A stretch of 64,000 nt of DNA from Candidatus Zixiibacteriota bacterium. Lineage in GTDB: Bacteria; Zixibacteria; MSB-5A5; WJJR01. The translations under genes and the position numbers were made by a program. The notes under the pieces were generated by a model. That model was not told where the DNA came from, made no database searches, and worked only from the letters and a program-made list of their open reading frames with translations. This document shows, piece after piece, positions 1 through 64,000 of this stretch; within the stretch, counting starts at the first letter, position 1, and each line of letters opens with the position of its first letter. The stretch is taken from contig DASWIS010000008.1 of assembly GCA_036397555.1 (NCBI GenBank), positions 544,206 to 608,205 on the forward strand, given 5' to 3'.

Positions 1-440
1 TTCACACGCATGACAACCTCGACGGTATGAGCCGGACGCTGTCGGCATTGCGGGATCACCCGCGCGGGCTCATATTCACCAACCTGGTGGAGTTCGATAT
101 GACTTGGGGACACCGCAATGATCCGCACGGTTTTGCCGCCGCATTGCGGGGTTTTGACCGGCAGCTTGGCACGTGTCTTCCGATCTTGAACGCAGATGAC
201 GCACTCTTCATCGTTGCCGATCACGGCTGCGACCCGACAACCCCGTCGACCGATCACTCCCGCGAACTGGTGCCGTTGCTTGCCTATGGACCCGGCCTGA
301 GACGCGGTGTTGATCTGGGTTGTCGCGATACGTATGCGGATCTGGCGGCCACGATCGGGGAAGTCTTCGGAGTTCCCCACAGAGCGGCGGCGACCAGTTT
401 CCTGGGCGACATCATCCCCCGAATTGCTGAAGCCGAATGA
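1..440 (+). CDS. deoB: phosphopentomutase, C-terminal part (gene begins upstream of the window)
   Basis: ORF 27..440 is in frame with the window start. The motif TNLVEFDMTWGHRND and the C-terminal region are typical of phosphopentomutase. Confidence 0.85.
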   Translation, partial: HTHDNLDGMSRTLSALRDHPRGLIFTNLVEFDMTWGHRNDPHGFAAALRGFDRQLGTCLPILNADDALFIVADHGCDPTTPSTDHSRELVPLLAYGPGLRRGVDLGCRDTYADLAATIGEVFGVPHRAAATSFLGDIIPRIAEAE

Positions 441-453
441 TCCACACGCTCTT

Positions 454-879
454 ATGTTGATACCGGCCGACCGACTGAGCGAACTGGAGACACGCGCCAT
501 CGCGTTGGCGCGCATGGCGCAGGAATGGGCGCATGCCCCGTACTCGAACAAACTCGTCGGCGCCGCTGTGATAACTGCTGCGGGATCGATCTTCACCGGC
601 TGCAATGTTGAGAATCTGGCCGGAGAACTCGGAGTGTGCGCCGAACGCAATGCCATCGGAGCGGCAATCGCCGCCGGTCATCGTGACTTCAGCACCGTTG
701 TGGTGATCGCGCCCGATGAGCGCCTGTGGCCGCCCTGCAATCTCTGCCGTCCGGTGATCGTTGAGTTTTCCGCCAATCCCTCGGTTCTTCTGATCAGCGG
801 CGAGTCGATCTGGCGCGCACGATTCACCGAATTGGGCGATCGCCCGTTTTCCGCCGACGGGAACAGACCGAACGCATGA
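454..879 (+). CDS. cdd: cytidine deaminase
   Basis: Contains the CAERNAI and PCNLCRPV zinc-ligand motifs. The internal ATG at 454 gives ~141 aa. The upstream part of ORF 307..879 is rejected because it overlaps deoB. Confidence 0.85.
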   Translation: MLIPADRLSELETRAIALARMAQEWAHAPYSNKLVGAAVITAAGSIFTGCNVENLAGELGVCAERNAIGAAIAAGHRDFSTVVVIAPDERLWPPCNLCRPVIVEFSANPSVLLISGESIWRARFTELGDRPFSADGNRPNA

Positions 880-1169
880 AACTGGGATTTGTCGCCGGAA
901 CGCTGTGGAACGGCCGTCAGCATGCCGCGCTCGATGGCGCCAAATTGCTGGTCGTGCGCTTTGTTGATCGCGATTTGAAGCCGACCGACGACTATGCCAT
1001 CTGCGCCGACGCGGTCGGGGCCGGTGTGGGGGAGTGGGTCTTGACCGTGGCCGGTTCGTCGGCGCGACTGACCGAGCGCACGCGACGTACTGCGACCGAC
1101 AACTCCATCGTCGGAATCGTCGACCAACTCGACATCGATTCAGCGTATCGATATGTCAGCAAGCGCTAA
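876..1169 (+). CDS. bacterial microcompartment vertex (BMC-P) protein, EutN/CcmL/PduN family
   Basis: The 97 aa sequence MKLGFVAGTLW..GAKLLVVRFVD..DAVGAGVGEWVLTVAGSSAR..IVGIVD matches the EutN/CcmL pentamer consensus. ATGA overlap with cdd. Confidence 0.8.
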   Translation: MKLGFVAGTLWNGRQHAALDGAKLLVVRFVDRDLKPTDDYAICADAVGAGVGEWVLTVAGSSARLTERTRRTATDNSIVGIVDQLDIDSAYRYVSKR

Positions 1170-2019
1170 AACCGTCCCATCGCGACGCGTGCTCATCACG
1201 GCCGCCGATTTGAAAGGTGTGTCAGACCGGCTGCTTGTTCCGATCAACGCGATTATCACACCGTCCGCGCACGACCAGGCCGCCCAATCCGGTATCACCA
1301 TCATCCGTGAACAGCGCGTGACTGCTCCGTTGACCGTCAAGCCGGGCCGCCCGACACGCACTGTGACCAGTGTCGCACGTGTCATCGATCATACGAATCT
1401 GTCACCTTTGGCGACGCGTGACGACATCGCCTCGCTGTGCGGCGAGGCACGGGATTACCGGTTCGCGTCAGTCTGCGTCAGCCCGCCCCACGTTTCGGGG
1501 GCGGCATCTGAGACGCGTGGTACCGATGTCGCCGTCTGCTCCGTGGTGGCATTTCCATTGGGCGCGCATGATTCACAACTCAAGGCATCGGAAGCGCTGG
1601 AGTGTGTCAAATCGGGCGCGCGCGAAATCGACATGGTCGCCAACAGCGGGCTTTTGCATTCGGGCGAACTTCGCGCCTACTACGATGACATCGCCCTCGT
1701 CCGCCGGGCGATTGGCCGCGAAATCAAACTGAAAGTCATCATCGAAGCGCCGTTGCTCGATGAGTGCGACATCGTGCGTGCGGGTGTGCTGGCGGCCGAG
1801 GCGGGCGCTGATTTCATAAAGACTTCAACCGGAGTGTATTCACAGGCGCGCGCGACCGACGTCCACTTGCTCAAACGCGCGCTCGGTTCGCGTGTCCAGA
1901 TCAAAGCCGCCGGGGGCATCCGCGATGCCCAATCCGCCTGCGCCATGCTCGATGCGGGGGCTGACCGTCTGGGCACGTCGTCGTCGATTGCGATTATGTG
2001 GGAGTTGGGGGCGAGATAG
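1153..2019 (+). CDS. deoC: deoxyribose-phosphate aldolase with ~45 aa N-terminal extension
   Basis: IDHTNL and FIKTSTG motifs are present with a Schiff-base lysine region. The start overlaps the BMC-P gene by 17 nt. The N-terminal ~75 aa before IDHTNL is longer than in typical DeoC. Confidence 0.85.
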   Translation: MSASAKTVPSRRVLITAADLKGVSDRLLVPINAIITPSAHDQAAQSGITIIREQRVTAPLTVKPGRPTRTVTSVARVIDHTNLSPLATRDDIASLCGEARDYRFASVCVSPPHVSGAASETRGTDVAVCSVVAFPLGAHDSQLKASEALECVKSGAREIDMVANSGLLHSGELRAYYDDIALVRRAIGREIKLKVIIEAPLLDECDIVRAGVLAAEAGADFIKTSTGVYSQARATDVHLLKRALGSRVQIKAAGGIRDAQSACAMLDAGADRLGTSSSIAIMWELGAR

Positions 2020-2039
2020 TCGCGTCCGACTATTGATGG

Positions 2040-4211
2040 TCAGATCCGTCTTTTCCGCCGATTCGCGCCGGGATCATGCAGGGGACAGACTTCCATCGTG
2101 TCGGCCGAATCCAGATACACTTCCTCGTGTACGCGGTGGCATTGGTCCGACGCGCGGCGATTCGATTCATCGCAGACCGTGGTCAGGATGACGCCGTCGG
2201 GGACAGGAAAGTCGCTCGGCGGCAGATCGCGCGTGGCGAACTTCATGATCTCGGTCCAGATCGGCAGGGCGGTCGCCGATCCGGTGCCGGTGTGGTACCC
2301 GCCGATCGGCGTCTTCAGATCGTAACCGACCCAGGCTCCGCACGTCACCTGTGGCGTGGAGCCCAGAAACCAATTGTCCATGTACTCGTTCGAGGTGCCG
2401 CTTTTTCCGGCGCAGGGGCGTGTAAACCCTCTCGTACGCGCGCCCCGTCCTGTCCCGGTGGGGCCATCCATGACCGATTTGAGCACGTGCAAAACGACGT
2501 ATGCATTGGGAGATGAGAGCACTTCTTCGCGCTCGGGATTCGTGTGGTCCTCAATGACGCGTCCGAACCGGTCGACGATCTTACGGATCAGCACCGGCCG
2601 TGTGCGGATGCCCCGATTAGGAAATGTCGTGTACGCGGCGGTCAGATCGTACAGCGTGACCTCAGAGCTGCCGATCGCCAACGACGGCACCGGCTTCATC
2701 GGCGTCGTAATTCCCATCTGCTCGGCCCAGAAGACCGCCCGACGCACGTCGAGCTTGAGCAGCAGCTTGATCGCGATCAGGTTGCGCGACTCCATGTATC
2801 CCTGCCGGATCGTGATCGGCCCCTTGAACTGCCGGTCGAAGTTGTTCGGCGCCCATTCTTTTTCCGTGCCCGGAATGTTCATCACGATCGGCGAATCGTA
2901 AATCGTGTCGGAGGGCTTAAATCCCGCTTCAACGGCGGCGGTCAGCACGAACGGCTTGAATGCCGAGCCGGGCTGGCGTAGCGCCTGCGTCACACGATTA
3001 AACTGGCTCTCCTTGAAGTCGTAGCCGCCGACCATCGCCAGCACGCCGCCTGTCTCGTTGTCGATGACCGTGACCGCGGCCTGAAGCTGCTTGCGCACAC
3101 GCACCATCTCGCCGGTCGCGGTATCGCGAATCAGATACGTATAGATCGGATCGTCGGCGGGATGCCGCGCTTCAGCAACCGCACGCAGCGAATCGAGACG
3201 GACGTGAATCACCTCTTCGGCGACACGCTGCAGCGCCGTGTCGATCGTCGTGTAGATCGACCATCCCTCCGTGTACAGGGCATCGGTCCCGTATGTCTTC
3301 TCGATGTAACGGCGCACTTCCTCGGCGTAGTAATCGCCCTGCGATGCGAGGACGGTCTTCTCATTGAGTTCGACGGGTAAAATCTTTAATGAATCGAACG
3401 TCGCCTGATCGATGTCGCCGACCGTCAGAAGCGAGCGGTATACGACATTGCGGCGCTTGAGCGCCAGTTCGGGATTTCGTTTGGGCGAATACAACGACGG
3501 CGCGGGCAAAAGGCCGATCAGCACCGCGCACTCCGGCAGCGTCAATTCCGATGCATCCTTGCCGAAGTACGTCATCGAAGCGGCCTGGATGCCGTAGGCG
3601 CCGGATCCGTAGTAGTTGTGATTCAAATACATCTCGAGGATTTCATCTTTGGCGTAAGTGCGCTCCAGCTTGAGCGCCATCATCCACTCTTTGATCTTGC
3701 GTTGGACCGTCTTCTCCGGGGTCAGGAACAACTGGCGCGCCAATTGCTGCGAGATCGTCGAACCGCCCTGGGCGCGTTGCCCCTTCAGGAAATTGATGAC
3801 CACCGCGCGCATGATCGCCTGCCAGCGCACGCCCCAGTGATCGTAGAACTCGCGGTCCTCGGTGGCCAACAGCGCCCGTGTCAACTGCGGGGGCATGCTC
3901 TCATACGGGACCAGGACACGGCGCTCGGTGTAGAACTCATGGACCGGGTTGTCGTCGCGGTCGTAGACCCGTGTCACCAGACGCGGCTCAATGTTGTAGA
4001 CCGCCTCGATCGGCGGCAGCTCGCCCGCGTAACGGACAAGCGTGACCGTGATCCACCCCGCGACCAGAAACAGAACAATCACCACCGGCCACACGAACGA
4101 CGCGCGCGTCCACAGCGAACGCCGCCGGCGCATGGGTGGCGACGTCCGGAGACGGTCGGGCAGCCGACGAACCGCGTCGGCCGCGAGATGACGGTTTTGA
4201 TCGCTGGTCAC
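2040..4211 (-). CDS. mrcA: class A penicillin-binding protein 1A (transglycosylase/transpeptidase)
   Basis: Glycosyltransferase motif EDREFYDHWGV, SxxK (SAFKP) and KSGT motifs, and an N-terminal TM anchor. Confidence 0.9.
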   Translation of the reverse strand: MTSDQNRHLAADAVRRLPDRLRTSPPMRRRRSLWTRASFVWPVVIVLFLVAGWITVTLVRYAGELPPIEAVYNIEPRLVTRVYDRDDNPVHEFYTERRVLVPYESMPPQLTRALLATEDREFYDHWGVRWQAIMRAVVINFLKGQRAQGGSTISQQLARQLFLTPEKTVQRKIKEWMMALKLERTYAKDEILEMYLNHNYYGSGAYGIQAASMTYFGKDASELTLPECAVLIGLLPAPSLYSPKRNPELALKRRNVVYRSLLTVGDIDQATFDSLKILPVELNEKTVLASQGDYYAEEVRRYIEKTYGTDALYTEGWSIYTTIDTALQRVAEEVIHVRLDSLRAVAEARHPADDPIYTYLIRDTATGEMVRVRKQLQAAVTVIDNETGGVLAMVGGYDFKESQFNRVTQALRQPGSAFKPFVLTAAVEAGFKPSDTIYDSPIVMNIPGTEKEWAPNNFDRQFKGPITIRQGYMESRNLIAIKLLLKLDVRRAVFWAEQMGITTPMKPVPSLAIGSSEVTLYDLTAAYTTFPNRGIRTRPVLIRKIVDRFGRVIEDHTNPEREEVLSSPNAYVVLHVLKSVMDGPTGTGRGARTRGFTRPCAGKSGTSNEYMDNWFLGSTPQVTCGAWVGYDLKTPIGGYHTGTGSATALPIWTEIMKFATRDLPPSDFPVPDGVILTTVCDESNRRASDQCHRVHEEVYLDSADTMEVCPLHDPGANRRKRRI

Positions 4212-4371
4212 GCTGGTTTCTACACGTCTTTGGTCGGTTCCGATGCGGCGATTAGTCCCCCAGATGCGAACGTCACTCCGCGCCGCGAGACCGTCAAGGA
4301 AAAAGCCCGTGGCGCTGCGACCATGTCGCGCGTATCATGGTCAAGTTGTTCGCGTTTCGACGGTTACTGCC

Positions 4372-5619
4372 ATGGCGATGCGGCCGGTCAAAGAACAATT
4401 GGCGATCATTCGTTCCGGGACCGTCGAGGTCATCCCGGAGGATGAGCTCGAACGCAAACTCAGACGCGCCGTCTCCGAGAATCGACCGCTGCGGGTCAAA
4501 CAAGGATTCGATCCGACCGCACCCGACATCCACCTGGGGCACACGGTCGGTCTGCGCAAGCTCAAACAGTTCCAGGACCTGGGACATCAGATCGTTCTGA
4601 TCGTCGGCGATTACACCGGCATGGTCGGTGATCCGTCGGGCTGTTCCTCGACACGCCCGCAACTGACCCAAGCCGATGTGCTCCGCAATGCGGAAACGTA
4701 CCAGAATCAATTCTTCAAGATTCTCGACCGCGGCAAGACCGAGGTGCGTCGCAATGGCGAGTGGTTCGCGAAGATGTCGTTCGTCGAGATCATGCACCTG
4801 GCATCGCGCGTGACCGTCGCGCGCATCCTCGAACGCGACGATTTCGAAAAACGCTACCGCGGCGGTGATCCGGTGTCGATCCATGAACTGTTCTATCCGC
4901 TTATGCAGGCCTACGATTCGGTCGCGATCAAAGCCGACATCGAAATCGGCGGCAATGAACAAAAGTTCAATCTGCTCACCGGACGGCAGATTCAGCAGGA
5001 TTATGGCGTCGAGCCGCAAGTGATCCTCACGTTGCCGATCCTGATCGGCACCGATGGGCAACTGCGCATGAGCAAGTCGACCGGCAACTATATCGGTGTC
5101 GATGAGCCGCCCGACACCATCTTCGGCAAAACAATGTCGATTCCCGATGATCTCATCGTGTCTTACTTCGAATTGGTCACCGACTCCACGTTGGAGCGGA
5201 TCGACGAGGTGAAACAATCGCTGCGGTCGGGCGCCAATCCCCGCGACCTGAAGCTCGAGTTGGCCCGAACGCTTGTGCGGATGTATCACGGCGAGGCGGC
5301 GGCGAAGAGCGCCCGTGACGGGTTCATCCGACAGTTTTCCGAGCGGCAGGTGCCGCACGAGATCGAGCAGACTGCCATCATCTCGTCGGAGACGCACCTG
5401 CCGCTGTCGCGGATCATGGTCGAGGCGGGCGCCGCCAAAAGCACCAGCGAATCCAAACGCAAAATCGAGCAGGGCGGAGTCCGCATCATGTATGATGACG
5501 GAGACAGCGCCGATTTCACCTCATTCACCGACCCGCAGGGCACGATCGGCACCGACCGGCCGTTTGTCCTGAACGTGGGCAAACGCTTCTTTAAGCGGAT
5601 CGCATTCTCCAGGGAATAA
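4372..5619 (+). CDS. tyrS: tyrosyl-tRNA synthetase
   Basis: HIGH-type motif (PDIHLGH), KMSKS-type motif (RMSKSTGN) and a C-terminal S4-like domain. The internal ATG at 4372 gives ~415 aa. Confidence 0.9.
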   Translation: MAMRPVKEQLAIIRSGTVEVIPEDELERKLRRAVSENRPLRVKQGFDPTAPDIHLGHTVGLRKLKQFQDLGHQIVLIVGDYTGMVGDPSGCSSTRPQLTQADVLRNAETYQNQFFKILDRGKTEVRRNGEWFAKMSFVEIMHLASRVTVARILERDDFEKRYRGGDPVSIHELFYPLMQAYDSVAIKADIEIGGNEQKFNLLTGRQIQQDYGVEPQVILTLPILIGTDGQLRMSKSTGNYIGVDEPPDTIFGKTMSIPDDLIVSYFELVTDSTLERIDEVKQSLRSGANPRDLKLELARTLVRMYHGEAAAKSARDGFIRQFSERQVPHEIEQTAIISSETHLPLSRIMVEAGAAKSTSESKRKIEQGGVRIMYDDGDSADFTSFTDPQGTIGTDRPFVLNVGKRFFKRIAFSRE

Positions 5620-5630
5620 CGGGGGCACTG

Positions 5631-6744
5631 ATGGAAGGTCTCGACACAATCAACGAAAAGCTCGAACGGCTGCGGAGGTTCCTTTGACATTGATGGTCTG
5701 CGCCGACAGATCGCCGACCTCGAAGAGCAAAGTGGATCGAGCCAATTCTGGAACGATGGCCAGGCCGCGCGCAGCACGTTGAAGCAGCTCTCGCGCGCTA
5801 AGTTTTGGGTCGTCCGCTACGATTCGTTGCAGCAGCGCCTGCAGGACACCGCAACCCTCTGGGACCTCTCCGAGGAGGAAGCGGACCAATCCGCCAGGGA
5901 CGAAGCATCCTCCGAGGCCGCCAAACTCACCGGGGATGTCCGCACATTCGAGTTTCAATCGCTGCTCTCCGGCGAAGACGACCAAAACGACTGCCTGATC
6001 ACGATCCATTCCGGCGCGGGCGGGACCGAATCATGCGACTGGGCCGAGATGCTCCTGCGCATGTACACGCGGTGGATCGAGCGTCGCGGCTTCAGCTACG
6101 ACACGCTCGACTACACTCCCGGTGATGAAGCCGGAGTCCGATCGGTCACGCTCGAAGTGCAGGGCGATTTCTCCTATGGACACTTGAAGGCCGAGGTCGG
6201 CGTGCATCGGCTGGTCCGCATCTCGCCATTCGACGCCAACAAGCGCCGTCACACGTCATTCGCGTCGGTCTTTGTCATCCCCGAGGCCGGGGAAGAAGTC
6301 GTCATCGAGATCAAGGATGAGGATTTGCGCGTCGACACGTACCGCGCCTCCGGCGCAGGCGGCCAACATGTCAACAAGACCTCATCGGCCGTGCGCATCA
6401 CGCACATCCCGACCAACATCGTTGTGCAATGCCAGACCGAACGCTCGCAGCGCCAGAATCGCGAAGCGGCGATGAAAGTCCTGCGCGCGCGGCTCTATCA
6501 GCTCGAGAAAGAAAAGGCCGACGCCAAGAAAGCCGAGATGGCGAAAGCCAAGAAAAAGATTGAGTGGGGCAGTCAGATTCGTTCTTATGTCTTTCAGCCC
6601 TACCAGATGGTGAAGGATCACCGCACCGGCGTGGAGACATCGAATGTGCAGGCGGTCATGGACGGCGACATCGACGATTTCATCGAAGGGTTCCTCAGCC
6701 ACGGACAGGCCGGAGTCATGACTGTCCCGCAGGCGGAATCGTAA
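5631..6744 (+). CDS. prfB: peptide chain release factor 2, with programmed +1 frameshift at CTT-TGA-C (5682-5688)
   Basis: Frame-0 ATG 5631 reads MEGLDTINEKLERLRRFL then TGA at 5685-5687. An internal SD GGAGG lies 3 nt upstream of CTT. The +1 frame continues into the SPF/GGQ-containing ORF 5779..6744. Confidence 0.9.
5675..5690 (+). other. RF2 autoregulatory +1 ribosomal frameshift site (GGAGG-ttc-CTT TGA C)
   Basis: The sequence ggaggttcctttgac matches the canonical prfB shift site. Confidence 0.85.
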
Positions 6745-6907
6745 ACGATTGAGCTTATTGAGAGGAATTGGCCATGATTCCAATCTTTCCCTCACCCGTC
6801 CCTCCGTCCCGCGCACTGCTGTGTTCGGGACTCGGGACGACCTCTCTGCCTCGTCTTCGTATGGGACCCAGGGACACAGGGACACAGGGAGAGTTTAAAA
6901 GCTTCTG

Positions 6908-6945
6908 CTCCCTCTCCAATCGGGAGAGGGCAGGGGTGAGGGAAA
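6908..6945 (+). repeat. hairpin repeat copy A (CCTCTCC-aatc-GGGAGAGG + GGGGTGAGGG)
   Basis: One of three near-identical copies (the others are 21902-21936 and 43065-43101). Lies intergenic between prfB and pta. A possible pairing partner CCCTCACCC sits upstream at 6785-6793. Confidence 0.65.
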
Positions 6946-7032
6946 CCGCAGCCGTACCCAAAGCGAGATCATGAGACCGAGTCCATGTCGCACACAGCAC
7001 CATCGTCACTGGATGAAGAGGCGACCGACAAT

Positions 7033-8037
7033 ATGATGAATCCCCTGCAACACATCCGCGAGCGGGCGCGACGGATCAAAGCGCGCATCGTCCTGCCCGA
7101 GGGGACCGATCCCCGCGTGATCATGGCCGCGCGATCGCTCGCGTCCGAAGAAATCGCGCAGGTCACGTTGCTGGGCGATGAACGCGCTGTTCGTCAAGCC
7201 GCCGAAGCCGAACACTTGTCTCTGCGCAAAGTGACCATCATCGATCCGGCGTTGTCGCCGCAATTGGCCGAGTATGCCGCCGAACTGCGCAAGCTGCGTC
7301 CCGACCAATTCCCGACCGACGACACGGCGCGCACACAAGCGGCCGACATCCTCTGGTATGGAGCGCTCATGGTGCGCACCGGCGCGGCCGATGGCATGGT
7401 CGGCGGTGCGGCGCACACCACCAGCGATCTGTTGCGCGCGGCGCTGCGGGTGGTCGGGCTGGCGCCGGGGATCAAGACCGTGTCGGGATACTTCTTCATG
7501 GTCTTCCCGCGATTCAACGACGAACTCAACAAGGTCTTCATCTTCGCCGACTCGGGTGTGGTGCCCGATCCCGATGCCGCGCAGCTTGCCGACATTGCGA
7601 TTTCCTCGGCGGGTGCGTATCGATTGCTCACCGGCGATGAACCGCGTGTGGCGCTGCTCTCGTTTTCGACCAAAGGCTCAGCGAAACATCCGATGCTCGA
7701 CAAGATCACCGAGGCGCTCTCGCTGATCCGTCGGCGCGATTCGGCGCTAATCTGCGATGGCGAGTTGCAGCTTGATGCGGCGCTTGTCCCCTCGGTGGCG
7801 CGCAGCAAAGACCCCGACGGCATGATTGCGGGCAAGGCCAATGTCCTGATCTTCCCCGACTTGAACTCCGGCAACATCGCCTACAAACTCGCCGAACGGA
7901 TGGCGGGCGCCAAGGCGGTCGGCCCGCTCTTGTCGGGTCTGGCCAAACCGGTCAACGATCTCTCGCGCGGCTGCTCCGCCGAAGACATCGTCAACGCCGT
8001 CGCCGTCGCCGCGGTGACCTCCCGGCCCGGGCGATAG
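7033..8037 (+). CDS. pta: phosphate acetyltransferase
   Basis: Full-length similarity to Pta (RIVLPEG..., SGN..AYK, C-terminal VNDLSRGCSAEDIVNAV). The start is taken at MMNPLQHIRERA. Confidence 0.85.
   Translation: MMNPLQHIRERARRIKARIVLPEGTDPRVIMAARSLASEEIAQVTLLGDERAVRQAAEAEHLSLRKVTIIDPALSPQLAEYAAELRKLRPDQFPTDDTARTQAADILWYGALMVRTGAADGMVGGAAHTTSDLLRAALRVVGLAPGIKTVSGYFFMVFPRFNDELNKVFIFADSGVVPDPDAAQLADIAISSAGAYRLLTGDEPRVALLSFSTKGSAKHPMLDKITEALSLIRRRDSALICDGELQLDAALVPSVARSKDPDGMIAGKANVLIFPDLNSGNIAYKLAERMAGAKAVGPLLSGLAKPVNDLSRGCSAEDIVNAVAVAAVTSRPGR
7949..8014 (+). repeat. direct repeat copy 1 (pta 3' end), matches 11583-11648
   Basis: 66 bp identical except for one mismatch to the downstream copy. 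Confidence 0.8.
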
Positions 8038-8112
8038 CTGTCCTTGGGCCTCCGCATGCGTCGCTGAGGCAGAACTGTCAGAATGTGGGACCAGTCTTCC
8101 CCGAATAGAAAA

Positions 8113-8128
8113 GTTAGGTTGACCTAAC
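8113..8128 (+). promoter_or_regulatory. palindromic operator-like site GTTAGGT-tg-ACCTAAC overlapping a -35 box
   Basis: Perfect 7+7 inverted repeat. Resembles the DtxR/IdeR iron-box half-sites TTAGGTTAG/CTAACCTAA. Confidence 0.5.
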
Positions 8129-8147
8129 AATCGTCTGGCGCTATGAT
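8119..8147 (+). promoter_or_regulatory. σ70-like promoter (-35 TTGACC, 17 bp spacer, -10 TATGAT)
   Basis: TTGACC at 8119-8124 and TATGAT at 8142-8147. Sits ~70 bp upstream of the OMP gene start. Confidence 0.5.
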
Positions 8148-8175
8148 CGCCGCGGGTTTTTCCGAAGGAACTAAC

Positions 8176-8189
8176 TTAGGCGCACCTAA
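8176..8189 (+). promoter_or_regulatory. second palindromic site TTAGG-cgca-CCTAA in the 5'UTR
   Basis: Shares the TTAGG/CCTAA half-sites with 8113-8128. Lies ~30 bp upstream of ATG 8218. Confidence 0.45.
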
Positions 8190-8217
8190 CTTTCAATCCG
8201 CCAAGGGGACATATCAA

Positions 8218-9399
8218 ATGACGAGATCAGCAATCAGGATCGTTCTCCTGAGTTTTGGGCTGACGACAATGACCGCCGTACCGGTTGGCGCACAGTTGGC
8301 TCCGGGCAGCCGACCATCAGTTCCCGGAGGAATCTATGACAAACCCTACCTGCAGAATTACAGCGGTGGCATCGCGCTGGGAGGGTACATGGATCATGAA
8401 CTCTTCGTGCAGCCCGACCATTCGACCTTCGATCAGCACCGTTTCATTCCCTTCATCTTTGCCTCCCCGACCGAATACATTCATGTCACCGCGGAGATCG
8501 AATTCGAACACGGCGGGCTGGTGAAAGGAAGCGGCACTAGTGACGGCGAGATTAAGCTGGAGTTCGCCGTCATGGACTGGGTGATCAGCGATGCATTCGG
8601 ATTTCGCGGCGGGGTGATCCTGACCCCGCTGGGAAAGCTAAACCTCACCCACGACAGCCCCTTGCAGGACCTCACCAACCGTCCTCCGGTGTCGAGCCAA
8701 CTGATCCCGACTACGCTTTCGGAATCCGGGATGGGTGTGTTCGGCGTGTTGTACCCGGGCGATTGGGTCGTCGGCTACGAACTGTACGTCGTCAACGGTT
8801 TCAACGAGAAGATCATCACCGGCGCCGGCGATCTGCGTGTGCGCGGCGGGCGCGGCTCGCAGAAGAGCGACAACAACGAAAACAAAGCCGTCACGGGCCG
8901 TCTCTCGGCTTCGCCGATGCTGGGTCTGGATGTCGGCGTGTCCGCGCACAGCGGCACCTATGACCCCGCCGGTGAGCATCGACTGACCATCGCTGCGGCC
9001 GACTGGGACTGGCAACGCGGTCCGTTCCAGTTCCTCGGTGAGGCGGCCTTGGTGAATGCCGAGATCCCGTCCGCCGAACTGCGCCTCGCGCAGACCGGTT
9101 CAGCCGACATTACCCAACGCGGTCTGTATGCTCAGGCGAACTATCACTTCGGTTTCGGCACAATCCGGCGATACCCCGAAAGCGTCTTCACCAGTATCGT
9201 GCGCTGGGATTATGTCGACTTCAATGCCGACGCCTCCGGTGACGACACACAGCAGGCGACCGTGGGCTTGAACTTCCGTCCGGTCGAACGCAGCGTGGTC
9301 AAAGCCGATTACCGCTGGGGCTGGTCTCGCGGATCCGGGACCGAATCCTGGTCGAGGCCGGACAAGCTCTTCAGCTTCTCCGTCGCCACCTACTTTTGA
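8218..9399 (+). CDS. outer-membrane β-barrel (porin-like) protein, hypothetical
   Basis: Signal peptide MTRSAIRIVLLSFGLTTMTAVPVGAQ. β-strand-rich alternating pattern. C-terminal aromatic residue (..ATYF). Confidence 0.55.
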   Translation: MTRSAIRIVLLSFGLTTMTAVPVGAQLAPGSRPSVPGGIYDKPYLQNYSGGIALGGYMDHELFVQPDHSTFDQHRFIPFIFASPTEYIHVTAEIEFEHGGLVKGSGTSDGEIKLEFAVMDWVISDAFGFRGGVILTPLGKLNLTHDSPLQDLTNRPPVSSQLIPTTLSESGMGVFGVLYPGDWVVGYELYVVNGFNEKIITGAGDLRVRGGRGSQKSDNNENKAVTGRLSASPMLGLDVGVSAHSGTYDPAGEHRLTIAAADWDWQRGPFQFLGEAALVNAEIPSAELRLAQTGSADITQRGLYAQANYHFGFGTIRRYPESVFTSIVRWDYVDFNADASGDDTQQATVGLNFRPVERSVVKADYRWGWSRGSGTESWSRPDKLFSFSVATYF

Positions 9400-9440
9400 T
9401 CCTGAACCGACTGACCGTGAACCGGATCGATCCGATTCCG

Positions 9441-10481
9441 ATGACACGACGGCGCTTTGTCGCGCTCGGTGCGATGTCGGCCCTCGGCGCGCTGATCCCG
9501 GCGCCTCTTCGGCGGCTTGTCGAGATTCCCGGCGACAGGTACTCAGACCTTCTGTGGTCTATGGGGGGCTGGAACCTGATCGAGGTGCGCGCACACACTT
9601 CGGACGGGGCCGCCGCCGCGATCTCCGTGGCCAAGGACGCCATCCGGCAAATCGATCGGACCTTCTCGGTCTTCGACCGCCGTTCCAAACTCTCTCGGAT
9701 CAATCACGACCGTGGATGTCACGTAGCCATCGACGATCAATCCATTCTCAACGGCATCGCGGCGGCGCTGCGCTGGGCGTCGGCGTCGGCAGGTGCCTTC
9801 GACCCCACAGTCGAACCGCTCATGAGGCGCTGGGGATTTCGCGAAGGCATCGACCGCGCCGTCGACGGCAATCAATCATCGTCATGCGATCATCGGGCAA
9901 TCGAACTGGATCTGGCGCGGGTATGCCTGCGGCGCGAGACACCCCAATTGCAACTGGATTCGGGCGGCTGGGCGAAGGGATGGGCGGCCGGATTGGCCGC
10001 ACAGGCCGCGCTCCGCCACGGTGCGGTCGAGGCGCTGGTCAACTGCGGCGGCGATATCGCGCGTGCCGTTGCGCACGGCAACCCGGAGTGGACCTGCGGC
10101 ATACGCAACCCGGCGGGCACGCGGCACGAAATTGTAGCCCGGGTCCGCCATATATTCCCGGCCGCGGCGACATCGGGTGACTATGAAAACTACCGGCTCG
10201 ACGACCACAACAGGCGCATCGGCCATCTGATGGATCCCCGATCACGCCGACCGGCAATCACCGATTTGTTCTCGGCGACCGTCTTCGCTCATGATGCCCT
10301 CGCGGCCGATGCGATGGCGTCGGCGCTGTTTGTGATGGGCTCCGCCCGGGCCACGCGCTGGCTTTCGGCGCATCCAGATTTCGCGGCCGTTCTCATCACC
10401 GATGCCGATTCGGGCACTGGCCTCCGCATTCAGGCGATCGGTCCGATCGATTTGACCGCCGTGCCCTTGCCGCGCGGGTAA
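9441..10481 (+). CDS. apbE: FAD:protein FMN transferase (ApbE/Ftp family), TAT-secreted
   Basis: ApbE motifs FDPTVEPLMRRWGF, LDSGGWAKGWA, ATSGDYENY, HLMDPRS. Twin-arginine signal MTRRRFVALGAM. Confidence 0.85.
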   Translation: MTRRRFVALGAMSALGALIPAPLRRLVEIPGDRYSDLLWSMGGWNLIEVRAHTSDGAAAAISVAKDAIRQIDRTFSVFDRRSKLSRINHDRGCHVAIDDQSILNGIAAALRWASASAGAFDPTVEPLMRRWGFREGIDRAVDGNQSSSCDHRAIELDLARVCLRRETPQLQLDSGGWAKGWAAGLAAQAALRHGAVEALVNCGGDIARAVAHGNPEWTCGIRNPAGTRHEIVARVRHIFPAAATSGDYENYRLDDHNRRIGHLMDPRSRRPAITDLFSATVFAHDALAADAMASALFVMGSARATRWLSAHPDFAAVLITDADSGTGLRIQAIGPIDLTAVPLPRG

Positions 10482-10487
10482 AGACGC

Positions 10488-11081
10488 ATGAGAACCCCGG
10501 TGCCCATCCTCGTGATTTTGCTCGTTCCGATGTCCTGCCCGCGCGGATACGCGCAGGAGCCGACAGAAGACGAAATCGGTACTGTGCAGGTTCTCACTTC
10601 GGAGGAGCATGCCCTGGCGGCGATCTTTCCCGATGCCGATTCCGCTCATCCCGGCGTTATTGCCCTCGATTCCATCCGCCGTGAGGCGTTACGCGCGTTG
10701 CTGGGCCGACATGTGCGTGACTCCGCGTTCGTCTATTTTGATGTCTTTGCGCAGGGACGACGTGCAGGAACAGCCGTCATCGCCGAGGAACGCGGCAAAT
10801 ACCGCCCCATCACCTTCATGGCCGGCGTTGATACCGCGCTGCGAATCGTTGATGCCCGCGTGCTGGTCTACCGTGAGAGCCGGGGGGGAGAGGTGCAGCG
10901 CACGCGCTTTCTGAAACAGTATCGGGGCAAGTCCCTCAACGACCCGATCCGCATCAACCGCGACATCATCAACATCACCGGCGCGACCATCTCGGTCAAT
11001 GCGCTCAATGCCGGAATCCGCAAAGTCCTGGCGGTCGCGGCCCTCCTGCATCCGCCGGCAACGGGGGAGGGGGGGCCATGA
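10488..11081 (+). CDS. FMN-binding domain protein with flavinylation motif (TGATIS)
   Basis: Signal peptide. The C-terminal FMN_bind-like region DIINITGATISVNAL matches the [S/T]GA[T/S] ApbE target motif. Confidence 0.75.
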   Translation: MRTPVPILVILLVPMSCPRGYAQEPTEDEIGTVQVLTSEEHALAAIFPDADSAHPGVIALDSIRREALRALLGRHVRDSAFVYFDVFAQGRRAGTAVIAEERGKYRPITFMAGVDTALRIVDARVLVYRESRGGEVQRTRFLKQYRGKSLNDPIRINRDIINITGATISVNALNAGIRKVLAVAALLHPPATGEGGP

Positions 11082-11554
11082 CCCTGCCGCGGCTGCGCAC
11101 CTGGTCGCGTCCGTTACGCCTGCTGACACTGGCTTTCGTGGTCGTCGTGGCCTTGGGGTATGCGGTCGGGCTGGCGTTCATTGTCCACAACACCGCGGTT
11201 TCCCCATCAGGGATCGTCGATCACTACCACGGCAACGAAGACCGCATGAAATTCGGCAAATCGACGGGGGAGATGCTCGAAATCGTCCACAATCACCTGC
11301 TCGGCATGGGCATGCTGTTCTTCGCGGTCGGCTTACTCTACATCGCCGCCGACACCCCGCCCCCATGGAAAACCCTGATCCCCGTCGAAACGCTCCTGAC
11401 CCTCCTGTCGACCTTCGGCGGCCTGTGGCTGATCCGCGAGGGCCTGGCCTGGGCCAACTGGCTGGTCTTCCCCTCTTCCTTCCTGATGCTGGCCGGGTAT
11501 ATTGCCATGTGCACGACGGTGATCTGGAACTGCCTGACGCCGTCGTCGAATTAG
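11078..11554 (+). CDS. 4-TM membrane protein with conserved His (HYHG, HNH), hypothetical
   Basis: ATGA-coupled to the FMN-binding gene. Four hydrophobic helices. Confidence 0.5.
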   Translation: MTLPRLRTWSRPLRLLTLAFVVVVALGYAVGLAFIVHNTAVSPSGIVDHYHGNEDRMKFGKSTGEMLEIVHNHLLGMGMLFFAVGLLYIAADTPPPWKTLIPVETLLTLLSTFGGLWLIREGLAWANWLVFPSSFLMLAGYIAMCTTVIWNCLTPSSN

Positions 11555-11582
11555 CTTGGCCCATGTCGTACCGACTTGCCCG

Positions 11583-11670
11583 GTCAACGATCTCTCACGC
11601 GGCTGCTCCGCCGAAGACATCGTCAACGCCGTCGCCGTCGCGGCGGTGGCGTCGCGACCGGGGGGGGTAG
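11583..11670 (+). pseudogene. remnant duplicate of the pta 3' end (direct repeat copy 2)
   Basis: Encodes PVNDLSRGCSAEDIVNAVAVAAVASRPGG with no in-frame stop. An 8-G homopolymer sits where the pta stop would be. Confidence 0.7.
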
Positions 11671-11685
11671 CCGATTCGTGGATTT

Positions 11686-11702
11686 GTAGGGTGGGCTCTG
11701 CC
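11686..11702 (+). terminator. GC hairpin GGTGGGC-tct-GCCCACC followed by an A/T-rich tail
   Basis: Perfect 7 bp stem followed by atttacttaatt. Placed where the original pta terminator would be. Confidence 0.4.
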
Positions 11703-11719
11703 CACCATTTACTTAATTC

Positions 11720-12382
11720 GTGCGAGATATGGCAAGCCCTGACGAGAGTGCTTGTCCCGAGCGAAGTGGAGCGATCAGGGCCACGAACCCGCTGACGAAG
11801 GACTGCAGCGCAGGTGCAATGAAGAACACTGAACTCGTAGAGAAGACCGCCGAGCTGACTCCGCACAATCGAATACAATCGAACCGGCCGTGGTGGAAAG
11901 ACGCGAAGTTCTGGATCACTACTGTCGTGTCTTTGTTGGCAGTAGCCGTAGCGTTCGATGCTCGTGACAAGGCGCTTACTGTCAACGTAAGGCTGAACAA
12001 TCTCGTTGGTGAAGAGGGTAGGACATTGCTTGTCACAGAACTTGAGCAAACTCGACGACTCCTAATAAAGACCGAAGGGGCCATCTCAGATAGCATCGAA
12101 GCTGGTCGTAATCGTGCGGGTGCGAAAGGATTTGCGGGTGGCTCAGTTCATACGTATGAGATCAAGCGAGCATTGGAGCCTCTAAGAGAATTAGTGGAAG
12201 AAGAGTGGTTCGGATTGGATCGTCGTATAGCCAAACTCTTGGCCCAGATGGGACACAGCGCAGACTCGTTGAATCAAGTTGAATCACTGGTGGACTTGAA
12301 TCAAAGCTACGCCGAACTCAGGATACAAAAGGATTCTGTCTTGTGCGTGATTCAAGTAGCCATCGAACAGTCTGGGCAGTGA
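11720..12382 (+). CDS. hypothetical single-TM protein (lower-GC gene); start may be ATG 11819
   Basis: TM helix WWKDAKFWITTVVSLLAVAVAF. The C-terminal region is helical. GC is visibly lower than in neighbouring genes. Confidence 0.4.
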   Translation: MRDMASPDESACPERSGAIRATNPLTKDCSAGAMKNTELVEKTAELTPHNRIQSNRPWWKDAKFWITTVVSLLAVAVAFDARDKALTVNVRLNNLVGEEGRTLLVTELEQTRRLLIKTEGAISDSIEAGRNRAGAKGFAGGSVHTYEIKRALEPLRELVEEEWFGLDRRIAKLLAQMGHSADSLNQVESLVDLNQSYAELRIQKDSVLCVIQVAIEQSGQ

Positions 12383-12402
12383 ATATGTGGCACTGACCTT
12401 GG

Positions 12403-13491
12403 TCAGTGGATTTGGGCTCTCCCCGCCAACTGCCCGCACGCCGCGTCAATGTCGACGCCGAAGGACTTGCGGATGTTGACTGCCGGGCAGCGCGGGTAGA
12501 GGTATTCGCGGAAGGCAAGGACGCGCTCTTCGGGCGGGCGGCGATACGGACTCTCGGGGTTGGGGTGGAAACGGATCAGGTTGATCTTGCAGGGGATGCC
12601 GTGGATGAACGTGACAAGCTGTTGGGCGTGCTCGATGGAGTCGTTGATCCCGTCCATCAGCACATACTCGAATGTGACACGACCCTTGGTGCTCTCGGCG
12701 ACCGCGATCGCCGCGTCGCGCAGTTGCGCCAATGGATAGCGCCGATTGATCGGCATCAGCTCGGACCGCAGCGGGTCATTGGGCGCGATCAGCGAGATTG
12801 CCATCTTGGCGCGCACTTTCTCCTGGGCCCATTTGCGCATCGCCGGGACCAGCCCGACAGTCGAGACCGTGACCCGATTGTGCGAAATCGCCAGCCCTTC
12901 ATCGTGCGTCAGTATGTCCAGCGCCGCCTTGACGGTCTTGAAGTTCTGCAATGGCTCGCCCATGCCCATAAAGACGACATTCGTAACGCATTCATCATCA
13001 GGGAGCAGCCGCGCTGTCGCCATCACCTGCCCGACAATCTCACCGACCGTCAGATTGCGCCGCAGCCCCATCCGCGCGGTCGCGCAGAAGACACATCCCA
13101 GCGCACACCCCGACTGCGATGAGACACAGACCGTGCGACGCCTGCGGCCATCGCGCATCAGTACCGATTCCCATAGATCCTTGCCGCTACGGAACAGCAG
13201 CTTGTCGGTGCCGTCGGGGGAATGCTGGATCGACTCGGGCTGGGGAATGTCGATCGTGAAGCGCTCGGCCAGCAGCGAGCGCAGTTCCAGGCGCAGATCG
13301 GTCATCGATTCGAAATCAGTCGCACCGCGCCGGTAGATCCAGCGGTAGAGCTGCCGCCCGCGATACGGCGCCTCGCCCAGCGACTGCATTGCTTCTTCAA
13401 GCTGCCCCAGCGACTGCCCCAATAGGTCAGTCCGAGTCGAGGGCTCGGCCGCATGGGAATGCGAGGCGATTGTTAAGGCGTTATTGTGCAT
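12403..13491 (-). CDS. rlmN: 23S rRNA/tRNA adenine-C2 methyltransferase RlmN (radical SAM)
   Basis: CALGCVFCAT radical-SAM cluster motif. RlmN N-terminal region. Start taken at internal Met (cat at 13489-13491). Confidence 0.85.
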   Translation of the reverse strand: MHNNALTIASHSHAAEPSTRTDLLGQSLGQLEEAMQSLGEAPYRGRQLYRWIYRRGATDFESMTDLRLELRSLLAERFTIDIPQPESIQHSPDGTDKLLFRSGKDLWESVLMRDGRRRRTVCVSSQSGCALGCVFCATARMGLRRNLTVGEIVGQVMATARLLPDDECVTNVVFMGMGEPLQNFKTVKAALDILTHDEGLAISHNRVTVSTVGLVPAMRKWAQEKVRAKMAISLIAPNDPLRSELMPINRRYPLAQLRDAAIAVAESTKGRVTFEYVLMDGINDSIEHAQQLVTFIHGIPCKINLIRFHPNPESPYRRPPEERVLAFREYLYPRCPAVNIRKSFGVDIDAACGQLAGRAQIH

Positions 13492-13678
13492 ACTGTTACG
13501 GGCATCGCTCTGCGATGCCGATTCAGCAGGCGCAGCAATCCCGACCTGCTGCGTCCTCAACTCAAGAATAACCGCTGATCGACGCAAGCGGGCAGGAAAC
13601 TGGCATAATTCCGTCAAGAGCTCTCCGGGATGGTCCGACAACTTGAATAGGCCACATTGTGCCGTGTGCGAGTATCCA

Positions 13679-14068
13679 ATGTTCCATGAGCATAGCGCCA
13701 AAGTCTTAGTCGTTGATGATGATCCGGGAATTACCGAGATCGTCGATGCCTTTCTGAGTACGGCGGGCTATGACGTTTCGGTGGAGAATACCTCGGAAAG
13801 CGCCATCAAGAAGGCCAAGGAGTGGCGTCCCGATGTCATCCTGCTGGACATTATGATGCCGCACATGGATGGCTACGATATCGCCGAGACGCTCAAAGAT
13901 GAAAAGAGCATGCAACAGACCCCGATCATCTTTCTGACCGGCAAGGACGCCGAGGAGGATCAAGGGCGCAGTTTCCGTGCGGGCGGCAACCTTTACGTGA
14001 AGAAACCGTTCTCGTGCGAACGGCTGCTGGATATTGTCAAAATCGTGCTGATGTCGGTGAACAAATAG
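13679..14068 (+). CDS. single-domain response regulator (CheY-like receiver)
   Basis: KVLVVDDD receiver aspartates, LLDIMMPHMDGY, and a K(KP) C-terminal motif. Confidence 0.8.
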   Translation: MFHEHSAKVLVVDDDPGITEIVDAFLSTAGYDVSVENTSESAIKKAKEWRPDVILLDIMMPHMDGYDIAETLKDEKSMQQTPIIFLTGKDAEEDQGRSFRAGGNLYVKKPFSCERLLDIVKIVLMSVNK

Positions 14069-14136
14069 CGGCGGCTTTTTTTGGCAAAATTTTTGTGCGT
14101 TGCACACAGATTTACGTATCAGCACCAGGGAGTCCG

Positions 14137-14742
14137 ATGGTCCTGAACGATTCTCAGGTCCGGGTCTTGAAGCGATACCGAAACCGGCGGCTCTACGACC
14201 CCGAGACCAGGCAACAGGTCACTCTCGCTTTTGTCCGGGGATTGGTCAACAAAGGCGCCGATTTTCGGGTCGTCGACAATGCCAGCGGGCAGGATGTCAC
14301 CGTCGCGGTCCTGGTCCAGGTCTTAGGCGAGGATGCGCGCGGCTGGCGCGATTGGGACGAATCGACGCGGGTCTTACGTTTGCTCATTCAACGAGGAGGA
14401 GATGCCGGAATGGCCATTCTGTCGAAAACAGTGTTGGCGGCGATCGGCGCATTGGCGATCACGCGCGAAAACGCCGAGAAGTGGGTCGATGAACTCATCA
14501 GACGCGGCGAGCTCGACAAGAGCAAACGCGCCGAGGCGATCAAAGAGGCAGCCGCCCGGGCCGAAGTGCGCGCCAAAGAGACGGCCCAAAAGGTCGGCAA
14601 GAAAGTCTCGGATGCGTACCGTGAGGTCAAAGAGCAGGGAATCGGCAAGCGGTTCGCCAAGTCGGCCGAAGTCGCCGAACTGAAGCGCACGGTCGATGAA
14701 TTGACCGCAAAGCTCGAGGAGTTGCGCGCCAAACTCGGCTGA
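14137..14742 (+). CDS. PhaR-like (PHA synthesis repressor N-terminal domain) / phasin-like protein
   Basis: KRYRNRRLYDPETRQQVTL matches the PHB_acc_N-type DNA-binding domain. Coiled-coil C-terminus. Confidence 0.7.
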   Translation: MVLNDSQVRVLKRYRNRRLYDPETRQQVTLAFVRGLVNKGADFRVVDNASGQDVTVAVLVQVLGEDARGWRDWDESTRVLRLLIQRGGDAGMAILSKTVLAAIGALAITRENAEKWVDELIRRGELDKSKRAEAIKEAAARAEVRAKETAQKVGKKVSDAYREVKEQGIGKRFAKSAEVAELKRTVDELTAKLEELRAKLG

Positions 14743-14842
14743 TCGAGGTCAGCAACGAATTCAGAACGCCCGGCGACGCTCGCGGGGCGTTCTGCATCCG
14801 GCCCGTCGCCCGTAACGAGAAAGCCATTGGACATCCGGTTCC

Positions 14843-15601
14843 GTGCCAGTATTGTCCGCGCGGAGCCGGGGGAATTCGATCACTCTTCAGATCATCATCT
14901 ACCTGATCGGAGCCGCGCTGGCCGATCTGTTCGGCGCGTGGCTCTTTCTTTTGCGCAAGCGTTGGGAAGCCGAGCCGTTACGATTGCTCATCGGCGCGGG
15001 CGCCGGGTTTCTGCTCGCGGTCGCGCTGCTGGAGATGGCCCCGCATGCAGCCGGAATGATCCCGACAGCGCCGGTCTGGCTGCTGGGCGGATTTCTGCTT
15101 GTTCATGTGGTCGAACACGTGGTACCGGCGCACTTCCACTACGGTCACGAGACCCACTCCGGGCTGCAGCCCCATGTCGGGGTCACCGCGACGGCCGGGT
15201 TGACGATCCATTCACTGCTCGATGGCGTGGCCATCGTGGCGGCGCTGCAGGCCGACAGTTGGCTGGGTGGGATGGTGTTCGCCGCGATGGTCTGGCACCG
15301 CATTCCCTCGGGATTCACGGTCGCATCCGTGGTACGCGCCGTTGGCGGATCACCCGGCAGCGCCATGCTGGCGGCGGGAGTCCTCGGTGTCGCCGCGGTC
15401 CTGGGCGGGCTGCTTTGGCTCGCGCTTCCGCAGGGACGGTGGCTTGGGGCGGCGCTGTCGGTGTCGGCGGGGTCGCTTCTGTATGTGGCTGCGACCGATC
15501 TGTTGCCCGAAGTCAATCGCCGACGCACGCTGCTGGCCCCGCTGGGCGTCGTCATCGGGGTCGGTGTCTACTATGTCATCCATCTGGGCTTCGGGCACTG
15601 A
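14843..15601 (+). CDS. zupT: ZIP family metal (zinc) transporter
   Basis: 8 TM helices with HSLLDG and HRIPSG motifs. The overlapping Arg-rich ORF 14827..15708 is rejected. Confidence 0.8.
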   Translation: MPVLSARSRGNSITLQIIIYLIGAALADLFGAWLFLLRKRWEAEPLRLLIGAGAGFLLAVALLEMAPHAAGMIPTAPVWLLGGFLLVHVVEHVVPAHFHYGHETHSGLQPHVGVTATAGLTIHSLLDGVAIVAALQADSWLGGMVFAAMVWHRIPSGFTVASVVRAVGGSPGSAMLAAGVLGVAAVLGGLLWLALPQGRWLGAALSVSAGSLLYVAATDLLPEVNRRRTLLAPLGVVIGVGVYYVIHLGFGH

Positions 15602-15674
15602 TGCCCGCGGCTGTATTTCCGGTCGAAACTCCCGTTTCCCATCGGCGTAAAAAGGTCCTATCATATCGGCCGGG

Positions 15675-16388
15675 TTGGGTCGGCCAAAATCTGTGGAGGG
15701 CGAAGTGAAACGGACAATCTCGGTCTTCGTCATTTATGTGGGTGTCGCGCTGGTCTGTGGCTTCGGAGCAACAGTCGCGCAGGCATCGTTCTTTGGCCAG
15801 GTGACCACCGCGCGGATTCTCGAACGCGGCGTACAGGACGTCAGCGCCTTCGTCGGTTTCTACGAAGATGCGACCATGTTCTTCGGCCAGCTTCGGCGCG
15901 GTTTTTCTTCCAGCGTCGAGGGCGGTCTCCAGTTCGGTCTGCTCGACCCGGAGGTCGGCGATGTCGGACTTGCGGCGGGTGGCGACTTTAAGTTCGGGTT
16001 GATGGCATCGAAGCCGGGACAACCGCTCGACATGGCATTCGACATTCGCGGCGCCTATTTCAATCTTGATGCATTCAGCGTGGTCGAGTTGGGAGCATCG
16101 GCCATCCTGTCGCACCCCTACGTCCTGACCCAGGGCTCGACGTTGACCCCGTATGGAGCCGTCAATCTGCGGGTGGAGCATGTTTCCATCGACAATCAAC
16201 CCAATGCCGCCGCGCGCCGATACACGCCGGCACGCGCTCTGGCCAATGGCGGCGGTGACGACACGAGTTTGGAAATCAGCGCCATGGGCGGAGTCAAGTG
16301 GGACATCTCCGATCTGCTCGATCTGCTCGGGGAAATCGTCATCGATGACCAGCTCGGTCTGATCTTCGGCATCAATTTCAAGATTTGA
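15675..16388 (+). CDS. small outer-membrane β-barrel protein, hypothetical (possible GTG start ~15706 after GGAGGG)
   Basis: Signal peptide. β-strand pattern. C-terminal INFKI. Confidence 0.5.
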   Translation: MGRPKSVEGEVKRTISVFVIYVGVALVCGFGATVAQASFFGQVTTARILERGVQDVSAFVGFYEDATMFFGQLRRGFSSSVEGGLQFGLLDPEVGDVGLAAGGDFKFGLMASKPGQPLDMAFDIRGAYFNLDAFSVVELGASAILSHPYVLTQGSTLTPYGAVNLRVEHVSIDNQPNAAARRYTPARALANGGGDDTSLEISAMGGVKWDISDLLDLLGEIVIDDQLGLIFGINFKI

Positions 16389-16493
16389 TCTTTCCGGACT
16401 GCTCGAGTTCTCATCTGCCCCGAGGCAGCCCTCAGGGTGTTGTGCATGTGCCCATCAGATGGGCCGTTGCCTTGTGCACGTGAAGCCGATTCC

Positions 16494-17282
16494 ATGACTG
16501 CATATGAGGCCGTCTGGTTGGGAATCATCCAGGGCGCGACCGAGTTTTTGCCGGTCTCCAGTTCGGGCCATCTGGTGATTGCGGAGCGTCTGCTGGGAGT
16601 CAGACAACCCGGAGTCGCTTTGGAGGTCGCGCTGCACCTGGGAACGCTGCTGGCCGTCATCGTTTACTTTCGCCAACAGCTCCGGTATCTGGCGCGAGGC
16701 GTAATCGGATTGATACCCGACGTGCCGGAGAGACGGACCGCTCGGCGCCTGTTCCTGCTTCTGATTCTCGCGTCGGTCCCGGCTGCCGTTGTGGGATTGC
16801 TGCTGAAGGATCGTATCGAGGAGGCATTCGCTTCGGAGGTTTTTGCCGCGTCAATGCTGATCGTGACCGGACTGCTGCTCTTGAGCACCGTCCGTGCCCG
16901 CGTGTCGCGCGCGAGAATCGATCCGGCATCCGCCTGGTGGGTGGGCTGCGCGCAGGCGATCGCGATTCTCCCCGGCATCTCACGCTCCGGCTCCACGATG
17001 GCCGTCGGGATGATGCGCGGGATCAGCCCTACCGAGGCGGCCGAATTTTCGTTTCTGTTGTCGATCCCGGCGGTCGCCGGCGCATCGATCCTGACACTGC
17101 CGGATGCAATGTCACGGTCGCAGCTCGGGATGCCGCATTTGATCGGCGGCCTCGTCGCCGCGGTCACAGGGTATGCCGCGCTGGCTTTTCTCTTTGCCAT
17201 CCTGAGGCGGGGACGCCTCTGGTGGTTCGGCTGGTACTGCGTCGGCGCCGGAACCGCCACGATCCTGGTCTTTCGCCTGTAG
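16494..17282 (+). CDS. uppP: undecaprenyl-diphosphatase
   Basis: Characteristic N-terminus YEAVWLGIIQGATEFLPVSSSGHL and 8 TM helices. Confidence 0.9.
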   Translation: MTAYEAVWLGIIQGATEFLPVSSSGHLVIAERLLGVRQPGVALEVALHLGTLLAVIVYFRQQLRYLARGVIGLIPDVPERRTARRLFLLLILASVPAAVVGLLLKDRIEEAFASEVFAASMLIVTGLLLLSTVRARVSRARIDPASAWWVGCAQAIAILPGISRSGSTMAVGMMRGISPTEAAEFSFLLSIPAVAGASILTLPDAMSRSQLGMPHLIGGLVAAVTGYAALAFLFAILRRGRLWWFGWYCVGAGTATILVFRL

Positions 17283-17306
17283 CCGACACCCACATACATT
17301 GATTCC

Positions 17307-18329
17307 ATGAATGCGCTGGTGATTCGCTTCTCGTCGCTGGGCGACGTGGTATTGTCGACGTCTCTCGTCGATGCGCTGCTTGAGTCCGATCCCAGCACTC
17401 GCGTTACGGTCGCGACCAAAGCGCAGTACGCCCCTGTTTGGGAGCACCATTCCGAGCGCGTGGATGTCCTGCCGCTGGAGACCGGGATGCGGTTGCCGGC
17501 CTATCTCCAACAATTGCGACGGGGGCGTTTTCACGTCATACTCGACCTGCACCGCTCACTGCGATCACGCATTCTGCTGCCGCTTCTGAAGGCCAAACGT
17601 GTCGGGCGCGTCCGCCCGCGCTGGATAACGCGACAGATGATGGTGCGGCTCAAGCGTGGGCTGGAGCGCCCGCTCGATCGCCTGGCCAGCTACTACGAGG
17701 CGGCAACGGATGCCGGGCTCGTCTTGCACCGTCTGCCGACCCGTATCGGGCTCTCCGGCGACGAGCGGAGCCGATGCGATTCCATCCGGTCAAACGGTGT
17801 GCCTGCCATTGGCTTCGGCTGGGGCGCGCGCTGGGACACCAAGGCAGTGCCGGTACCCTTGTGGATTGGCCTGCTGCAACGGCTGTCGGGGCCGAGTACA
17901 GTACGCGCTTTGATCTTCGGTCTGGAGACCGATCGGCGGCAGATCGAGTCGGCGATCAATGCTCTCGCATCGGATCCGTCGGTGACTTGTGAGGTCCATT
18001 ACGGGTTGCCGTTGCGCGAGGTCGCCGTCCGAGTCGCGGCGTGCGGCGCATTCGTGTCATCCGATTCAGGATTGGCCCACATGGCAATGGCACTGAATGT
18101 GCCGACCGCCGTGCTCTTTGGGCCCACACATCCCGCCCTGGGATTTGGGCCCCCCAGTGGGCACTCGCAGGCATTTCATGCCGGAACCTATTGCTCACCA
18201 TGTCATGTTCACGGCCGTGCCCCATGTTTCCGTGATCGTCGCTACTGTTTCGATGAGATCGATATCAACGCTGTCGCAGGATTCCTGCGTTCGCACATGA
18301 CAGACGACCCGATGCAGGCGTCCGCATGA
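17307..18329 (+). CDS. ADP-heptose:LPS heptosyltransferase (GT9 family)
   Basis: LVIRFSSLGDVVLSTSL N-terminus and GT-B fold features. Confidence 0.8.
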   Translation: MNALVIRFSSLGDVVLSTSLVDALLESDPSTRVTVATKAQYAPVWEHHSERVDVLPLETGMRLPAYLQQLRRGRFHVILDLHRSLRSRILLPLLKAKRVGRVRPRWITRQMMVRLKRGLERPLDRLASYYEAATDAGLVLHRLPTRIGLSGDERSRCDSIRSNGVPAIGFGWGARWDTKAVPVPLWIGLLQRLSGPSTVRALIFGLETDRRQIESAINALASDPSVTCEVHYGLPLREVAVRVAACGAFVSSDSGLAHMAMALNVPTAVLFGPTHPALGFGPPSGHSQAFHAGTYCSPCHVHGRAPCFRDRRYCFDEIDINAVAGFLRSHMTDDPMQASA

Positions 18330-18928
18330 GTGACACCGCCCCCCGACCCGCCGCGTTTCTCGACCGTGACGGGACCCTCATCGTCGAATACGGATACCTC
18401 GGCGATCCGGCATTGGTCGAGCCGCTGCCGGGAGCGGTCGAAGCCGTACGAATCCTGCATGCGGCAGGATACCATGTTTTCGGCGTGTCGAATCAATCGG
18501 GCGTGGCGCGCGGATACTATGATGCTGAAACAGTTGACGCAGTTAATCAGCGGATTATCGATGAGTTCGATGAGATGGGGGCGCGAATCGACCGGATCTA
18601 TTACTGTCCGCATCTGCCCACGGGGAGCGGAGCGATGCGCGAATCCGACTGCGAATGCCGCAAACCCAAAGATGGAATGGTACGGCTGGCGCAGCGGGAA
18701 TTCCGTATCGACATGTCACGGTCGTTTGTCGTCGGCGATCAGCAGGCGGACCTCGGGCTGGCACGGTCCATCGGAGTCCCCGGCTATCTGGTCCTCACCG
18801 GTTTCGGCCAGGAGACACGAAGCGCGCTCAGCCCGGGACTCGCAGACAATTTCATCGCCGACAATCTGCTCGATGCGGTCCGCCGACACGTCGGACGCAG
18901 CGCGCACAATCGTCAACCGCTTCCCTGA
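18326..18928 (+). CDS. gmhB: D,D-heptose 1,7-bisphosphate phosphatase (HAD)
   Basis: FLDRDGTL HAD motif I, CxC cluster (CECRKPK), GDQQAD motif. Confidence 0.8.
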   Translation: MSDTAPRPAAFLDRDGTLIVEYGYLGDPALVEPLPGAVEAVRILHAAGYHVFGVSNQSGVARGYYDAETVDAVNQRIIDEFDEMGARIDRIYYCPHLPTGSGAMRESDCECRKPKDGMVRLAQREFRIDMSRSFVVGDQQADLGLARSIGVPGYLVLTGFGQETRSALSPGLADNFIADNLLDAVRRHVGRSAHNRQPLP

Positions 18929-19000
18929 ACTGATTGACCCCCGGGACTCTCGGGAGTTAGACTTAGGAGTGATCGCGTCATCCACAACAAGGACACTTCA

Positions 19001-20233
19001 GTGAGTATTTCGACCGCTCCGCCGATCCGACGGACCGAGCTTCCGTCACTCTCTGCACGGGCAACGGCGATTCCGCCGTCAACGATCCGCAAGCTGGTCG
19101 ATGTCGCCAACGCGGCGAAGTCGCGCGGGGTGCATGTCTACCACCTCAACATCGGGCAGCCCGATGTGCCGACACCGCCGGTGTTCTTTGAGACATTGCG
19201 TGCCTTCAAAGAGCCGGTGCTCTCCTATGGCCATTCCAAGGGCCACCCCGGATTGCTCAAGGCATGGTCTGAGTACTATGGACGGATCGGGCTGGACGTC
19301 GAACCGTCACAAATCCAAATCACGACCGGCGGCTCCGAAGCGATCCTCTACGCGCTGACCTTGGTTGCCGATCCCGGCGACAACGTGATCGTCTCCGAAC
19401 CGTTCTACACCAACTACCGCTCCCTCGCGGTGGCGGCCGGGGTAGTGTTGCGCGGTGTTCCCGCCGAGGCGCAACTGGGCTATCCGTTGCCGGCGCGCCG
19501 GTTGATCGAGGACGCCATCGACGAACGCACGCGCGCGATCATGATCTGTTCGCCGAACAATCCAACCGGCACCGTTCTGACACGCGATGAGATTTCGACA
19601 GTGGTCCAGATTGCCGCGCAGCATCGCCTGTTTGTCATCTCCGATGAGGTATACCGCGAATTCTGCTACGAGGGCGGCCATACCTCGATCTGGCAGTTTC
19701 CGCAGGTGGCATCGCAGGCGATCATTGTCGATTCGATCTCCAAGAGATTCTCGGCCTGCGGCGCGCGAATCGGCGCGCTGGTTTCCCGCAACGCGGATGT
19801 CATCGACGGCGCCTTGCGGCTGGGGCAGTCACGCCTGTGCCCGGCGACGCTCGAACAGGTCGCCGCCATTCCCTTGATGGCTTTGGATGCGAACTATTAT
19901 GCCCAACTGGCCGCCGAATACCAAGGTCGCCGCGATTTGATGTGCGAGCGGCTTTCGGCCATGCCCGGTGTCGCATTCCGCAAGCCGGCGGGCGCGTTCT
20001 ACCTGATGGCGACACTCCCGGTCGACGACGCCGATGACTTCTGCCGCTGGATGCTGACCGACTTTGAGCACGAACGCCAAACTGTCATGATGGCTCCGGC
20101 CGCGGGATTCTACATGACGCCGGGTGCGGGCCGACGCGAAGTGCGCATCGCTTACGTACTCATACAGGCCGAACTCGACAAAGCGATGACCGTGCTGGAG
20201 GCGGGGCTTTCGGCCTATCCCGGCCGCGTGTGA
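19001..20233 (+). CDS. PLP-dependent aminotransferase, class I/II
   Basis: SKRFSACGARIG PLP-lysine motif and the overall AAT fold pattern. Confidence 0.8.
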   Translation: MSISTAPPIRRTELPSLSARATAIPPSTIRKLVDVANAAKSRGVHVYHLNIGQPDVPTPPVFFETLRAFKEPVLSYGHSKGHPGLLKAWSEYYGRIGLDVEPSQIQITTGGSEAILYALTLVADPGDNVIVSEPFYTNYRSLAVAAGVVLRGVPAEAQLGYPLPARRLIEDAIDERTRAIMICSPNNPTGTVLTRDEISTVVQIAAQHRLFVISDEVYREFCYEGGHTSIWQFPQVASQAIIVDSISKRFSACGARIGALVSRNADVIDGALRLGQSRLCPATLEQVAAIPLMALDANYYAQLAAEYQGRRDLMCERLSAMPGVAFRKPAGAFYLMATLPVDDADDFCRWMLTDFEHERQTVMMAPAAGFYMTPGAGRREVRIAYVLIQAELDKAMTVLEAGLSAYPGRV

Positions 20234-20264
20234 TTCCCCGTATCAGTCACTCCACACTACGCGC

Positions 20265-21197
20265 ATGAACGCCCACCTCGGCATCGACATCGGCGGCAGC
20301 GCGATTAAGATCGGCGTGATCGATGCCGAGGGACACATTCTCCTGTCCGACCGCATGCCGATCGACCTGACCAGTCGGGAGGCAACTGTGGGCTGCATCG
20401 TTGCCTGCGTGCAGAAGCTGACCGATTGGTGCGGCAGGGCCGGGCACAAACCGCTATCCGTTGGTGTCGGCTCGCCGGGAACCATCGATAGACACACCGG
20501 CATGGTGCAGCCGCCGACACCGAATGTCACCACGATCATCGGGGTTGATTTCGTCGATGTCATAACGCGCGCGACCGGCCTGCCGACCGCGGTCGACAAC
20601 GATGCCAATTGCGCCGCCTGGGCTGAACACCGCTATGGAGCCGGGCGCGGCATCAACAACCTAATCTGCATGACCGTCGGTTCCGGGATCGGCAGCGGAT
20701 TCATTGTCGACGGCCGCATCTTCTCCGGATCGAGCGGCGCGGGAGGAGAGCTGGGGCATGTCTCGATCGAGCACGACGGTCCGCGATGCGGCTGCGGCAA
20801 TCGCGGCTGTCTGGAGCTCTATACGTCGACAACAGCCATTGTCCGTGCAGCCAATGACGCGTCCGGCGCGAATGGGAAGCGGACGATCGCCGATCTGTTC
20901 GATTCAGCGCGAAGGGGAGACTCCGGAGCGAACGAAGTAATCGAGCAACGCGCTGCGATGTTGGGCATCGGGTTGGTCAATGCGATCAATCTGTTCGATC
21001 CCGAAGCCGTGATCATCGGCGGCGGCATCGCCGATGTCGACACCGACGGGCGATTTGTCCGCGCCGTCGCAAAGTCCATTCATGCACTCGCATTTTCCGA
21101 ATCGGGCAAGCATCTGCCGGTTGCCAAAGCCGCGCTCGGCAACGATGCCGGATTCATCGGCGCGGCATCATTGGGCGCAAGTTTGGTGACCGCCTGA
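20265..21197 (+). CDS. ROK family kinase (glucokinase-like)
   Basis: LGIDIGGS ATPase motif and CGCGNRGCLE ROK zinc motif. Confidence 0.8.
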   Translation: MNAHLGIDIGGSAIKIGVIDAEGHILLSDRMPIDLTSREATVGCIVACVQKLTDWCGRAGHKPLSVGVGSPGTIDRHTGMVQPPTPNVTTIIGVDFVDVITRATGLPTAVDNDANCAAWAEHRYGAGRGINNLICMTVGSGIGSGFIVDGRIFSGSSGAGGELGHVSIEHDGPRCGCGNRGCLELYTSTTAIVRAANDASGANGKRTIADLFDSARRGDSGANEVIEQRAAMLGIGLVNAINLFDPEAVIIGGGIADVDTDGRFVRAVAKSIHALAFSESGKHLPVAKAALGNDAGFIGAASLGASLVTA

Positions 21198-21306
21198 ACC
21201 GGTTGCATCCGTCCGACCGCACGATTAGATTGTCAGCGCTCGTGGTGAGCAAAGTCGCACCATCGTCATCGGCGTACCCGGCACGCCATCACTCACGATC
21301 CTCTCT

Positions 21307-21849
21307 ATGAAATCCCGCGGCAAAATCATCGTTGTGCCGCTCGGCGACCTCGACTTTTACCAGATCAACAAGCTCGCCGCCAATCTCTCGGTCGCGTTCT
21401 CGGCCGGAGTCGACATCCTGCAGGGAATCGAGCTGCCCGACGAGGCCGAAAACGAGGAACGCGGCCAGTACTATGCCACTGTCATCCTCACCAAGCTGGA
21501 GATGATGCGCCAGAACGAAACCGAGCGCATCTTCGGGATTACCGAAGAAGACCTGTATGTCCCCACCACGCAGTTTGTCTATGGCGAGGCCGACCCGGTG
21601 TCGGGGTGCGCGATCATGTCGTTTTTCCGGTTGCGGATGGAGTTCTACGGTCTGCCCGAGGACGACAAGATGATCTATTCGCGTTCGCTCAAAGAAGCGA
21701 TTCGCCTCCTGGGCCAACTGTACAATCTCAACACCTGCGGCAATCCGCGCTGCGTGATGTTCCACTCAAACTCGATGCAGGAGATCGACGATAAGAATCC
21801 CCGTTTCTGCGACAACTGCCAGCGCCGTCTCGTGCGGCAGCGGGTGTGA
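21307..21849 (+). CDS. archaemetzincin-like protein with degenerate HEXXH
   Basis: C-terminus CGNPRCVMFHSNSMQEIDDKNPRFCDNC matches the archaemetzincin Cys4 motif. The position of HEXXHXXGXXH reads KEAIRLLGQLY. Confidence 0.6.
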   Translation: MKSRGKIIVVPLGDLDFYQINKLAANLSVAFSAGVDILQGIELPDEAENEERGQYYATVILTKLEMMRQNETERIFGITEEDLYVPTTQFVYGEADPVSGCAIMSFFRLRMEFYGLPEDDKMIYSRSLKEAIRLLGQLYNLNTCGNPRCVMFHSNSMQEIDDKNPRFCDNCQRRLVRQRV

Positions 21850-21901
21850 CTCCGCGCAATGCTTGTCCTTTCCCCGGATGAAGTGGAGAGCTTCCTTTTA
21901 T

Positions 21902-21936
21902 CCTCTCCCCTCTGGGGGAGAGGGTAGGGTGAGGGG
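21902..21936 (+). repeat. hairpin repeat copy B
   Basis: cctctcccc-tct-ggggagagg followed by gtagggtgaggg. Lies just after the archaemetzincin-like gene. Confidence 0.65.
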
Positions 21937-21962
21937 GGGCAAGGCTGACTGACCCCATAGTT

Positions 21963-22196
21963 TTGCAGAAAAACAACGTGGCCGATCGTCAATCCCAACC
22001 GCCCCGTTCCACCGGTCTGTATCGTCTCGGTCGGATTGTCCAGATTCTCGGCCTGATCATCGGGCTGGAGGCGCTCTTGGTCTTCGGCGCCGAACCAAGC
22101 GAAGGCCCGATGATCTATGTCACGTTGGCGGCGGTCGCCGTCTTTTACATTGGGCACTGGCTGGTCAAACGCAGCGGCGCGACGAAGGCGGAGTAG
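21963..22196 (+). CDS. small 2-TM membrane protein, hypothetical
   Basis: ORF with two hydrophobic helices. No similarity recognised. Confidence 0.35.
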   Translation: MQKNNVADRQSQPPRSTGLYRLGRIVQILGLIIGLEALLVFGAEPSEGPMIYVTLAAVAVFYIGHWLVKRSGATKAE

Positions 22197-22289
22197 AATT
22201 GGAGCATCGCGCGGTGGGGTACCAGTTCCCCAAGGCTTGCCGAAAGTACTCCGTAAAGGGCAGTCGGATCGATTGATCGGCAAAGAGTT

Positions 22290-22383
22290 CCAAGAGTCCC
22301 CAAGAAAGTGATGGACACAAGCGTCGCAACGCGCTACAACCATCGTGACGGGTTGACTTGCGCGCCACGTCCTTGAGCAAATC
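22290..22383 (+). repeat. imperfect direct repeat L (~80% identical to 24109-24204)
   Basis: Shares ccaaga..cccc-aagaaagtgatggacac..gcgctac..ttgcgcgcca..cttgagcaaatc with the helicase 5' region. Confidence 0.7.
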
Positions 22384-23643
22384 ATGGAACAAGAGATTGC
22401 CACTGAGTTGGAGAGTGCCGCGACGGATTCCGAATCTGATGAGGTCCGAACTAGACCTATTGTCCACAGATTCTCCACATTCCTCAGGGATCTTCTTGCT
22501 GCGACGTTTTGGACTTACCTGATTACCAAGCTCTTCGTGACAGATCTCGATGCATTGCTCGTTAATCGATTCATTCCTGCACAGTCATGGCTGACGGAGT
22601 TCAAGTTCTTCATCCTGCTAGCCGTGTATGCCGCACTACTGTTGATTGCTGGCGTCAAGCCAGTTCTAAGGTGGTCTCTCTACACGGTCCTGTTTCCAAT
22701 CATTGTACTCGCGTGGAAATTCCCAGTCTTCATCTTCAAGCGAGAAAAGTGGATGCTTTCGCTCGCAATGGCTGATGTTGCTTTCTCGTTCTTCAAATCC
22801 TTCCGGTTTAACGTCGTGATCACCGCACTCTTCCTGTGCTCCTTCGCCCTGGCGCTCGCTGCGGCAAGTCCGTGGCTTCTCTGGCCCGCGACGGTGGTCA
22901 TGCTGGCGACCCTGTCCGTGGTCTACTATCAGAGATTCAGGGTCATTTTCAAGCCTTCAGGGCTGTATCAAATGCATATCAAGGTATTTCGCGAGCTGCG
23001 AACGAGTGCGAGTAAATCCTTCGCTCTCGACGAGAGTATCAAGACTCTGTCCGTGGATCGACTGGATGAAGAGCAGATTCAGAAGCGGGTTGCCACACTA
23101 CAAACGCCGGTGCTGTTTAACAGGGTCTGTTGCTTCGTGGCGAAGAAGCTGAGAGACTATCAAAACAGTGGATTGAACATCATGTTGTATGGCATGACGA
23201 TTCTTTTCATGATAATTCTTACGACTCTTTCGTTTTCCGCGATAAACTTTGCCGTTTTCAAGATCAATGAAGGGCTATTCGAGTTCACGTACGATCCCAA
23301 CTACTTTACTTTTATCTTCTATAGTTTCAACAATCTACTCTTCAATTCAATCAGAGATCTTGGCCCTATCGGCATGTTGTCGCAGGCCGTATCGATGATC
23401 CAGTCGTTGTTTTCATTCTCTCTGGTGGCAATTCTTGTGACTCTCTTCTTCTCCTTACGCAATCAACGGTACACCGAGGAGCTCAACGAGGTCATTTCGG
23501 GGATGGAAACAGAGGGGCATGAGATGGAGCGCTTCATAATAGATGAGTACAGACTAGGTAGCATAGAGGAGGCCATGGCAGAACTTCAGAACGCAAAGGC
23601 AAGTTTCGCAAAATTCATCTACAAGATATCCGAGAGCCTCTAA
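22384..23643 (+). CDS. polytopic membrane protein (≥8 TM), hypothetical, in a low-GC island
   Basis: 419 aa. Acidic N-terminus, two TM bundles separated by a soluble linker. GC ~45-48% by eye. Starts immediately after repeat L. Confidence 0.6.
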   Translation: MEQEIATELESAATDSESDEVRTRPIVHRFSTFLRDLLAATFWTYLITKLFVTDLDALLVNRFIPAQSWLTEFKFFILLAVYAALLLIAGVKPVLRWSLYTVLFPIIVLAWKFPVFIFKREKWMLSLAMADVAFSFFKSFRFNVVITALFLCSFALALAAASPWLLWPATVVMLATLSVVYYQRFRVIFKPSGLYQMHIKVFRELRTSASKSFALDESIKTLSVDRLDEEQIQKRVATLQTPVLFNRVCCFVAKKLRDYQNSGLNIMLYGMTILFMIILTTLSFSAINFAVFKINEGLFEFTYDPNYFTFIFYSFNNLLFNSIRDLGPIGMLSQAVSMIQSLFSFSLVAILVTLFFSLRNQRYTEELNEVISGMETEGHEMERFIIDEYRLGSIEEAMAELQNAKASFAKFIYKISESL

Positions 23644-24108
23644 TTCGATCCGTTTGTAGCGCTTCACTATGTTGCAGTAATTCTTCTCGTCCACCGTCGA
23701 ATCGCTTGCCAAGGACTTACTCCCTAATTGGGTATGAGAACTCGATTCTGCAGATGTTTGTTTCCGGGGGCAATCAGAGGGCATGCTATGTGGTTTGTTC
23801 TGTATCTGCCTCCAGTTCGCCTCTTTGCTTCGCGCTCTGCAACAATTCTCGTAAAAGCCTTTCTGCCACATACTTTGCCGGTGTGACACCCGCTTGTGTT
23901 GACTTCGTGCCGAACTCGGAGGTGCACGTAACGGTGGCACTTCCAACACAGAATTCAGCGCGGTCCAGATGCGGCCCAAACTCTGTCACTACTGACTCAA
24001 ACTTTCGTCCATTGCTCAAGACGTCCTCCTGTGATTCCCGGTAACCCACACCATTGCACGATTCTCCGCATCTTGTAATCTGTCATCCCTCTTCATCAAT
24101 CTGAGGGG

Positions 24109-24204
24109 CCAAGATGTCCCCCCCAAGAAAGTGATGGACACGCGCCTCCCCCTGCGCTACCACCAGCGTGATGGGCTGGCTTGCGCGCCATGACACTTGA
24201 GCAA
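24109..24204 (+). repeat. imperfect direct repeat R, spans the helicase start codon
   Basis: Aligns to 22290-22383. Includes TTG 24181/ATG 24190 and codons TLEQI. Confidence 0.7.
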
Positions 24205-26517
24205 ATCCTCGAACGGCTGCGGCACGATCCCAATGTCGCGCATTGGCACACGCTTGAGGCGGCGGACGGGGTCTATGCCGATTTTCCTGCGAGTCTGGAC
24301 CCACGGCTGGCCGAGGCGGCGAAGCGACGGGGCATTCGGCGGCTCTATCGCCACCAAGCCGACAGCGTCGAGCAAGTCGCCGTCGGACGCAATGTGGTTG
24401 TGGTCACGCCGACTGCTTCAGGAAAGACCCTCTGCTACAATCTGCCGGTATTAAACGCGGTGTTGGCCGATCCCTCGGCGCGGGCGCTGTACCTGTTTCC
24501 GACCAAAGCGTTGGCGCAGGATCAAAAGTCCGAACTGCTTGGCTGGATCGAGGCGCTCGAGGCCGATATCAAGGCGCACACCTTCGATGGCGACACCCCG
24601 GCGATGGCGCGGCGCGCGGTCCGCATCTCCGGGCATGTCGTGGTCACCAATCCCGACATGCTGCACACCGGGATTCTGCCGCATCACACCAAATGGGTCA
24701 AACTCTTCGAGAATCTGCGCTTTGTCGTCATCGACGAACTGCACCACTACCGCGGCGTCTTCGGCTCGCATCTGGGCAATGTGATCCGGCGTTTGCTGCG
24801 CATTGCCCGGTTCTACAACGCCGATCCGCAATTCATCGCCTGCTCCGCGACCATCCACAATCCCGGCGAGCTGGCCGAACGGATCGTGGGCAGGCCCTTC
24901 ACCGTGATCGACCAAAGCGGCGCGCCGACCGCGCAGAAGCATGTGATCTTCTACAACCCGCCGGTCGTCAATGAGCCGCTCGGCATCCGTCGGTCGTCGC
25001 TTTCGGTTGCCAACCAATTGGCGGCGACATTCCTGACCAACCAAGTCTCAACCATCGTCTTCGCACGGATGCGTCGCTCCGTAGAAGTCATCCTCACATA
25101 TTTGCGTGAGCATCTGCGACGGGAAAAGCAGGACCCGAATCTGGTCGAGGGATACCGAGGCGGGTATCTCCCCAACGAACGACGCAGCATCGAACGCGGG
25201 CTGCGCGAGGGATCGATCCGCGGCGTGGTCTCGACCAATGCCCTCGAACTGGGAGTCGATGTCGGCGCGCTCGATGTGGCGATCCTGACCGGCTACCCCG
25301 GCACCGTGGCCTCGCTTTGGCAACAGATCGGCCGCGCCGGAAGGCGCTCCGGCTTGTCCGCCGCAATACTTGTCGCTAATTCCTCGCCGATCGATCAATT
25401 CCTGATGCGCAATCCCGAATACCTGATCGGCCGCTCGGTCGAGTCGGGCATTATCGATCCAACCAATCTTGTCGTGCTAATGTCGCACTTGAAATGCGCG
25501 GCATTTGAGCTGCCGTTCTCGGAGGACGACAAGTTCGGCGTAGACCACACCCTGCCGATGTTGCAATACCTTGAGCAGAACCGCGTCTTGACACGTTCGG
25601 CGGGGCGCTTCTTCTGGGCATCGGAGGTGTATCCCGCCGCCGAGGTCTCGCTGCGTTCGGCATCGCCGGAAAACTTCGTCATTCACAACAGTTCCGATGG
25701 CAACAAGATCATCGGCGAGGTCGACTATTTCTCCGCGCCCGTCTTCCTGCATCCCGAGGCGATATATCTGCATGGCGCCGAGCAATACCAAGTCGAGGAA
25801 CTCGACTGGGATGGACGGCGCGCGTATGTGAAATCAGTCGATGTCGAATACTTCACCGACGCCGAGACCAAGACCGACTTAAAGATTCTCACAGTCGACA
25901 AAGACCGCCGCACCCCCGATGCGCGCCTGTCCTGCGGTGAAGTTGCGTTGACCACGGTCGCGGTGCTCTACAAAAAGATTCGCTTCCACACGCACGAGAA
26001 TGTCGGCTCCGGGCAGATTCGTCTCCCCGAACTCGAGATGCACACGACTGCGTTTTGGATCGAGTTTCCTGAAAACGTCTTAGAGCGGCTCGATCTTCCG
26101 ATCGGCCAGACCGGCTCGGTCCTGCATGCTGCCGCCAACGCCTTGGGACAGATGGCGCCTTTGTGGGTGATGGCCGATCCGCGCGATGTCGGCGCGCTTT
26201 CACAGGTGCGCTCGCCGCGTTCGGGGCTGCCGACTCTGTACCTTTACGACAACATCCCCGGCGGAGTGGGATTCTCGCAGCGCATCTACGAAATGGCAGG
26301 CCAGCTCTTCACCGAGACCGCCAACATGATCGCCGCCTGCCCCTGCCGCAGCGGGTGCCCATCGTGCGTCGCACCCGAAATGGCAGTCGGCGCAACCGGC
26401 AAACGCGGCGCGGAGGCATTATTGCGTTTCGCCGCCGCTACCGCCGACCTCTCACTTGACCCGATCATCGATCAGCCGGTCGCCGAGCTCGCCGCCGATG
26501 AAGGCGGGATGGATTGA
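24181..26517 (+). CDS. DEAD/DEAH-box helicase with C-terminal Cys4 domain (MrfA/YprA-like, COG1205/DUF1998)
   Basis: Walker A TPTASGKT, DELH box, helicase C motifs (QQIGRAGRR). C-terminal CPCRSGCPSCV zinc motif. Possible starts are TTG 24181 or ATG 24190. Confidence 0.85.
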   Translation: MRAMTLEQILERLRHDPNVAHWHTLEAADGVYADFPASLDPRLAEAAKRRGIRRLYRHQADSVEQVAVGRNVVVVTPTASGKTLCYNLPVLNAVLADPSARALYLFPTKALAQDQKSELLGWIEALEADIKAHTFDGDTPAMARRAVRISGHVVVTNPDMLHTGILPHHTKWVKLFENLRFVVIDELHHYRGVFGSHLGNVIRRLLRIARFYNADPQFIACSATIHNPGELAERIVGRPFTVIDQSGAPTAQKHVIFYNPPVVNEPLGIRRSSLSVANQLAATFLTNQVSTIVFARMRRSVEVILTYLREHLRREKQDPNLVEGYRGGYLPNERRSIERGLREGSIRGVVSTNALELGVDVGALDVAILTGYPGTVASLWQQIGRAGRRSGLSAAILVANSSPIDQFLMRNPEYLIGRSVESGIIDPTNLVVLMSHLKCAAFELPFSEDDKFGVDHTLPMLQYLEQNRVLTRSAGRFFWASEVYPAAEVSLRSASPENFVIHNSSDGNKIIGEVDYFSAPVFLHPEAIYLHGAEQYQVEELDWDGRRAYVKSVDVEYFTDAETKTDLKILTVDKDRRTPDARLSCGEVALTTVAVLYKKIRFHTHENVGSGQIRLPELEMHTTAFWIEFPENVLERLDLPIGQTGSVLHAAANALGQMAPLWVMADPRDVGALSQVRSPRSGLPTLYLYDNIPGGVGFSQRIYEMAGQLFTETANMIAACPCRSGCPSCVAPEMAVGATGKRGAEALLRFAAATADLSLDPIIDQPVAELAADEGGMD

Positions 26518-26534
26518 TCCTGCGCTCTGTCACA

Positions 26535-26709
26535 ATGGGCGTGTTGAAAAACCCATTTGAACCCACATAATCGAGTTTCATGGAAGTAATCATTCGGGTC
26601 ATTCCGAGCGAAGCGAGGAATCTCCAACGCGTTGTCGGCGGCCACTCGCGCATCGAGACCCCTCGCTCCGCTCGGGGTGACATCAAATTGGGCTTTTTCA
26701 ACACGCCCA
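26535..26709. mobile_element. MITE-like element with nested inverted repeats
   Basis: Outer IR ggcgtgttgaaaaacccatttga (26538-26560) pairs with tcaaattgggctttttcaacacgcc (26683-26707). Inner IR gtcattccgagcgaagcgagg (26598-26618) pairs with cctcgctccgctcggggtgac (26661-26681). Confidence 0.5.
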
Positions 26710-26848
26710 CAATGTTACGCTGGATTCCCGCCGTGACAGACTCGTACCAAATCCGCATTGACTGACCCATTGCACGCCTTCATCTTGCGCGACCTAAGGG
26801 GGGAGTGGGTCAACTTGCCCATCGCCCCGGAACAAGACGCTAACGGCC

Positions 26849-27361
26849 ATGGATCAGGTCATTTTCTGGGCGGCGGCGATTGTTGCCGCGCTGGCAGCAC
26901 TCAGGACAGTCACGCTCCGTCATCCGGTCTCGGCGGTGTTGCATCTGATTGTCACACTGGTGGCGCTGGCGGTCCTGTTTTTGCAGTTGTCCGCCGAGTT
27001 CATCGCCATGTTACAGATCATCGTCTATGCCGGGGCGATCATGGTCCTGTTCCTGTTCGTGTTGATGCTGCTGAATCTGCGTAAGGACGAATTCGGTTCC
27101 GATGAAATCCCAGGCGTCAAGTTTTTAGGCGGCCTCCTGGCCATTGTCCTGTTGGTCGAATTCCTGGCGGTCTTTTCCAGCGGTGGGGCCGATGTATCTC
27201 CGATGCCGGAAGGATTCGGCGGCATCCGCACCATCGGGCGATTGTTGTTTAGCAAATACCTCCTGCCATTTGAACTGACCGGCCTGCTGCTGCTCGCCGC
27301 CGGATTGGCGGTCATCGTCATCGCGCGCGAAAAGTCACCGCGTCAGACCGAGGACATGTAG
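26849..27361 (+). CDS. nuoJ: NADH-quinone oxidoreductase subunit J
   Basis: Characteristic hydrophobic NuoJ N-terminus. Confidence 0.85.
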
Positions 27362-27362
27362 C

Positions 27363-27671
27363 ATGCTGCCGGTCCCGCTGTCTCACTATCTCATTCTTGC
27401 GGCTGTGCTCTTTGTCATCGGCGTCGTCGGCGTCATCTCGCGCCGCAATGCCATCGTCGTGCTGATGGGTGTCGAACTCATGCTCAATGCCGCCAATCTT
27501 TTGTTGATTGTCTTCTCACGCGTGCACGCCGACCACAGCGGACAGGCGATGGTCTTCTTCGCGCTGACCGTCGCGGCCGCCGAAGCCGCAGTCGGGCTGG
27601 CGCTGTTGGTGGCGGTGTTCCGCCGCAAAGGCGTGATCAATGTCGATGCGCTCAATATGTTGAAGGGATAA
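27363..27671 (+). CDS. nuoK: NADH-quinone oxidoreductase subunit K
   Basis: 102 aa, 3 TM, motif [12 protein letters not shown]. Confidence 0.9.
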
Positions 27672-27687
27672 AAACCGAATACGCATC

Positions 27688-29616
27688 ATGACGTCTCTGA
27701 TCTGGACCATACCGCTGTGGCCGTTGGCCGGGTTTCTGCTCAATGGCTTCTTCGGCCGCCGTTGGGGGAAGCAGTCGACCGGGATGATCGCCTGCGGCAC
27801 GGTCGCCGTGTCGTTTGCGATCTCGGCGGCGGCGTTTCTCTCGTTGCTCTCGCGGGAGCCGCGTCAAATCATCCAAACACCGTTTCTCTGGATCGGTGTC
27901 GAGGATTTCCGAGCGTCGTTCAGCATCCTGTTTGATCCGCTCTCGGCGGTAATGGTCCTGGTCGTGACCGGAGTGGGATTCCTGATTCATGTCTACTCGA
28001 TCGGTTACATGGGTCACGATCCCGACTTCTCGCGCTACTTCGCATTCCTGAATCTGTTTGTCTTCTTCATGCTCATGCTCGTATTGGCCGACAACTTTCT
28101 GCTGCTGTATGTCGGCTGGGAGGGTGTCGGGCTGTGTTCGTATCTGTTGATCGGTTTCTGGTACAAGCGCGAATCGGCCGCGCGCGCGGGGATGAAGGCG
28201 TTCATCGTCAACCGCATCGGTGATTTTGGGTTTGCGATCGCCATCTTCCTGATCTTCACGACATTTGGCACCATCGGATTCCAACAGGTGTTCGCGGCGG
28301 CGCCGGCGGTCGCGGGAATCGCCGGTGCGACCATCACCGCCATCTGCCTGTTGCTCTTCCTCGGCGCGACCGGAAAGTCGGCCCAGATACCGTTGCATGT
28401 CTGGCTTCCCGATGCGATGGAAGGTCCCACGCCGGTCTCCGCGCTCATTCATGCCGCCACCATGGTCACAGCGGGAGTCTATTTGGTGGCGCGTTGTTCG
28501 GCGCTTTTTGCGCTCTCGCCGGTGGCGATGATGACAGTCGCGATCGTCGGGGCCGCCACCGCGCTCTTTGCCGCGAGCATCGCTCTGGTGCAAAACGACA
28601 TCAAGAAGGTGCTGGCCTATTCGACAATCAGCCAGTTGGGATACATGTTTCTGGCGCTCGGAGTCGGCGCGTTCGCGGCCGGAATCTTCCACCTGATGAC
28701 GCATGCTTTTTTCAAGGCGCTGCTGTTTCTCGGGGCGGGGAGCGTCATCCACGCGCTGTCCAGCGAGCAGGATCTGCGTAAGATGGGCGGTCTGCGCCAC
28801 GCCCTGCCGATTACATTCCGTACGTTCCTGATTGCGGCGCTGGCGATCGCCGGAATTCCGCCGCTGGCCGGGTTCGTCTCCAAAGATGAAATCCTCTGGA
28901 AGTCATTCTCCTCACCGGTCGGCCACTGGGCGCTGTGGGCGATCGGCAGTCTGACCGCGCTGCTCACCGCGTTTTACATGTTTCGTTTGGTATTCCTGGC
29001 CTTTTACGGTGAGAAACGCTACGCCGACGATATTCACCCACACGAGTCGCCGGCGTCGATGGCGATCCCGCTGATTGCCCTCGGCATTCTCTCGATAGCC
29101 GGCGGCTGGATCGGCTGGCCCGGTGCGCTGGGCGGCGGCGCGTGGATCGAACACTTTCTCGAGCCCGTGTTTGCCCAGGCGGATGCGGCGCTCCAACTGG
29201 GGGCACACACGGCATCGCGGACCGCCGAATACGCACTGATGGGCACGTCGGTGCTCGTTGCGCTCATCGGGATCGCATGGGCGAATCGCTGGTATGTCCA
29301 CAATCCGGCCGCAGCGGAAGCGATGCAGCGGCGTCTTGCCGGTTTCTACAACGTTTTGGCCAACAAATACAGGATCGATGAATTGTATGACTCGACCGTT
29401 GTGCGTCCGTTGATCGTACTGGGAACGAAGATCTATCGGCGCTTTGATCTCGGTGTCATCGATGCGACCGCCAATGGCGTTGCCTCCACCGCGCAGCAGG
29501 CGGCATCCGAAGGCGTCGCGCTGGCCACCGGACGATTCCGCTGGGGCGCGGTCACCTTTGCGCTCGGATGTGTCATCGGTGTCGGCTGGTTGTTGTTCGT
29601 GTTTGTGGACGGTTGA
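27688..29616 (+). CDS. nuoL: NADH-quinone oxidoreductase subunit L
   Basis: Antiporter-like subunit motifs (WLPDAMEGPTPVSALIHAATMV). Confidence 0.9.
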   Translation: MTSLIWTIPLWPLAGFLLNGFFGRRWGKQSTGMIACGTVAVSFAISAAAFLSLLSREPRQIIQTPFLWIGVEDFRASFSILFDPLSAVMVLVVTGVGFLIHVYSIGYMGHDPDFSRYFAFLNLFVFFMLMLVLADNFLLLYVGWEGVGLCSYLLIGFWYKRESAARAGMKAFIVNRIGDFGFAIAIFLIFTTFGTIGFQQVFAAAPAVAGIAGATITAICLLLFLGATGKSAQIPLHVWLPDAMEGPTPVSALIHAATMVTAGVYLVARCSALFALSPVAMMTVAIVGAATALFAASIALVQNDIKKVLAYSTISQLGYMFLALGVGAFAAGIFHLMTHAFFKALLFLGAGSVIHALSSEQDLRKMGGLRHALPITFRTFLIAALAIAGIPPLAGFVSKDEILWKSFSSPVGHWALWAIGSLTALLTAFYMFRLVFLAFYGEKRYADDIHPHESPASMAIPLIALGILSIAGGWIGWPGALGGGAWIEHFLEPVFAQADAALQLGAHTASRTAEYALMGTSVLVALIGIAWANRWYVHNPAAAEAMQRRLAGFYNVLANKYRIDELYDSTVVRPLIVLGTKIYRRFDLGVIDATANGVASTAQQAASEGVALATGRFRWGAVTFALGCVIGVGWLLFVFVDG

Positions 29617-29618
29617 CG

Positions 29619-31172
29619 ATGGAGCACCTGGGGATTCTCACCGCACTGATCGTTTGGCCCGTTGTAGTCGGAGTATTCGTGTTGCTGGCCGGACGCGGCG
29701 ATACGCTGCGGTCGGGATACATGGCCGCGGCGGGCGCCGCGATCGAGCTGGTGATCGCGATGTGGCTGTGGTTCGGTTTCGAGTTGTCGGCGGGGTTTCA
29801 ATTTGTCGAGCACACGCCCTGGATTCCCAGTCTGGGCATTTCCTACAGCGTCGGCATCGACGGCATCTCGCTGTTGCTCGTGCTGCTGACCGTGCTGTTG
29901 ACTCTGATCAGCATCGCCGCGTCGTTTACGTTTATCGGCAAAGCGCGCAATGGCTTTTATGCCTCGTTGCTGTTCCTCGAGGCGGGCGTCATCGGCGCAT
30001 TCGTCGCAACCGACGTGTTCTTGTTCTATGTTTTCTGGGAGGCGATGCTCATCCCGATGTATTTCCTCATCGGGGTTTGGGGCAGCGAGCGGCGCATCTA
30101 TGCGACCGTAAAGTTCGTGCTCTTCACGATGGTCGGTTCGCTCCTGATGCTGGTCGCGATCTTGTGGGCGTATCACTACGTCTCCGTTGGCGGCGCGCGG
30201 ACATTCGATTTGCAGGCATGGTACCAGACCGATTTTCCCGCATCGGTACAATTGTGGTTGTTTGCCGCATTCGCGCTGGCGTTCGCGATCAAAGTGCCGA
30301 TGTTCCCGTTTCACACGTGGCTGCCCGATGCGCATGTGCAGGCGCCCGCGGCCGGTTCGGTGATGCTGGCCGGGGTGCTGCTCAAGCTCGGCACCTACGG
30401 GTTCTTCCGTTTTGCCGCGCCGCTGTTTCCCGAGGCGTTCGCGGCGGCGCAGACGCCGATCATCATTCTCGCCGTCATCGGCATCGTCTATGGCGCGGTG
30501 ATGACATTGGTGCAGACCGACGTCAAGAGTCTGATCGCCTACTCGTCCGTTTCGCACCTGGGGTTCGTCATGCTCGGTCTGGCGGCGCTGAATTTGATCG
30601 GCGCGACCGGATCGCTCCTGCAGCAAGTCAACCACGGCATTTCGACCGGCGCGCTGTTTCTGATCGTCGGGATGCTCTATGAGCGCCGTCACACGCGGGC
30701 CATCGCCGACTACGGCGGGCTCTTCGCCACGGTGCCGCTGTTGACGATCGCGTTTCTCATCGTCATGCTGTCATCGGTGGGACTGCCCGGTACGAATGGC
30801 TTTGTCGGCGAGTTTCTCATTCTGCTCGGCGCGTTTCGTCATTCGCCCGTTGCGGCGATCATCGCGACGTCCGGTGTCGTGCTGGCGGCCGGGTATCTGC
30901 TGTGGCTGGTGCGCCGTGTGTTTTTCGGCCCGATGACGATATCGGCCAACGAGACGATCCCCGATTTGTCGCGACGTGAATTGGCGACCATCGTCCCGCT
31001 GGTCGCACTCATTATTTGGATCGGCGTCTATCCGCGCCCGTTTCTGGATCGCATTACCCCGGCGATTGATGCCTGGCTGCGTCAGGTCAAACCAGTGGAA
31101 CTGATCGAACAGCAGACGCCGTCGCCCGGAGTATTCGTCTCCGGCGAGAATCCATCGGAGCGCGAACAATGA
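29619..31172 (+). CDS. nuoM: NADH-quinone oxidoreductase subunit M
   Basis: Motif FHTWLPDAH. The start is taken at MEHLGIL immediately after the nuoL stop. Confidence 0.85.
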   Translation: MEHLGILTALIVWPVVVGVFVLLAGRGDTLRSGYMAAAGAAIELVIAMWLWFGFELSAGFQFVEHTPWIPSLGISYSVGIDGISLLLVLLTVLLTLISIAASFTFIGKARNGFYASLLFLEAGVIGAFVATDVFLFYVFWEAMLIPMYFLIGVWGSERRIYATVKFVLFTMVGSLLMLVAILWAYHYVSVGGARTFDLQAWYQTDFPASVQLWLFAAFALAFAIKVPMFPFHTWLPDAHVQAPAAGSVMLAGVLLKLGTYGFFRFAAPLFPEAFAAAQTPIIILAVIGIVYGAVMTLVQTDVKSLIAYSSVSHLGFVMLGLAALNLIGATGSLLQQVNHGISTGALFLIVGMLYERRHTRAIADYGGLFATVPLLTIAFLIVMLSSVGLPGTNGFVGEFLILLGAFRHSPVAAIIATSGVVLAAGYLLWLVRRVFFGPMTISANETIPDLSRRELATIVPLVALIIWIGVYPRPFLDRITPAIDAWLRQVKPVELIEQQTPSPGVFVSGENPSEREQ

Positions 31173-32599
31173 ACATCTCCGCCATTCTGCCCGAGGTCGT
31201 CCTGGCCATCGGCGCGGCGCTGGTCATGACCATCGACGCAATGACCGGGGGACGCCGCAACATCGGTTGGCTGGCGGCGCTGACTGTCATGGTCGCCGGT
31301 GGCGTGGTGATCTCCCAGTTCAATCAAATCGAAGCCGGATTCGACGGCATGGTCTTGGCCGACCGATTCGCGCACCTGATGCGCTTGGTCATCTATCTCG
31401 GGACGCTGCTGGCTCTGCTGACGGCAATCGGAGCTTGGAACGCGCGCGGATCGTCATCAGTCTTCGGTGCCGAACACTACGGGCTGCTGCTCATCGCCGT
31501 CGTGGGAATGGACCTGCTGGTCCTCAGCGCCGATATGACGATTCTGTTTCTGGGCCTGGAAATCCTCTCCATACCGCTGTATGGCATGGCAGCGGGACGG
31601 CTTGGTTCGGATCGGTCGGTCGAGGCGGGCGCGAAGTATTTTCTCAATGGGGCGTTCGCGTCCGGATTCGTGCTCTTCGGTATCGCGCTGGTCTACGGCG
31701 CGGCCGGCACATTCTCCTATGAACAGATTGGCCGCACGCTGCTGCTGGATGGCGATGCCACGGCGCCGTTGTGGTGGATCGGCGGATTGCTCATCGCGGT
31801 CGGCTTCTTCTTCAAGATCGCCGCGGCGCCGTTTCATGCGTGGGCGCCCGACGTCTACACGGGTGCGCCGACTCCGACTGTGGCATTCTTCGCGGCCGCT
31901 CCCAAGGTTGCGGCGCTCGGCCTGCTCGTACGGCTGACGCAGACAATGTTCGTCGATCTGCCGATGCAGCAATTGTTGTGGGGGGTCGCCTGGCTCTCGA
32001 TGCTGGTCGGCAACCTGCTGGCGCTGCGTCAACGTGAGCTCAAACGCCTCTTGGCGTACTCCGGCATCGCGCACATGGGATATGCGCTCGTAGCGCTCGT
32101 GGCCGGCGGCAGCGGTGCGGTCGGCGCGATCGGATTCTACCTGCTCGGTTACACCGGCATGGCGGTCGGCAGCTTTGCGGTGGCCTGTGCGGTCGGTTAC
32201 GACGGAGGGGAAGTCACCCTCGAGCGGCTCGCCGGTTTGGGCAAACGCCAGCCGTGGACCGCGGCGATGATGTCGGTCTTCATGTTTGCACTGGCGGGCA
32301 TTCCACCGACGGTCGGGTTTGTCGGCAAATTCGTTCTCTTCAGCGAGGCGGTCGGGGCCGGGCACTGGCCGCTCGTGATCTGGGCCGTGCTGTTTTCCGC
32401 GTTGTCACTGTACTATTACCTGCGCGTCGTCGTGGCAATGTGGATGTGGGAGGCAACCGAGGACACGGTCGAATCCTCGGCCGGACATGCCGCACTGCGC
32501 CCGGTGCTGGTGCTCGCTTCGCTCATTACGCTCATTCCCGGCGTGTTCCCTCAATATTTTCTCGCGGTAGCGTCAAAGTCGCTTTTCTGGCTATCTTAG
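31169..32599 (+). CDS. nuoN: NADH-quinone oxidoreductase subunit N
   Basis: Motif FHAWAPDVYTGAPTP. ATGA overlap with nuoM. Confidence 0.9.
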   Translation: MNISAILPEVVLAIGAALVMTIDAMTGGRRNIGWLAALTVMVAGGVVISQFNQIEAGFDGMVLADRFAHLMRLVIYLGTLLALLTAIGAWNARGSSSVFGAEHYGLLLIAVVGMDLLVLSADMTILFLGLEILSIPLYGMAAGRLGSDRSVEAGAKYFLNGAFASGFVLFGIALVYGAAGTFSYEQIGRTLLLDGDATAPLWWIGGLLIAVGFFFKIAAAPFHAWAPDVYTGAPTPTVAFFAAAPKVAALGLLVRLTQTMFVDLPMQQLLWGVAWLSMLVGNLLALRQRELKRLLAYSGIAHMGYALVALVAGGSGAVGAIGFYLLGYTGMAVGSFAVACAVGYDGGEVTLERLAGLGKRQPWTAAMMSVFMFALAGIPPTVGFVGKFVLFSEAVGAGHWPLVIWAVLFSALSLYYYLRVVVAMWMWEATEDTVESSAGHAALRPVLVLASLITLIPGVFPQYFLAVASKSLFWLS

Positions 32600-32679
32600 T
32601 GCCGGCTCGACCATCCGGCCCCCGGCTCCAATGAACCGGGCCTTGGCTCGTATGCATTTGTGACGTAGTATTTGCCCAC

Positions 32680-33708
32680 ATGACCGACAACGGCCACAAC
32701 ACTCCGCGCGCGCACGTCGTCTCGCTGTTTTCCGGCGGACTGGACTCATGCCTGTCGGTGCTCTTGATGCTCCGGCAGAATGTGAGGGTCACGGCGTTGA
32801 CCTTCATGACTCACTTCGGCTGCGACCTCTCGGATCGTTCATCCTGCTCGTCGAATCCATACCCCGCCGCGCGACAATTCGGCTTCGATGTCAAACTCGT
32901 ACATCTGGCCGACAAGTTCGTCAAAATCGTGCAGAATCCGGTCTACGGTTACGGCAAGAACATGAATCCATGTGTCGACTGTCGCATTCTGATGCTGACC
33001 GAAGCGAAGGAATACATGGAGATGGTCGGCGCCGATGCGATCGTCACCGGCGAAGTCCTGGGGCAGCGGCCGTTTTCACAATTACGTCCCAAGCTGGCGC
33101 TGACCGAAAAGCAGGCGGGTTTGCAGGGGCGCCTGCTGCGCCCCCTGTCGGCCAAGCTGCTGCCTCCGACACTTCCCGAGCTCGACGGACGCATCGACCG
33201 CTCGCAGCTTGAGGCGATTTCCGGACGCACGCGCAAGCGCCAATTCGAAATGGCCGCCGAATTCGGACTGGAGCACTTCCCGACACCGGCGTCCGGATGC
33301 CTGCTGACCGACCCGGAGTATTCCCGCAAGCTGCGCGATCTGCTGGCCCATTCGCCGCACATCAACTTCACCGATCTGAATCTGTTGCAATCGGGACGGC
33401 ACTTCCGTTTGTCACCCGACACGAAAATCGTGGTCGGACGCGACGAGAACGATAATTGCAAACTTGAGGCATATCTCGAACCGGGGGACTGGCGTGTCGA
33501 GGTGCTCGGTGTCGGTTCTCCCGTGACCGTCGTGCGGGGCACTCCGACGGCTGCGGAACTGGAAATGTCGGCCGCGATTACCGCGCGCTACTCCGATCGG
33601 AAGTCCGAGAAATCCGTCGAGGTCACTGTGATACACAATGGCGACAGTAAGACTCTTCGTGTTCCGCCTGCCGATGAGGCGCTGCTTGAATCGGTGCGGT
33701 TGAAGTGA
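32680..33708 (+). CDS. PP-loop ATP pyrophosphatase family protein (tRNA thiolation enzyme-like)
   Basis: SGGLDS PP-loop at the N-terminus, NPCVDCR, and VTGEVLGQRPFSQ (ThiI/MnmA-like motifs). No THUMP domain. Confidence 0.6.
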   Translation: MTDNGHNTPRAHVVSLFSGGLDSCLSVLLMLRQNVRVTALTFMTHFGCDLSDRSSCSSNPYPAARQFGFDVKLVHLADKFVKIVQNPVYGYGKNMNPCVDCRILMLTEAKEYMEMVGADAIVTGEVLGQRPFSQLRPKLALTEKQAGLQGRLLRPLSAKLLPPTLPELDGRIDRSQLEAISGRTRKRQFEMAAEFGLEHFPTPASGCLLTDPEYSRKLRDLLAHSPHINFTDLNLLQSGRHFRLSPDTKIVVGRDENDNCKLEAYLEPGDWRVEVLGVGSPVTVVRGTPTAAELEMSAAITARYSDRKSEKSVEVTVIHNGDSKTLRVPPADEALLESVRLK

Positions 33709-33726
33709 CCCCCGGTCGAACCCGCG

Positions 33727-35139
33727 TCACGTCGCCGATGTGTCGGCCGCCCGTTCCGCGCGCAGCCATCCCACCAGAAGGATCGTCACTGAAATGACCA
33801 GACCGGGGAAGATCGGTTCGGCTGACAGCGGATAGCTCCCGTAGAGGCCTCTCCACAAGACCCAGATTCCCGACACTGCGCCCGGCGCGACAATCCAAAT
33901 GACCACGGCGGGCGCCGTGAGTGTTGGCCGCTTACTGTAGAACGTCAACAGTACGGGCAGCAGGAGCATCGGCACACCGATCGATCCCAAATCGCGCCAG
34001 ATCGAAATCACCGATCGTGACAACAGCGCCAATGCCACAGCACCGATTGCCGCGACGACGATTGCATAGCGCGTAGCCGTTCGGATTCCGCGCTGCGTCA
34101 ACGGTTTGACACGGGCGATCAGATCGTACCCGAGTGCGACCGCCGCGATGAACATGTAGGAATCGACCGTCGAAACGACCGTGGCGAGTAACCCGACGAA
34201 GAACAACCCGGCGATGCCCGGCGGCAGCACGAGCGACGCCAGCGCCGGATACGCCATCTGCGGCGTCTCCAGGTCGGTCAGCGCCGCGCGCGCATACAGA
34301 CCGGTCGTTGTTGTCATGAAATCGAAAACGATCCAAAAGGCGATCGACCAGAAGATGCCGCGACGCGCAGTCCCCACCGTGCGGGTCGCGTAGCAGCGTT
34401 GATAGAACGCCGGTTCGACCAATGTCGCCAGCGCGATGAAGTACCACGACAGGACAAACCATCCCGAATTGCCGCCGTGCCAGGTCAGATGCGTTGCGGG
34501 CAGACTCTCCGCGAGGTACGACCAGCCGCCGTAGTGGCCGATTGCAAACGGCAGGATCAGAGCGAATCCGCCGAACATACACAAAAACTGCAGAATGTCG
34601 GCACGGATCGCCGCGCGAAATCCCCCGGTCAGCAGGTAGACGATCGAAACTAAGGCCCCGACCGATGCGCCGATCCACAACGGCCATCCCAGCAAAAGCC
34701 GCACAAGATCCCCGAGCATCAGCACGTAGGCCGCCGGCACCGTCATGACAAACACGACCAACGCGCCCGCCACGGCAGCACCCCGACCGTACGCCTGCTG
34801 CAGATGGTCAGGTAGCGAGACAAACTGCGTTTCGCGCGCCTTTCTCGCCAGAAAAAGCGCAAAGACAGCCGCCCACAGGTAATAGGGCAGCCCGAATACC
34901 AGCCAATTGGAAATGCCGTACAAATACGAATACTCACCGACGCCGAGAATGCCGCCGTACCATGTCGACACGAGAGAAGCGACAAACGCCGGCAGCGTCA
35001 GCCGACGGCCGCCGATCAGGTAGTCGGCTGCGTCGGGCGTGGAACGGTCCCTGCGGGATCGACGGAATCCGATATACCCCTGGACGACAAAGAACGCCCC
35101 GATGATGACCCAGTCGACCGGATGGAGAGACACCGTCAT
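33727..35139 (-). CDS. sodium:solute symporter family transporter
   Basis: ~13 TM with SSF-like N-terminal pattern. Confidence 0.8.
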   Translation of the reverse strand: MTVSLHPVDWVIIGAFFVVQGYIGFRRSRRDRSTPDAADYLIGGRRLTLPAFVASLVSTWYGGILGVGEYSYLYGISNWLVFGLPYYLWAAVFALFLARKARETQFVSLPDHLQQAYGRGAAVAGALVVFVMTVPAAYVLMLGDLVRLLLGWPLWIGASVGALVSIVYLLTGGFRAAIRADILQFLCMFGGFALILPFAIGHYGGWSYLAESLPATHLTWHGGNSGWFVLSWYFIALATLVEPAFYQRCYATRTVGTARRGIFWSIAFWIVFDFMTTTTGLYARAALTDLETPQMAYPALASLVLPPGIAGLFFVGLLATVVSTVDSYMFIAAVALGYDLIARVKPLTQRGIRTATRYAIVVAAIGAVALALLSRSVISIWRDLGSIGVPMLLLPVLLTFYSKRPTLTAPAVVIWIVAPGAVSGIWVLWRGLYGSYPLSAEPIFPGLVISVTILLVGWLRAERAADTSAT

Positions 35140-35160
35140 CGTCTGTGCTGCGCAGCCCGA

Positions 35161-37707
35161 TCACAGGACCGCGCGCAGTCCCGCGAAAAAGTTCCGCTTC
35201 GCCGCCGGGATAAAGAGGTAGTCGCCGTCCCAGTATCCGCCGGCTTCATATTCGGCATCGAACACGTTGTTGACATGGATATACGCGCTCACGCCGGGCC
35301 AGCCGACCAGTTTCTGCAGCTTCGCTTCACCGCGGAGGTTGAAGACTGTGCGCGCGTCGATGAGCGATGCGTCCTCGTTGGAGTTGTCGATGAAAATGGG
35401 TCCGACGTGATAGATGTGCGCCGACAAGCCGATGTACGGGTGTTCGTAGTTGGCACGCACATTCGCCAGGCGATTCGGAAAGAGCGCAAGCGTCTTCCCC
35501 GACAGATCGACAACCGAACCCTCGCCGGTGTCGTAGTCGTACAGATACAGATCGAATTCATCGAAACTGTTGTCCGATAGCGACAGGTTCCCGGAAACGG
35601 AGAGACCCTGCCCCAAATCGGCATTGGCCGACAGCTCGATCCCTTGATGGGTCGACCGCGGCGCGTTGGCCCGAATCGGCACCCCGTCATCGTTGATCTG
35701 TCCGTTGAACACGATCTCATCGTGGAAGCGCATGTGGAACAAATTGATCTCCGCCCGCCAGTGCGGCTGATTCAGTGAGGCGCCCAACTCGAAGTCCAGC
35801 AACCGCTCCGGCTTCATGATCGGGTCGTGTCCTTCGATCGTTCCGTCTGCCAGCGTTGCCGTATCGTCGAAGAAGTCTGCAACGTTGGCGTAGTAGTCCT
35901 GCACGTCGAAGATTTCGTCGTTGGTCGGTTCCTGCTCATTATAACTCACGCTGCCGAACATGCTCGCCCGGGCGTGTGGCCGAGCGGTGATTCCCAGGCG
36001 CGGTGAGATGAAATGATAGTCGGTCGTGTGCGTCACTCGCTGTCCCCAAATGTTCGGGAATCCGTCGTCGTAGCGCTCGTAACGTTTGAATGCGTATGAC
36101 ACAGCGCCCGTCAATGTCACTTCCGGAAACGGCGTCAGGATCTCCTGTCCGAACAACGACGCCACCGTCTGGGCGCCTTTGTACGAATAGTATCGCTGGT
36201 CCGGGACAAAGTCCTCCGGGGCGGGATTAGCCGATTTGACTTCGCCCCAGTGATCGGCGGTCAATCGCCTCAGCTCGGCGCCGAAGCTCAGTGTTCCATA
36301 GTCGTGATGGTGTGTGGCGCGCGGCACAATCCCCCAAAAGTCATTCTCAACCCAGCGTCGCCGTACCAGTTGTTCGGCGAGATCGATCAGAACGGTATCG
36401 ATCTTGATCTCGCCGTTGTCGTCATTCACCTCGATGTCCATAAACGGCGTCAACTGGTACTCGCCGAAGTCGCGGTCGAACCGCCGCTGATCGTAGAAAC
36501 CTTCGCCCTTGATGTAGTAGAGCGTGTTTTCCAGCGTCCACTGGTCACTGGGACGAAACTCGGTGAGCCATTGGTACTGCGGCTGATTGAAGTTGTCGGT
36601 TTCGCCGCCCCACAGAATGGGATTGAAACGCCGATCGCCTTCGGCAACACCGCTCGGCGAGATGGTCCCGCCGTCGATCTCCCACACAAATGACGTGTCC
36701 CCGTCAATGAATCGGCGCGGAATCCCCTGATAAGCCAGATGCGTCTGTTCGGGACCGCCGAAAACATACAGCCGATTGGTCCATTGCGCGTCATGTCGCG
36801 CCGCACCCAGGAAGTATGACCACAGATCGGTCCAGGCGTTGTCACGGTAACCTTCGGAGACGATCCGCGAAAACCGGCCGTAGACCGCATGCTGGCCGTC
36901 GATCAGTCCCGAATTCAGCGCGACGCTGAATTTGCGGGTATCATACGATCCGAAACCGGAATTGACCACAATGCGCCGCGGCCCCGTCAATTGGTCGGTC
37001 ACCAGATTGACCGTACCCCCGATGGAGTTTGATCCATACAGCGTCGTGCCGACGCCGCGCTGAAGCTGCACGTCCTCGACGCTCTCCAGCAAGTCGGGCA
37101 GGTCGATCCAGTAAACCTCGTGCGATTCGGGATCGTTGAGAGGAACACCGTTGATGAGCACCGAAACCCGCCGCTGCGCAAATCCGCGCACGAACAGGTA
37201 TGAATACCCGATTCCGTTGCCGTTGTCCGAGTACGCATACACGCCCGGCGATTCGGTCAACACCATGGGCACGTCCTGTGCGTGGTAGGTCCGCCGGATT
37301 TCTTCCTGCGTGATGTTGTCGAACGCGACCGGCGATTGCCCGCGCACAGCCCGATGCGACGTGACCACGACCTCTTCGCCGGACAGCACGGTCGGCTCGA
37401 TTTCGATCCTGAGGACATCGGGTCCCGGGACAACCGACAACGTCCTGGTGGCGTACCCGACATGACGGATTTCAATCCCAAATGCCCCCTCTGCAACATC
37501 CTTGAACAGGAACTCTCCGTTGCGATCCGCCGCCAACGATTGTTGCGCATCGACGATAGTGACCGTGGCCGCTGGGACGGGCCGGCCGCTGGCCGCGTCG
37601 ATAATGACACCGCGCAGTTGTGCCGCGTCGGCGATTGATGCGAGTATCAGCGGAGCGAGGCAGCCCGTAAAAGCGATTCTGACTCGTTGGCCGAACTGGG
37701 CAAACAT
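35161..37707 (-). CDS. TonB-dependent receptor with N-terminal carboxypeptidase-regulatory-like domain
   Basis: Plug and barrel motifs. Strong SD AAAGGAG upstream of ATG at 37707. Confidence 0.8.
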   Translation of the reverse strand: MFAQFGQRVRIAFTGCLAPLILASIADAAQLRGVIIDAASGRPVPAATVTIVDAQQSLAADRNGEFLFKDVAEGAFGIEIRHVGYATRTLSVVPGPDVLRIEIEPTVLSGEEVVVTSHRAVRGQSPVAFDNITQEEIRRTYHAQDVPMVLTESPGVYAYSDNGNGIGYSYLFVRGFAQRRVSVLINGVPLNDPESHEVYWIDLPDLLESVEDVQLQRGVGTTLYGSNSIGGTVNLVTDQLTGPRRIVVNSGFGSYDTRKFSVALNSGLIDGQHAVYGRFSRIVSEGYRDNAWTDLWSYFLGAARHDAQWTNRLYVFGGPEQTHLAYQGIPRRFIDGDTSFVWEIDGGTISPSGVAEGDRRFNPILWGGETDNFNQPQYQWLTEFRPSDQWTLENTLYYIKGEGFYDQRRFDRDFGEYQLTPFMDIEVNDDNGEIKIDTVLIDLAEQLVRRRWVENDFWGIVPRATHHHDYGTLSFGAELRRLTADHWGEVKSANPAPEDFVPDQRYYSYKGAQTVASLFGQEILTPFPEVTLTGAVSYAFKRYERYDDGFPNIWGQRVTHTTDYHFISPRLGITARPHARASMFGSVSYNEQEPTNDEIFDVQDYYANVADFFDDTATLADGTIEGHDPIMKPERLLDFELGASLNQPHWRAEINLFHMRFHDEIVFNGQINDDGVPIRANAPRSTHQGIELSANADLGQGLSVSGNLSLSDNSFDEFDLYLYDYDTGEGSVVDLSGKTLALFPNRLANVRANYEHPYIGLSAHIYHVGPIFIDNSNEDASLIDARTVFNLRGEAKLQKLVGWPGVSAYIHVNNVFDAEYEAGGYWDGDYLFIPAAKRNFFAGLRAVL

Positions 37708-38002
37708 CACGTACTCCTTTCGGGGCCCGAATAGCAAAACGGCCGTTTCCGGGACGGGAAACGGCGCGGTCTGAAGCGGCACGGCTGTCTGTCCGTACCG
37801 CCGCCTGGTCCGTTCCCTACGCCGGCATTACCCGGATCAGGTTCGAAGGGTGTTGTCTCAGGCCCCTTTGATGGGACCACCCCGCGAACACAGGCAAGTC
37901 CACAATAGAAAACTTCACGAGGCGACGCAAGCCGATTTGGGGTCAACGCTTCCCGCCCGTCACGGTGTCGGGTATATTGTCGTGCCCCACACGGTGATAA
38001 CG

Positions 38003-38788
38003 ATGCGCATCCACGGGCTGTTCGAAATCCTCAAACGATTCGCCGCCGAAACACAGGCCCTGGCGGGGTACTCCGTGCGCCTGGCCGTTCGGCTGATCGG
38101 GCGCCCGTTTTATGTCGCCGAAACGCTCGACCAGATGTACTTCCTCGGAGTCGGCTCTTTGTTCCTTGTCGTATTGACCGGAATCTTCGCCGGTCAGGGG
38201 CTGGCGCTGCAATTCTCCATCGAGTTGGCGGAGTTTGGCTCGAAAAACTATCTGGGCCGTGTTATGGTCATCGCCATCGTCCGCGAGCTTGGACCCGTAT
38301 TGACGGGGTTGATGGTCGCCGCGCGCGTCGCCGCCGGGATCACCGCCGAAATCGGATCGATGAAATCGTCGGAGCAGATCGATGCGCTGGTCGCGTTCGG
38401 AGTCGACCCGATCCGACGACTCGCGGTGCCCCGTTTCTGGGCCATCCTGCTGATGTTGCCGATCCTCACGATTTGCTGCGATTTTGTCGCCATCGTGGGC
38501 GGCTGGGTCATCGCCGTCTACATCGCGCACATCTCCAGCACGGCGTACTGGACCAACATCATCAGCAAGTTGTCGCTGGGAAACTTCGTCATCGGACTGG
38601 GGAAGCCGTTTTTATTTGCTGTGATCATCTCGACCATCTCAACCTTCATGGGGTTCCGGACCATGGGCGGCACACGCGGCGTCGGCCGCTCGACGACCAA
38701 TTCGGTCGTCGCGTGCTCGATCACCATTCTGTTCGTCAATTTCCTGTTTACGCGGCTAATTGTTCCGCAATTGAAGGGGCTGCTCTGA
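38003..38788 (+). CDS. mlaE: MlaE-type ABC transporter permease
   Basis: MlaE family conserved region (..EQIDALV..G..P...L..PR). Confidence 0.8.
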   Translation: MRIHGLFEILKRFAAETQALAGYSVRLAVRLIGRPFYVAETLDQMYFLGVGSLFLVVLTGIFAGQGLALQFSIELAEFGSKNYLGRVMVIAIVRELGPVLTGLMVAARVAAGITAEIGSMKSSEQIDALVAFGVDPIRRLAVPRFWAILLMLPILTICCDFVAIVGGWVIAVYIAHISSTAYWTNIISKLSLGNFVIGLGKPFLFAVIISTISTFMGFRTMGGTRGVGRSTTNSVVACSITILFVNFLFTRLIVPQLKGLL

Positions 38789-38800
38789 TCGACCTCTGAT

Positions 38801-39574
38801 ATGATTCGCCTTGAGAATGTCACCTTCGGCTACCGCGATTCCGCGGTGCTGCGCAATGTCAGCTTCCAGGTGGAACGTGGCAAAACGCTCGTCATCTTCG
38901 GCATCTCCGGCTCGGGCAAGAGCACGATCCTCAAGCTGCTGGCCGGGTTGGTCAGGCCGCAGACGGGGCGGATCATCGTCAACGAGACCGACATGACCGG
39001 ATTGCGCGAGTCGGAGTGGCAGGAGCTGCGCCGCCAGATCGGCTTCGTGTTTCAGGGCGGCGCGCTCTTCGATTCGATGACGGTCGGCGAAAACGTCGGA
39101 TTCTATCTCTTGGAACACACCGACCAATCGATGGAGGAGATCGAAATCAAAGTCCGCGAAACATTGCAGTTCATGAACCTGTCCGAGGATCTGATCGATA
39201 TTACGCCGGACGAACTCTCCGGCGGGATGCAGCGACGGGTCGCGATCGGGCGCGCGGTCGCGGCGATCGATCCGCTCATCATGCTCTATGATGAACCGAC
39301 CACGGGGCTGGACCCCATCTCGACAAAAGCGATCACCGAAATGATCGTCAAGCTTCGCGATGTCAAGGGGGTCACCTCGATTGTCGTCACGCATCAAATT
39401 GCCGATGCATTCGAAGTCAGCGATCACTTTATCGTCCTGCAGCAGGGGGTGGTCGCCTTCGACGGCACCGCCGAAGAACTGGTGCGCTCCCGGCAGCCGC
39501 AAGTGCGCTCGTTTTTGACTCCGTTCATTCACTCCATCGAACGCATGCCGGCTATGCATCACGGAGAATCATGA
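38801..39574 (+). CDS. mlaF: MlaF-type ABC transporter ATP-binding protein
   Basis: Walker A GISGSGKST, signature LSGGMQRR, Walker B LYDEPT. Confidence 0.85.
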   Translation: MIRLENVTFGYRDSAVLRNVSFQVERGKTLVIFGISGSGKSTILKLLAGLVRPQTGRIIVNETDMTGLRESEWQELRRQIGFVFQGGALFDSMTVGENVGFYLLEHTDQSMEEIEIKVRETLQFMNLSEDLIDITPDELSGGMQRRVAIGRAVAAIDPLIMLYDEPTTGLDPISTKAITEMIVKLRDVKGVTSIVVTHQIADAFEVSDHFIVLQQGVVAFDGTAEELVRSRQPQVRSFLTPFIHSIERMPAMHHGES

Positions 39575-40038
39575 AAATTCTGTTCTTGTGCACGGGGAAC
39601 TCGTGCCGGTCGCAGATGGCCGAGGGGTTTGCCCTTCACTACGCCGGCTCCGGGGTCGCCGTCGCATCGGCGGGAATCGAAGCGCATGGTCTCAATCCCC
39701 GGGCGGTGACGGTCATGGCCGAAGCGGGCATCGACATCAGCGGCCATACCTCCGATGTCTTCTCGGTGGATTCCGTTGGTCCCAGTGACCTTGTTGTGAC
39801 CGTCTGTGACCAGGCGCGGGAGTCGTGCCCGCGCTTGCCGGCCACGGTATCTCAGATTCACTGGTCATTCCCTGACCCGGCCAAGGCAACTGGATCCGAC
39901 GACGAGATCATGTTCGTCTTCCGCGCAGTCCGCGATGCCATCGACGAACGCGTCCGCGCGCTGGTCGAAGGAATGGCGCGGGAGCACGGCCGGAAGTCGC
40001 GTCCCTCCGCCGGTCCGCGACCAGTGAGACGACATTGA
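39571..40038 (+). CDS. arsC: arsenate reductase / LMW protein-tyrosine phosphatase family
   Basis: CTGNSCRS P-loop plus downstream Cys pair VCDQARESCP (thioredoxin-coupled ArsC pattern). Confidence 0.7.
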   Translation: MKILFLCTGNSCRSQMAEGFALHYAGSGVAVASAGIEAHGLNPRAVTVMAEAGIDISGHTSDVFSVDSVGPSDLVVTVCDQARESCPRLPATVSQIHWSFPDPAKATGSDDEIMFVFRAVRDAIDERVRALVEGMAREHGRKSRPSAGPRPVRRH

Positions 40039-40083
40039 TCGGATCGCCACAAACGGGTATCATGAAGCAGGACGGTCGATGAT

Positions 40084-40407
40084 ATGGGACGCGGCTGCAG
40101 CGCAATTGACTCACTGGCGATCCAGTACGTACGCGAAATCGCGGTCGTATTACGGACTCGCAACCTGGATAACGTCAAGCGATTCTACCATCGCTGGCAA
40201 AGCGCCATGGAGATGGCGCCGATGCCCGACGACCGGCAGTTGGAAATCGACATGCACAAAATGATTCTGGAATTGCCGGCATTAGAAGACTTGCACGACG
40301 AGTCGCTGGCGTGGCTGAAGGAGCGTGACGAAGTCTGGGACGTGCGCGGCAACAATTGCAGCAGCGGCTGCGATCCGGGGTCCTGCGGGCGCAAGGCGGT
40401 CGGATGA
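40084..40407 (+). CDS. hypothetical small protein with Cys-rich C-terminus
   Basis: ORF only. C-terminal CSSGCDPGSC. Confidence 0.3.
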   Translation: MGRGCSAIDSLAIQYVREIAVVLRTRNLDNVKRFYHRWQSAMEMAPMPDDRQLEIDMHKMILELPALEDLHDESLAWLKERDEVWDVRGNNCSSGCDPGSCGRKAVG

Positions 40408-40416
40408 GACCGCTGT

Positions 40417-41373
40417 TTGAATCCTCCGAGAGCGGCAATGCGGCGTAGCGGACGAGTGCCGTGGACCGAGGTCCGTGTCGGAGTCGTGATCCTTTTTGCG
40501 TTTGCCGTGCTGCTGTGGGCGGCGTTTCGCGGCACCGGCATGACCGTCTTCGAGCGCACCAACGATCTATATGCTTACTTTGACAACGTCAATGGCTTGG
40601 TCAGCGGCTCGCCCGTCTGGCTGGGCGGGATTGAAGTCGGGCACGTCACCGGTATCCGATTTGTCGAGGAAAGCGGCACGGGACGCATACTGGTCAGTTT
40701 TCGGATCAAACAGGACGCCTGGTCGTTGGTCTCGAGCACATCGAAGACCTCGATTGCCGCGATGGGGTTGATGGGCGACAAATACTTGTCGGTGTCGCTA
40801 CGCCGGCCCGGCGATCCGCCGGCTCAGCCCGGGGGCTTTCTCGAAGCCGAAGCCGCCGGCGATCTGACCAACGCCTTCGCCGACACGCCGGAGTTGATGC
40901 AAAACCTCTCAGCGACGACCGATCGCCTCGGCGGCATTCTCGAACGCATCGACCGGGGGGAGGGGTTTCTTGGGCGCATGACGACCGACAGCCGCTCCTC
41001 CGATGAACTCGACTCATTGGTTATGTCATCGCGCGAATTGATCCAGAGTCTTAACACCTCGCAGACGCGGCTGGTCGCGTCCATCGAGCGCGCATCCCAT
41101 TCGTTCGATTCGCTCTCGCAAGGTATCCTGCATGGCGATGGCACGCTTGCGCGGCTGGTATGGGATACGACACTGTATACCGAGCTGGCCGGCGTCACGC
41201 GACGCGCCAACTCGCTGATGGAGACAATTGAATCCGGCGACGGTACTCTGGGCCGATTGTCATCGGACTCAGCGATGTATGTCGAGGTCCGCGACCTTGT
41301 CACAGACATGCGCGCGCTGATCGATGACATCATGGCCAACCCACGACGGTATTTCAAGTTTAGCGTCTTCTAA
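40417..41373 (+). CDS. mlaD: MCE/MlaD-family protein
   Basis: N-terminal TM helix plus MCE domain (GLVSGSPVWLGGIEVGHVTGI). Confidence 0.75.
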   Translation: MNPPRAAMRRSGRVPWTEVRVGVVILFAFAVLLWAAFRGTGMTVFERTNDLYAYFDNVNGLVSGSPVWLGGIEVGHVTGIRFVEESGTGRILVSFRIKQDAWSLVSSTSKTSIAAMGLMGDKYLSVSLRRPGDPPAQPGGFLEAEAAGDLTNAFADTPELMQNLSATTDRLGGILERIDRGEGFLGRMTTDSRSSDELDSLVMSSRELIQSLNTSQTRLVASIERASHSFDSLSQGILHGDGTLARLVWDTTLYTELAGVTRRANSLMETIESGDGTLGRLSSDSAMYVEVRDLVTDMRALIDDIMANPRRYFKFSVF

Positions 41374-41412
41374 TTGCCTTAGATTGAGGCGATTACTCAA
41401 TCAATCACCGAC

Positions 41413-43062
41413 ATGCACGAAATCGAAGTCAAACGTGAGGGGCTAAACCTAAAACGGCTACTTCGTGACCGGGACGAACGCGTCCTGGAGCGGAAGGTGA
41501 AAGCGCAAAACACCCTCTGGCAAGAAGCATTAGATGATTGGATGGAATTATTCACAAAGTACACTTGGATGTCGAAGGATGGACAGCAAACCGTGCTGTC
41601 GTCAATCCTGTTGAACGGGATACGCAAGCCGGCAAAGGCGGATTGGGACTCACTCAAGGACAATTCGGAATTCTCGGAATCTGAGCCGCGTAAGCTGGAC
41701 CCCGTTCGACTTCCTCCAATGCCTGGGCGCCCACCAGGGAAGATACCAAAAGCCAACGAATCGAGTATTGTGGACAGGCTATCACTCCTAGACAGGTTGA
41801 TCCCCTCTAGGAAGCGACTCCGACAGCAGGCTATCAATCGACGTCGCGAACTGTTGAATCTTGAATCAGAGAGCGCCCGGTTAGCTGCTGAGCAAGACAT
41901 GAAGGCGCTGCACAGAGATTGGGAGAGTGAATGTGCCGCAATCCGGACCAACGAAGAGAAGGCCCTTCAGCAATCGCTGCGGGAATGGCAGAATAGACGC
42001 GCAGCGTTCATTCTCGACCGCACTAACCTTAATGTAGAAATTGACAGGAGAAGAAAGAACTACGTTAAGGGCGAGCCAGAGGGGGTCGAGGAATTCGCTG
42101 AGCTTGTGCTCTCGCGCTCAATGTACCCCCTTTGTATCCCGCGGGATTTCGACTTCCAATATGACGCCACCAATAAGTGTCTCCTCGTGAATACGATATT
42201 ACCTGCACTGGAAGACATACCACGCACCGACAGTAAAGGGAAAGTTTTGTTTTCAGATCGGGTCTTCCTGTCGCTTTATGACTCTGTCACCTACCAGATT
42301 GCAATCCGCACATTGTTCGAGTTATTCCATGCGGACGAAGCGAATGTCATCGGTGCCATAGTCCTGAGCGGGTGGGTCAACACTTACGACAAGGCAACGG
42401 GCAAACCGATAAGACCCTGCATTCTATCTGTTCACGCATCGAAAGCTGAATTCTCAACCTTCGACCTCGGGCATGTCGATCCCAAAGCGTGCTTCAAGGC
42501 GCTTAAAGGTGTCGGCAGTTCTAAGTTGCACACGATGACTCCGATCATTCCTATAGCAACGTTTGACAAGAGTGATAAGCGTTTCGTTTCACCTATCGAC
42601 GTCGTCCAAGGAATCGATGAATTGTCGAACTTAGCAGCAATGGATTGGGAGGACTTCGAACATCTGGTGAGAGAGATATTCGAGCAAGAGTTTGCGCAGA
42701 ACGGTGGAGAAGTGAAAGTGACGCGAGCCAGTCGCGATCGCGGTGTCGATGCCATCGCATTCGACCCCGATCCCATCAGGGGCGGAAAGATTGTGATTCA
42801 GGCCAAGAGGTACACACGAACGGTTGATGTATCAGCAGTTCGTGACCTCTACGGCACTGTACTCAATGAAGGCGCGACAAAAGGCATCTTGGTGACAACT
42901 GCCGACTATGGACCCGATGCATACGAATTCGCAAAAGGGAAGCCCTTGACCCTTCTAAATGGTGGCCACCTTCTTCATCTTTTGGAAAGACACGGGCACA
43001 AAGCACGCATTGATTTGAAGGAAGCACGGGAATTGAACAAGGATGAGATTGACCCGAATTAG
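41413..43062 (+). CDS. Mrr-cat (PD-(D/E)xK restriction-endonuclease-like) domain protein with ~400 aa unknown coiled-coil N-terminal region
   Basis: C-terminus WEDFEHLVREIF..GVDAIAF..IQAKRY..GILVTTADY matches the Mrr catalytic domain. GC ~50% by eye against ~65% flanks. Confidence 0.7.
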   Translation: MHEIEVKREGLNLKRLLRDRDERVLERKVKAQNTLWQEALDDWMELFTKYTWMSKDGQQTVLSSILLNGIRKPAKADWDSLKDNSEFSESEPRKLDPVRLPPMPGRPPGKIPKANESSIVDRLSLLDRLIPSRKRLRQQAINRRRELLNLESESARLAAEQDMKALHRDWESECAAIRTNEEKALQQSLREWQNRRAAFILDRTNLNVEIDRRRKNYVKGEPEGVEEFAELVLSRSMYPLCIPRDFDFQYDATNKCLLVNTILPALEDIPRTDSKGKVLFSDRVFLSLYDSVTYQIAIRTLFELFHADEANVIGAIVLSGWVNTYDKATGKPIRPCILSVHASKAEFSTFDLGHVDPKACFKALKGVGSSKLHTMTPIIPIATFDKSDKRFVSPIDVVQGIDELSNLAAMDWEDFEHLVREIFEQEFAQNGGEVKVTRASRDRGVDAIAFDPDPIRGGKIVIQAKRYTRTVDVSAVRDLYGTVLNEGATKGILVTTADYGPDAYEFAKGKPLTLLNGGHLLHLLERHGHKARIDLKEARELNKDEIDPN

Positions 43063-43064
43063 CA

Positions 43065-43101
43065 CCCTCTCCCTCCGGGAGAGGGTCGGGGTGAGGGAAA
43101 G
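43065..43101 (+). repeat. hairpin repeat copy C
   Basis: ccctctccc-tcc-gggagaggg followed by tcggggtgaggg. Lies immediately after the Mrr-cat gene stop. Confidence 0.65.
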
Positions 43102-43106
43102 GTGAA

Positions 43107-43601
43107 TTGGGAGAGGAGATTACCATCGTCGCTGATCTTCTGCCACGTCTCCGCCACACGCTCGACTACGATGCCTGGGCGAATCAGCAAACGTTGGAGT
43201 CCCTGCAACGTGCCGACACGCCACCCGTCGAAGCCATCGGCATCATGGCGCACATCATCGCCGCCGATTGGCTCTGGCTGGATCGCATGCGCGAGCAACC
43301 GCAGCATTGTGCCGTTTGGCCGCATTGGTCCGTGAAAGAGTGTGCTGAAGAGGAGAGATTGCTGCGCGAGAGTTTCGACGAGATGCTCACCGGTCTGTCG
43401 GAGCCGTCGCTGGAGCGGCAGGTGACGTACAAGAATACGAAAGGGGAGAAGTGGTCGAACGCGATTGCCGATATACTCGATCACCTGCTGGTACATTCGG
43501 CGTATCATCGCGGCCAGATCGCGCTGCTGCTCCGTCACAGCGGCGGGGAACCGGCCTATACCGACTTCATTCACGCCGTGCGCACCGGCGCGATCAACTA
43601 A
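43107..43601 (+). CDS. DinB/YfiT-family (DinB_2) protein
   Basis: Motifs WANQQTL, HIIAADWLWL, HSAYHRGQI. Confidence 0.7.
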   Translation: MGEEITIVADLLPRLRHTLDYDAWANQQTLESLQRADTPPVEAIGIMAHIIAADWLWLDRMREQPQHCAVWPHWSVKECAEEERLLRESFDEMLTGLSEPSLERQVTYKNTKGEKWSNAIADILDHLLVHSAYHRGQIALLLRHSGGEPAYTDFIHAVRTGAIN

Positions 43602-43607
43602 ACTGCC

Positions 43608-44399
43608 ATGACCAACGCTGAGTTTGCCGCCATTCTGGAGCGTCACATTCGTCCAGCCACATTCCCGGTTGCGGTGAAGATGTTGAAGAAGGGCGAGCGG
43701 ATTCCCGACCGCGCCAAGCGCCCCAAAACCGATCTCGGATTCGATGTCGCGATCTGCCAGTCGGTCGGGTTGGCGCGACGTTACGGCTGGACGCTGGCGG
43801 TCGGACGCGACGACATCTCCTGCCCGATCACCAAGGCGTTTTTCGGATTTGAAGAACGCGTCCCCTACCTGACCGAAGGGCACGCCTGCGCCGGCATGTA
43901 CACCGAATCAACCCAGGCCGGAGCACGCACCGAAGAATCGATCCCACGTTTCGCGCACAAGCAATATGAGTACTTCGTGTGCGGACCCCTGGCCAAAGTG
44001 CAATTCGATTGGGATGTCGTCATCGTCTACGGCAATGCCGCGCAGGTGATGCGGCTGGTCACCGGCGCGCTCTACAAACGCGGCGGCGCGATGATCTCCC
44101 AGACCGCCGGACGGGTCGATTGCGCCGATCTGACCGTTGGGGCGATGAACACGGGCGAATATCAGTATGTCCTGCCATGCTACGGCGACCGCATCTTCGG
44201 CGGCACATCCGACGAGGAGATGGCGTTTTCCCTGCCGCGGTCACGCGCCGATGAATTGGTGGCCGGATTGGAAGGGACCCACAAAGGCGGGATCCGTTAC
44301 CCGATCCCGATGTTCCTGCGCTTCACTGGTGAATTTCCCGAAAGTTATCGCAAACTCGAAGATTTCTGGACTCACGATTCCGATCCGGAGAACAAATAA
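43608..44399 (+). CDS. DUF169-family protein (uncharacterised)
   Basis: Pattern recognition only (ICQSVGLARRYG..., conserved Cys/Gly). Confidence 0.45.
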   Translation: MTNAEFAAILERHIRPATFPVAVKMLKKGERIPDRAKRPKTDLGFDVAICQSVGLARRYGWTLAVGRDDISCPITKAFFGFEERVPYLTEGHACAGMYTESTQAGARTEESIPRFAHKQYEYFVCGPLAKVQFDWDVVIVYGNAAQVMRLVTGALYKRGGAMISQTAGRVDCADLTVGAMNTGEYQYVLPCYGDRIFGGTSDEEMAFSLPRSRADELVAGLEGTHKGGIRYPIPMFLRFTGEFPESYRKLEDFWTHDSDPENK

Positions 44400-44888
44400 A
44401 TGGTATCCACGACGCTCGTCGATCATCGCTCAGGGATGCTCGAACGCCTCCGCACCACCCCGCAGCAGTTGCGTGTCGCCGTCAGCGGCCTGAGCGACGC
44501 GCAGCTTGACACCCCCTACGGTCCGGGCAAGTGGACGATCCGTCAGGTTGTCCATCATCTGGCCGACTCGCACATGAATGCATTTGTGCGCATGAAACTT
44601 GTCCTGACCGAGGACAAGCCCACATTAAAGACCTACGATCAGGATGACTGGGCCGACACGATTGATGGCAAGTTGCTGCCGATTGCGTCGTCGTTGTCGA
44701 TCATCGACGGCCTGCACGATCGTATGTGCAGGATGCTGGAGTCCGTGCCGGACTCCGCCTGGAGCCGTTCGGCGGTGCATCCTGAACGCGGCGACATCAC
44801 ACTCGATGACCTGCTGGCCATCTATGCCCGTCACGGCGAGAAGCACATCGCCACGATCACGGGTTTGCGCGCCGAGAAGGGCTGGTAA
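44400..44888 (+). CDS. DinB_2/YfiT-like metal-dependent hydrolase/transferase family protein
   Basis: Motifs HHLADSHMNAF, HPERG, ARHGEKHIA. Confidence 0.7.
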   Translation: MVSTTLVDHRSGMLERLRTTPQQLRVAVSGLSDAQLDTPYGPGKWTIRQVVHHLADSHMNAFVRMKLVLTEDKPTLKTYDQDDWADTIDGKLLPIASSLSIIDGLHDRMCRMLESVPDSAWSRSAVHPERGDITLDDLLAIYARHGEKHIATITGLRAEKGW

Positions 44889-44892
44889 CAGA

Positions 44893-45921
44893 TTGCCGTT
44901 TCGCGAAAAACTCAACCACACCGAACGCCTGCAGGCACTCACCGAGGGTGTCAAGCCCGACCGTCCGCCGGTCTCGATGTGGCGCCACTTCTACGGCGAT
45001 GAGAACGACAGCGACCGTTTCGTCGACGTGATGGTCGGATGGCAGAAACGCTTCGACTGGGACTTTCTGAAGATCAATCCCAAAGCATCGTATCATTACG
45101 AACCGTGGGGCGTGACCATGCGATATAGCCCCGATGGGATCATCAAGCCCGCCCGCGAATTGTTTCCGGTCAGGACGCCCGGGGATTGGACAAAAATCGG
45201 ACCCTTGGGGGCGCGACATCCTGAATTTGCCGCGCAATTGTACGCGATTTCCAGAATCCGGCGCGCGCTGCCGCGGCCGTTCCGCATCGTGATGACGGTC
45301 TTCAATCCGATCTCAGTCGCCGGCGACTTGGTGCCGAACGATGCCATGCTGGTTTCGCACCTGCGCGACAACCCGACGGCGGTCGTCCCGGCACTCGAGG
45401 CCATTGCCGAGACATTCATCGATCTCGTCGCCGAGATGCGCAACGCGGGCGCCGACGGAATCTTCTTTGCCACCACACAATGGGCCTCCGCGAATCTGCT
45501 GACGGCCGACGAGGTGCGGCGATACGGAGTGGCATTCGACCGTCCGATCTGGGAAGCCACGGGCGCAGACGCATTCAATGTTCTGCATGTTTGCGATTCG
45601 AAGAATTATCTGTCACTCTATGCCGATTTCAATGCGGCATTGACCAATTGGGACGCGAGTGAGCCGACGAATCTGAATCTGACAGAGGGGCATGAACTGC
45701 TCCGATCGCCGGTCCTCGGTGGGATCGGCCACAAGGGCGATCTGAATGACACGAACTCCGACCGCGTTGTCGAGATGGCCAGGCGCGTCATTGAAGAGCA
45801 CAAGAACATACCTTTCGCGCTCGGCCCCGGCTGCGCCGTCCCGGTGACAGTCCCGATGGAGAGCATTGCGGCTGTGCGACAATCGGTCGAATTCGCGTAT
45901 GCGCGCATGAGAACGGCATGA
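44893..45921 (+). CDS. uroporphyrinogen-decarboxylase (URO-D/MtaA) family protein; probable TTG start
   Basis: ERLQALTEGVKPDRPPVSMW N-terminal pattern and URO-D fold signatures. The upstream part of ORF 44644.. overlaps the DinB gene and is rejected. Confidence 0.65.
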   Translation: MPFREKLNHTERLQALTEGVKPDRPPVSMWRHFYGDENDSDRFVDVMVGWQKRFDWDFLKINPKASYHYEPWGVTMRYSPDGIIKPARELFPVRTPGDWTKIGPLGARHPEFAAQLYAISRIRRALPRPFRIVMTVFNPISVAGDLVPNDAMLVSHLRDNPTAVVPALEAIAETFIDLVAEMRNAGADGIFFATTQWASANLLTADEVRRYGVAFDRPIWEATGADAFNVLHVCDSKNYLSLYADFNAALTNWDASEPTNLNLTEGHELLRSPVLGGIGHKGDLNDTNSDRVVEMARRVIEEHKNIPFALGPGCAVPVTVPMESIAAVRQSVEFAYARMRTA

Positions 45922-46385
45922 TGACCCCGATAACGGCCACAGAGAGTATCCTGCAACGCGTCGACGATGCAATACGCCACGGGGGGGATTCCATCGCAGT
46001 CATGGACCGAATCGCGGCGCTGCTGCACGAATCGATCCCTCACTACACCTGGGTGGGATTCTATCTGCTCGAAGGCGACATGCTGACGCTCGGGCCGTAT
46101 CGCGGAAAGCCATCGCCGCACACCCGCATCCCGCTGAACCAGGGCATATGCGGCGCAGCGGCATCCCAGCAGCGGACCGTGATCGTTGCCGACGTCAACG
46201 CCGATCCGCGCTACCTGGCCTGCTCCATCGAGACGCGTTCGGAAATTGTTGTGCCGATCCTGTTCGACGGCATCTGTCTCGGTGAGATCGACATCGATTC
46301 CGACCAACCCGACGCCTTCGGCGCATCGGATCAATCATTGCTGGAAGCCATCGCGGAGCGCATGGCGCCGAAGATGCGGACATAA
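45918..46385 (+). CDS. msrC: GAF-domain protein, free methionine-(R)-sulfoxide reductase-like
   Basis: Motifs WVGFYLL, GICGAAA, EIVVPI and IDIDSD match the fRMsr/YebR GAF pattern. Confidence 0.65.
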   Translation: MMTPITATESILQRVDDAIRHGGDSIAVMDRIAALLHESIPHYTWVGFYLLEGDMLTLGPYRGKPSPHTRIPLNQGICGAAASQQRTVIVADVNADPRYLACSIETRSEIVVPILFDGICLGEIDIDSDQPDAFGASDQSLLEAIAERMAPKMRT

Positions 46386-46409
46386 GTCACCGCATTCGCG
46401 CCCATTGAC

Positions 46410-47387
46410 ATGATGGAGACGACCGCCTCGCCGATCTTCTGGGTCGGGTTTCTCGCTCTCATCTTGGGGTTGCTGACAATGGACCTCGTGGTTTTTCACC
46501 GGCGGCCGCATGTCGTGTCAGCCGGTGAGGCATCGCGTTGGGTCGCCTTCTGGATCGGCTTGGCCGCGGCCTTTAATGTGTTCGTCTACTTCGAGTTCGG
46601 CACCGCCAAGGCGCTGGAGTTTACGGCCGGATATCTGGTCGAGGAGGCGCTTTCGGTCGACAACGTATTTGTCTTCCTGATCGTTTTCCGCTACTTCCAT
46701 GTCCCGCGCGAACTGCAGCATCGCGTGCTGTTCTTCGGAATCCTTGGCGCCATCATCCTGCGCGGCATCTTTATCTGGATCGGTGCAACGCTGATCTCCC
46801 AGTTCAGTTGGGTGCTCTACATCTTCGGCGCGTTTCTGGTGTTCACCGGGATCAAGATCGTCGCGCAGGATGAGATGCAGGTGCATCCCGAGCGCAATCC
46901 GGTTCTGAAGCTCCTGCGGCGCATCCTGCCGATCACTGCCGACTACATGGGCACGCGGTTTCTTGTCCGTGCCGGTGAACGCTGGTTTGCGACGCCGCTT
47001 CTGGCGGTGCTGGTCGTTGTCGAAGCCACCGATCTGGTATTTGCCGTCGATTCAATCCCGGCGATCTTCGGCATCACCCACGATCCGTTTATTGTCTACA
47101 CATCGAACATCTTCGCCATCCTGGGACTGCGGGCGCTTTTCATGCTGCTGGCGGGGATTATGGACAAGTTCCACTATCTGAAATACGGCCTCGGCATCGT
47201 TCTCTGTTTCATCGGCGTCAAAATGCTCATCGCGTGGTTTGTGCACATCCCCATCGAGATCTCACTCGGCGTCGTCGTGCTGTTGCTGGGCGGTTCGATC
47301 CTGTTGTCGTTTCTCCGGCCGGTCAAACCCGCGGAATCCCATGGTTCCGGGCCGGACGCCGGCACCGAGACCCCGCTGGAGGAATGA
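46410..47387 (+). CDS. TerC/Alx family integral membrane protein
   Basis: Motifs LSVDNVFVF and FAVDSIPAIF. Confidence 0.85.
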   Translation: MMETTASPIFWVGFLALILGLLTMDLVVFHRRPHVVSAGEASRWVAFWIGLAAAFNVFVYFEFGTAKALEFTAGYLVEEALSVDNVFVFLIVFRYFHVPRELQHRVLFFGILGAIILRGIFIWIGATLISQFSWVLYIFGAFLVFTGIKIVAQDEMQVHPERNPVLKLLRRILPITADYMGTRFLVRAGERWFATPLLAVLVVVEATDLVFAVDSIPAIFGITHDPFIVYTSNIFAILGLRALFMLLAGIMDKFHYLKYGLGIVLCFIGVKMLIAWFVHIPIEISLGVVVLLLGGSILLSFLRPVKPAESHGSGPDAGTETPLEE

Positions 47388-47392
47388 TCACA

Positions 47393-48490
47393 TCAACGCC
47401 CGCGCATCGCGTAGTACAGAACGCGCGGAGCATTCACCAGACCGGTCCAGAAAATGTTCGGACTGTGACGCAGCCGCCGTCGCGCGTAGGCGATGGCGCG
47501 GTCCCAGTTTTCGGCAAAAGGAACATAGAGTCGGTGGACGATTCCGCGGCGCAAAGCCGATGACGCCCTGCCCGTGTCGTCAATCCCCTCGAAGTATGAA
47601 CCGGACGTGAGAGATTGGATCAGGGCCGCTCTCGGTACTCCCATCAACGTCTGTGTCTCAAACCGGGAGGGACCGATGGCCGCCGTCAAAACGACCTCGT
47701 TGAAGAAGCGTTCGATCAATCCCTGATCGTGCGTCGCGAACTCGACAAACACATCCTTCGCAAACAGCGCGCGTGCCAGGGACAGCATGCGCGATTTGAT
47801 CTCGGCGGGCTGCTGCAGCGCAATCTCGGCGGATTCGCTGTAGATCCCGGTGCACAGTCTGATCCGGGACCCGGACGGCAGTTGGTCAATGTCCGTCACG
47901 GTGCGAAAGAGCCGCGATTGCAGGACGGTGCCGACAGTCCGTCCGTAGCGCGCGAAGAGCTCTGCGTGAATCGACAACGTCAGATCGGTCCATTGATGGT
48001 TTTCCATGTCGATCGTGGCTCGAATCCCGTGTTTCGACGCCGACTCGATCACGCGGCCGATGGCTTCCGCGCAGGCCGTCCGGTCGATCCCTCCCGGATC
48101 GATCACCATGCCATCGTTGTCCTTCGGGGCGACGACGAACGATGACGGCTTGAGACTCACCGAAGGTTTGCGCCCCGGTGGCAGCGCCTGGAGTCGCGCA
48201 TCATGGGCCGCCGATTCGATCAACCGCACATACAACGCGACATAATGGTCCACGTCCTGCCCGGTCGCGGCATCCTCGCCGAGGATGTCGATTGTCGCAG
48301 AGATTCCGGCATCCGCCAGTTCGGCCGCCTTGTCGAGCGCCGCTTGCATCGAATCGCCCGCAATGTAGGGCTTCGAGAAAACGCGAATCGCTGTCTTGGG
48401 GAGTGAATCGACGAATACAAAACGCAGGTTCACGGCATCTCCGGCGACCGATTGCTGGCGCCGCCAGATTAGGGGGAAGTCCTGTCGCAA
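47393..48490 (-). CDS. proline dehydrogenase (FAD-dependent, monofunctional PutA-like)
   Basis: Motifs KPYIAGD, IDMEN, QSRLFRT, RIRLCTGIY, ATHD. Confidence 0.8.
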   Translation of the reverse strand: MRQDFPLIWRRQQSVAGDAVNLRFVFVDSLPKTAIRVFSKPYIAGDSMQAALDKAAELADAGISATIDILGEDAATGQDVDHYVALYVRLIESAAHDARLQALPPGRKPSVSLKPSSFVVAPKDNDGMVIDPGGIDRTACAEAIGRVIESASKHGIRATIDMENHQWTDLTLSIHAELFARYGRTVGTVLQSRLFRTVTDIDQLPSGSRIRLCTGIYSESAEIALQQPAEIKSRMLSLARALFAKDVFVEFATHDQGLIERFFNEVVLTAAIGPSRFETQTLMGVPRAALIQSLTSGSYFEGIDDTGRASSALRRGIVHRLYVPFAENWDRAIAYARRRLRHSPNIFWTGLVNAPRVLYYAMRGR

Positions 48491-48721
48491 TCAACGCCCA
48501 ATTGCGTAACGCAGAGCCCACTCACTGCCCGGGCGCGGGGCGGGGTCGATCGTGTGTTTGTGTCCCAAAAGAAACCCGGGTGCTCCGCTGGGGCGGAACA
48601 CCCGGCTCGAATTTAAGGGGGGTGGTTGGCCAGAGTACTTGTTTTGGGGGGGGCAAAACGTTCCCCCGACCTTCCGCCCCCGCTACTCGGTGACCATCAT
48701 CGGAGGTCTCGTCACTACTAC

Positions 48722-49462
48722 TTAAACATCCCGATCGACCTGAATGTTTAGGCGAATATTGTCCATGATCCGGACTCGATGGCCGCTGTTGCCCGGATTC
48801 AGCCAGGCGTTGCCCGCACGGAACCAGCGGCCGACGTTGAATCGCAGTGTGTATTGGACATCATCGCCCGCGGACAGGTCGTACACGCCGCGGACCGAAT
48901 ACTCCGAAGTGTAGTCGCTGCTGAATGTGAAGCGGCGTGACTCGCCCGCCGACCAGATGCGTCCGCGCACGAGAATCGAATTCCCCAGCAGGTCGTCGAG
49001 CCCATTCAGTTCATCCGAAGCACGCGCGGGCTGCAGCACGAACCGGACTTCTGTGTAGGCGCCGCGCACGACCGCACCGGACCCCAGCGGCTGCAACGCC
49101 GCATTCACCGGCAGAACATACGGTCCCTTGTGGCTGATGTCCGGATCACTCTCGTCGCGGCTTTCTTCCTCCGCGGTGATCTGTGTGTCGACCGCTCCCG
49201 CCTCGCCATCGACGAAGCGCAGCGACCGGATCACGACCGCCCCATAGTCGATTGTGATCGAATCGGGTCCCTCGGCCGCATAGCCCTGCTGCGTGTTCGG
49301 CGTGTCGCCGCCGACGATGTTGGCCGACGGACTGGCGAGGTTAAACTCGATGTTCCATGCCGTGCTGATGTCGGATAGCGAATTGTTGCTGCTCTCCGGA
49401 CCGCATCCCAATGCCAGAATGCAGACGCCGACGATCAGCACTGCCGTCAGTGTGCGTTTCAT
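48722..49462 (-). CDS. lipoprotein, hypothetical
   Basis: Lipobox LALGCG. SD GGAGGGAGG upstream. Confidence 0.6.
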   Translation of the reverse strand: MKRTLTAVLIVGVCILALGCGPESSNNSLSDISTAWNIEFNLASPSANIVGGDTPNTQQGYAAEGPDSITIDYGAVVIRSLRFVDGEAGAVDTQITAEEESRDESDPDISHKGPYVLPVNAALQPLGSGAVVRGAYTEVRFVLQPARASDELNGLDDLLGNSILVRGRIWSAGESRRFTFSSDYTSEYSVRGVYDLSAGDDVQYTLRFNVGRWFRAGNAWLNPGNSGHRVRIMDNIRLNIQVDRDV

Positions 49463-49521
49463 CCTGCCTCCCTCCTGATTCATCTTCATCGTTCCCAAGC
49501 GGTGGTTGACTTCACTCCGGG

Positions 49522-51228
49522 TTACCTCAGCAAAACCATCTGATGCACTCTTGCGACGCCGTCTGAAACCAGACGGGCAAAGTAGACACCCGAGCCGACC
49601 GGACGCCCGTTATCGCCGCGTCCCTCCCAGTTCACAGTGTGCGATCCGGGCGCCAGGAGACCGTCGACCAACGTGGCGACCTTGCGGCCCAGAACATCGT
49701 AGACGTCAAGCTGTACCGGCTGATCGCCCACCGATGAAAACCGTATGGTAGTCGAGGGATTGAACGGATTGGGATAATTGAACAGATCGATTTCGTAGTC
49801 GATCGTGCCCAATCCGCGGTCGTCCTCAATGCCGGTCTCCAGTGTCACGGAGAAATCGGCCGACATGCTCGGCCCGGACGCGGAAATGTTCGTGATTGTC
49901 ACGAACGTTTGCGCCCCGGCGTAGTTGTCCGAATTGGGCGTCGAGGCCGCGGAAAACGTGGTCTTGTTGGTGGTCCCGGGGAACGGATCGGCGCCATCGC
50001 CATAGTCGAGATTCTGTTCCAATTCCCAGAGACCGTCCGCCTGCTCCAACGCAACCCAGTAGTTCCCCGATGACGTGTGTCCGGGGTACCATTCCTTCGT
50101 ATTGCCGCTCTGGCTGTCGTCGATGTGCCAGATGCAAAGCCCTGAGCCCGGTATACCCGTATCGTAGCCGGTCTTCTGACGGTTCTCGATCAGGAAATAC
50201 TGGTTTCCGCCGGCGCCGTCGGACCAAACCCGGTACACGGTCGGCGAGGTCTCAACCGCCGGCAGGTTGACTCCGGTCAGATTCGAACTGACGACCGTCG
50301 GTGTGACGAAGCCGACCTGGCTTTTGCACCACGCGTCCATGTGCGCGGGCGAATTGCCCAACGATCCGTTCCACGAACCTGACGCCATCAGAGACCAGCG
50401 GCCCAGACCGCGCGAGCTGCCGTCGATGTCGTACAAATCCGGAAGCCCGAACAGGTGTCCGATCTCGTGGGCGTAGACACCGATCGTAATGTCGCCGGGA
50501 GAATTCCAGTATTCCGGCTGAACCGAGTACGCGCTGACATAAACACCGTCCCGGAGATTGGCGCTGATTCCCCATTTGTGCGACCAGATGTCATTGACGC
50601 TGCCGGTGAACTCCGCTCCCGCACCGGAATGCATGATGACCAGTCCGTCGACATACCCGTTCCCGTCGTTGTCGTAGTCTGAGAAATCGACGAGCGGATC
50701 GATCAATGCCACCAGGTCCTGCGTCAGCCTCTGCGTGTTATTCGGATAACTCCCCATGCCGAAGTTGCCGTTGACGTAGTACGCGTATGTTTGCGGGGCA
50801 CGCTGCCAGCCGAGCGACGACGGGAGATTGACCGTGACCATTGTGAGATTGCCGTAGCTCATCTCGCTGTAAAAGTGGCGCACCGACCCCGATCCGGTTG
50901 AGAAAATCAGGTTGTCCAGCACGGTGGCGCTGACCTGCGACACCTTGTCGGAGAAGTCCACGCAGATCGCCAAAACGTTAAAGTCCCCGGAGACCGTGAT
51001 GCCGGCCGCCATGCCTCCTCCGGGTGTGCAAATGCCGCGCTCCTGAAAATGCCCGCGCATCTCGGAATACAGTCCGATCCCGGCCGCCATCGACGGGGAG
51101 CCCTGGCGCAAGCTGTCCGGGAAGGGAGGCATCGCAACCAGCTCGGATAGCGGGCCGGATGCACACAGAGCGAGACAGCCCAATGCGACCCCGCACGCCA
51201 GCGTAGTTGCTCTGCCTTTAGCCATCAT
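49522..51228 (-). CDS. M6-family (immune inhibitor A-like) metalloprotease with T9SS C-terminal sorting domain
   Basis: HEIGHLFGLPDLYD zinc motif. The C-terminal ~80 aa match the Por_Secre_tail pattern (NYPNPFNPST..LDVYDVLGRKV..GVYFARL). Confidence 0.8.
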   Translation of the reverse strand: MMAKGRATTLACGVALGCLALCASGPLSELVAMPPFPDSLRQGSPSMAAGIGLYSEMRGHFQERGICTPGGGMAAGITVSGDFNVLAICVDFSDKVSQVSATVLDNLIFSTGSGSVRHFYSEMSYGNLTMVTVNLPSSLGWQRAPQTYAYYVNGNFGMGSYPNNTQRLTQDLVALIDPLVDFSDYDNDGNGYVDGLVIMHSGAGAEFTGSVNDIWSHKWGISANLRDGVYVSAYSVQPEYWNSPGDITIGVYAHEIGHLFGLPDLYDIDGSSRGLGRWSLMASGSWNGSLGNSPAHMDAWCKSQVGFVTPTVVSSNLTGVNLPAVETSPTVYRVWSDGAGGNQYFLIENRQKTGYDTGIPGSGLCIWHIDDSQSGNTKEWYPGHTSSGNYWVALEQADGLWELEQNLDYGDGADPFPGTTNKTTFSAASTPNSDNYAGAQTFVTITNISASGPSMSADFSVTLETGIEDDRGLGTIDYEIDLFNYPNPFNPSTTIRFSSVGDQPVQLDVYDVLGRKVATLVDGLLAPGSHTVNWEGRGDNGRPVGSGVYFARLVSDGVARVHQMVLLR

Positions 51229-51952
51229 TATGATCCCTGCCCTTCTGGGTGTGTGAATGGGAGCCGAACACCGACTCCGCTGATCGTCACGACCGCACTC
51301 GTCGATTACGCGATGGGAGATGCGGGCCGGTTCCGGACAATCCTCAGTCTGATTTGATTCCGTTAAAGCGGTCGCCGACAGGACACATTCAGAGGCATCG
51401 TCGCATTCGCCTGAAGCAATCCGAGGAGTTTGGAATCGTAGTTCGTGTTTGGCCGGTTTCATTATTCCCCCCAAGGAACAAATCCTCCTGAGTGCGAGGC
51501 ACTTCAGCGCAAGGGGCGTGCCGACGACAAGACCGCTCTGACCATATCGCCGATGAGGCGTAAGTCAACCTATGTCAATGCGTTAGGCTCTAACCGTCAC
51601 GGGGCGGGTTCTCCGGGGACCAAGGGACCTCTCATTTCGCTGTGGAGAGTATGGGGGCTTTCCGACACCCACTCGGTCAGAGACGAGCCGTTGACCGCAG
51701 CGTGAATTCAATGCGGAGGGTCCGTAAGTTGCTATTCGCAGATTCTGCGACGCGGAAACCTGCGCTGATTGGGAAAACTACTTGACAAGGATGGGCTTAT
51801 AGCGAGATTGCTTTTGACAAGAGTCGGTGGTCGAGCCGTTTCGGCATCTCACGATCCGACGATTACCTCAGGCGCATCGGCCGACCACAGGCAACGCATC
51901 GCAGTATTTGAGAATCAAAATCGCTCTTTCTTAGGTAAGGAGGCGGGCTCAG

Positions 51953-52297
51953 ATGGCAAGTCGGAAATCCCTTCTGGCTATCGGCCTGACTCTGGCTTTG
52001 ATGTTCACGCCGTTGTCACTCGGCTGGGCGGGCGGACAAGCCTCCGACGAAGGTGACGGTCATCCGTGGGATGACGGCACCACCGGCGAACAACAGCCGC
52101 CGCAACCGGACGGATCGACGACCGGCTTCCGTCCGACGGCACCGGTCGCGACGACGCAGTCGCAGCGATCGTATGCTGCCTCGGCCGTACTGCCCGGCGG
52201 CGCTGTCTGGGTTGCCGATGCGCTTTGGTCGTCGTGGCTGCGCATCATGAACATCAAAACGGAGAGCAGGTCGAGCACAGCAAACAATCGGCGATAG
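51953..52297 (+). CDS. small secreted protein, hypothetical
   Basis: Strong SD AAGGAGG 8 nt upstream. Signal peptide LLAIGLTLALMFTPLSLGWAGG. Confidence 0.5.
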   Translation: MASRKSLLAIGLTLALMFTPLSLGWAGGQASDEGDGHPWDDGTTGEQQPPQPDGSTTGFRPTAPVATTQSQRSYAASAVLPGGAVWVADALWSSWLRIMNIKTESRSSTANNRR

Positions 52298-52313
52298 CGC
52301 CGCATCTCGAAGA

Positions 52314-55277
52314 TTGAAATTGAGCATGAAGCCCCTTCCTCACGATGCTTCCGCGTTGCGCGAGACTATGGACGGCGTCGTACGTCTGCTCGACGACGAC
52401 AACGTCACCGCGGCAGTGAACTTGATGGATCGTCTGGAGAGCGAAGCGCCCGTCACCCCCGGGGCCCCGCTCTTCGGCGAATGGTGCATGGTGCGCGCAC
52501 GCCTGGCCCATGCCGAAGGACGGTATACCGATGCCGTCCGGGAGGCGCGTGCGTGCCTCGACATGATCCAATCGACCGGTTCTGACGCGGCAATTGCGGA
52601 CGTTCACCGCCTGTTGGGCGGCGCCTATCTCGGGATGGGTGTCACCAAGAGCGCTCGGATGCACGCGCGCGATGCCATCGCCATTTATCGGCGTATCGGA
52701 GATCAAAATGGTGTGATGCATGCCGCCAATGACCTGGCACGCATTCACTTCGTCAGCAGCGAATACACTCTCGCCATCGACTTCCTCAATGATGCCGTCG
52801 AGATCGCCCGCCAGACGGGCAACCACGAACGTGAAACGGCGTTCATTGGGAATCTCGGTCGGATCTACCTGCTGCAGGGGCAGTGGCAATTGGCGCACGA
52901 GGCCCTGTCGCAAGCGTGTGGCCGAGCGGAGCGGGCCGGGAAAGACAGTTCGACCGCACGCAATCTGCTGTCGTTAGGATACCTTGGGATCCTTCGACAC
53001 GAATTTGAAGCGTCTGCGCTATGCCTGGACCGAGCGTTGCAATACATCGAGCGCGCGGGATTGGTGCGGGAACGATCGATCCACTTTGAATACACCGGCT
53101 GGTGGCATTTCGAGCAACGGCACTGGATTCAGGCCAAGGAGGACTTCCGCTCGGCGCTGCAAATCGGCCAGAAACTGAGTTCCGAAAACGATTTGGTCTC
53201 ACAATCGCTCCGAGGGCTGGCCGAGTGCGAAGCCGCCCTGGGAGATTGGCCCGAGGCGCAACGATTGGCGGAATCGGGCTTATCCGTGGCCCTTGAGATC
53301 GGTGAGCGTGTGGAAGTCGGCTGCCTGTACCGGGTCATCGCCGAGGCGATGGCGCGCCGGGGCGACGTCAACGGTGCGCAGACCGCCCTGTCACGGGCGC
53401 AAGAAAACCTCGACGTGGCTGCCGATCCGTATGAGTCGGCACGTTTTCAGGTTGTCGCGGCGCGAGTCCTGACGCTGCTGCCGCAATCCGAGCCAACCGC
53501 GATCGTCGATTCGCTGCGCGAGGCACTCAACACGTTCGAGCGATTGGGTGCCTCCGCGCAGGCGACCGAGGTCTGCATATTGCTCGTTGAAGCATTGCGA
53601 AGTGCGGGCCGGTTGGACGAGGCCATTCAGTACGCACGCGCGGTCGAGCGACAAAAGGCGGGGGAATCCTCCGGTTCTGATGACGTCGCTGACCACTGTG
53701 CCTTGCAGTCGGCCCTCTCGAAGTCATGTGTCACCCATGCGCTCTCCAGTGCCAACGAGTTCCGACTCGGTGGCGTGCCGTGGGCGGTCGCCGCACTGGA
53801 CGGTGAGTCGCGCGACGATCTCCAGCAGGCAGTCGCGTTCTTCCGTACCCGGATCAACGCCTCCCGTGCGGTCCTTCTGGAGGTCACTGTTGATGGCGCA
53901 CGGACCGGAAGTGTTGTCACTGTGTCCGGGGCGAATGAAGACTTTGCACATCATTTGGGCGAGTTCGTGGCCAGCCCCTATCAGCGCGAACTGCCGACCG
54001 ATGCGCCGAGATTCTACTGGTCTCATGGAACCACTCCTGATCTGACCGCTCATTTTTCCGAGCATGATGAACCCGCCCCCGTCGCCGTCATCTCTGTCCC
54101 GGTGGAACTGGGGCCGGGCGCGTCGGGGCTGCTTTATGCGGATGTCCTCGGTCAAGACGCCGCGGGCCAGCCGATCCGGTTTGGACCGCGCGATCTGGAC
54201 TTCGCGGTCGCATTTGCCGAAATCGTCGCGTGGCGATCCACACGATTGCGCTCTGAAGGGCTCCATCGCGATGTGCGACGCTTGCGGGACCAACTGGCAA
54301 ACTCCAGCGATTTCCCCAGCATCATCACCCAGAATGAAGCCCTGCGCGACACGCTATCGCGTGTGCGCATGGTCGTCGACACGGATGTCTCGATCCTGCT
54401 GTTGGGAGAGACGGGAACCGGTAAGGACCTGCTCGCTCGCGCCATACATTTCTCCAGCGATCGCCGCGACCACCGCTTTGTCTCCGTCAATTGCGCCGCC
54501 CTGCCCGAGTCGCTGTTGGAAAGCGAGTTGTTTGGTGTCCGGCGCGGGGCCTTCACGGGCGCCGATCGTGACAAAGCCGGGCTGTTCGAGGAGGCGGACG
54601 GGGGTACGTTTTTCTTAGACGAGATCGGGGAAATGCCGGTTTCGCTGCAGGCGAAGCTCCTGCGACTGCTGGAGAACAAAGAGTTGACGCGCTTGGGTGA
54701 CACGCGCCCGCGACAAGTCGATGTGCGCGTCATTTCGGCGACCAATAGCGATCTGTCCGGCGATACCGCGCGTGGCACATTCCGGCGAGACCTGTTTTAC
54801 CGCCTCGCTCCGCTGACATTTACGCTGCCGCCGCTGCGGGAACGCCGTGAAGACATCCCGCTGCTTCTCGACCACATCTTAACGCGCGTATGTGACGAGG
54901 CAGGACGCAAAGTGCGGCTGCTTCCGGAAACTGTCCGGGTCCTGTGCAATTATGACTGGCCGGGCAATGTCCGCGAACTGGAGAATGAAATCCGCAAGCT
55001 GATCCTGCTCGCCGGAGCCGAAGGGACCATCGGGCCGGAACGTCTCGCCCAGAAGCTTCTGGAGACGTGCGATACACTGGGCCAGCCCGGCACGGCCCCC
55101 GCGCTGCCCGAACGCTTCTCGCTGTACGACCACATGGCGCAATTAGAACGACGGTTCATCGCGCACGCGCTGGCCGAGTCGGACGGGATCAAAAAACACG
55201 CCGCCGCGCGGCTCGGAATGCCCGAATCGACCCTGCGCCTGAAGATGAAGCAGTACGATCTGGACGTCGGCGCATAG
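52314..55277 (+). CDS. σ54-dependent transcriptional activator with N-terminal TPR repeats (987 aa)
   Basis: AAA+ σ54-interaction domain (GETGTGKD, GAFTGA, GTFFLDEIGEMP). C-terminal Fis-type HTH. Confidence 0.85.
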   Translation: MKLSMKPLPHDASALRETMDGVVRLLDDDNVTAAVNLMDRLESEAPVTPGAPLFGEWCMVRARLAHAEGRYTDAVREARACLDMIQSTGSDAAIADVHRLLGGAYLGMGVTKSARMHARDAIAIYRRIGDQNGVMHAANDLARIHFVSSEYTLAIDFLNDAVEIARQTGNHERETAFIGNLGRIYLLQGQWQLAHEALSQACGRAERAGKDSSTARNLLSLGYLGILRHEFEASALCLDRALQYIERAGLVRERSIHFEYTGWWHFEQRHWIQAKEDFRSALQIGQKLSSENDLVSQSLRGLAECEAALGDWPEAQRLAESGLSVALEIGERVEVGCLYRVIAEAMARRGDVNGAQTALSRAQENLDVAADPYESARFQVVAARVLTLLPQSEPTAIVDSLREALNTFERLGASAQATEVCILLVEALRSAGRLDEAIQYARAVERQKAGESSGSDDVADHCALQSALSKSCVTHALSSANEFRLGGVPWAVAALDGESRDDLQQAVAFFRTRINASRAVLLEVTVDGARTGSVVTVSGANEDFAHHLGEFVASPYQRELPTDAPRFYWSHGTTPDLTAHFSEHDEPAPVAVISVPVELGPGASGLLYADVLGQDAAGQPIRFGPRDLDFAVAFAEIVAWRSTRLRSEGLHRDVRRLRDQLANSSDFPSIITQNEALRDTLSRVRMVVDTDVSILLLGETGTGKDLLARAIHFSSDRRDHRFVSVNCAALPESLLESELFGVRRGAFTGADRDKAGLFEEADGGTFFLDEIGEMPVSLQAKLLRLLENKELTRLGDTRPRQVDVRVISATNSDLSGDTARGTFRRDLFYRLAPLTFTLPPLRERREDIPLLLDHILTRVCDEAGRKVRLLPETVRVLCNYDWPGNVRELENEIRKLILLAGAEGTIGPERLAQKLLETCDTLGQPGTAPALPERFSLYDHMAQLERRFIAHALAESDGIKKHAAARLGMPESTLRLKMKQYDLDVGA

Positions 55278-55349
55278 ATTCGCGCTGCCGACCGTCGTGT
55301 GACAAACCCGCGGTGTTCTCCGCGGGGTTTTTTGTATCCTGCGCAGGCG

Positions 55350-56168
55350 ATGACTCCAACTTGGCGGTGCCTTCCGCACTACGCATTGCGCGCCCGACAA
55401 CAGATGGCGCTCGACTACGAACTGCTCGAGACGTGCCGGACCGAGCGGGACACCGCCTTCCTGCGCTTCTACCGCATGGACCCGCCCGCGGTGACGATCG
55501 GGCGAAACCAGCAGTGGCAGCATGTTGTTTCGCCGCATCGCTGCTCGGAGATGGGCTGGGAATGGGCTCGCCGCCCGACCGGGGGCGGCGCGTTGCTGCA
55601 TCGAAACGAGATCAATTACGCGATCATCGCCGGGCCGGGTTCCCTCGGATTGGCCGCCAATGCGGGCTTCACTGCCACCCTGCTCACGATCCTCAGTCGT
55701 CTCCAACGGATGCTGATTCGTGCCGGGATCCCCGCCGCGATCGAATCCGGTCGTGCCGACACCATGCCACCAAACGGACGACAACATGGCCTGTGCGGCC
55801 GGTCGCTGACCGGATATGAGATCGGTCTTGACGGGGGCAAGTTGCTCGCGGCCGCGCAGTTCATGTCCCAGGATGTCGTACTGCAGCATGGCACCGTTTA
55901 TCTCCATGCTCCCGTTGATGATGGAATATTTTGGCCCGATGACTCCCATGGACTCCGGGCCCGCACCCAACGGTGGACATCCATGCCGCTGGAGTTTCAG
56001 GATTGCGGGTGGCAAGAATCCGCCGATCGGTTACGGGCTTGCTTTCACGACACCAGCGAGAGCGGGCACTTCGCGGTGGAATCCTGGCTTCCGCCTGATT
56101 CCCTTTGGGATCGGGTTCGCCGACGAGCCGACACATGGCAGCGAGAGCACTGGGACACTTTCCGTTGA
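55350..56168 (+). CDS. biotin/lipoate protein ligase family (LplA/LipM-like)
   Basis: RRPTGGGALLH motif of the BPL_LplA_LipB catalytic domain. Confidence 0.65.
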   Translation: MTPTWRCLPHYALRARQQMALDYELLETCRTERDTAFLRFYRMDPPAVTIGRNQQWQHVVSPHRCSEMGWEWARRPTGGGALLHRNEINYAIIAGPGSLGLAANAGFTATLLTILSRLQRMLIRAGIPAAIESGRADTMPPNGRQHGLCGRSLTGYEIGLDGGKLLAAAQFMSQDVVLQHGTVYLHAPVDDGIFWPDDSHGLRARTQRWTSMPLEFQDCGWQESADRLRACFHDTSESGHFAVESWLPPDSLWDRVRRRADTWQREHWDTFR

Positions 56169-56494
56169 AAAACCGCCTCTTGACGGGAATAAGTGACCCC
56201 ATCAGGGTTAATCTCGCTGGATCAAGAGGATCCGCTCGAATCGGATATCGCAAAAAGATTCGCGGGAACACACGCGTCAAGGACAGCAAATCGTGATTCA
56301 CCTTGACTTTACACAATTAGACGGCTCATGTTCGGCACTTTGGTCCCGCGCCGTCTGCCATGCGGGGAGCAACGCTTGATACGACTGTGATTAGGTAGGT
56401 CATCTTCTGAACGTGTTTCTGCTTGTCGGCCCGCCCCTCACTCCGGTTCGCAGGCCCTCACGCGTAATGACCCGTCACGGGGAGGATTGTAGAC

Positions 56495-59400
56495 ATGATG
56501 CGACCTTCTGAGATCGGAAACCGGATTCGGAGATGGACCCCGTTGGTCCTCGCCGGGATCTGGATCGCATCGGCTTCACAGGGATTTGCGGCCAACGGCA
56601 AGATCGCCGGACAGGTTTTGGACAATAAGTCCAAGGAGCCGCTCATTCAGGCGACCGTCCAGGTCGTCGGGACCACATTGGGTGCGGTCACCGACATCGA
56701 TGGTCGATTCCAGATTCTGGCCGTGCCCGTCGGTGAACATTCCGTCAGGGCGAGCATCATGGGATATCAGCCGGTCGTGGTTACCGGCATCCTGGTCAAG
56801 CCGGATCAGACCGAAAACGTTTCCTTCGATCTTGACGAAAGCGCGGTCGAATTGGAGGCGGTGATCGTCAGGGCGGAAATCGACCTGATCCAGATGGATC
56901 AAGCCACGACAAAACGAGATGTCAGCGCCGAAAAGATCAAGACCCTTCCCGTCACCAACGTCGGCGACATTATCGCGATGACCCCGGGCGTGACCGTTCG
57001 TAACGATCGCTTTCACATCCGAGGCGGGAGATCGTCCGAAGTCCTGTACAATGTCGACGGCGTCTCGATGTCCGATCCGCTCGGCGGACGCGGCCCGACC
57101 CAGGCGTTGAATCTGTCCGGCACCGAGATCGAAAACGTTTCCATCATCAAGGGCGCGTGGTCGCCGGAGTACGGCGGTACCAGCGGCATCATCAGCGTCT
57201 CAACGAAGGATGGCGGCTCCGATACCAAGGGACATGTTCAATACTTCACGGACGATTTCGGGACCAAGAACCTCAACACCTACTCGCGGAATTTTCAGCG
57301 TTTCGAATTCAATCTGGGCGGCCCGGAACCGCTGTTTACCAAGCTCGTGCTCCCGGCGCTGGGACTGGGCGGCCCGTCCGATAAACTGACCTACTTCACG
57401 TCGCTGAACTTCGAACGCTCCGATACCTACACGCCCATCAACAGATTCACGACCGACGCCACGCGGGCGGATTTTCGCGAATTCAAGTTTCTCGCGTGGG
57501 TCCTGCGCGATCGACAGACAAACTTCGGCGACGCCTTGTTCAAAATGTCGTACCGCTTGAGCCCCGACATCCGTCTCACCGGCCAGTACAAGCAGACATA
57601 CGAACGCAACATGCTGTGGCGCTGGAGCTATCGATACGTGCCCAACAACATCCCCTGGGAAGAGGACAAAAGCGAATTCTACAGTCTGCGCTGGACCCAC
57701 AACCTCAGCAAGACCACCTACTACGAAGTCCAGCTCTCCCGGCAACAACGCACCTTCTGGCAAAAGCCGGGGAACCCCAATGTCGCCGGCGGCACGCTGA
57801 ACCCGGATGATTTCCTCTTCGACCATCAGTCCGACACATACGAAGACCGCAATGGCAATGGCGCCTGGGATCCGCCCGAGACCTGGACCGACGTCTATCC
57901 CGACGGCGAGTATACCTTTGGCGATGTCTGGATCGACCGCGACGGCGACGGAAACTATGTCCCTGGAATTGACACGCTGATCTTCGATTTCAACGGAAAC
58001 GGCGTGGTCGATTTTAATGTCGGGGAATCTTTTGTCGATCGCAACGGCAACGGTCGATATGACGAGGGCGATGCGCTGACGCGAGACGGCAACGGCAACG
58101 GCATCTACGATCCCGGCAACGAAGAAGACTTATTCGACATCGAGGGCAGTCCGAATGACATTCCCGAGCCGTACCTCGACGGTGATGTCTCCCTCGGAGA
58201 GCCGTTCACTGATGTCAACCGGAACGGCGTCTACGACGACTCACTGTCGGGATTGCCGTTCGGCGAGCCGTTTGTCGATTTGTCCCACGACAGCAAATAC
58301 CAAGGTCCCAACGACGACTGGGTCGTGGGCGTGCCGTTCCGCGATCTCAATGGCAATGGTGACTTTGATCGGGGATCGTCGACGCCATCCGGCGCGTGGT
58401 CGTCCGATGACGCCAGCTACGACTTCGGAGAACCGTTCAACGACTTAAACGGCGACGGCATCCGCAACGCGGCCGACGGGTTCTATGATCGTGGTTGGGA
58501 TGGATCCGTTGTCTGGCACTATCGCCGTCCGCGCGACACCCGCATGAAGGTTGATCTGGTCAGCCAGATGCGCCGGGAACATGAGGTCAAAATCGGCGGC
58601 GAATACGCGGCGTACGATCTGACATTCGAGGAATTGCAGCAGCCATACGTGGATTTGACGGGGAAAGACCTTGAAAACAGTCTCGGACAGCCATACCCCG
58701 GGCGAGGCACCATCCGCGACTTCTACAATCAGACGCCGAAGACTGGGGCGCTCTACATCGTCGACAAGATGGAATACGGACAGATGATCGCCCATGTCGG
58801 CTTTCGCTACGAGTACTTCATCCAGGCCAATGACGCCTCAGCCGCTGAAGAGGCGGCGATTGGCGAAGATATCCCTTACGCGGACTACCGCGACCGGTTC
58901 GCGCCGCGCATTGCGTTCGCCTATCCGATCTCCGACAAGGCCAAGGTCTTCTTCAATTACGGGCACTTCTACCAACTGCCGCCGCTATTCCAAATGTATG
59001 CGCGTTCGACGTTTACCAACAGCGCTTCGGGGGTCATCGGCAACTTGAACCTCGAGTTCGTCAAGACAATCAAGTACGAGTTTGGCGTCCAATACATGCT
59101 CTCGCCGGAGTACTTGCTGTCCGTTCAGGGGTTCTACTCCGACGATTTCGGCCGCGTGGCCGCCTCGGAGATTCGCGGATACGGCGGACTGGATGCCCGC
59201 AATTTCTATGAAAACTCGGAGTACTCCCGCGCGCGCGGGATCGAATTCGAACTGGAAAAGAAATACGGCAACTACGTTTCCGGATCATTCACCTATGATC
59301 TCTCCTGGGCATTCGGCAAGTCGTCGGCCGAAGCGCTGGATTACTTCGCGAACTTCTATGCGGGCAGCAACGACCGCTTCGTGATTCAGGAGTTCCCGCT

Positions 59401-59863
59401 GGACTGGGATGAACGTCACTCCCTGACGCTCATACTCGACATCCGCGTGCCGGCGAATGACCATCCCAAACTCTTTGGCCGTACCATCCCCAGCGATTGG
59501 GGCCTGAACATATTCTGGCAATACGGATCTGGCTTCCCCTACACACCGAGCACGTCTCATCCGGGGGTCGAGATTGTCGGACAGCTTGAGCCCGACAAGA
59601 ATTCACGACGCTATCCCGCGCACAATAACATCGACGTTCGCTTCAACAAGAATTTTGCCATCGGGCCCATGCACTACGCGTTTGAGGTCTGGGTCTACAA
59701 CGTGCTCGACGAACGGAACATCCGGGAAGTCTACACCGGCACCGGCCGACCCGAAAGCGGGGTCAACCAGAGCCGTGTCATCTATCCGTCCGATGGTCAG
59801 ACCGACCCGCGACTTTGGGAGGCCGGGCGCCAGATTCGTATCGGATTGGGAATGGATTTCTAA
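56495..59863 (+). CDS. TonB-dependent-receptor/SusC-like outer-membrane protein with inserted array of Ca-binding (dockerin/EF-hand-like) repeats
   Basis: Signal peptide, CarbopepD_reg-like domain and TonB plug. Eight DxNGNGxxD-type loops (aa ~450-670). The barrel ends ..GLGMDF. SD GGGAGGA upstream. Confidence 0.8.
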   Translation: MMRPSEIGNRIRRWTPLVLAGIWIASASQGFAANGKIAGQVLDNKSKEPLIQATVQVVGTTLGAVTDIDGRFQILAVPVGEHSVRASIMGYQPVVVTGILVKPDQTENVSFDLDESAVELEAVIVRAEIDLIQMDQATTKRDVSAEKIKTLPVTNVGDIIAMTPGVTVRNDRFHIRGGRSSEVLYNVDGVSMSDPLGGRGPTQALNLSGTEIENVSIIKGAWSPEYGGTSGIISVSTKDGGSDTKGHVQYFTDDFGTKNLNTYSRNFQRFEFNLGGPEPLFTKLVLPALGLGGPSDKLTYFTSLNFERSDTYTPINRFTTDATRADFREFKFLAWVLRDRQTNFGDALFKMSYRLSPDIRLTGQYKQTYERNMLWRWSYRYVPNNIPWEEDKSEFYSLRWTHNLSKTTYYEVQLSRQQRTFWQKPGNPNVAGGTLNPDDFLFDHQSDTYEDRNGNGAWDPPETWTDVYPDGEYTFGDVWIDRDGDGNYVPGIDTLIFDFNGNGVVDFNVGESFVDRNGNGRYDEGDALTRDGNGNGIYDPGNEEDLFDIEGSPNDIPEPYLDGDVSLGEPFTDVNRNGVYDDSLSGLPFGEPFVDLSHDSKYQGPNDDWVVGVPFRDLNGNGDFDRGSSTPSGAWSSDDASYDFGEPFNDLNGDGIRNAADGFYDRGWDGSVVWHYRRPRDTRMKVDLVSQMRREHEVKIGGEYAAYDLTFEELQQPYVDLTGKDLENSLGQPYPGRGTIRDFYNQTPKTGALYIVDKMEYGQMIAHVGFRYEYFIQANDASAAEEAAIGEDIPYADYRDRFAPRIAFAYPISDKAKVFFNYGHFYQLPPLFQMYARSTFTNSASGVIGNLNLEFVKTIKYEFGVQYMLSPEYLLSVQGFYSDDFGRVAASEIRGYGGLDARNFYENSEYSRARGIEFELEKKYGNYVSGSFTYDLSWAFGKSSAEALDYFANFYAGSNDRFVIQEFPLDWDERHSLTLILDIRVPANDHPKLFGRTIPSDWGLNIFWQYGSGFPYTPSTSHPGVEIVGQLEPDKNSRRYPAHNNIDVRFNKNFAIGPMHYAFEVWVYNVLDERNIREVYTGTGRPESGVNQSRVIYPSDGQTDPRLWEAGRQIRIGLGMDF

Positions 59864-59893
59864 GCGCATCGGGGTGGCCGTATTTCTCAGGAT

Positions 59894-62602
59894 GTGATGA
59901 TGCCCATGGACTATGAGAGACAGGCCCAAAGCGTGGCCGATCGCGAAACCACGACCATCCGCATGATCCGTCCGATTAGACGGTGTCTCCGGGCGTCGGC
60001 CAGTGCCCTCATCATTGTTGCGCTCAGTGCTGTCTCAACGTGGTCGCGCGACAACCTCCCGTCCACGCCGCCCCTGAAGGGACCGCAGAGCTGGGTCAAC
60101 GCCGCGGCGCCGATCTTCGACCGGCGCGCTCACTACGTCGGTGAAGTCTGGATCTCGGTTTCGAATGACGGCTCCTTCGGCACCAGCCACCAGATGGATG
60201 CCTGCCCTCAGGATGAGATCGACCTGCGCATCAATTGGTGCCCCTCGTTCGAGCTGCCCGGAGGATCGCGAATCGATTATCTGTACAATGGGGGCCTTTG
60301 GGTCGGCGGAATCATCGGAACCGACACGGTCATCACCTTGGGCTATGAGGGATGGGATGAATCGGGCGACGAGTTCAACGGCTACACGACGATATCGACT
60401 GAACTGCCGGCCGGCTACCGTCACCTGGGGTGTTCTCCGAACGCGGACGGCTCCTTCGCGCCCCCGCGTCGGCTGGAACAAATCTACTATTGTCAGTACG
60501 AGGATACGACCCTCACCAATACAAACCAGACCTCGCACATCCCGATGGGCCTCGAAGTGACCCAGGTTACGCATCAGTCGTCCACGAACTTCGCGCGCAA
60601 CTTCGTCATCTGGGACCTCGAAATCAGGAACATCGGCGATAACCTGATCCGCGGCGTCTATCTCGGCGTCTTCGTGGACACGGATATCTACTGGCAATTG
60701 TCAGCCGGCGGAGAAAACAATGCCAACGACGACATCTCCGGGTTTCTGCACACCTGGCCCAATCCCGTCAATCCCGAATTCCGGGACACCTTGAACATTG
60801 CCTGGGCGGCGGACAACGACGGTAAGCCGGAAGGTGACGGCCCGGAAGACCCCTTCCGCCGCCAGGCGGAACGGGGAATCATCGGCTGGAGAGTCCTGCG
60901 CGCCCCCGCCGGCGCCAACATCAGCTACAACTGGTGGACGTCCAGCGGCCAGGGATTGCTCGACTGGGGCCCGCGTCGACTCACTGACCTTCGTGTCTTG
61001 GGCCACGGGGGTCGCGGGACTCCGTCGGGTGATCGCAACAAGTACCACTACATGTCCAATCGTGAAATCGATTACGATCAGTTGTATGCGGGGATTGATC
61101 TGTCGGCATTCGGCTGGGCACGTCCGTTGGCCGCCGCCACCTCGTGCAATCTCGCCGACGGACTAGACACACGCAGCGTTCTGGCCGTTGGCCCGGTCCC
61201 GCAACTGGCGCCGGGTGAGTCGATTCCGTTCACCTTTGCCATGGTCGGCGGATCCGAGTTCCACACTGTTCAGGACAATCCGATTAACTGCAACGACCCG
61301 ACCGGATTCTACAACAATGTCGATTTTTCCGATTTGGCCGGGAACGCCTGGTGGGCCGGTTTCGTGTTCGACAACTTCGGCGTCGACACAGACAACAACG
61401 ACTACGCGGGCGACTACTACCCGGTGCAGGGCTCGGCAGAGGACACGATTTTTTATCGGGGCGATGGCTGTCCCGATTTTGCGGGGCCGGCGCCCCCACG
61501 CGGGCCGGATAACTCGAATCTGACTCTGATCTCCCGCCCGCACGAATTGGAGCTGAATTGGACCGGGGCCAACTCCGAGTTGCAGGTCGATCCGTTGCTG
61601 CGCGTCAGCGACTTTGAGGGGTATCGGCTCTATATTGCCGAGCGCAATACCTCCAGCGACATCCCTTCCTCCGGCGATTACTCGCTGCTCGCCAGTTGGG
61701 ACATCGTCGACTACCGGCGCTACACGTTCCGGGAACTGACCCAGCGCTGGGAACTGACATCCAATCCGTTGACCGTTGACCAATGGCGTGAAGTATTCGA
61801 CGATCCCGATTTCGATCCCGAGCTCTATCTCTCCTCAGAATTCGATGCGGAATTCCCTCGGGACAGTGCGTATCAGTACCTTGGCGCCGAAGGCGAAGAG
61901 CAGCGCGCCTACTTCGTGCCGCAGGACTACAATCAGAGCAACACGATCATCGATCAGGAGCAGCCGCGCGACAACCTGATTCAACGCATCGACATTCGCG
62001 ACACGATCATCGGACTGGATACGCTCCAGTACGGTGTCTATCGCGTCGTCCTCGAAAACCGATTACCGTCGAAATACTACTTCGTGTCCGTTACGGCGTT
62101 CGACTTCGGCGACCCGGATAACGACCTGGACCCGCTGGAAACGGTTCCCGGCGGACAGAATAACCGGGTCGGCGGAATTCCCATCTACTCATCCGATGTC
62201 GTCGAAAACTATTGGGGCACCGGAGGGGCACAGCGGGATTCGGTGCGCGTCTCGGTCTATCCCAATCCGTACAAGTCGGTCATCGCGCTGGCGGACGGCA
62301 ACTCTTCAACCTACTTTGATGAGGGGTTGGAGGGGACCTTCGGACAGGAGACGTTCGGCGACCGCGATCGGCGCATCCACTTCATCAACCTGCCCGACAG
62401 CGCCACCGTGAGCATTTACACGCTCGACGGCGACTTGGTACGGGAGTTGCATCATCCCGACCCCACCCTCTCGAGTTATCCGTCGAAGATTTCCTGGGAC
62501 CTCGTTTCGCGCAATACGCAGGCGGTCGAGTCCGGTATCTATATCTACCGCGTCGATTCTAAACTGGGCGCGCAAATCGGAAAGTTGGTCATCATCAAGT
62601 AA
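59894..62602 (+). CDS. large secreted protein with T9SS C-terminal sorting domain, hypothetical
   Basis: Signal peptide. C-terminus VYPNPY..IHFINLP..VSIYTLDGDLV..GIYIYRV..GKLVIIK resembles Por_Secre_tail. Confidence 0.7.
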   Translation: MMMPMDYERQAQSVADRETTTIRMIRPIRRCLRASASALIIVALSAVSTWSRDNLPSTPPLKGPQSWVNAAAPIFDRRAHYVGEVWISVSNDGSFGTSHQMDACPQDEIDLRINWCPSFELPGGSRIDYLYNGGLWVGGIIGTDTVITLGYEGWDESGDEFNGYTTISTELPAGYRHLGCSPNADGSFAPPRRLEQIYYCQYEDTTLTNTNQTSHIPMGLEVTQVTHQSSTNFARNFVIWDLEIRNIGDNLIRGVYLGVFVDTDIYWQLSAGGENNANDDISGFLHTWPNPVNPEFRDTLNIAWAADNDGKPEGDGPEDPFRRQAERGIIGWRVLRAPAGANISYNWWTSSGQGLLDWGPRRLTDLRVLGHGGRGTPSGDRNKYHYMSNREIDYDQLYAGIDLSAFGWARPLAAATSCNLADGLDTRSVLAVGPVPQLAPGESIPFTFAMVGGSEFHTVQDNPINCNDPTGFYNNVDFSDLAGNAWWAGFVFDNFGVDTDNNDYAGDYYPVQGSAEDTIFYRGDGCPDFAGPAPPRGPDNSNLTLISRPHELELNWTGANSELQVDPLLRVSDFEGYRLYIAERNTSSDIPSSGDYSLLASWDIVDYRRYTFRELTQRWELTSNPLTVDQWREVFDDPDFDPELYLSSEFDAEFPRDSAYQYLGAEGEEQRAYFVPQDYNQSNTIIDQEQPRDNLIQRIDIRDTIIGLDTLQYGVYRVVLENRLPSKYYFVSVTAFDFGDPDNDLDPLETVPGGQNNRVGGIPIYSSDVVENYWGTGGAQRDSVRVSVYPNPYKSVIALADGNSSTYFDEGLEGTFGQETFGDRDRRIHFINLPDSATVSIYTLDGDLVRELHHPDPTLSSYPSKISWDLVSRNTQAVESGIYIYRVDSKLGAQIGKLVIIK

Positions 62603-62646
62603 GCCGCCCCCGACGCGACTCGGGCGGCAGCGCTGAGGTATCGGAT

Positions 62647-63588
62647 ATGAAGAGACTGCTCTCACTCGTCACGCAAACAGGATTCTGGGCCATCCTGCTG
62701 ATGATCGGCGCTGGGTCGGCGCGCGCCCAGGACAAAGTCGGATCGACCGGAGCGCAATTCCTCGAAATCGGCGTCTCACCCCGTGCCGATGCGATGGGCA
62801 ATGCGTTTACGGCCATCGCCGACGACGTCTCGGCCGTGTACTACAACCCCTCGGGGCTCGTGCAATTCGATCATCCTCAGGTGATGTACTCCTACATCGA
62901 TTATCCGGTCGGCATCATGTACCACTTCATCGGTGCGGCATTACCCGCCCTGGGCGGTATGATCGGGTTCGCATACTATGGATTGGATGCCGGCGACATC
63001 TCGTACACGACGCACTACAGCCAGACGCCCACGCCGGGATGGACATTCGGTGCGCGGGACTACGCGTTGTCATTCTCCTACGCGCGATTCCTCACCGACC
63101 GGTTCTCTCTGGGTGCCACGATTAAGGTTATTGACGAGCTCTACGAGGAAGAGCGGGCCAGTGGCTGGGCAGCCGACGTCGGCACCCAATACAACACCGG
63201 GTTCCGCAACTTCAAGATCGTGATGATGCTTTCGAATTTCGGGCCCGACATGAGCTTCATTGAAGACGAGTTCGCGCTGCCGATCAACTTTAAGTTCGGG
63301 GGGGCCATCGATGTCATGGATTCGCCCGAACACCACGCCATTCTCGCGGTGGAGGGAGCACATCCGTCCGATAACCGCGAACGGTACAACGCCGGGGTGG
63401 AATACACCTACCAGGAGTTTGCGTCGTTCCGCTTCGGCCAGCGATTTGAACATGACTTGGGAGGGCTTTCGGTTGGCGGCGGTCTCAAACTGAATTCCGT
63501 CGGCGTGCCGTTGCAGCTTGACTATGGCTATCGTGACTTTGAAGTGCTCGGTGACATTCACCGCTTTTCGTTCACACTCGATTTGTAG
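62647..63588 (+). CDS. porV: PorV-like outer-membrane β-barrel (T9SS-associated)
   Basis: N-terminus GAQFLEIGVSPRADAMGNAFTAIADDVSAVYYNPSGL matches PorV/LptO-family proteins. Confidence 0.65.
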   Translation: MKRLLSLVTQTGFWAILLMIGAGSARAQDKVGSTGAQFLEIGVSPRADAMGNAFTAIADDVSAVYYNPSGLVQFDHPQVMYSYIDYPVGIMYHFIGAALPALGGMIGFAYYGLDAGDISYTTHYSQTPTPGWTFGARDYALSFSYARFLTDRFSLGATIKVIDELYEEERASGWAADVGTQYNTGFRNFKIVMMLSNFGPDMSFIEDEFALPINFKFGGAIDVMDSPEHHAILAVEGAHPSDNRERYNAGVEYTYQEFASFRFGQRFEHDLGGLSVGGGLKLNSVGVPLQLDYGYRDFEVLGDIHRFSFTLDL

Positions 63589-63613
63589 GATGGGACGGAG
63601 GATGCAGGATCCT

Positions 63614-64000
63614 ATGGGCAGCGAATTGATGGCGCGCACACTTGGTCGCAGGCGCGCAGCCGCCGCGGTCACCGTGTTGCTGGCGATGGTGTGGCTGGGC
63701 GCCGGATGCGCGCCGGAGACCAAGGGCGGTCCGGGTGACAACCTGCCCCCCGAGGTCTTCCTGGTCAACATTCCGGTCGATGGCACCGAGTTCGCCACCA
63801 GTCCGACGATCCGCTGGTACGGCACCGACCGCGACGGGCGGATCATCCGGTTCGATCATACGGTGGTGTTGACCTCCGAAATCGACAGCATCGCCGCGGC
63901 CAACGGCATTGCCGCGCCGCAGCGGCTGGAGTGGTTTATCGAAAACATTCTGACGGATGAGTACGACTACTGGATCTCAATTTTTGTTGACGAAGTCATA
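63614..64000 (+). CDS. lipoprotein, hypothetical (partial, runs off the window end)
   Basis: Open frame from ATG 63614 with lipobox LGAGC. Not in the ORF table because no stop is reached. The alternative-frame ORF 63642..63872 is rejected. Confidence 0.5.
   Translation, partial: MGSELMARTLGRRRAAAAVTVLLAMVWLGAGCAPETKGGPGDNLPPEVFLVNIPVDGTEFATSPTIRWYGTDRDGRIIRFDHTVVLTSEIDSIAAANGIAAPQRLEWFIENILTDEYDYWISIFVDEVI

Follow-up and report, generated by a model that had tools for sequence, protein, structure and literature searches.

A Microcompartment Vertex-Protein Gene within a deoB-cdd-deoC Operon of Zixibacteria: A Probable Satellite of a Dispersed Microcompartment System

Introduction

Why a gene for a microcompartment vertex protein should be carried within an operon of nucleoside catabolism is the question raised by a locus at the start of a 64-kb stretch of DNA (hereafter, the window, i.e., the whole stretch that was analyzed) from a Zixibacteria-lineage genome. 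A first-pass annotation had recognized the vertex-protein gene, regarded an N-terminal extension of the neighboring aldolase, DeoC, as a possible encapsulation peptide or targeting domain, and suggested that shell hexamer genes may lie upstream of deoB. The reading favored herein, with moderate confidence, is that the locus represents a satellite of a microcompartment system whose genes are dispersed ("fragmented-locus").

Organization of the Operon

The following features, all on the forward strand, are concerned:

1..440, +, 3' end of deoB (phosphopentomutase); NF003766, E 6e-42; PF01676
454..879, +, cdd (cytidine deaminase, 141 aa); NF004064, E 1.5e-26; PF00383
876..1169, +, BMC-P gene, eutN (EutN/CcmL-family vertex protein, 97 aa); PF03319, E 1.4e-24
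1153..2019, +, deoC (deoxyribose-phosphate aldolase, 288 aa); TIGR00126; N-terminal module and linker
1183..1311, +, microcompartment-associated module of ~43 residues (DeoC ~11-53: RRVLITAADLKGVSDRLLVPINAIITPSAHDQAAQSGITIIRE); conserved in 14 orthologues
1312..1371, +, variable Pro/Thr-rich linker (DeoC ~54-73) from the module to the aldolase barrel

These genes form part of a five-gene operon in the order small membrane protein-deoB-cdd-eutN-deoC, which starts behind rplQ and a terminator-like hairpin; on the source contig, the whole deoB encodes 397 aa (8372-9565 of the extended locus sequence). The region 5' of deoB comprises the ribosomal spc/alpha operon (rplF...secY...rpoA-rplQ), the hairpin, and the gene of the small membrane protein, which has 136 aa and for which a Pfam search returned no family. 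The stop codon of cdd (TGA, 877-879) and the start codon of eutN (ATG, 876-878) share a 4-nt ATGA overlap that is kept in all four of the other lineages examined, while the stop codon of eutN (TAA, 1167-1169) lies within deoC, giving a 17-nt overlap if ATG 1153 is the start of the latter. Some gene callers choose an alternative start, GTG 1189 (276 aa); ATG 1153 is favored because conserved basic residues precede "VIT" in the orthologues. The two overlaps reported by the first-pass annotation are thereby confirmed, the second with the proviso on the start codon, and the co-translation that it proposed holds to the extent that eutN is embedded in, and probably translationally coupled within, the deoB-cdd-deoC operon.

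The operon is conserved across Zixibacteria lineages, in every locus of this kind (Zixi-type) that was examined, with a single BMC-P gene per locus; deoB, cdd, eutN, and a module-bearing deoC occur together in 7/7 GTDB species having the Zixi-type EutN.

The BMC-P Protein

The EutN/CcmL signature ascribed to the 97-aa reading frame is upheld by the profile search, in which the protein scores 86.8 bits against PF03319 (EutN_CcmL; cut-off 25) and covers positions 1-83 of 83, i.e., the full length of the profile; on the strength of this match, it is a genuine BMC-P. Its nearest solved relative is the shell vertex protein of H. ochraceum (5V74; E 2.8e-18, residues 1-92), a relationship from which the role of a vertex-capping pentamer is predicted. 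In clade alignments, the protein belongs to a Zixibacteria-specific clade in which the signature GTLWNGRQH replaces the canonical GTVVATxK and the VGAGxGE, GSSAR, and IVGIVD motifs are retained. The GAGxGE motif, which contacts BMC-H at the pentamer-hexamer interface (PMC13370225), is present as VGAGVGEW at residues 47-54; A49, G50, and G52 are invariant within the clade, with G48 and E53 conserved to 90% or more. The presence of LWNGRQH in place of the canonical VVATxK loop could reflect a changed role.

Over five lineages, the mean pairwise identity of EutN is 74.5%, compared with 79.6% for RpoA, 69.1% for DeoB, 66.5% for L17, 57.7% for the DeoC core, and 55.6% for Cdd. EutN is conserved at about the level of RpoA and above L17, DeoB, Cdd, and DeoC, which suggests that it is under strong selection.

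DeoC and Its N-Terminal Module

DeoC scores 218.4 bits against TIGR00126 (cut-off 117.3) over residues 74-282, which leaves an N-terminal extension of about 73 residues; the extension reported earlier does exist, at this length rather than at ~45 residues. D160 (EIDMV), K194 (LKVIIE), and K223 (KTSTG) are invariant in the orthologue alignment and presumably correspond to the catalytic D102, K167, and K201 of E. coli. DeoC is a bona fide DERA that retains the Lys/Lys/Asp catalytic residues of class I aldolases.

In the AF2 model of DeoC (mean pLDDT 92.8), the N-terminus is composed of a beta strand (14-15), a helix (17-20), a strand (26-30), a second helix (37-46), and a strand (49-53), so that the module is predicted to fold as a compact beta-alpha-beta mini-domain of which the main helix has only 10 residues. 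The linker that follows is poorly conserved and variable in length among the orthologues, with a pLDDT of 73-77. As described by Sutter et al. (2021, Nat Commun 12:3809), a canonical encapsulation peptide is an amphipathic helix of ~15-20 residues that a flexible linker connects to the cargo. On DeoC, a flexible linker is present, but an amphipathic helix of 15-20 residues is absent from the model, and the canonical peptide was rejected; the amphipathic helix expected at residues 10-35 gives way to the beta-alpha-beta fold, whereas the proposed link of the extension to microcompartments stands. Several other DeoC homologues in the orthologue alignment carry helix-type extensions.

A profile built from the module alignment of 14 orthologues matched 921 proteins, which include EutQ, TIGR02536, PduM, RpiB, DeoC, EutC, PduL, and EutT proteins. 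In a scanned subset (n = 84), the matches were distributed among TIGR02536 (42), the EutQ N-terminus (18, where the shared segment corresponds to positions 8-51 of NF012001), PduM (9), RpiB (8), and DeoC (3), together with one or two each of EutC, PduL, EutT, EutD, and EutN. The module is N-terminal in EutQ and C-terminal in PduM, makes up the repeats of TIGR02536, and is borne by many cargo enzymes of microcompartments, with fusions to RpiB, EutC, PduL, EutT, and the EutQ cupin. Taken alone, the DeoC of the window matches TIGR02536 weakly (E 0.24), and Pfam offers no model for the module, either in this DeoC or in a second module protein, which matched no families. A fold search of the isolated module model against the PDB gave no significant match (best E 1.3) and hence no functional lead. 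The top matches other than DeoC come from Hydrogenedentota and combine an encapsulation-peptide helix with two modules; one of these proteins is encoded in a locus with PTAC, BMC-H, BMC-P, AldDh, and BMC-T. The module is also fused directly to a BMC-P domain in a single protein; as a single case, and a fragment truncated at both ends, this fusion is weak evidence.

For EutQ, the N-terminal 100 residues are required to pull down the hexamer EutM in vitro (PMC4827028), and a complex of TIGR02536 with EutL has been predicted (PMC13181095). By analogy, the module of DeoC may bind the shell, the in vitro basis for which is the N-terminal region of EutQ as a whole; because the authors of the EutQ study assumed binding at the outer shell face (PMC4827028), a luminal location of DeoC is tentative. 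From the comparisons of sequence, the extension of DeoC is conserved and linked to microcompartments, and is a widespread module instead of a private sequence.

These observations bear on the notion that the two neighbors have no functional link, according to which the BMC-P gene was left behind when a microcompartment was lost and the extension of DeoC is an ordinary lineage-specific N-terminus. A neighborhood devoid of shell partners would agree with this notion, which is nevertheless very improbable in view of a EutN conservation that exceeds that of L17, DeoB, Cdd, and DeoC, of the conserved ATGA coupling, and of the wide occurrence of the module in association with microcompartments.

Shell Genes around the Locus

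The whole 64 kb was searched for shell genes by phmmer --max, using PduA, EutM, and CcmK2 as well as BMC-H and BMC-T of Hydrogenedentota as queries; no PF00936-type protein (BMC-H/BMC-T) is encoded, in agreement with the earlier report that the window holds no BMC-H gene. Similarly, phmmer searches of six-frame translations of the window and its flanks revealed no BMC-H/T, AldDh, PTAC, RnfC-N, RpiB, TIM, or second DeoC; from 10 kb upstream to 63 kb downstream, the operon is accompanied by no BMC-H, BMC-T, AldDh, PTAC/PduL, or RpiB. The upstream position suggested for the shell hexamer genes is occupied over the 10 kb inspected by the ribosomal/secY/rpoA/rplQ cluster, the hairpin, and the membrane protein. 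Near the seven GTDB Zixi-type loci, the fetched flanks (at most 10 kb per side) are likewise free of BMC-H, BMC-T, AldDh, PTAC, and RpiB. A search for homologues of the Hydrogenedentota BMC-T, by a method that needs shared five-residue words, returned 65 matches, none of which is labelled Zixibacteria. Separately, Pta (6985-8037) was considered as a microcompartment enzyme and dismissed: it has neither extension nor module, PBP1A, tyrS, and prfB intervene, and it is missing from the corresponding position in two other Zixi-type loci.

A first-pass comparison with sugar-phosphate-utilization (SPU) loci invites the explanation that the window captures the edge of a classical SPU main locus, with BMC-H/T, AldDh, and PduL just 5' of deoB and a canonical peptide on DeoC. 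Microcompartments of the SPU type that contain DeoC are known (Sutter et al. 2021), and other DeoC homologues have helix-type extensions; even so, this explanation is scarcely credible. It is already refuted over 10 kb upstream and 63 kb downstream, where no other shell genes occur; RpiB, AldDh, and PTAC of the SPU make-up are absent there, and the DeoC extension is modeled by AF2 as a beta-alpha-beta mini-domain and not as a helix of 15-20 residues.

In the Sutter 2021 catalog, the Zixibacteria genome RBG_16_53_22 is listed with a BMC-P and a PduT-like BMC-T, both "fragmented (sat)", and Zixibacteria shell genes are marked "fragmented, omitted", with no FRAG type assigned. A literature search on Zixibacteria and microcompartments yielded nothing relevant besides this supplement.

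Proposed Mechanism and Alternatives

[quoted passage not shown] Acetaldehyde would be released inside the shell, if DeoC is indeed luminal, or right at it, with the co-translated BMC-P closing the vertices. The genes for the rest of the shell (BMC-H/BMC-T) and for the acetaldehyde dehydrogenase would lie at other places in the genome. This reading is supported by a BMC-P that is full length, near a proven vertex protein, and in possession of the GAGxGE motif; by the conserved operon and the occurrence of the module on the cargo of true microcompartment loci; and by the Zixibacteria shell entries and the FRAG types in Sutter et al. 2021. It is weakened by the lack of BMC-H/T, AldDh, PTAC, and RpiB near Zixi-type loci, by one BMC-P here versus the typical FRAG triplet, and by the LWNGRQH loop, which it leaves unexplained.

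Alternatively, in genomes that have no hexamers, the BMC-P pentamer may have been co-opted into a small scaffold to which the module of DeoC binds directly, for example by organizing DERA oligomers or by allowing Cdd-DeoB-DeoC channeling outside any closed compartment. Such a shell-independent complex is possible, if doubtful. It would account for the fact that 0/7 GTDB Zixi-type loci have a nearby hexamer or trimer gene and that BMC-P and module-DeoC form an invariant adjacent pair, even in a lineage without deoB and cdd; the clade-specific loop suggests an altered surface, one fragmentary protein joins the module to a BMC-P domain, and searches of FRAG genomes with encapsulation-peptide HMMs came up empty (Sutter supplement). 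Yet the hexamer-contact motif is kept and EutN is conserved about like RpoA, both of which speak against such a complex. Moreover, a Zixibacteria MAG has a PduT-like BMC-T, and the syntenic BMC-P genes of Ignavibacteria belong to FRAG1, of which the BMC-H sits elsewhere (Sutter et al. 2021), and the module occurs on the cargo of complete shells in other organisms. It is unlikely that shell hexamers are entirely absent from Zixibacteria and that the BMC-P serves as a shell-free pentameric docking platform for a module-tagged aldolase; if true, this would be a second life of a microcompartment vertex protein outside compartments.

The locus and its relatives offer two handles on FRAG microcompartments, which are widespread in the FCB group and candidate phyla and of which the function and cargo are not known, because there is no compact locus and there are no recognizable encapsulation peptides (Sutter supplement). 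First, the BMC-P is recurrently linked to deoB and/or deoC, adjoining the ribosomal alpha operon where checked, and this linkage points to deoxyribose/nucleoside catabolism as a hypothetical FRAG function. Second, the ~40-residue module, which is uncurated and not in Pfam, is a candidate cargo tag that could find cargo where encapsulation-peptide searches fail. Both handles are hypotheses from comparative data, and neither alters the general picture of microcompartment biology.

Comparison with Known Systems

Among compact systems, SPU microcompartments have DeoC as a signature enzyme that yields acetaldehyde, the presumed substrate being nucleic-acid-derived deoxyribose phosphate (Sutter et al. 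2021). The present locus shares this enzyme, and SPU-type RpiB and DeoC proteins bear the same module; in contrast, SPU loci keep RpiB, AldDh, PTAC, and BMC-H/T/P together, whereas DeoC and BMC-P alone are found here, and the SPU DeoC usually has a helix-type encapsulation peptide, often with a Cys-rich segment, neither of which is present. The EutQ N-terminus, TIGR02536, and the PduM C-terminus contain the same ~40-residue sequence module as DeoC, although it is carried here, as known from sequence, by an aldolase rather than by a cupin (EutQ) or a stand-alone repeat protein (TIGR02536). H. ochraceum (HO) provides, in 5V74, the nearest solved BMC-P, and in HO type I loci, too, a satellite places BMC-P genes next to an aldolase (Sutter et al. 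2021); the HO system differs in having a compact main locus with BMC-H/T and a BMC-P with the canonical loop VVASRK instead of LWNGRQH.

The closest known kind is represented by the FRAG types, in which shell genes lie in up to six genomic places and a BMC-P triplet is typical (Sutter et al. 2021). In FRAG3, a DeoC-type aldolase adjoins BMC-P (Supplementary Data 2 of the same work), as it does here, with no other shell gene nearby, and recognizable encapsulation peptides are absent in FRAG and here alike. The deoB and BMC-P arrangement of FRAG1 (Ignavibacteria, Bacteroidetes, and Rhodothermaeota) is syntenic with the locus of the window. In Melioribacteraceae, Rhodothermales, and Bacteroidetes, deoB is followed by two BMC-P genes; BMC-H is absent from the fetched flanks (at most 10 kb per side) of these loci, and rplQ lies shortly upstream in the one that was read. 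In another lineage, module-DeoC follows BMC-P next to rplQ. The present locus differs from FRAG in its one BMC-P as opposed to a triplet or pair, and in the placement of BMC-P within an operon, deoB-cdd-deoC, whose reading frames overlap; the parts of the Sutter catalog that were searched make no mention of deoB beside BMC-P or of a DeoC extension in FRAG3. On balance, the locus fits the already catalogued FRAG1/FRAG3 microcompartments and not a new system.

Operon and its surroundings

The window opens on four genes matched by Pfam and NCBIfam, and the first-pass annotation's reading of a microcompartment vertex-protein (BMC-P) gene within a deoB-cdd-deoC operon is thereby borne out:

1-440, + strand: deoB 3' end, Pfam/NCBIfam phosphopentomutase match
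454-879, + strand: cdd, Pfam/NCBIfam cytidine deaminase match
876-1169, + strand: eutN (BMC-P), 97 aa, EutN_CcmL full profile, E 1.4e-24
1153 or 1189 to 2019, + strand: deoC, TIGR00126, 218 bits (cut-off 117), residues 74-282 only

cdd and eutN overlap in an ATGA that holds the stop of the one and the start of the other, and eutN overlaps deoC, the eutN stop (1167-1169) lying 17 nt beyond the ATG at 1153. The deoC start differs between gene callers (288 vs 276 aa); ATG 1153 is favoured because orthologues retain basic residues right before a conserved 'VIT'.

Eighteen public metagenome contigs, the longest 189 kb, encode the identical 97-aa protein, and on them the region 5' of the window is occupied by the spc/alpha ribosomal cluster (rplF ... 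secY, adk, map, infA, rpsM, rpsK, rpsD, rpoA, rplQ). Next come a hairpin that resembles a terminator and has a T-run, and the gene for a 136-aa protein whose hydrophobic N-terminal segment is probably membrane-spanning. This gene overlaps deoB by 4 nt. A five-gene operon is thus delimited, ending 20 nt short of a convergent PBP1A gene. The operon-opening gene (7965-8375 on the source metagenome contig, L001) has orthologues in the Zixi-type lineages L013 (7775-8119), L015 (7301-7714) and L016 (8018-8401), while none was called at its position in L011; the proteins have 114-137 aa, a 'DS.R.FY.AY...RDG' core, 37-39% identity between lineages and no Pfam family, and the overlap with deoB is 4 nt in L001, L015 and L016 and 1 nt in L013.

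Shell genes had been suggested as possibly lying upstream of deoB; the ribosomal cluster stands there instead, with no shell gene in 10 kb. Over 10 kb upstream and 63 kb downstream, no shell hexamer (BMC-H) or trimer (BMC-T), BMC-type aldehyde dehydrogenase, PduL, RpiB, TIM or second DeoC was detected. A compact locus of the SPU type with a helical encapsulation peptide (EP) is refuted for the visible region. Of twenty genes annotated at 7-30 kb, those with a Pfam match have housekeeping roles (pta, apbE, rlmN, bacA, ROK kinase, MrfA-like helicase, nuoJKL); the helicase (24181-26517) is a MrfA/Hrq1-like DEAD-box protein with a C-terminal MZB zinc domain, and the nuoJ, nuoK and nuoL matches (26849-29616), ordinary housekeeping content, lie 3' of it. 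The release factor 2 gene prfB (5632-6744) carries a classical programmed +1 frameshift site: from ATG 5632 the sequence runs to ...CGG AGG TTC CTT TGA C at ~5674-5688, after which the 5779-6744 ORF sets the reading frame. A Pta-type phosphate acetyltransferase (6985-8037; PF01515, E 7e-113) is encoded 5 kb downstream, in a position kept in L011 and not in L013 or L016. It could process acetyl-CoA derived from acetaldehyde; it bears neither module nor extension, and no tie to a compartment was found.

The N-terminal module of DeoC

The N-terminal extension of DeoC, previously put at 45 residues, is present and measures ~73 residues, as the TIGR00126 match begins at residue 74. It consists of a ~43-residue conserved stretch, with the pattern '[KR]R.VIT..D(I/L)......L.VP...I(V/I)TP(S/A)A.D.A...G(I/V).I', and a variable linker. 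In the AlphaFold model of full DeoC, the extension is predicted at pLDDT 84-93 as a beta-alpha-beta mini-domain (beta14-15, helix 17-20, beta26-30, helix 37-46, beta49-53), and the linker to the aldolase barrel is less confident; the module (residues ~11-53) predicted alone has the same topology, and its model gave no significant match in the PDB. The proposal of an encapsulation peptide was thus not upheld, since such a mini-domain is predicted rather than a 15-20-residue amphipathic helix. Other DeoC homologues (P0054, P0077, P0082 and others) carry helix-type, Cys-rich extensions, unlike the Zixi module.

When a profile built from 14 Zixi-type modules was run against 1.84 billion representative proteins, 921 matched at E <= 1e-3; Pfam holds no model for the module. 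The 84 matches scanned for other domains are distributed as follows.

Module positions and partner domains among 84 scanned matches
TIGR02536 ('ethanolamine utilization protein'), C-terminal part: 42
EutQ N-terminus, profile positions 8-51: 18
PF02441 flavoprotein domain: 10
PduM C-terminus: 9
RpiB: 8
DeoC: 3
EutC, PduL, EutD, EutT, Pta, TIM, ACT and EutN domains: 1 or 2 cases each

Many module proteins also carry a classical EP helix (P0202-P0207, P0209, P0216, P0219, P0220, P0336), which makes the module a device in its own right and not an EP variant. The top matches are 160-aa Hydrogenedentota proteins of the order EP-module-helix-module. One of them, which looks like a scaffold, is encoded in a complete locus that also has PduL, BMC-H, BMC-P, AldDh, an RnfC-N protein, BMC-T, a 5'-nucleotidase and a nucleoside transporter. 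That locus (L018, 400-12100; GCA_964499705.1) is compact, and its concentrative nucleoside transporter and 5'-nucleotidase flank it.

Removal of EutQ residues 1-100 abolished EutM hexamer pull-down (PMC4827028), and a TIGR02536-EutL complex in Listeria was predicted by structural interactome (PMC13181095); these data fit a shell-docking role of the module. In the supplement of Sutter et al. 2021, an 'EutQ-like' N-terminal extension, given no domain name there, is described on a MIC2 dehydrogenase that occurs solely in microcompartment contexts; by the same source, SPU6 has a ~130-aa EutQ-like protein, and in the ACI AldDh the EP is followed by a ~50-aa unknown domain. These segments are probably the same module. 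In P0327, a 178-aa fragment truncated at both ends, one ORF leads from a module-bearing C-terminus directly into a BMC-P domain ('...IEIARGGEK-MELGIVVGRV...'), which may reflect either a genuine fusion or an error of gene calling.

Conservation and proposed function

DeoC homologues with this extension group in one clade at ~50% identity. Four further lineages retain both the gene order deoB-cdd-eutN-deoC and the ATGA overlap, with eutN-deoC spacing ranging from the 17-nt overlap to a 204-nt gap; source names point to Zixibacteria/Zixiibacteriota, with a few MAGs labelled Ignavibacteria or Acidobacteriota. Mean pairwise identities over five lineages are 79.6% for RpoA, 74.5% for EutN, 69.1% for DeoB, 66.5% for L17, 57.7% for the DeoC core, 55.6% for Cdd and 39.1% for the DeoC module; EutN, second to RpoA, is thus among the region's most constrained proteins and no relic.

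Among solved structures, the closest relative of the 97-aa protein is the H. ochraceum BMC-P (5V74, a 6.5-MDa shell; E 2.8e-18, residues 1-92). In the clade, VGAGxGE, GSSAR and IVGIVD are each invariant or conserved to at least 90%; for GAGxGE, the reported hexamer contacts are the Arg of (A/P)RPH and the Lys of KAA (PMC13370225). Where canonical BMC-P has GTVVATxK, the Zixi clade has GTLWNGRQH (residues 9-16), with W11, N12 and Q15 of this loop invariant. In a GTDB scan of one genome per species, with flanks fetched up to 10 kb each side, this EutN type was present in only 7 species, all 7 with deoB, cdd, eutN and module-DeoC, and none with other shell genes in those flanks; most of the remaining 71 BMC-P loci retrieved adjoin BMC-H/T and AldDh. 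The main rival reading, a shell-free complex of BMC-P and DeoC, is judged improbable.

[quoted passage not shown] We consider it fairly probable that DeoC would be docked to shell tiles by its module and that the shell vertices would be closed by BMC-P translated from the shared mRNA, the other shell parts and aldehyde dehydrogenase, like the phosphorylase, presumably being encoded elsewhere in the genome; this presupposes hexamers in these genomes. The original view of a vertex protein beside a microcompartment-tagged DeoC is retained, its placing of the shell genes and its account of the tag are not, and the module becomes a candidate cargo tag.

Relation to fragmented-locus systems

Related linkages occur in other lineages. 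One deoB match and two BMC-P matches, and no BMC-H/T in the fetched flanks (<=10 kb each side), characterise each of ten loci: L030 (8180-10563), L035, L040, L043, L045, L046, L047, L052, L054 and L064. Their MAGs are of Melioribacteraceae, Rhodothermales and Bacteroidetes, except that L064 carries just the label 'uncultured bacterium'. In L030, the one read, deoB stands shortly downstream of rplQ, and beyond two small ORFs it is followed by an adjacent pair of BMC-P genes; the first BMC-P has W11 and the VC.D.VGAG signature in common with the Zixi clade. The scan used two clade patterns, this signature among them, and all ten loci were retrieved through one of the two. In a further lineage, whose module-bearing DeoC is 43% identical, BMC-P precedes DeoC with a 4-nt overlap, and deoB and cdd are absent; its contig (JGI 3300042731, with P0075) encodes an 85-aa BMC-P, with genes for two small proteins (151 and 104 aa) ahead of it, and the BMC-P-DeoC pair is convergent to rplQ-rpoA. 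BMC-P and deoxyribose-phosphate enzymes thus share an old, recurrent linkage, of which the Zixibacteria operon is one form, and this linkage lies beside the alpha operon wherever surroundings were seen (Zixi-type loci, L030, P0075 contig).

The shell-protein trees of Sutter et al. 2021 include a long-branched 87-aa BMC-P and a 183-aa PduT-like BMC-T of Zixibacteria RBG_16_53_22, both marked 'fragmented (sat) (omitted)'. In the accompanying supplement, 'fragmented loci' have components in up to six places and gave empty EP-HMM searches; FRAG1, shell-protein-only and often with a PduS/T pair, is assigned to Ignavibacteria, Bacteroidetes and Rhodothermaeota, and in FRAG3 a DeoC adjoins BMC-P. The deoB and two-BMC-P locus is probably a FRAG1 satellite, which would tie FRAG1 to pentose-phosphate handling. 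The Zixibacteria locus is best placed among the fragmented-locus microcompartments, as a previously unclassified member, and its deoB/deoC linkage offers a clue to the function of such systems.

Follow-up and report, generated by a model that had tools for sequence, protein, structure and literature searches.

How the last 28 codons of a housekeeping gene come to stand twice in one chromosome, on either side of a putatively metal-regulated operon of four membrane and flavin genes, is the question raised by the phosphate acetyltransferase gene (pta) of an uncultured Zixibacteria species. The window, that is the whole stretch of DNA that was analysed, covers 64,000 nt of contig DASWIS010000008.1 (assembly GCA_036397555.1). 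A preliminary description of this locus proposed that a mobile cassette had integrated into the 3' end of pta while supplying a replacement end. The repeat is indeed real, but it is probably a fairly ordinary recombination scar, and the cassette is not demonstrably a mobile element. The relevant features, from pta to the far side of the repeat, are the following.

6985–8037, + strand: pta (phosphate acetyltransferase), intact (PF01515, E=7e-113)
7948–8009, + strand: first repeat copy, whose 62-nt core consists of pta codons PVNDLSRGCSAEDIVNAVAV followed by GC and matches copy 2 at 61/62 positions
8010–8037, + strand: tail 1, the last nine codons of the working pta and its stop (AAVTSRPGR-stop), 16–17/24 identical to tails 2 and 3
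8114–8189, + strand: cargo promoter and putative operators, palindromes TTAGGTTGACCTAA (8114–8127) and TTAGGCGCACCTAA (8176–8189)
8218–9399, + strand: outer-membrane beta-barrel protein (OMP), 393 aa, with signal peptide; weak, marginal match to Porin_O_P (PF07396)
9396–10481, + strand: ApbE flavin transferase, start maybe at 9561 (PF02424, E=9e-55)
10488–11081, + strand: secreted FMN-binding protein with signal peptide and flavinylation-type motif DIINITGATIS (PF04205, E=1e-7)
11078–11554, + strand: four-helix His-rich membrane protein, family Aq_1264_TM (PF27139, precomputed Pfam assignment)
11580–11641, + strand: repeat copy 2, 62-nt core, a pta pseudogene fragment (repeat comparison and strain alignment)
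11642–11670, + strand: tail 2 (AAVASRPGG), 8-G run (11660–11667) and out-of-frame TAG (11668–11670)
11678–11707, + strand: 30-nt stretch resembling the rlmN 3' end (12406–12428) by local alignment, holding a terminator-like hairpin (11690–11706)

The direct repeat extends over 84 nt at 92% identity (copy 1, 7948–8031; copy 2, 11580–11663), with 3632 nt from start to start, and the homology begins abruptly at 7948/11580. It had been described as 66 bp long with one mismatch, copy 2 lying at 11583–11648; both the repeat and its second copy exist, but the extent is either 62 bp with one mismatch or 69 bp with two, and the coordinates were about 2 nt out of register. The window holds just these two copies when up to three mismatches are allowed (none expected by chance). 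Pta reads through to AAVTSRPGR-stop, and its protein is identical on the JGI contigs; its start is possibly at 7033 (MMNPL...), alternative start codons being chosen by gene callers. Copy 2 translates as PVNDLSRGCSAEDIVNAVAVAAVASRPGG, its end running parallel to that of pta as had been noticed, with no ORF upstream and a frame-shifted stop codon: the TAG behind the G run would be in frame only if the run counted 7 G. The lack of a stop beside this homopolymer, also pointed out earlier, is not a read error, since 8 G are present in all seven window-type assemblies that reach the run. The hairpin announced downstream is found (GGTGGGC-TCT-GCCCACC), with a weak T tail, but the stability of its 91-nt region is no greater than that of shuffled sequence. 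The local alignment of the surrounding 30 nt with the rlmN end scores 26, a value equalled by 21 of 5000 dinucleotide shuffles and by about 1% of random stretches of the window. These 30 nt may thus be a relic of an old pta/rlmN junction, which is suggestive only (p about 0.004–0.01).

Two further features complete the junction.

11819–12382, + strand: islet gene encoding a 187-aa low-GC ORFan (GC 0.50, GC3 0.52, codon-usage distance 0.30)
12403–13422, − strand: rlmN (Pfam), convergent with pta

This arrangement is seen in seven near-identical window-type assemblies (99.8–100%) and in two assemblies of a sister strain of about 98% identity (L094 and L102). The seven derive from different JGI and ENA samples, the contigs showing the structure include some of 0.19–0.96 Mb, and every conspecific contig that reaches the pta region carries the cassette; a strain lacking it was not found among the sampled conspecifics, nor was a donor allele. 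The islet, by contrast, is strain-variable. The ORFan has no family match, with homologues limited to this species, and in the sister strain its slot is filled by a type I CBASS (cyclase and 2TM effector). There, the left joint and core copy 2 are as in the window and are followed by tail 3 (AAVTSRPGTQT-stop), a third pta tail allele with an intact in-frame stop codon, linked to the CBASS islet. Homology between the two strains stops at 11641/11642 and restarts only at 12419, inside rlmN, so that the last 4–5 codons of rlmN belong to the variable segment and the RlmN C-termini differ (GRAQIH-stop in the window, GRVRVAG-stop in L094). The variable segment thus ends in conserved blocks of both flanking genes, with allele-specific pta tails and RlmN C-termini.

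More distant relatives extend this picture. In L105, whose pta is 70% identical, the site is empty: the convergent pta and rlmN genes overlap by their stop codons in the tetranucleotide CTAG, and RlmN ends in GRA-stop. In L089, where RlmN ends in GRTRN-stop, the gap is filled by an unrelated porin and PhoU. The content between pta and rlmN is thus the cassette with the ORFan (window), the cassette with CBASS (L094), porin with PhoU (L089) or nothing (L105), and the junction is a zero-spacer, strain-variable insertion hot spot. At such a convergent junction no insertion is possible without cutting a gene; an event therefore survives only when it imports a gene end or rebuilds one, and both gene tails have to come with each islet allele.

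The two repeat copies are mosaics. They differ at 1/62 positions in the core and at 8/25 in the tail (Fisher p=1.3e-4), and six of the eight tail changes fall at third codon positions (p=0.02). These mostly synonymous, chiefly third-position changes indicate that each tail evolved in a lineage of its own, as the end of a functional pta. Tails 1, 2 and 3 are pairwise 16–17/24 identical, to be compared with 11–18/24 for pta tails across genera; tails 1 and 2 are as divergent as pta tails from different genera. The pta cores are 60–62/62 identical within the species and 46–56/62 between relatives. In the common ancestor of both strains the two core copies were 62/62 identical: the core of copy 1 is the same in the sister strain, and that of copy 2 carries one private, synonymous-type SNP per strain lineage. 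Tail 1 is present in all members of the 90%-identity pta cluster and is shared with the sister strain, with 2 SNPs. Copy 2, initially seen as a decaying pta remnant, is indeed a displaced, non-functional end, yet it is not a simple decaying duplicate, as its tail is a synonymously diverged pta allele.

The insert itself looks like resident chromosomal DNA. The OMP, ApbE, FMN-binding and His-rich transmembrane genes were all found between the repeats, in the order and under the own promoter previously assigned to them. Promoter, operators and four genes make up the whole insert, the only extra DNA amounting to 76 nt and 25 nt. GC3 and codon usage are host-like, unlike those of the ORFan. The cargo proteins are 49–66% identical to those of a related Zixibacteria MAG (GCA_054680595.1), the flanking housekeeping genes being 47–75% identical; the OMP has over 1000 homologues, of which the closest from outside the species are 66% identical. 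In L091, L092 and L109, a homologous operon lies at other loci, adjoining a DtxR/MntR-type repressor gene, and no pta fragment was found near it. An operon without pta repeats, here in three other genomes, is one of the findings that the preliminary description had named as speaking against a mobile cassette.

Mobility genes were sought in ORFs of at least 200 aa over the 64 kb, and in shorter ORFs within the first 18 kb. No recombinase or transposase domain was detected in the DNA enclosed by the repeats, nor in the ORFs of 200 aa or more anywhere in the 64 kb, which bears out the earlier remark that no integrase is visible. Neither integrase nor excisionase nor any other mobility gene is present in the insert, the CBASS islet or the ORFan islet. 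A search of the 64 kb, the fetched loci and viral contigs found no cognate integrase-bearing element that uses this att site, no pta-end mimic on viral contigs and no third repeat copy beyond either islet. The anatomy of a target-gene-end element is certainly present, with pta-derived flanking repeats, an ORF kept by the insert-proximal copy and a distal remnant. What would mark an autonomous element was not found in this material: a recombinase of its own, presence/absence polymorphism among close relatives, or the same element at the same target elsewhere. The proposed insertion into the pta 3' end with a replacement end thus stands as anatomy, but a mobile, self-integrating cassette is not supported, given the missing recombinase, the native composition and the fixation.

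From what is observed, namely the anatomy, the core/tail mosaic, the fixation, the empty L105 site, the variability among strains, the host-like cargo and the integrase-free window, we infer a recombination pathway and an order of events. Homology-anchored recombination at the pta/rlmN hot spot is our preferred origin of the repeat, held with about even confidence. The repeat would be what remains of an insertion that added DNA where the two convergent core genes meet, without any element-encoded integrase. Homology-dependent recombination would have made its joints, combined either with a circular intermediate or with a single illegitimate joint. The left anchor would be the final stretch of pta conserved at the nucleotide level (...AACGCCGTCGCCGTCGC), and the right anchor the conserved 3' block of rlmN. 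Pta would now end in an imported tail, tail 1, brought from the inserted side and followed by a lineage-typical chromosomal operon that presumably kept its DtxR/MntR-type operators and not the repressor gene. Stranded beyond the operon as a dead fragment would be the earlier pta end, made up of core copy 2, tail 2, the frame-shifted TAG and the rlmN-end relic; this fragment may now aid termination of the operon. The right-hand segment would still be swapped between strains, ORFan against CBASS, each allele with its own pta-like and rlmN tails. The integrase-free window and the replacement of both gene tails lend indirect support to such homology-driven exchange. Counting against it, the 62-nt arm is short for a RecA-type exchange, an additive outcome is reached only through a circular intermediate or a second joint of illegitimate type, neither of which is observed, and at least two events took place at the same core/tail boundary, as a site-specific enzyme would give.

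The last point leads to the main rival, site-specific integration by an integrase acting in trans, which we consider possible though distinctly less probable. A degenerate or satellite integrative element would have had, for its attP, a sequence imitating the 3' end of pta, its tyrosine or serine recombinase being encoded elsewhere or since lost, and the two copies would be attL and attR. Repeats drawn from the end of the target gene, restoration of that gene by the insert-proximal copy with the remnant distal, the abrupt start of homology and the tidiness of the insert, with so little extra DNA, are all expected from such an enzyme, as is the recurrence of boundary 62/63 in two or more independent events, namely the cassette and, in the sister strain, the swap of the islet. 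Yet mobility genes are missing from the insert, both islet variants and the 64 kb, and the insert leaves no space for arm-type sites or integrase remnants. The absence of a third copy past either islet, of the mimic from viral contigs and of any empty conspecific site, the cassette being fixed in all strains, is equally unfavourable, as are the native composition of the cargo and its repeat-free, non-pta loci in relatives. Two further observations fit poorly: the islet swaps also replace the rlmN tail, for which an integrase specific to pta does not account, and an attP mimic identical at 62/62 positions in the core while 30% diverged in the tail calls for an extra homogenisation step. A more elaborate version, in which the conserved 62-nt pta block (perhaps the rlmN block too) serves an unrecognised trans-acting recombination system as its dedicated attachment site, seems to us improbable. 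If true, such a system would deliver integrase-free cassettes as varied as a metabolic operon with its own promoter and the CBASS and ORFan defence islets. Each cassette would carry its own replacement gene tail, and the zero-spacer convergent junction would house a system of cassettes that swap gene tails.

Duplication in situ, either by a long target duplication (staggered break and fill-in) or by a tandem duplication of the junction, followed by drift of copy 2, is less probable still. It would account for cores identical at 62/62 positions in the common ancestor and for a G-tract frameshift that resembles decay. Read from left to right, the locus (the new pta end, then the cassette, the old pta end, the rlmN relic, the islet and finally rlmN) would even fit two successive target-duplicating insertions. 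Drift should however be uniform, which is hardly the case for 1/62 core against 8/25 tail changes mostly at third positions; the third tail of the sister strain is equally distant with its in-frame stop intact, and a simple tandem copy predicts an rlmN relic and then a pta relic, the reverse of what is seen. As to an assembly artefact, whether a chimeric join or a collapsed or expanded repeat, the metagenomic source and the repeats, which are typical misassembly points, would invite the suspicion, but the same joints recur in the seven window-type assemblies and the two of the sister strain, on contigs of up to 0.96 Mb, and this explanation is hardly credible.

Several known systems resemble this locus in part. 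Prophage e14 and phage 21 insert at the Escherichia coli icd gene, encode their own integrase and excise. As at icd, it is the 3' end of a metabolic gene that received the insertion, the alternative end differs mostly at synonymous sites, and the displaced native end remains as a pseudogene fragment on the far side. Unlike these prophages, the pta insert shows no integrase, phage genes or evidence of excision, and combines a native-looking operon with an identical core and an allelic tail. In Streptococcus thermophilus, the fda 3' end hosts ICESt1 and ICESt3 as well as CIMEs, which are cis-mobilizable, att-flanked units devoid of integrase. The pta insert likewise lies, integrase-free, between att-type direct repeats of a housekeeping-gene 3' end, where several units may accrete. 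It differs from CIMEs by the lack of a third att copy past the pta–rlmN islet and by islets that also replace the end of the opposite gene; to our knowledge, there is no cognate ICE or integrase for this Zixibacteria lineage. Hot spots where the ends of core genes hitch-hike are found at gnd, by the O-antigen locus, and at dexB/aliA, around the pneumococcal capsule loci. They share with pta/rlmN constant core flanks around variable content (ORFan, CBASS, porin and PhoU, or nothing), a variable segment entering both flanking gene ends, defence genes in the cargo and the lack of integrase. Unlike theirs, the flanks of pta/rlmN are convergent with zero spacer, and their 62-nt core was duplicated by one additive event, an outcome that simple allelic replacement does not yield.

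What the cargo does may be read from its regulation and domains. Its promoter combines a -35 element TTGACC (8119–8124) and a -10 element TATGAT (8142–8147) with a 17-nt spacer (10/12 match). The motif TTAGGN4CCTAA occurs twice in this promoter and nowhere else in the window (none expected). It also precedes the homologous operons and the neighbouring DtxR/MntR-like (Fe_dep_repress) genes in L091, L092 and L109, regulators that score under the NCBIfam cut-offs; no repressor gene for the putative operators is found in the window. ApbE, with gene calls of 361 and 306 aa and an NCBIfam match under the cut-off, is accompanied by a secreted FMN_bind substrate bearing the [S/T]GA[S/T] acceptor motif, RnfG-like in NCBIfam though again under the cut-off. 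Domains, flavinylation motif, conserved operators and neighbouring repressors in relatives suggest that the cargo probably yields an extracytoplasmic redox protein that is flavinylated by ApbE and serves the acquisition of metal (Fe or Mn). ApbE-dependent extracytosolic flavinylation clusters have been implicated in iron reduction and assimilation, with five transmembrane classes named as NapH-like, MsrQ-like, PepSY-like, DsbD and NQR/RNF-like (Meheust et al. 2021, PMC8238504). The cargo shares with these clusters ApbE, a secreted FMN-binding [S/T]GA[S/T] substrate and a small membrane partner, and the DtxR/MntR-type regulators and operators suggest a comparable link to metal uptake. Its OMP and Aq_1264_TM architecture corresponds to none of the five classes as named there; in the relatives, the Aq_1264_TM gene is always the last one of the operon.

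In an uncultured Zixibacteria species, going by the NCBI name of an identical protein, the end of pta is duplicated, and a four-gene operon lies between the two copies. The elements of the locus can be listed as follows, the first 62 nt of the repeat being referred to below as the core and the alternative pta ends that follow it as tails.

6985-8037: pta, matching PF01515 (E=7e-113)
7948-8031: repeat copy 1, the last 84 nt of pta
8119-8147: promoter of the sigma-70 type with a good match (TTGACC-17-TATGAT)
11580-11663: repeat copy 2, 92% identical to copy 1
11660-11667: run of eight G, through which copy 2 continues to a TAG at 11668-11670
11690-11706: GC-rich hairpin downstream of copy 2
11819-12382, + strand: ORFan, a 187-aa gene

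The two cores match at 61 of 62 positions. Copy 2 translates as PVNDLSRGCSAEDIVNAVAVAAVASRPGG, the counterpart of ...AAVTSRPGR* in pta, and its TAG would be in frame if the run, which is eight G long in all window-type assemblies, had seven. The preliminary description, a cassette at the pta 3' end, was correct overall, except that it set copy 2 two nucleotides out of register and miscounted the mismatches. It had also named a generic multi-copy element as the counter-case; this is ruled out, since there are only two copies within the 64 kb (up to 3 mismatches allowed; chance expectation, none) and two per conspecific locus. The idea that the hairpin after tail 2 is an exceptionally stable structure is unsupported (z=-0.74). 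Misassembly is excluded for practical purposes: seven assemblies (99.8-100% identity), built from different samples at JGI and ENA, agree in structure and joints, which are found again in L094 and L102, two assemblies of a sister strain about 98% identical. The contigs that carry the locus reach 0.96 Mb; among them are Ga0299906_10000001 (965 kb), Ga0395802_0000021 (189 kb) and an 880-kb contig of the NCBI MAG with HEX9750434.1.

Copy 2 had been taken for a decaying duplicate, a view that the distribution of mismatches does not bear out. The repeat is a mosaic: in register, the copies differ at 1 of 62 core positions and at 8 of the next 25 (Fisher p=1.3e-4), and 6 of these 8 tail mismatches fall at third codon positions (p=0.02). 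Since the mismatches are concentrated in the tail and biased towards third positions, each of tails 1 and 2 diverged while in use as the functional end of pta. The sister strain has the same cassette, right-hand joint (between ...ACCGACTTGC and CC) and core copy 2, followed by a third tail, GCA GCG GTG ACG TCA AGG CCG GGC ACC CAA ACT TAG, with the product AAVTSRPGTQT* and an intact in-frame stop codon. Pairwise, the three tails agree at 16-17 of 24 positions, a level matching that of pta tails between relatives with only 68-73% protein identity (11-18/24). The cores are identical at 60-62 of 62 positions within the species and at 46-56 of 62 between relatives. Core copy 2 differs from copy 1 by one private difference per strain, and both cores were therefore identical in the common ancestor of the strains. 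Position 62/63 of the repeat is a sharp boundary of recombination that at least two independent events used.

The junction between pta and rlmN, the convergent core gene on the right flank, was compared across relatives. The databases hold no close relative, the best non-conspecific pta being 74% identical, and a pta scan of the genome collection gave a best match of 53% identity, too far for comparison at the DNA level. In L105, the locus of a relative with a 70% identical pta, pta and rlmN are convergent and their stop codons share a CTAG (L105:3505-3515) with no intergenic DNA, while the downstream genes (response regulator, PHB_acc_N, Zip) are those of the window; this junction is an empty site. 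In L089, from a Zixibacteria MAG with a 68% identical pta, both flanks are syntenic and the gap is filled by two genes, Porin_O_P and PhoU, with no similarity to the OMP and ORFan of the window, of which they are not orthologues. In the window, cassette, dead pta end and ORFan occupy the gap, the last being replaced in the sister strain by a type I CBASS. Homology between window and sister strain ends at 11641/11642 and returns only at 12419, within rlmN, which is why the RlmN C-termini differ (GRAQIH* in the window, GRVRVAG* in L094); L089 has GRTRN* and L105 GRA*. The swapped segment brings a pta-like tail together with an rlmN tail, which fits an exchange anchored in both flanking genes and not a pta-specific integrase.

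The 30 nt past tail 2 (11678-11707) resemble the rlmN 3' end (12406-12428), with a score that 21 of 5000 dinucleotide shuffles also reach, as do about 1% of stretches drawn at random from the window. It is only suggestive, but core 2, tail 2 and this rlmN-like relic could be the fossil of an old pta/rlmN junction. Relics of this kind after tails 1 and 3 are not significant, rlmN remnants are undetectable at the protein level, where the sequence is too short, and more distant relatives carry no pta remnants. Scanning metagenomes for a 32-nt pattern from the core returned the sister strain only, and neither empty site nor donor. Tail 1 is present in every member of the 90%-identity cluster of pta, so that a cassette-free strain of the species has never been sampled.

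The four co-directional genes between the copies encode a beta-barrel outer-membrane protein (OMP), ApbE, a secreted FMN-binding protein and an Aq_1264_TM membrane protein. The reading of this operon as a mobile cassette is not supported by its relatives: in three genomes (L091, L092/L093 and L109) it lies at other loci, gene order kept, preceded each time by a DtxR/MntR-family repressor gene and with no pta fragment nearby. The order at L092 is MscL, repressor, operon, repressor, CorA. L092 and L089 are the same MAG, so that in this organism the operon is elsewhere and the pta/rlmN gap is filled differently. Identity to this MAG is 49-66% for the cargo proteins and 47-75% for the flanking housekeeping proteins, GC3 and codon usage of the cargo are host-like, and more than 1000 OMP homologues are known. 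By these measures the cargo is an ordinary chromosomal operon of the lineage. A 14-nt palindrome, TTAGGN4CCTAA, is present twice in its promoter (8114-8127 and 8176-8189) and nowhere else in the window; among 110 loci it is almost confined to the regions upstream of these operons and of the neighbouring repressor genes. Its positions in relatives are:

L091: 9247 and 9812
L092: 9968
L109: 7186, 7750 and 7819

The position of this operator-like element ahead of DtxR/MntR-family genes suggests autoregulation. Because the palindrome is conserved both in the cargo promoter and beside the repressors of relatives, the operon seems to have lost its repressor gene and retained the operators. In the FMN-binding protein a signal peptide is combined with DIINITGATIS, a motif of the type flavinylated by ApbE. 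ApbE/FMN-binding clusters have been tied to extracytosolic iron reduction and assimilation (PMC8238504), and we infer that the cargo is probably a metal-regulated extracytoplasmic flavoprotein system.

The preliminary description saw no integrase, and this is upheld: no recombinase, transposase or excisionase domain occurs between the repeats, among the genes called in the first 18 kb or, over the remainder of the window, in an ORF of 200 aa or more, and both the ORFan and CBASS islets lack such domains too. The window contains no tRNA or tmRNA target, and no Rfam family was found at 7800-12500 (E<=1). Neither a degenerate DNA pattern nor a 67-aa C-terminal query found a pta-end mimic in viral contigs, and a literature search on pta as attB found nothing relevant.

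The reading favoured here, with about an even chance of being right, is recombination without a dedicated integrase. Foreign fillings would be imported from related lineages between two anchors, the final stretch of pta that is conserved at the nucleotide level (...AACGCCGTCGCCGTCGC), which is found in L106 as well, and a conserved 3' block of rlmN, the short unconserved tails hitch-hiking. One event would have been additive and not replacing, with a circle as intermediate or with one of the joints illegitimate, and would have duplicated the core, leaving the cassette to one side and the fossil junction to the other. Such recombination would explain why the cores are identical and the tails diverged to genus level, why the boundary is common and both gene tails are replaced, and why the cargo looks native and no integrase is present. 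It is weaker in its short arm of 62 nt, and in the additive step and order of events, which stand as proposals. A simple tandem duplication of the junction is rejected, as it predicts the wrong relic order and uniform divergence.

The main rival, and a less probable one, is that a recombinase which acts in trans or has since been lost integrated the cassette site-specifically; the cassette would be CIME-like or degenerate, with the repeats as attL and attR. This would explain the tidy unit and the repeated use of one boundary. The rlmN tails, the missing third repeat copy, the native composition of the cargo and the core/tail mosaic would all call for extra steps. That the pta core serves as attachment site for an unrecognised cassette system in trans is improbable. 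An in-situ duplication of the target followed by drift is less probable still, being at odds with a divergence that is non-uniform and synonymous-biased, and contradicted by the third tail of the sister strain.

The anatomy of the pta insertion is like that of e14 or phage 21 at icd and of CIMEs at fda. The insertion does not qualify as an autonomous integrative element: it lacks a recombinase, the sampled strains do not vary in its presence or absence, and it does not recur at this target elsewhere. The testable traits of a recombination hot spot flanked by core genes are present at pta/rlmN. The pta repeat is the scar of a gene end displaced at a hot spot of insertion, a little unusual in its zero-spacer convergent junction and in serial tail swapping on both sides. 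It provides a clean, well-dated example of how DNA is added between convergent genes that share their stop codons, both surviving: a second or substitute gene end is provided, and the old junction stays as a fossil. In Zixibacteria this junction is a strain-variable hot spot, one strain having CBASS there and another an ORFan, and a putatively metal-regulated ApbE/FMN-binding operon is seen parted from its repressor gene with its predicted operators kept. Because of pseudo-3'-ends of this kind, software for annotation or island prediction may report att sites where there is no demonstrable mobile element.

Further genes of the islets and of the window are:

L094:14652-16100 (also in L102): minimal type I CBASS after the dead pta end; cyclase, PADLOC match E=4.5e-97; 2TM effector, E=1.1e-53
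41413-43062, + strand: Mrr_cat restriction-endonuclease-like gene, GC 0.51, GC3 0.57, clearly foreign composition
5632-6744, + strand: prfB (RF2), with the classical programmed +1 frameshift site, GGAGG TTC CTT TGA C, at about 5675-5688

The ORFan has a GC of 0.50 and a GC3 of 0.52, against 0.70-0.80 in host genes. It matches no family in Pfam, PADLOC or NCBIfam, and a search for homologues as a clue to the donor allele found none beyond the species. Because its slot holds CBASS in the sister strain, it is a candidate defence or abortive-infection gene; its N-terminus has a hydrophobic stretch resembling one membrane helix. In L094 the 2TM effector ORF has no stop within the islet and extends antisense to rlmN up to 16818, as if the right-hand joint of the islet had removed its own stop codon. 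The Mrr_cat gene is probably another acquired defence gene.

Gene starts differ between pipelines for the OMP (8218, 8269 or 8143, giving 393, 376 or 418 aa) and for ApbE (9396 or 9561, giving 361 or 306 aa). For the OMP start at 8218, an ATG, a GGGGA ribosome-binding site lies 8 nt upstream, and the resulting protein carries a signal peptide. The listed prfB ORF (5779-6744) is without its N-terminus because of the +1 frameshift site.

What the first reader, a model, noticed from the sequence alone, without database searches (positions are those of the whole stretch)
8100..8220. Promoter overlapped by two TTAGG-N-CCTAA palindromes (DtxR/IdeR iron-box-like operators)
The -35 TTGACC (8119-8124) and -10 TATGAT (8142-8147), 17 bp spacer, sit upstream of the cassette operon. 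The palindrome GTTAGGTtgACCTAAC (8113-8128) overlaps the -35. A second palindrome, TTAGGcgcaCCTAA (8176-8189), lies in the 5'UTR. The half-sites match the DtxR/IdeR consensus TTAGGTTAGGCTAACCTAA. This suggests metal (Fe/Mn)-responsive repression of the downstream flavinylation operon.
Basis: partly seen in the sequence, partly recalled or inferred. Interest (0 to 1): 0.6.

Follow-up and report, generated by a model that had tools for sequence, protein, structure and literature searches.

The report
Iron-repressor boxes on iron-uptake promoter
Two perfect 14-bp binding boxes for a DtxR/IdeR-type metal-sensing repressor bracket the promoter of an operon that probably helps the cell acquire iron; this is an ordinary kind of switch, correctly spotted, in an uncultivated bacterial lineage (Zixibacteria-like).

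Summary
TTAGGttgaCCTAA (8114-8127) and TTAGGcgcaCCTAA (8176-8189) are the only exact matches in 64 kb, against none in 100 shuffles. The first overlaps the -35 of the only sigma-70-like promoter nearby.

Both are exact matches to TTAGGNNNNCCTAA. This is the one-dimer consensus proposed for IdeR/DtxR repressors (PMC8464063).

Four relatives whose porin is 64-66% identical have a DtxR-family gene directly upstream of the same operon (porin, ApbE, FMN_bind, Aq_1264_TM). They carry the same boxes in front of the operon and inside the dtxR promoter. The half-sites are conserved and the spacers vary.

The window itself has no dtxR gene. However, an orthologue (P0121/P0058) lies on other contigs of the same two metagenomes that hold this locus. 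One of those contigs has the same tetranucleotide signature as the window (r = 0.98).

The regulator family keeps DtxR's Fe-type primary ligands (Met, Cys, Glu, His). Porin homologues elsewhere sit next to feoAB in about 40% of loci.

These are DtxR-family operators, the metal is most likely Fe(II), and they repress an iron-acquisition cassette. It is a new member of a known kind, with some variant features: paired one-dimer boxes, and a regulator without an SH3 domain but with a Cys/His tail.

The parts
8113..8128 (.). Operator box 1, GTTAGGttgaCCTAAC. It is a 16-bp perfect palindrome whose 14-bp core lies at 8114-8127, and it overlaps the -35 hexamer.
   Evidence: It is an exact match to the IdeR/DtxR one-dimer consensus and is conserved upstream of orthologous operons.
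8176..8189 (.). Operator box 2, TTAGGcgcaCCTAA. It lies about +23 to +36 from the predicted TSS and 28 bp upstream of the start codon.
   Evidence: In strain variants the spacer changes (cgca to caca) while the half-sites stay intact. A box sits in an equivalent position, close to the ATG, in L097.
8119..8147 (+). Predicted sigma-70-type promoter: TTGACC, a 17-bp spacer, then TATGAT.
   Evidence: It is the only hit in 6 kb, with 10 of 12 matches. This is a prediction only; no TSS data exist.
8204..8210 (+). Ribosome-binding site AAGGGGA.
   Evidence: Read directly from the sequence.
8218..9399 (+). Porin-like outer-membrane protein of 393 aa with a signal peptide. It is the first gene of the regulated operon.
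   Evidence: The match to Pfam Porin_O_P is weak. 87 homologous loci were recovered, and 37 of them have feoB adjacent.
9396..10481 (+). ApbE flavin transferase. The true start may be Met at 9441, which opens a twin-arginine-like MTRRRF leader.
   Evidence: Pfam ApbE, E = 8.6e-55; translation.
10488..11081 (+). FMN_bind-domain protein with a signal peptide and the flavinylation motif ...NITGATIS...
   Evidence: Pfam FMN_bind; sequence.
11078..11554 (+). Small polytopic membrane protein of the Aq_1264_TM family. It is translationally coupled to the preceding gene (ATGA overlap).
   Evidence: It is 57% and 53% identical to the L098 and L097 genes, which the collection annotates as PF27139 Aq_1264_TM.
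11690..11706 (+). Terminator-like hairpin followed by a T-rich tail, marking the end of the operon.

Best explanation
The two TTAGG-N4-CCTAA palindromes are operators for a DtxR-family metalloregulator of 166-169 aa. This regulator has two domains and no SH3 domain; its representatives in this population are P0121 and P0058.

Proposed mechanism:
- When the regulator is loaded with metal, most likely Fe(II), one dimer binds each 14-bp box.
- Box 1 occludes the -35 of the promoter.
- Box 2, in the leader, adds a second block or stabilises binding.
- Together they shut off the porin-ApbE-FMN_bind-Aq_1264_TM operon.
- When iron is scarce the repressor comes off and the operon is expressed. The operon probably encodes an outer-membrane channel plus a flavinylated periplasmic electron-transfer module that supplies Fe(II) to Feo-type uptake.

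Shown here:
- the sequence match to the consensus;
- conservation of the boxes in relatives;
- linkage of the boxes to dtxR-like genes and their promoters;
- presence of the regulator in the same metagenomic population.

Inferred:
- actual binding of the regulator to these boxes;
- the sign of regulation;
- the identity of the metal;
- the biochemical role of the operon.
For: Match to the consensus:
- Both boxes match exactly the 14-bp IdeR/DtxR one-dimer consensus, and IdeR was shown by EMSA to bind such a 'half' site as a single dimer (PMC8464063).
- These are the only two exact matches in 64 kb, against zero in shuffles.

Conservation in relatives:
- In L009, L010, L097 and L098 the porin is 64-66% identical to the window's.
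- In each of them a gene with Fe_dep_repress and Fe_dep_repr_C domains sits directly upstream of the same operon.
- The boxes lie between that gene and the porin, and also between -35 and -10 of the dtxR-like promoter (TTGACt..TTAGGnnnnCCTAATAAT), which implies autoregulation.
- Across 16 sites (11 of them exact matches, 5 with one mismatch) the half-sites are near-invariant while the spacer varies. The symmetrised consensus is wGTTAGGyGCrCCTAACw.
- In L088 the same one-plus-two arrangement of boxes precedes a putative Fe(III)-type ABC transporter operon.

Regulator in the window's own population:
- P0121 is on Ga0299906_10000033, in the same metagenome as the 99%-identical copy of this locus on Ga0299906_10000001.
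- P0058 is on Ga0326597_10000739, in the same metagenome as the 100%-identical copy of the porin gene with both boxes on Ga0326597_10000084.
- The tetranucleotide correlation between the window and the P0121 contig is 0.981. Within-window controls give 0.979-0.983, and unrelated loci give 0.89 or less.
- P0121 is 64-67% identical to the operon-linked regulators, the same divergence as seen for the porin.

Metal identity:
- The equivalents of DtxR M10, C102, E105 and H106 are invariant in 40 family members.
- The structural model has the DtxR/MntR fold, with pLDDT 88 and TM 0.85-0.89 relative to the target.

Iron context of the operon:
- feoB is adjacent in 37 of 87 porin-homologue loci and feoA in 33 of 87, and a Fur gene is adjacent in 2.
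Against: - No binding or expression data exist.
- The dtxR-like gene is not in the window. Its assignment to the same genome rests on co-occurrence in two metagenomes plus nucleotide composition, not on a closed genome.
- P0121's own promoter has no box, unlike its relatives.
- The distance between the two boxes is not conserved (62, 66 and 78 bp), so cooperative looping is not supported.
- The residue equivalent to DtxR Gln43 is Gly or Glu, and the DtxR ancillary-site ligands H79, E83 and H98 are replaced by Phe, Lys and Ala in P0121. The protein is therefore not a canonical IdeR.
- The promoter is a consensus prediction only.
Confidence: 0.8

Rival explanations
1. The operators and the DtxR-family regulator are as described, but the effector is Mn(II) (MntR-like), so the operon responds to manganese rather than iron.
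For: - JGI names the family 'DtxR family Mn-dependent transcriptional regulator'.
- The protein has two domains like MntR, and the top structural matches include MntR and the Mn-dependent DR2539.
- L097 has a second DtxR paralogue next to CorA.
- From my memory, E. coli MntR sites have similar geometry; this is a lead only.
Against: - The selectivity positions are Met11 and Cys103, as in DtxR/IdeR. MntR and DR2539 have Asp and Glu there (alignments; invariant across the family).
- The regulated genes and their relatives are iron-linked: feoAB neighbours, a putative Fe(III)-type ABC transporter, and Fur neighbours.
- The JGI name is a generic automatic label.
Confidence: 0.12
2. The palindromes are bound by an unrelated dimeric regulator that uses 5-N4-5 sites, for example a Crp/Fnr-type or other winged-helix protein. 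On this view their resemblance to the IdeR consensus is coincidental.
For: - The 5-N4-5 geometry is shared with Crp/Fnr-family sites (general knowledge).
- No regulator gene is adjacent in the window.
- More distant feoAB-porin intergenic regions use GTTTGG-N4-CCAAAC, and the factor that binds these is unidentified.
Against: - The match to the IdeR one-dimer consensus is exact at all 10 specified bases, twice.
- In five independent lineages the box sits inside the promoter of a dtxR-like gene and right after it.
- The FNR consensus fits the region poorly, with at least 4 mismatches, and not at the boxes.
- Box 1 overlaps the -35 rather than lying at -41.5 or -61.5, where activators sit.
Confidence: 0.05
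3. The palindromes act at the RNA or DNA-structure level, as leader hairpins or as a terminator for the upstream pta gene, rather than as protein operators.
For: - Box 1 was flagged as a weak terminator-like hairpin on the minus strand.
- Box 2 lies in the predicted leader and can form a 5-bp hairpin.
Against: - The leader folds no better than shuffled sequence: z = +1.1, and 177 of 200 shuffles fold at least as well.
- The half-site sequence itself is conserved, not merely the pairing.
- Boxes in the dtxR promoters lie between -35 and -10, so they are not transcribed.
- No minus-strand gene is present for box 1 to terminate.
- There are no Rfam hits.
Confidence: 0.03

Closest known systems
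IdeR/DtxR iron boxes of Actinobacteria (C. diphtheriae tox operator, M. tuberculosis and S. erythraea IdeR regulons)
   Same: - The recognition pentamers are the same (TTAGG / CCTAA).
- The one-dimer geometry TTAGGNNNNCCTAA is the same.
- The operator overlaps the core promoter of iron-acquisition genes.
- The cognate protein has the Fe_dep_repress and Fe_dep_repr_C domains and the M/C/E/H primary metal site.
   Different: - Canonical boxes are 19 bp and bind two overlapping dimers. Here each box is a stand-alone 14-bp site (5 mismatches to the 19-mer), and two boxes lie 62 bp apart.
- The regulator lacks the SH3-like third domain and the ancillary-site ligands. It carries a C-terminal Cys/His motif instead.
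- The host is a Zixibacteria-like lineage, not an actinobacterium.
S. erythraea IdeR 'half site' at the nuo promoter (C23S1; PMC8464063)
   Same: A single dimer binds a TTAGGNNNNCCTAA-type site. The authors proposed this 14-mer as the redefined family consensus.
   Different: There the half site is an exception within a regulon of 19-bp boxes, and its function is unknown. Here the 14-bp box seems to be the standard operator of the whole clade and occurs in pairs or triplets.
MntR / DR2539 two-domain DtxR-family Mn sensors
   Same: They share the two-domain architecture and the fold (TM 0.85-0.89 relative to the target), and they repress metal-uptake genes.
   Different: In the Mn sensors the metal-selectivity residues are Asp and Glu, whereas here they are Met and Cys. 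Their operators and regulons (mntH, mntABC) also differ.
Flavinylation-associated iron-assimilation clusters (Meheust et al. 2021, PMC8238504)
   Same: They combine ApbE with an extracytosolic FMN-binding protein encoded together with iron-uptake functions.
   Different: That paper describes the PepSY-like, P19/FTR1, and VIT1-linked DsbD and NQR/RNF-like cluster types. The cassette here, a porin with FMN_bind and Aq_1264_TM linked to feoAB, did not come up in the passages I read (a term search, not the whole paper).

Membership tests
DtxR/IdeR-type operator (iron box) | Matches the one-dimer consensus TTAGGNNNNCCTAA | tested here: met
   Two exact matches at 8114-8127 and 8176-8189. The consensus is taken from PMC8464063.
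DtxR/IdeR-type operator (iron box) | Matches the canonical 19-bp two-dimer consensus TTAGGTTAGSCTAACCTAA | tested here: not met
   The best 19-mers have 5 mismatches, all at positions belonging to the second dimer. The boxes are therefore one-dimer sites.
DtxR/IdeR-type operator (iron box) | A cognate DtxR-family regulator is encoded by the same organism | tested here: inconclusive
   - None is in the window.
- P0121 and P0058 occur in the same two metagenomes as this locus.
- One of their contigs has a matching composition (r = 0.981).
- No closed genome or bin was available, so linkage is strongly suggested but not proven.
DtxR/IdeR-type operator (iron box) | Located at the promoters of metal-homeostasis genes and conserved in relatives | tested here: met
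   - Box 1 overlaps the -35.
- The same boxes lie upstream of the orthologous operons, a putative Fe(III)-type ABC transporter operon and dtxR genes.
- TTWGGN4CCWAA hits are about 50-fold enriched upstream of porin homologues.
DtxR/IdeR-type operator (iron box) | Metal-dependent binding by the regulator | not testable with these tools
   This needs EMSA or footprinting with purified protein and Fe2+, Co2+ or Mn2+.
DtxR protein family (regulator P0121/P0058 and the L009 and L010 proteins) | N-terminal winged-helix domain (PF01325) plus a metal-binding dimerisation domain (PF02742), with the DtxR fold | tested here: met
   - Both Pfam domains score above their cut-offs.
- PDB sequence hits to DtxR, IdeR and MntR have E-values of 1e-8 to 1e-15.
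- The AlphaFold model (pLDDT 88) matches MntR and DtxR structures.
Fe-sensing DtxR/IdeR subgroup | Primary-site ligands Met10, Cys102, Glu105 and His106 | tested here: met
   M11, C103, E106 and H107 align to these ligands and are invariant in 40 homologues.
Fe-sensing DtxR/IdeR subgroup | Ancillary site (His79, Glu83, His98) and a C-terminal SH3-like domain | tested here: not met
   - The aligned residues are Phe, Lys and Ala.
- The protein ends at 166-169 aa with helices and a Cys/His motif; there is no SH3 or FeoA domain.
MntR-type Mn sensors | Asp8 and Glu99 at the binuclear Mn site | tested here: not met
   The positions are Met and Cys. DR2539 (8pvt) shows Asp and Glu in the same alignment.
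Fur box | GATAATGATAATCATTATC or the 7-1-7 TGATAATNATTATCA | tested here: not met
   In 8038-8217 the best matches have 10 of 19 and 7 of 14 specified positions mismatched.

The most novel reading that the evidence does not exclude
A distinct DtxR subfamily is the master iron regulator in Zixibacteria and neighbouring candidate phyla. It lacks the SH3 domain and has only the primary Fe-type site plus a C-terminal Cys3/His motif that may be an extra metal or Fe-S sensor. Instead of the 19-bp two-dimer iron box, it uses stand-alone 14-bp one-dimer boxes arranged in pairs. Its core target would be a previously undescribed Feo-linked module for periplasmic Fe(III) reduction, made of an outer-membrane porin, a flavinylated FMN_bind protein and an Aq_1264_TM membrane protein. 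The GTTTGG-N4-CCAAAC boxes in feoAB-porin intergenic regions of more distant lineages would be a co-evolved specificity variant of the same system.
Probability: 0.3. Interest if true: 0.6.

Novelty: new member of a known kind. Interest (0 to 1): 0.4.

Why it matters
The finding gives a concrete and testable regulatory link in an uncultivated lineage: a DtxR-type iron sensor, its operator, and a flavinylation cassette.

It supplies the first natural examples I could find of a clade that appears to use the 14-bp one-dimer IdeR/DtxR box as its standard operator. That box was proposed in 2021 from a single actinobacterial half site.

It also assigns an iron-acquisition role to the porin-FMN_bind-Aq_1264_TM cassette, which has no characterised function. 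Three things support that role: regulation by an iron-type repressor, frequent linkage to feoAB, and occasional linkage to Fur.

The regulatory logic itself, a metal-loaded repressor occluding a promoter, is textbook.

Tried and rejected
- **DtxR, MntR and Fur homologues in the window.** The regulator is not local.
- **Genome-contig scan with the porin.** It returned only relatives at about 50% identity, with no exact box. These later turned out to use a TTTGG variant or other leaders.
- **Searching for the source regulator by contig length.** No hit lay on the 965-kb contig. P0049 (113-kb contig) belonged to another sample. The listing of cluster members gave no JGI accessions.
- **RNA explanations.** There is no Rfam family at the locus or in the long leaders of the relatives. 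The leader fold is unremarkable.
- **Other consensus sites.** Fur box, FNR box and the 19-bp iron box are all poor fits.
- **Strain polymorphism as a selection test.** There are only 4 SNPs in about 196 bp. None is in a half-site, but the number is too small to mean much.
- **Helical phasing and looping between the boxes.** The spacings of 62, 66 and 78 bp are not conserved.

Full report
**1. The observation**

- GTTAGGTTGACCTAAC lies at 8113-8128.
- TTGACC (8119-8124), a 17-bp spacer and TATGAT (8142-8147) form the only sigma-70-like promoter hit in 7000-13000, with 10 of 12 matches.
- TTAGGCGCACCTAA lies at 8176-8189.

Both palindromes have the geometry TTAGG-N4-CCTAA. They are the only exact matches in the 64-kb window, and none of 100 dinucleotide-preserving shuffles produced a single match. 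With one mismatch allowed there are still only these two, against 0.17 expected. Two-mismatch hits are at chance level.

The region is the 180-bp gap between a phosphate acetyltransferase gene that ends at 8037 and an ORF whose likely start is ATG 8218, preceded by AAGGGGA. With a TSS near 8154, box 1 covers -40 to -27 and box 2 covers +23 to +36.

**2. What lies downstream**

The operon has four genes and a terminator.
- A porin-like outer-membrane protein at 8218-9399, with only a weak Porin_O_P match.
- ApbE at 9396/9441-10481.
- An FMN_bind protein at 10488-11081, carrying the flavinylation motif ...TGAT...
- A small membrane protein at 11078-11554. It is 53-57% identical to genes annotated PF27139 Aq_1264_TM.
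- A terminator-like hairpin at 11690-11706.

**3. What the motif is**

Marcos-Torres et al. (PMC8464063) solved IdeR-DNA structures. Each monomer reads one CCTAA repeat, and one dimer contacts repeats 1 and 3 of the 19-bp box. A designed half site and a natural one bind a single dimer with a KD of about 80-100 nM. The authors explicitly propose redefining the family consensus as the 14-bp TTAGGNNNNCCTAA. Both window boxes match this exactly.

They do not match the 19-bp two-dimer box: the best alignment has 5 mismatches, all at second-dimer positions. Fur and FNR consensus sequences also fit poorly.

**4. Comparative evidence**

A genome-collection scan with the porin found only relatives of about 50% identity and no exact box. 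A metagenome scan with a porin alignment gave 80 further loci.
- L008 is a 99%-identical copy of this locus, on a 965-kb contig.
- The closest distinct relatives, L009 and L010 (62-64% identity), each carry a DtxR-family gene directly upstream of the porin.
- Each of these two also carries three exact boxes. One lies between -35 and -10 of the dtxR-like promoter (TTGACTgagTTAGGcgcaCCTAATAAT). Two lie between that gene and the porin.

Looking up homologues of that regulator gave three more contexts.
- L097, a Zixibacteria MAG, and L098 have the same gene order dtxR-porin-ApbE-FMN_bind-Aq_1264_TM and the same boxes.
- L088 has the same one-plus-two arrangement of boxes, each with one mismatch, in front of a putative Fe(III)-type ABC transporter operon.

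Across 16 sites the ten half-site positions are near-invariant while the spacer varies. The symmetrised consensus is wGTTAGGyGCrCCTAACw. In about 650 kb of porin-homologue loci, exact boxes occur only at these promoters.

**5. Is the regulator in this organism?**

The window has no DtxR, MntR or Fur homologue. The evidence that the regulator belongs to this population comes from other contigs.
- P0121 (169 aa) is encoded on Ga0299906_10000033, in the metagenome that holds L008.
- Its near-identical cluster mate P0058 is on Ga0326597_10000739. That metagenome holds a 100%-identical copy of the window's porin gene with both boxes.
- The P0121 contig has GC 0.601 against 0.599 for the window.
- Its tetranucleotide correlation with the window is 0.981. 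That equals the within-window controls (0.979-0.983) and is far above unrelated loci (0.89 or less).
- P0121 is 64-67% identical to the operon-linked regulators, matching the 64-66% divergence of the porin.
- NCBI labels P0058 as Zixibacteria.

I therefore regard the regulator as present in this population, unlinked from the operon. This falls short of proof from a closed genome. Its own promoter lacks a box.

**6. Which metal?**

In the HMMER alignment to DtxR structures, P0121 has Met11, Cys103, Glu106 and His107 at the primary-site positions M10, C102, E105 and H106. These four are invariant across 40 homologues. Mn sensors in the same output (DR2539, MntR) have Asp and Glu where this family has Met and Cys. 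By established knowledge of the DtxR/MntR family, those are the selectivity-determining positions.

The ancillary ligands H79, E83 and H98 are Phe, Lys and Ala, and there is no SH3 domain. Most members instead have a C-terminal Cys...HFHEY...CxxC motif. The model is confident (pLDDT 88) and matches MntR, DtxR and IdeR structures.

The target genes also point to iron.
- Of 87 porin-homologue loci, 68 have FMN_bind next door.
- 37 have feoB and 33 have feoA adjacent.
- 2 have a Fur gene adjacent.

**7. Mechanism**

The most likely reading is that an Fe(II)-loaded dimer sits on each box. Box 1 blocks the -35, and box 2 blocks or stabilises from the leader. Iron limitation then derepresses an outer-membrane channel together with a flavinylated periplasmic redox module that feeds ferrous iron uptake.

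Binding, the sign of regulation, the metal and the biochemistry are all inferred.

The distance between the boxes is not conserved (62, 66 and 78 bp), so I do not claim looping. RNA-level explanations are weak.
- The leader folds no better than shuffles.
- There is no Rfam hit.
- The sequence itself is conserved, not just the pairing.
- The boxes in dtxR promoters are not transcribed.

**8. Comparison and novelty**

This is a DtxR/IdeR-type iron box in function and in recognition sequence. It differs from the canonical family in three ways.
- It uses stand-alone one-dimer boxes.
- Its regulator has two domains and no ancillary site.
- The host lineage is different.

The flavinylation-iron link is known in general (PMC8238504), but this cassette type did not appear in the passages I read. 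No paper in the library combines DtxR operators with Zixibacteria beyond gene-catalogue mentions.

**9. Side observation**

In more distant lineages the feoA-porin intergenic regions carry GTTTGG-N4-CCAAAC palindromes. TTWGGN4CCWAA hits are about 50 times denser upstream of porin homologues than elsewhere. L088 has a hybrid box, TTTGGctaaCCTAA. This suggests a specificity variant of the same system, but the factor that binds it was not identified.

Noticed in passing
L005, L025-L050, L066, L073, L077, L082 and others: feoA-porin intergenic regions, e.g. L047 5840-5853 and L046 5900-5913: GTTTGG-N4-CCAAAC palindromes have the same 5-N4-5 geometry as the window boxes, but the third base of the half-site is T instead of A. 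There are 56 TTWGGN4CCWAA hits (one mismatch or fewer) in 31.7 kb upstream of porin homologues, against 22 in 623 kb elsewhere. The binding factor is unknown. L088 has a hybrid box, TTTGGctaaCCTAA.
   Followed up: partly
window 37796-37894 (-): A TPP riboswitch (RF00059, 63 bits) lies directly upstream of a TonB-dependent receptor gene at 35161-37782 (-) that has Plug, beta-barrel and CarboxypepD_reg domains. This is probably a thiamine-regulated outer-membrane transporter.
   Followed up: partly
P0121 residues 127-154 (alignments A2 and A3); contig Ga0299906_10000033 (L089 5001-5510): The DtxR-like family has a conserved C-terminal motif, Cys127...His137-Phe-His139-Glu-Tyr...Cys151-x2-Cys154, in place of the SH3 domain. 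All three Cys are lost together in a subclade (P0086, P0076, P0094, P0105, P0112). This may be an extra metal or Fe-S site.
   Followed up: no
L089 5515-8851 (also L099-L108): In the window's population the dtxR-like gene heads an operon with a Peripla_BP_2 binding protein, an aconitase and a DUF309 protein. Its TTGACA...TACAAT promoter has no box.
   Followed up: partly
L009 about 940-1020 and L010 about 5255-5335: A GC-rich block of about 80-100 nt (…CCCGTCGCTGGACAnCCACCGTACnGAACGGTTCCTCC…GCCGGTGGCGGC…) is conserved between operator 2 and the porin start. It is absent from the window and from L098, and it has no Rfam match.
   Followed up: no
L001 3925-4010 and L007 9875-9960: Where the porin gene follows feoB, the leader after a TTGAC-N17-TATAGT promoter carries a shared element, TTAGTAGTSAAACAAT, instead of a TTAGG box. 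This may be a different regulator or an RNA element.
   Followed up: no
L097 10128-10562: A second, shorter DtxR-family paralogue (144 aa) is followed by a CorA transporter gene immediately after the operon. It may be a separate metal sensor.
   Followed up: no
window 52314-55277 (+) and 56495-62602 (+): A large TPR-containing sigma-54 activator (987 aa) lies upstream of a CarboxypepD_reg/Plug outer-membrane protein (1122 aa) and a 902-aa protein with no Pfam match. None of them has a DtxR-type box.
   Followed up: no
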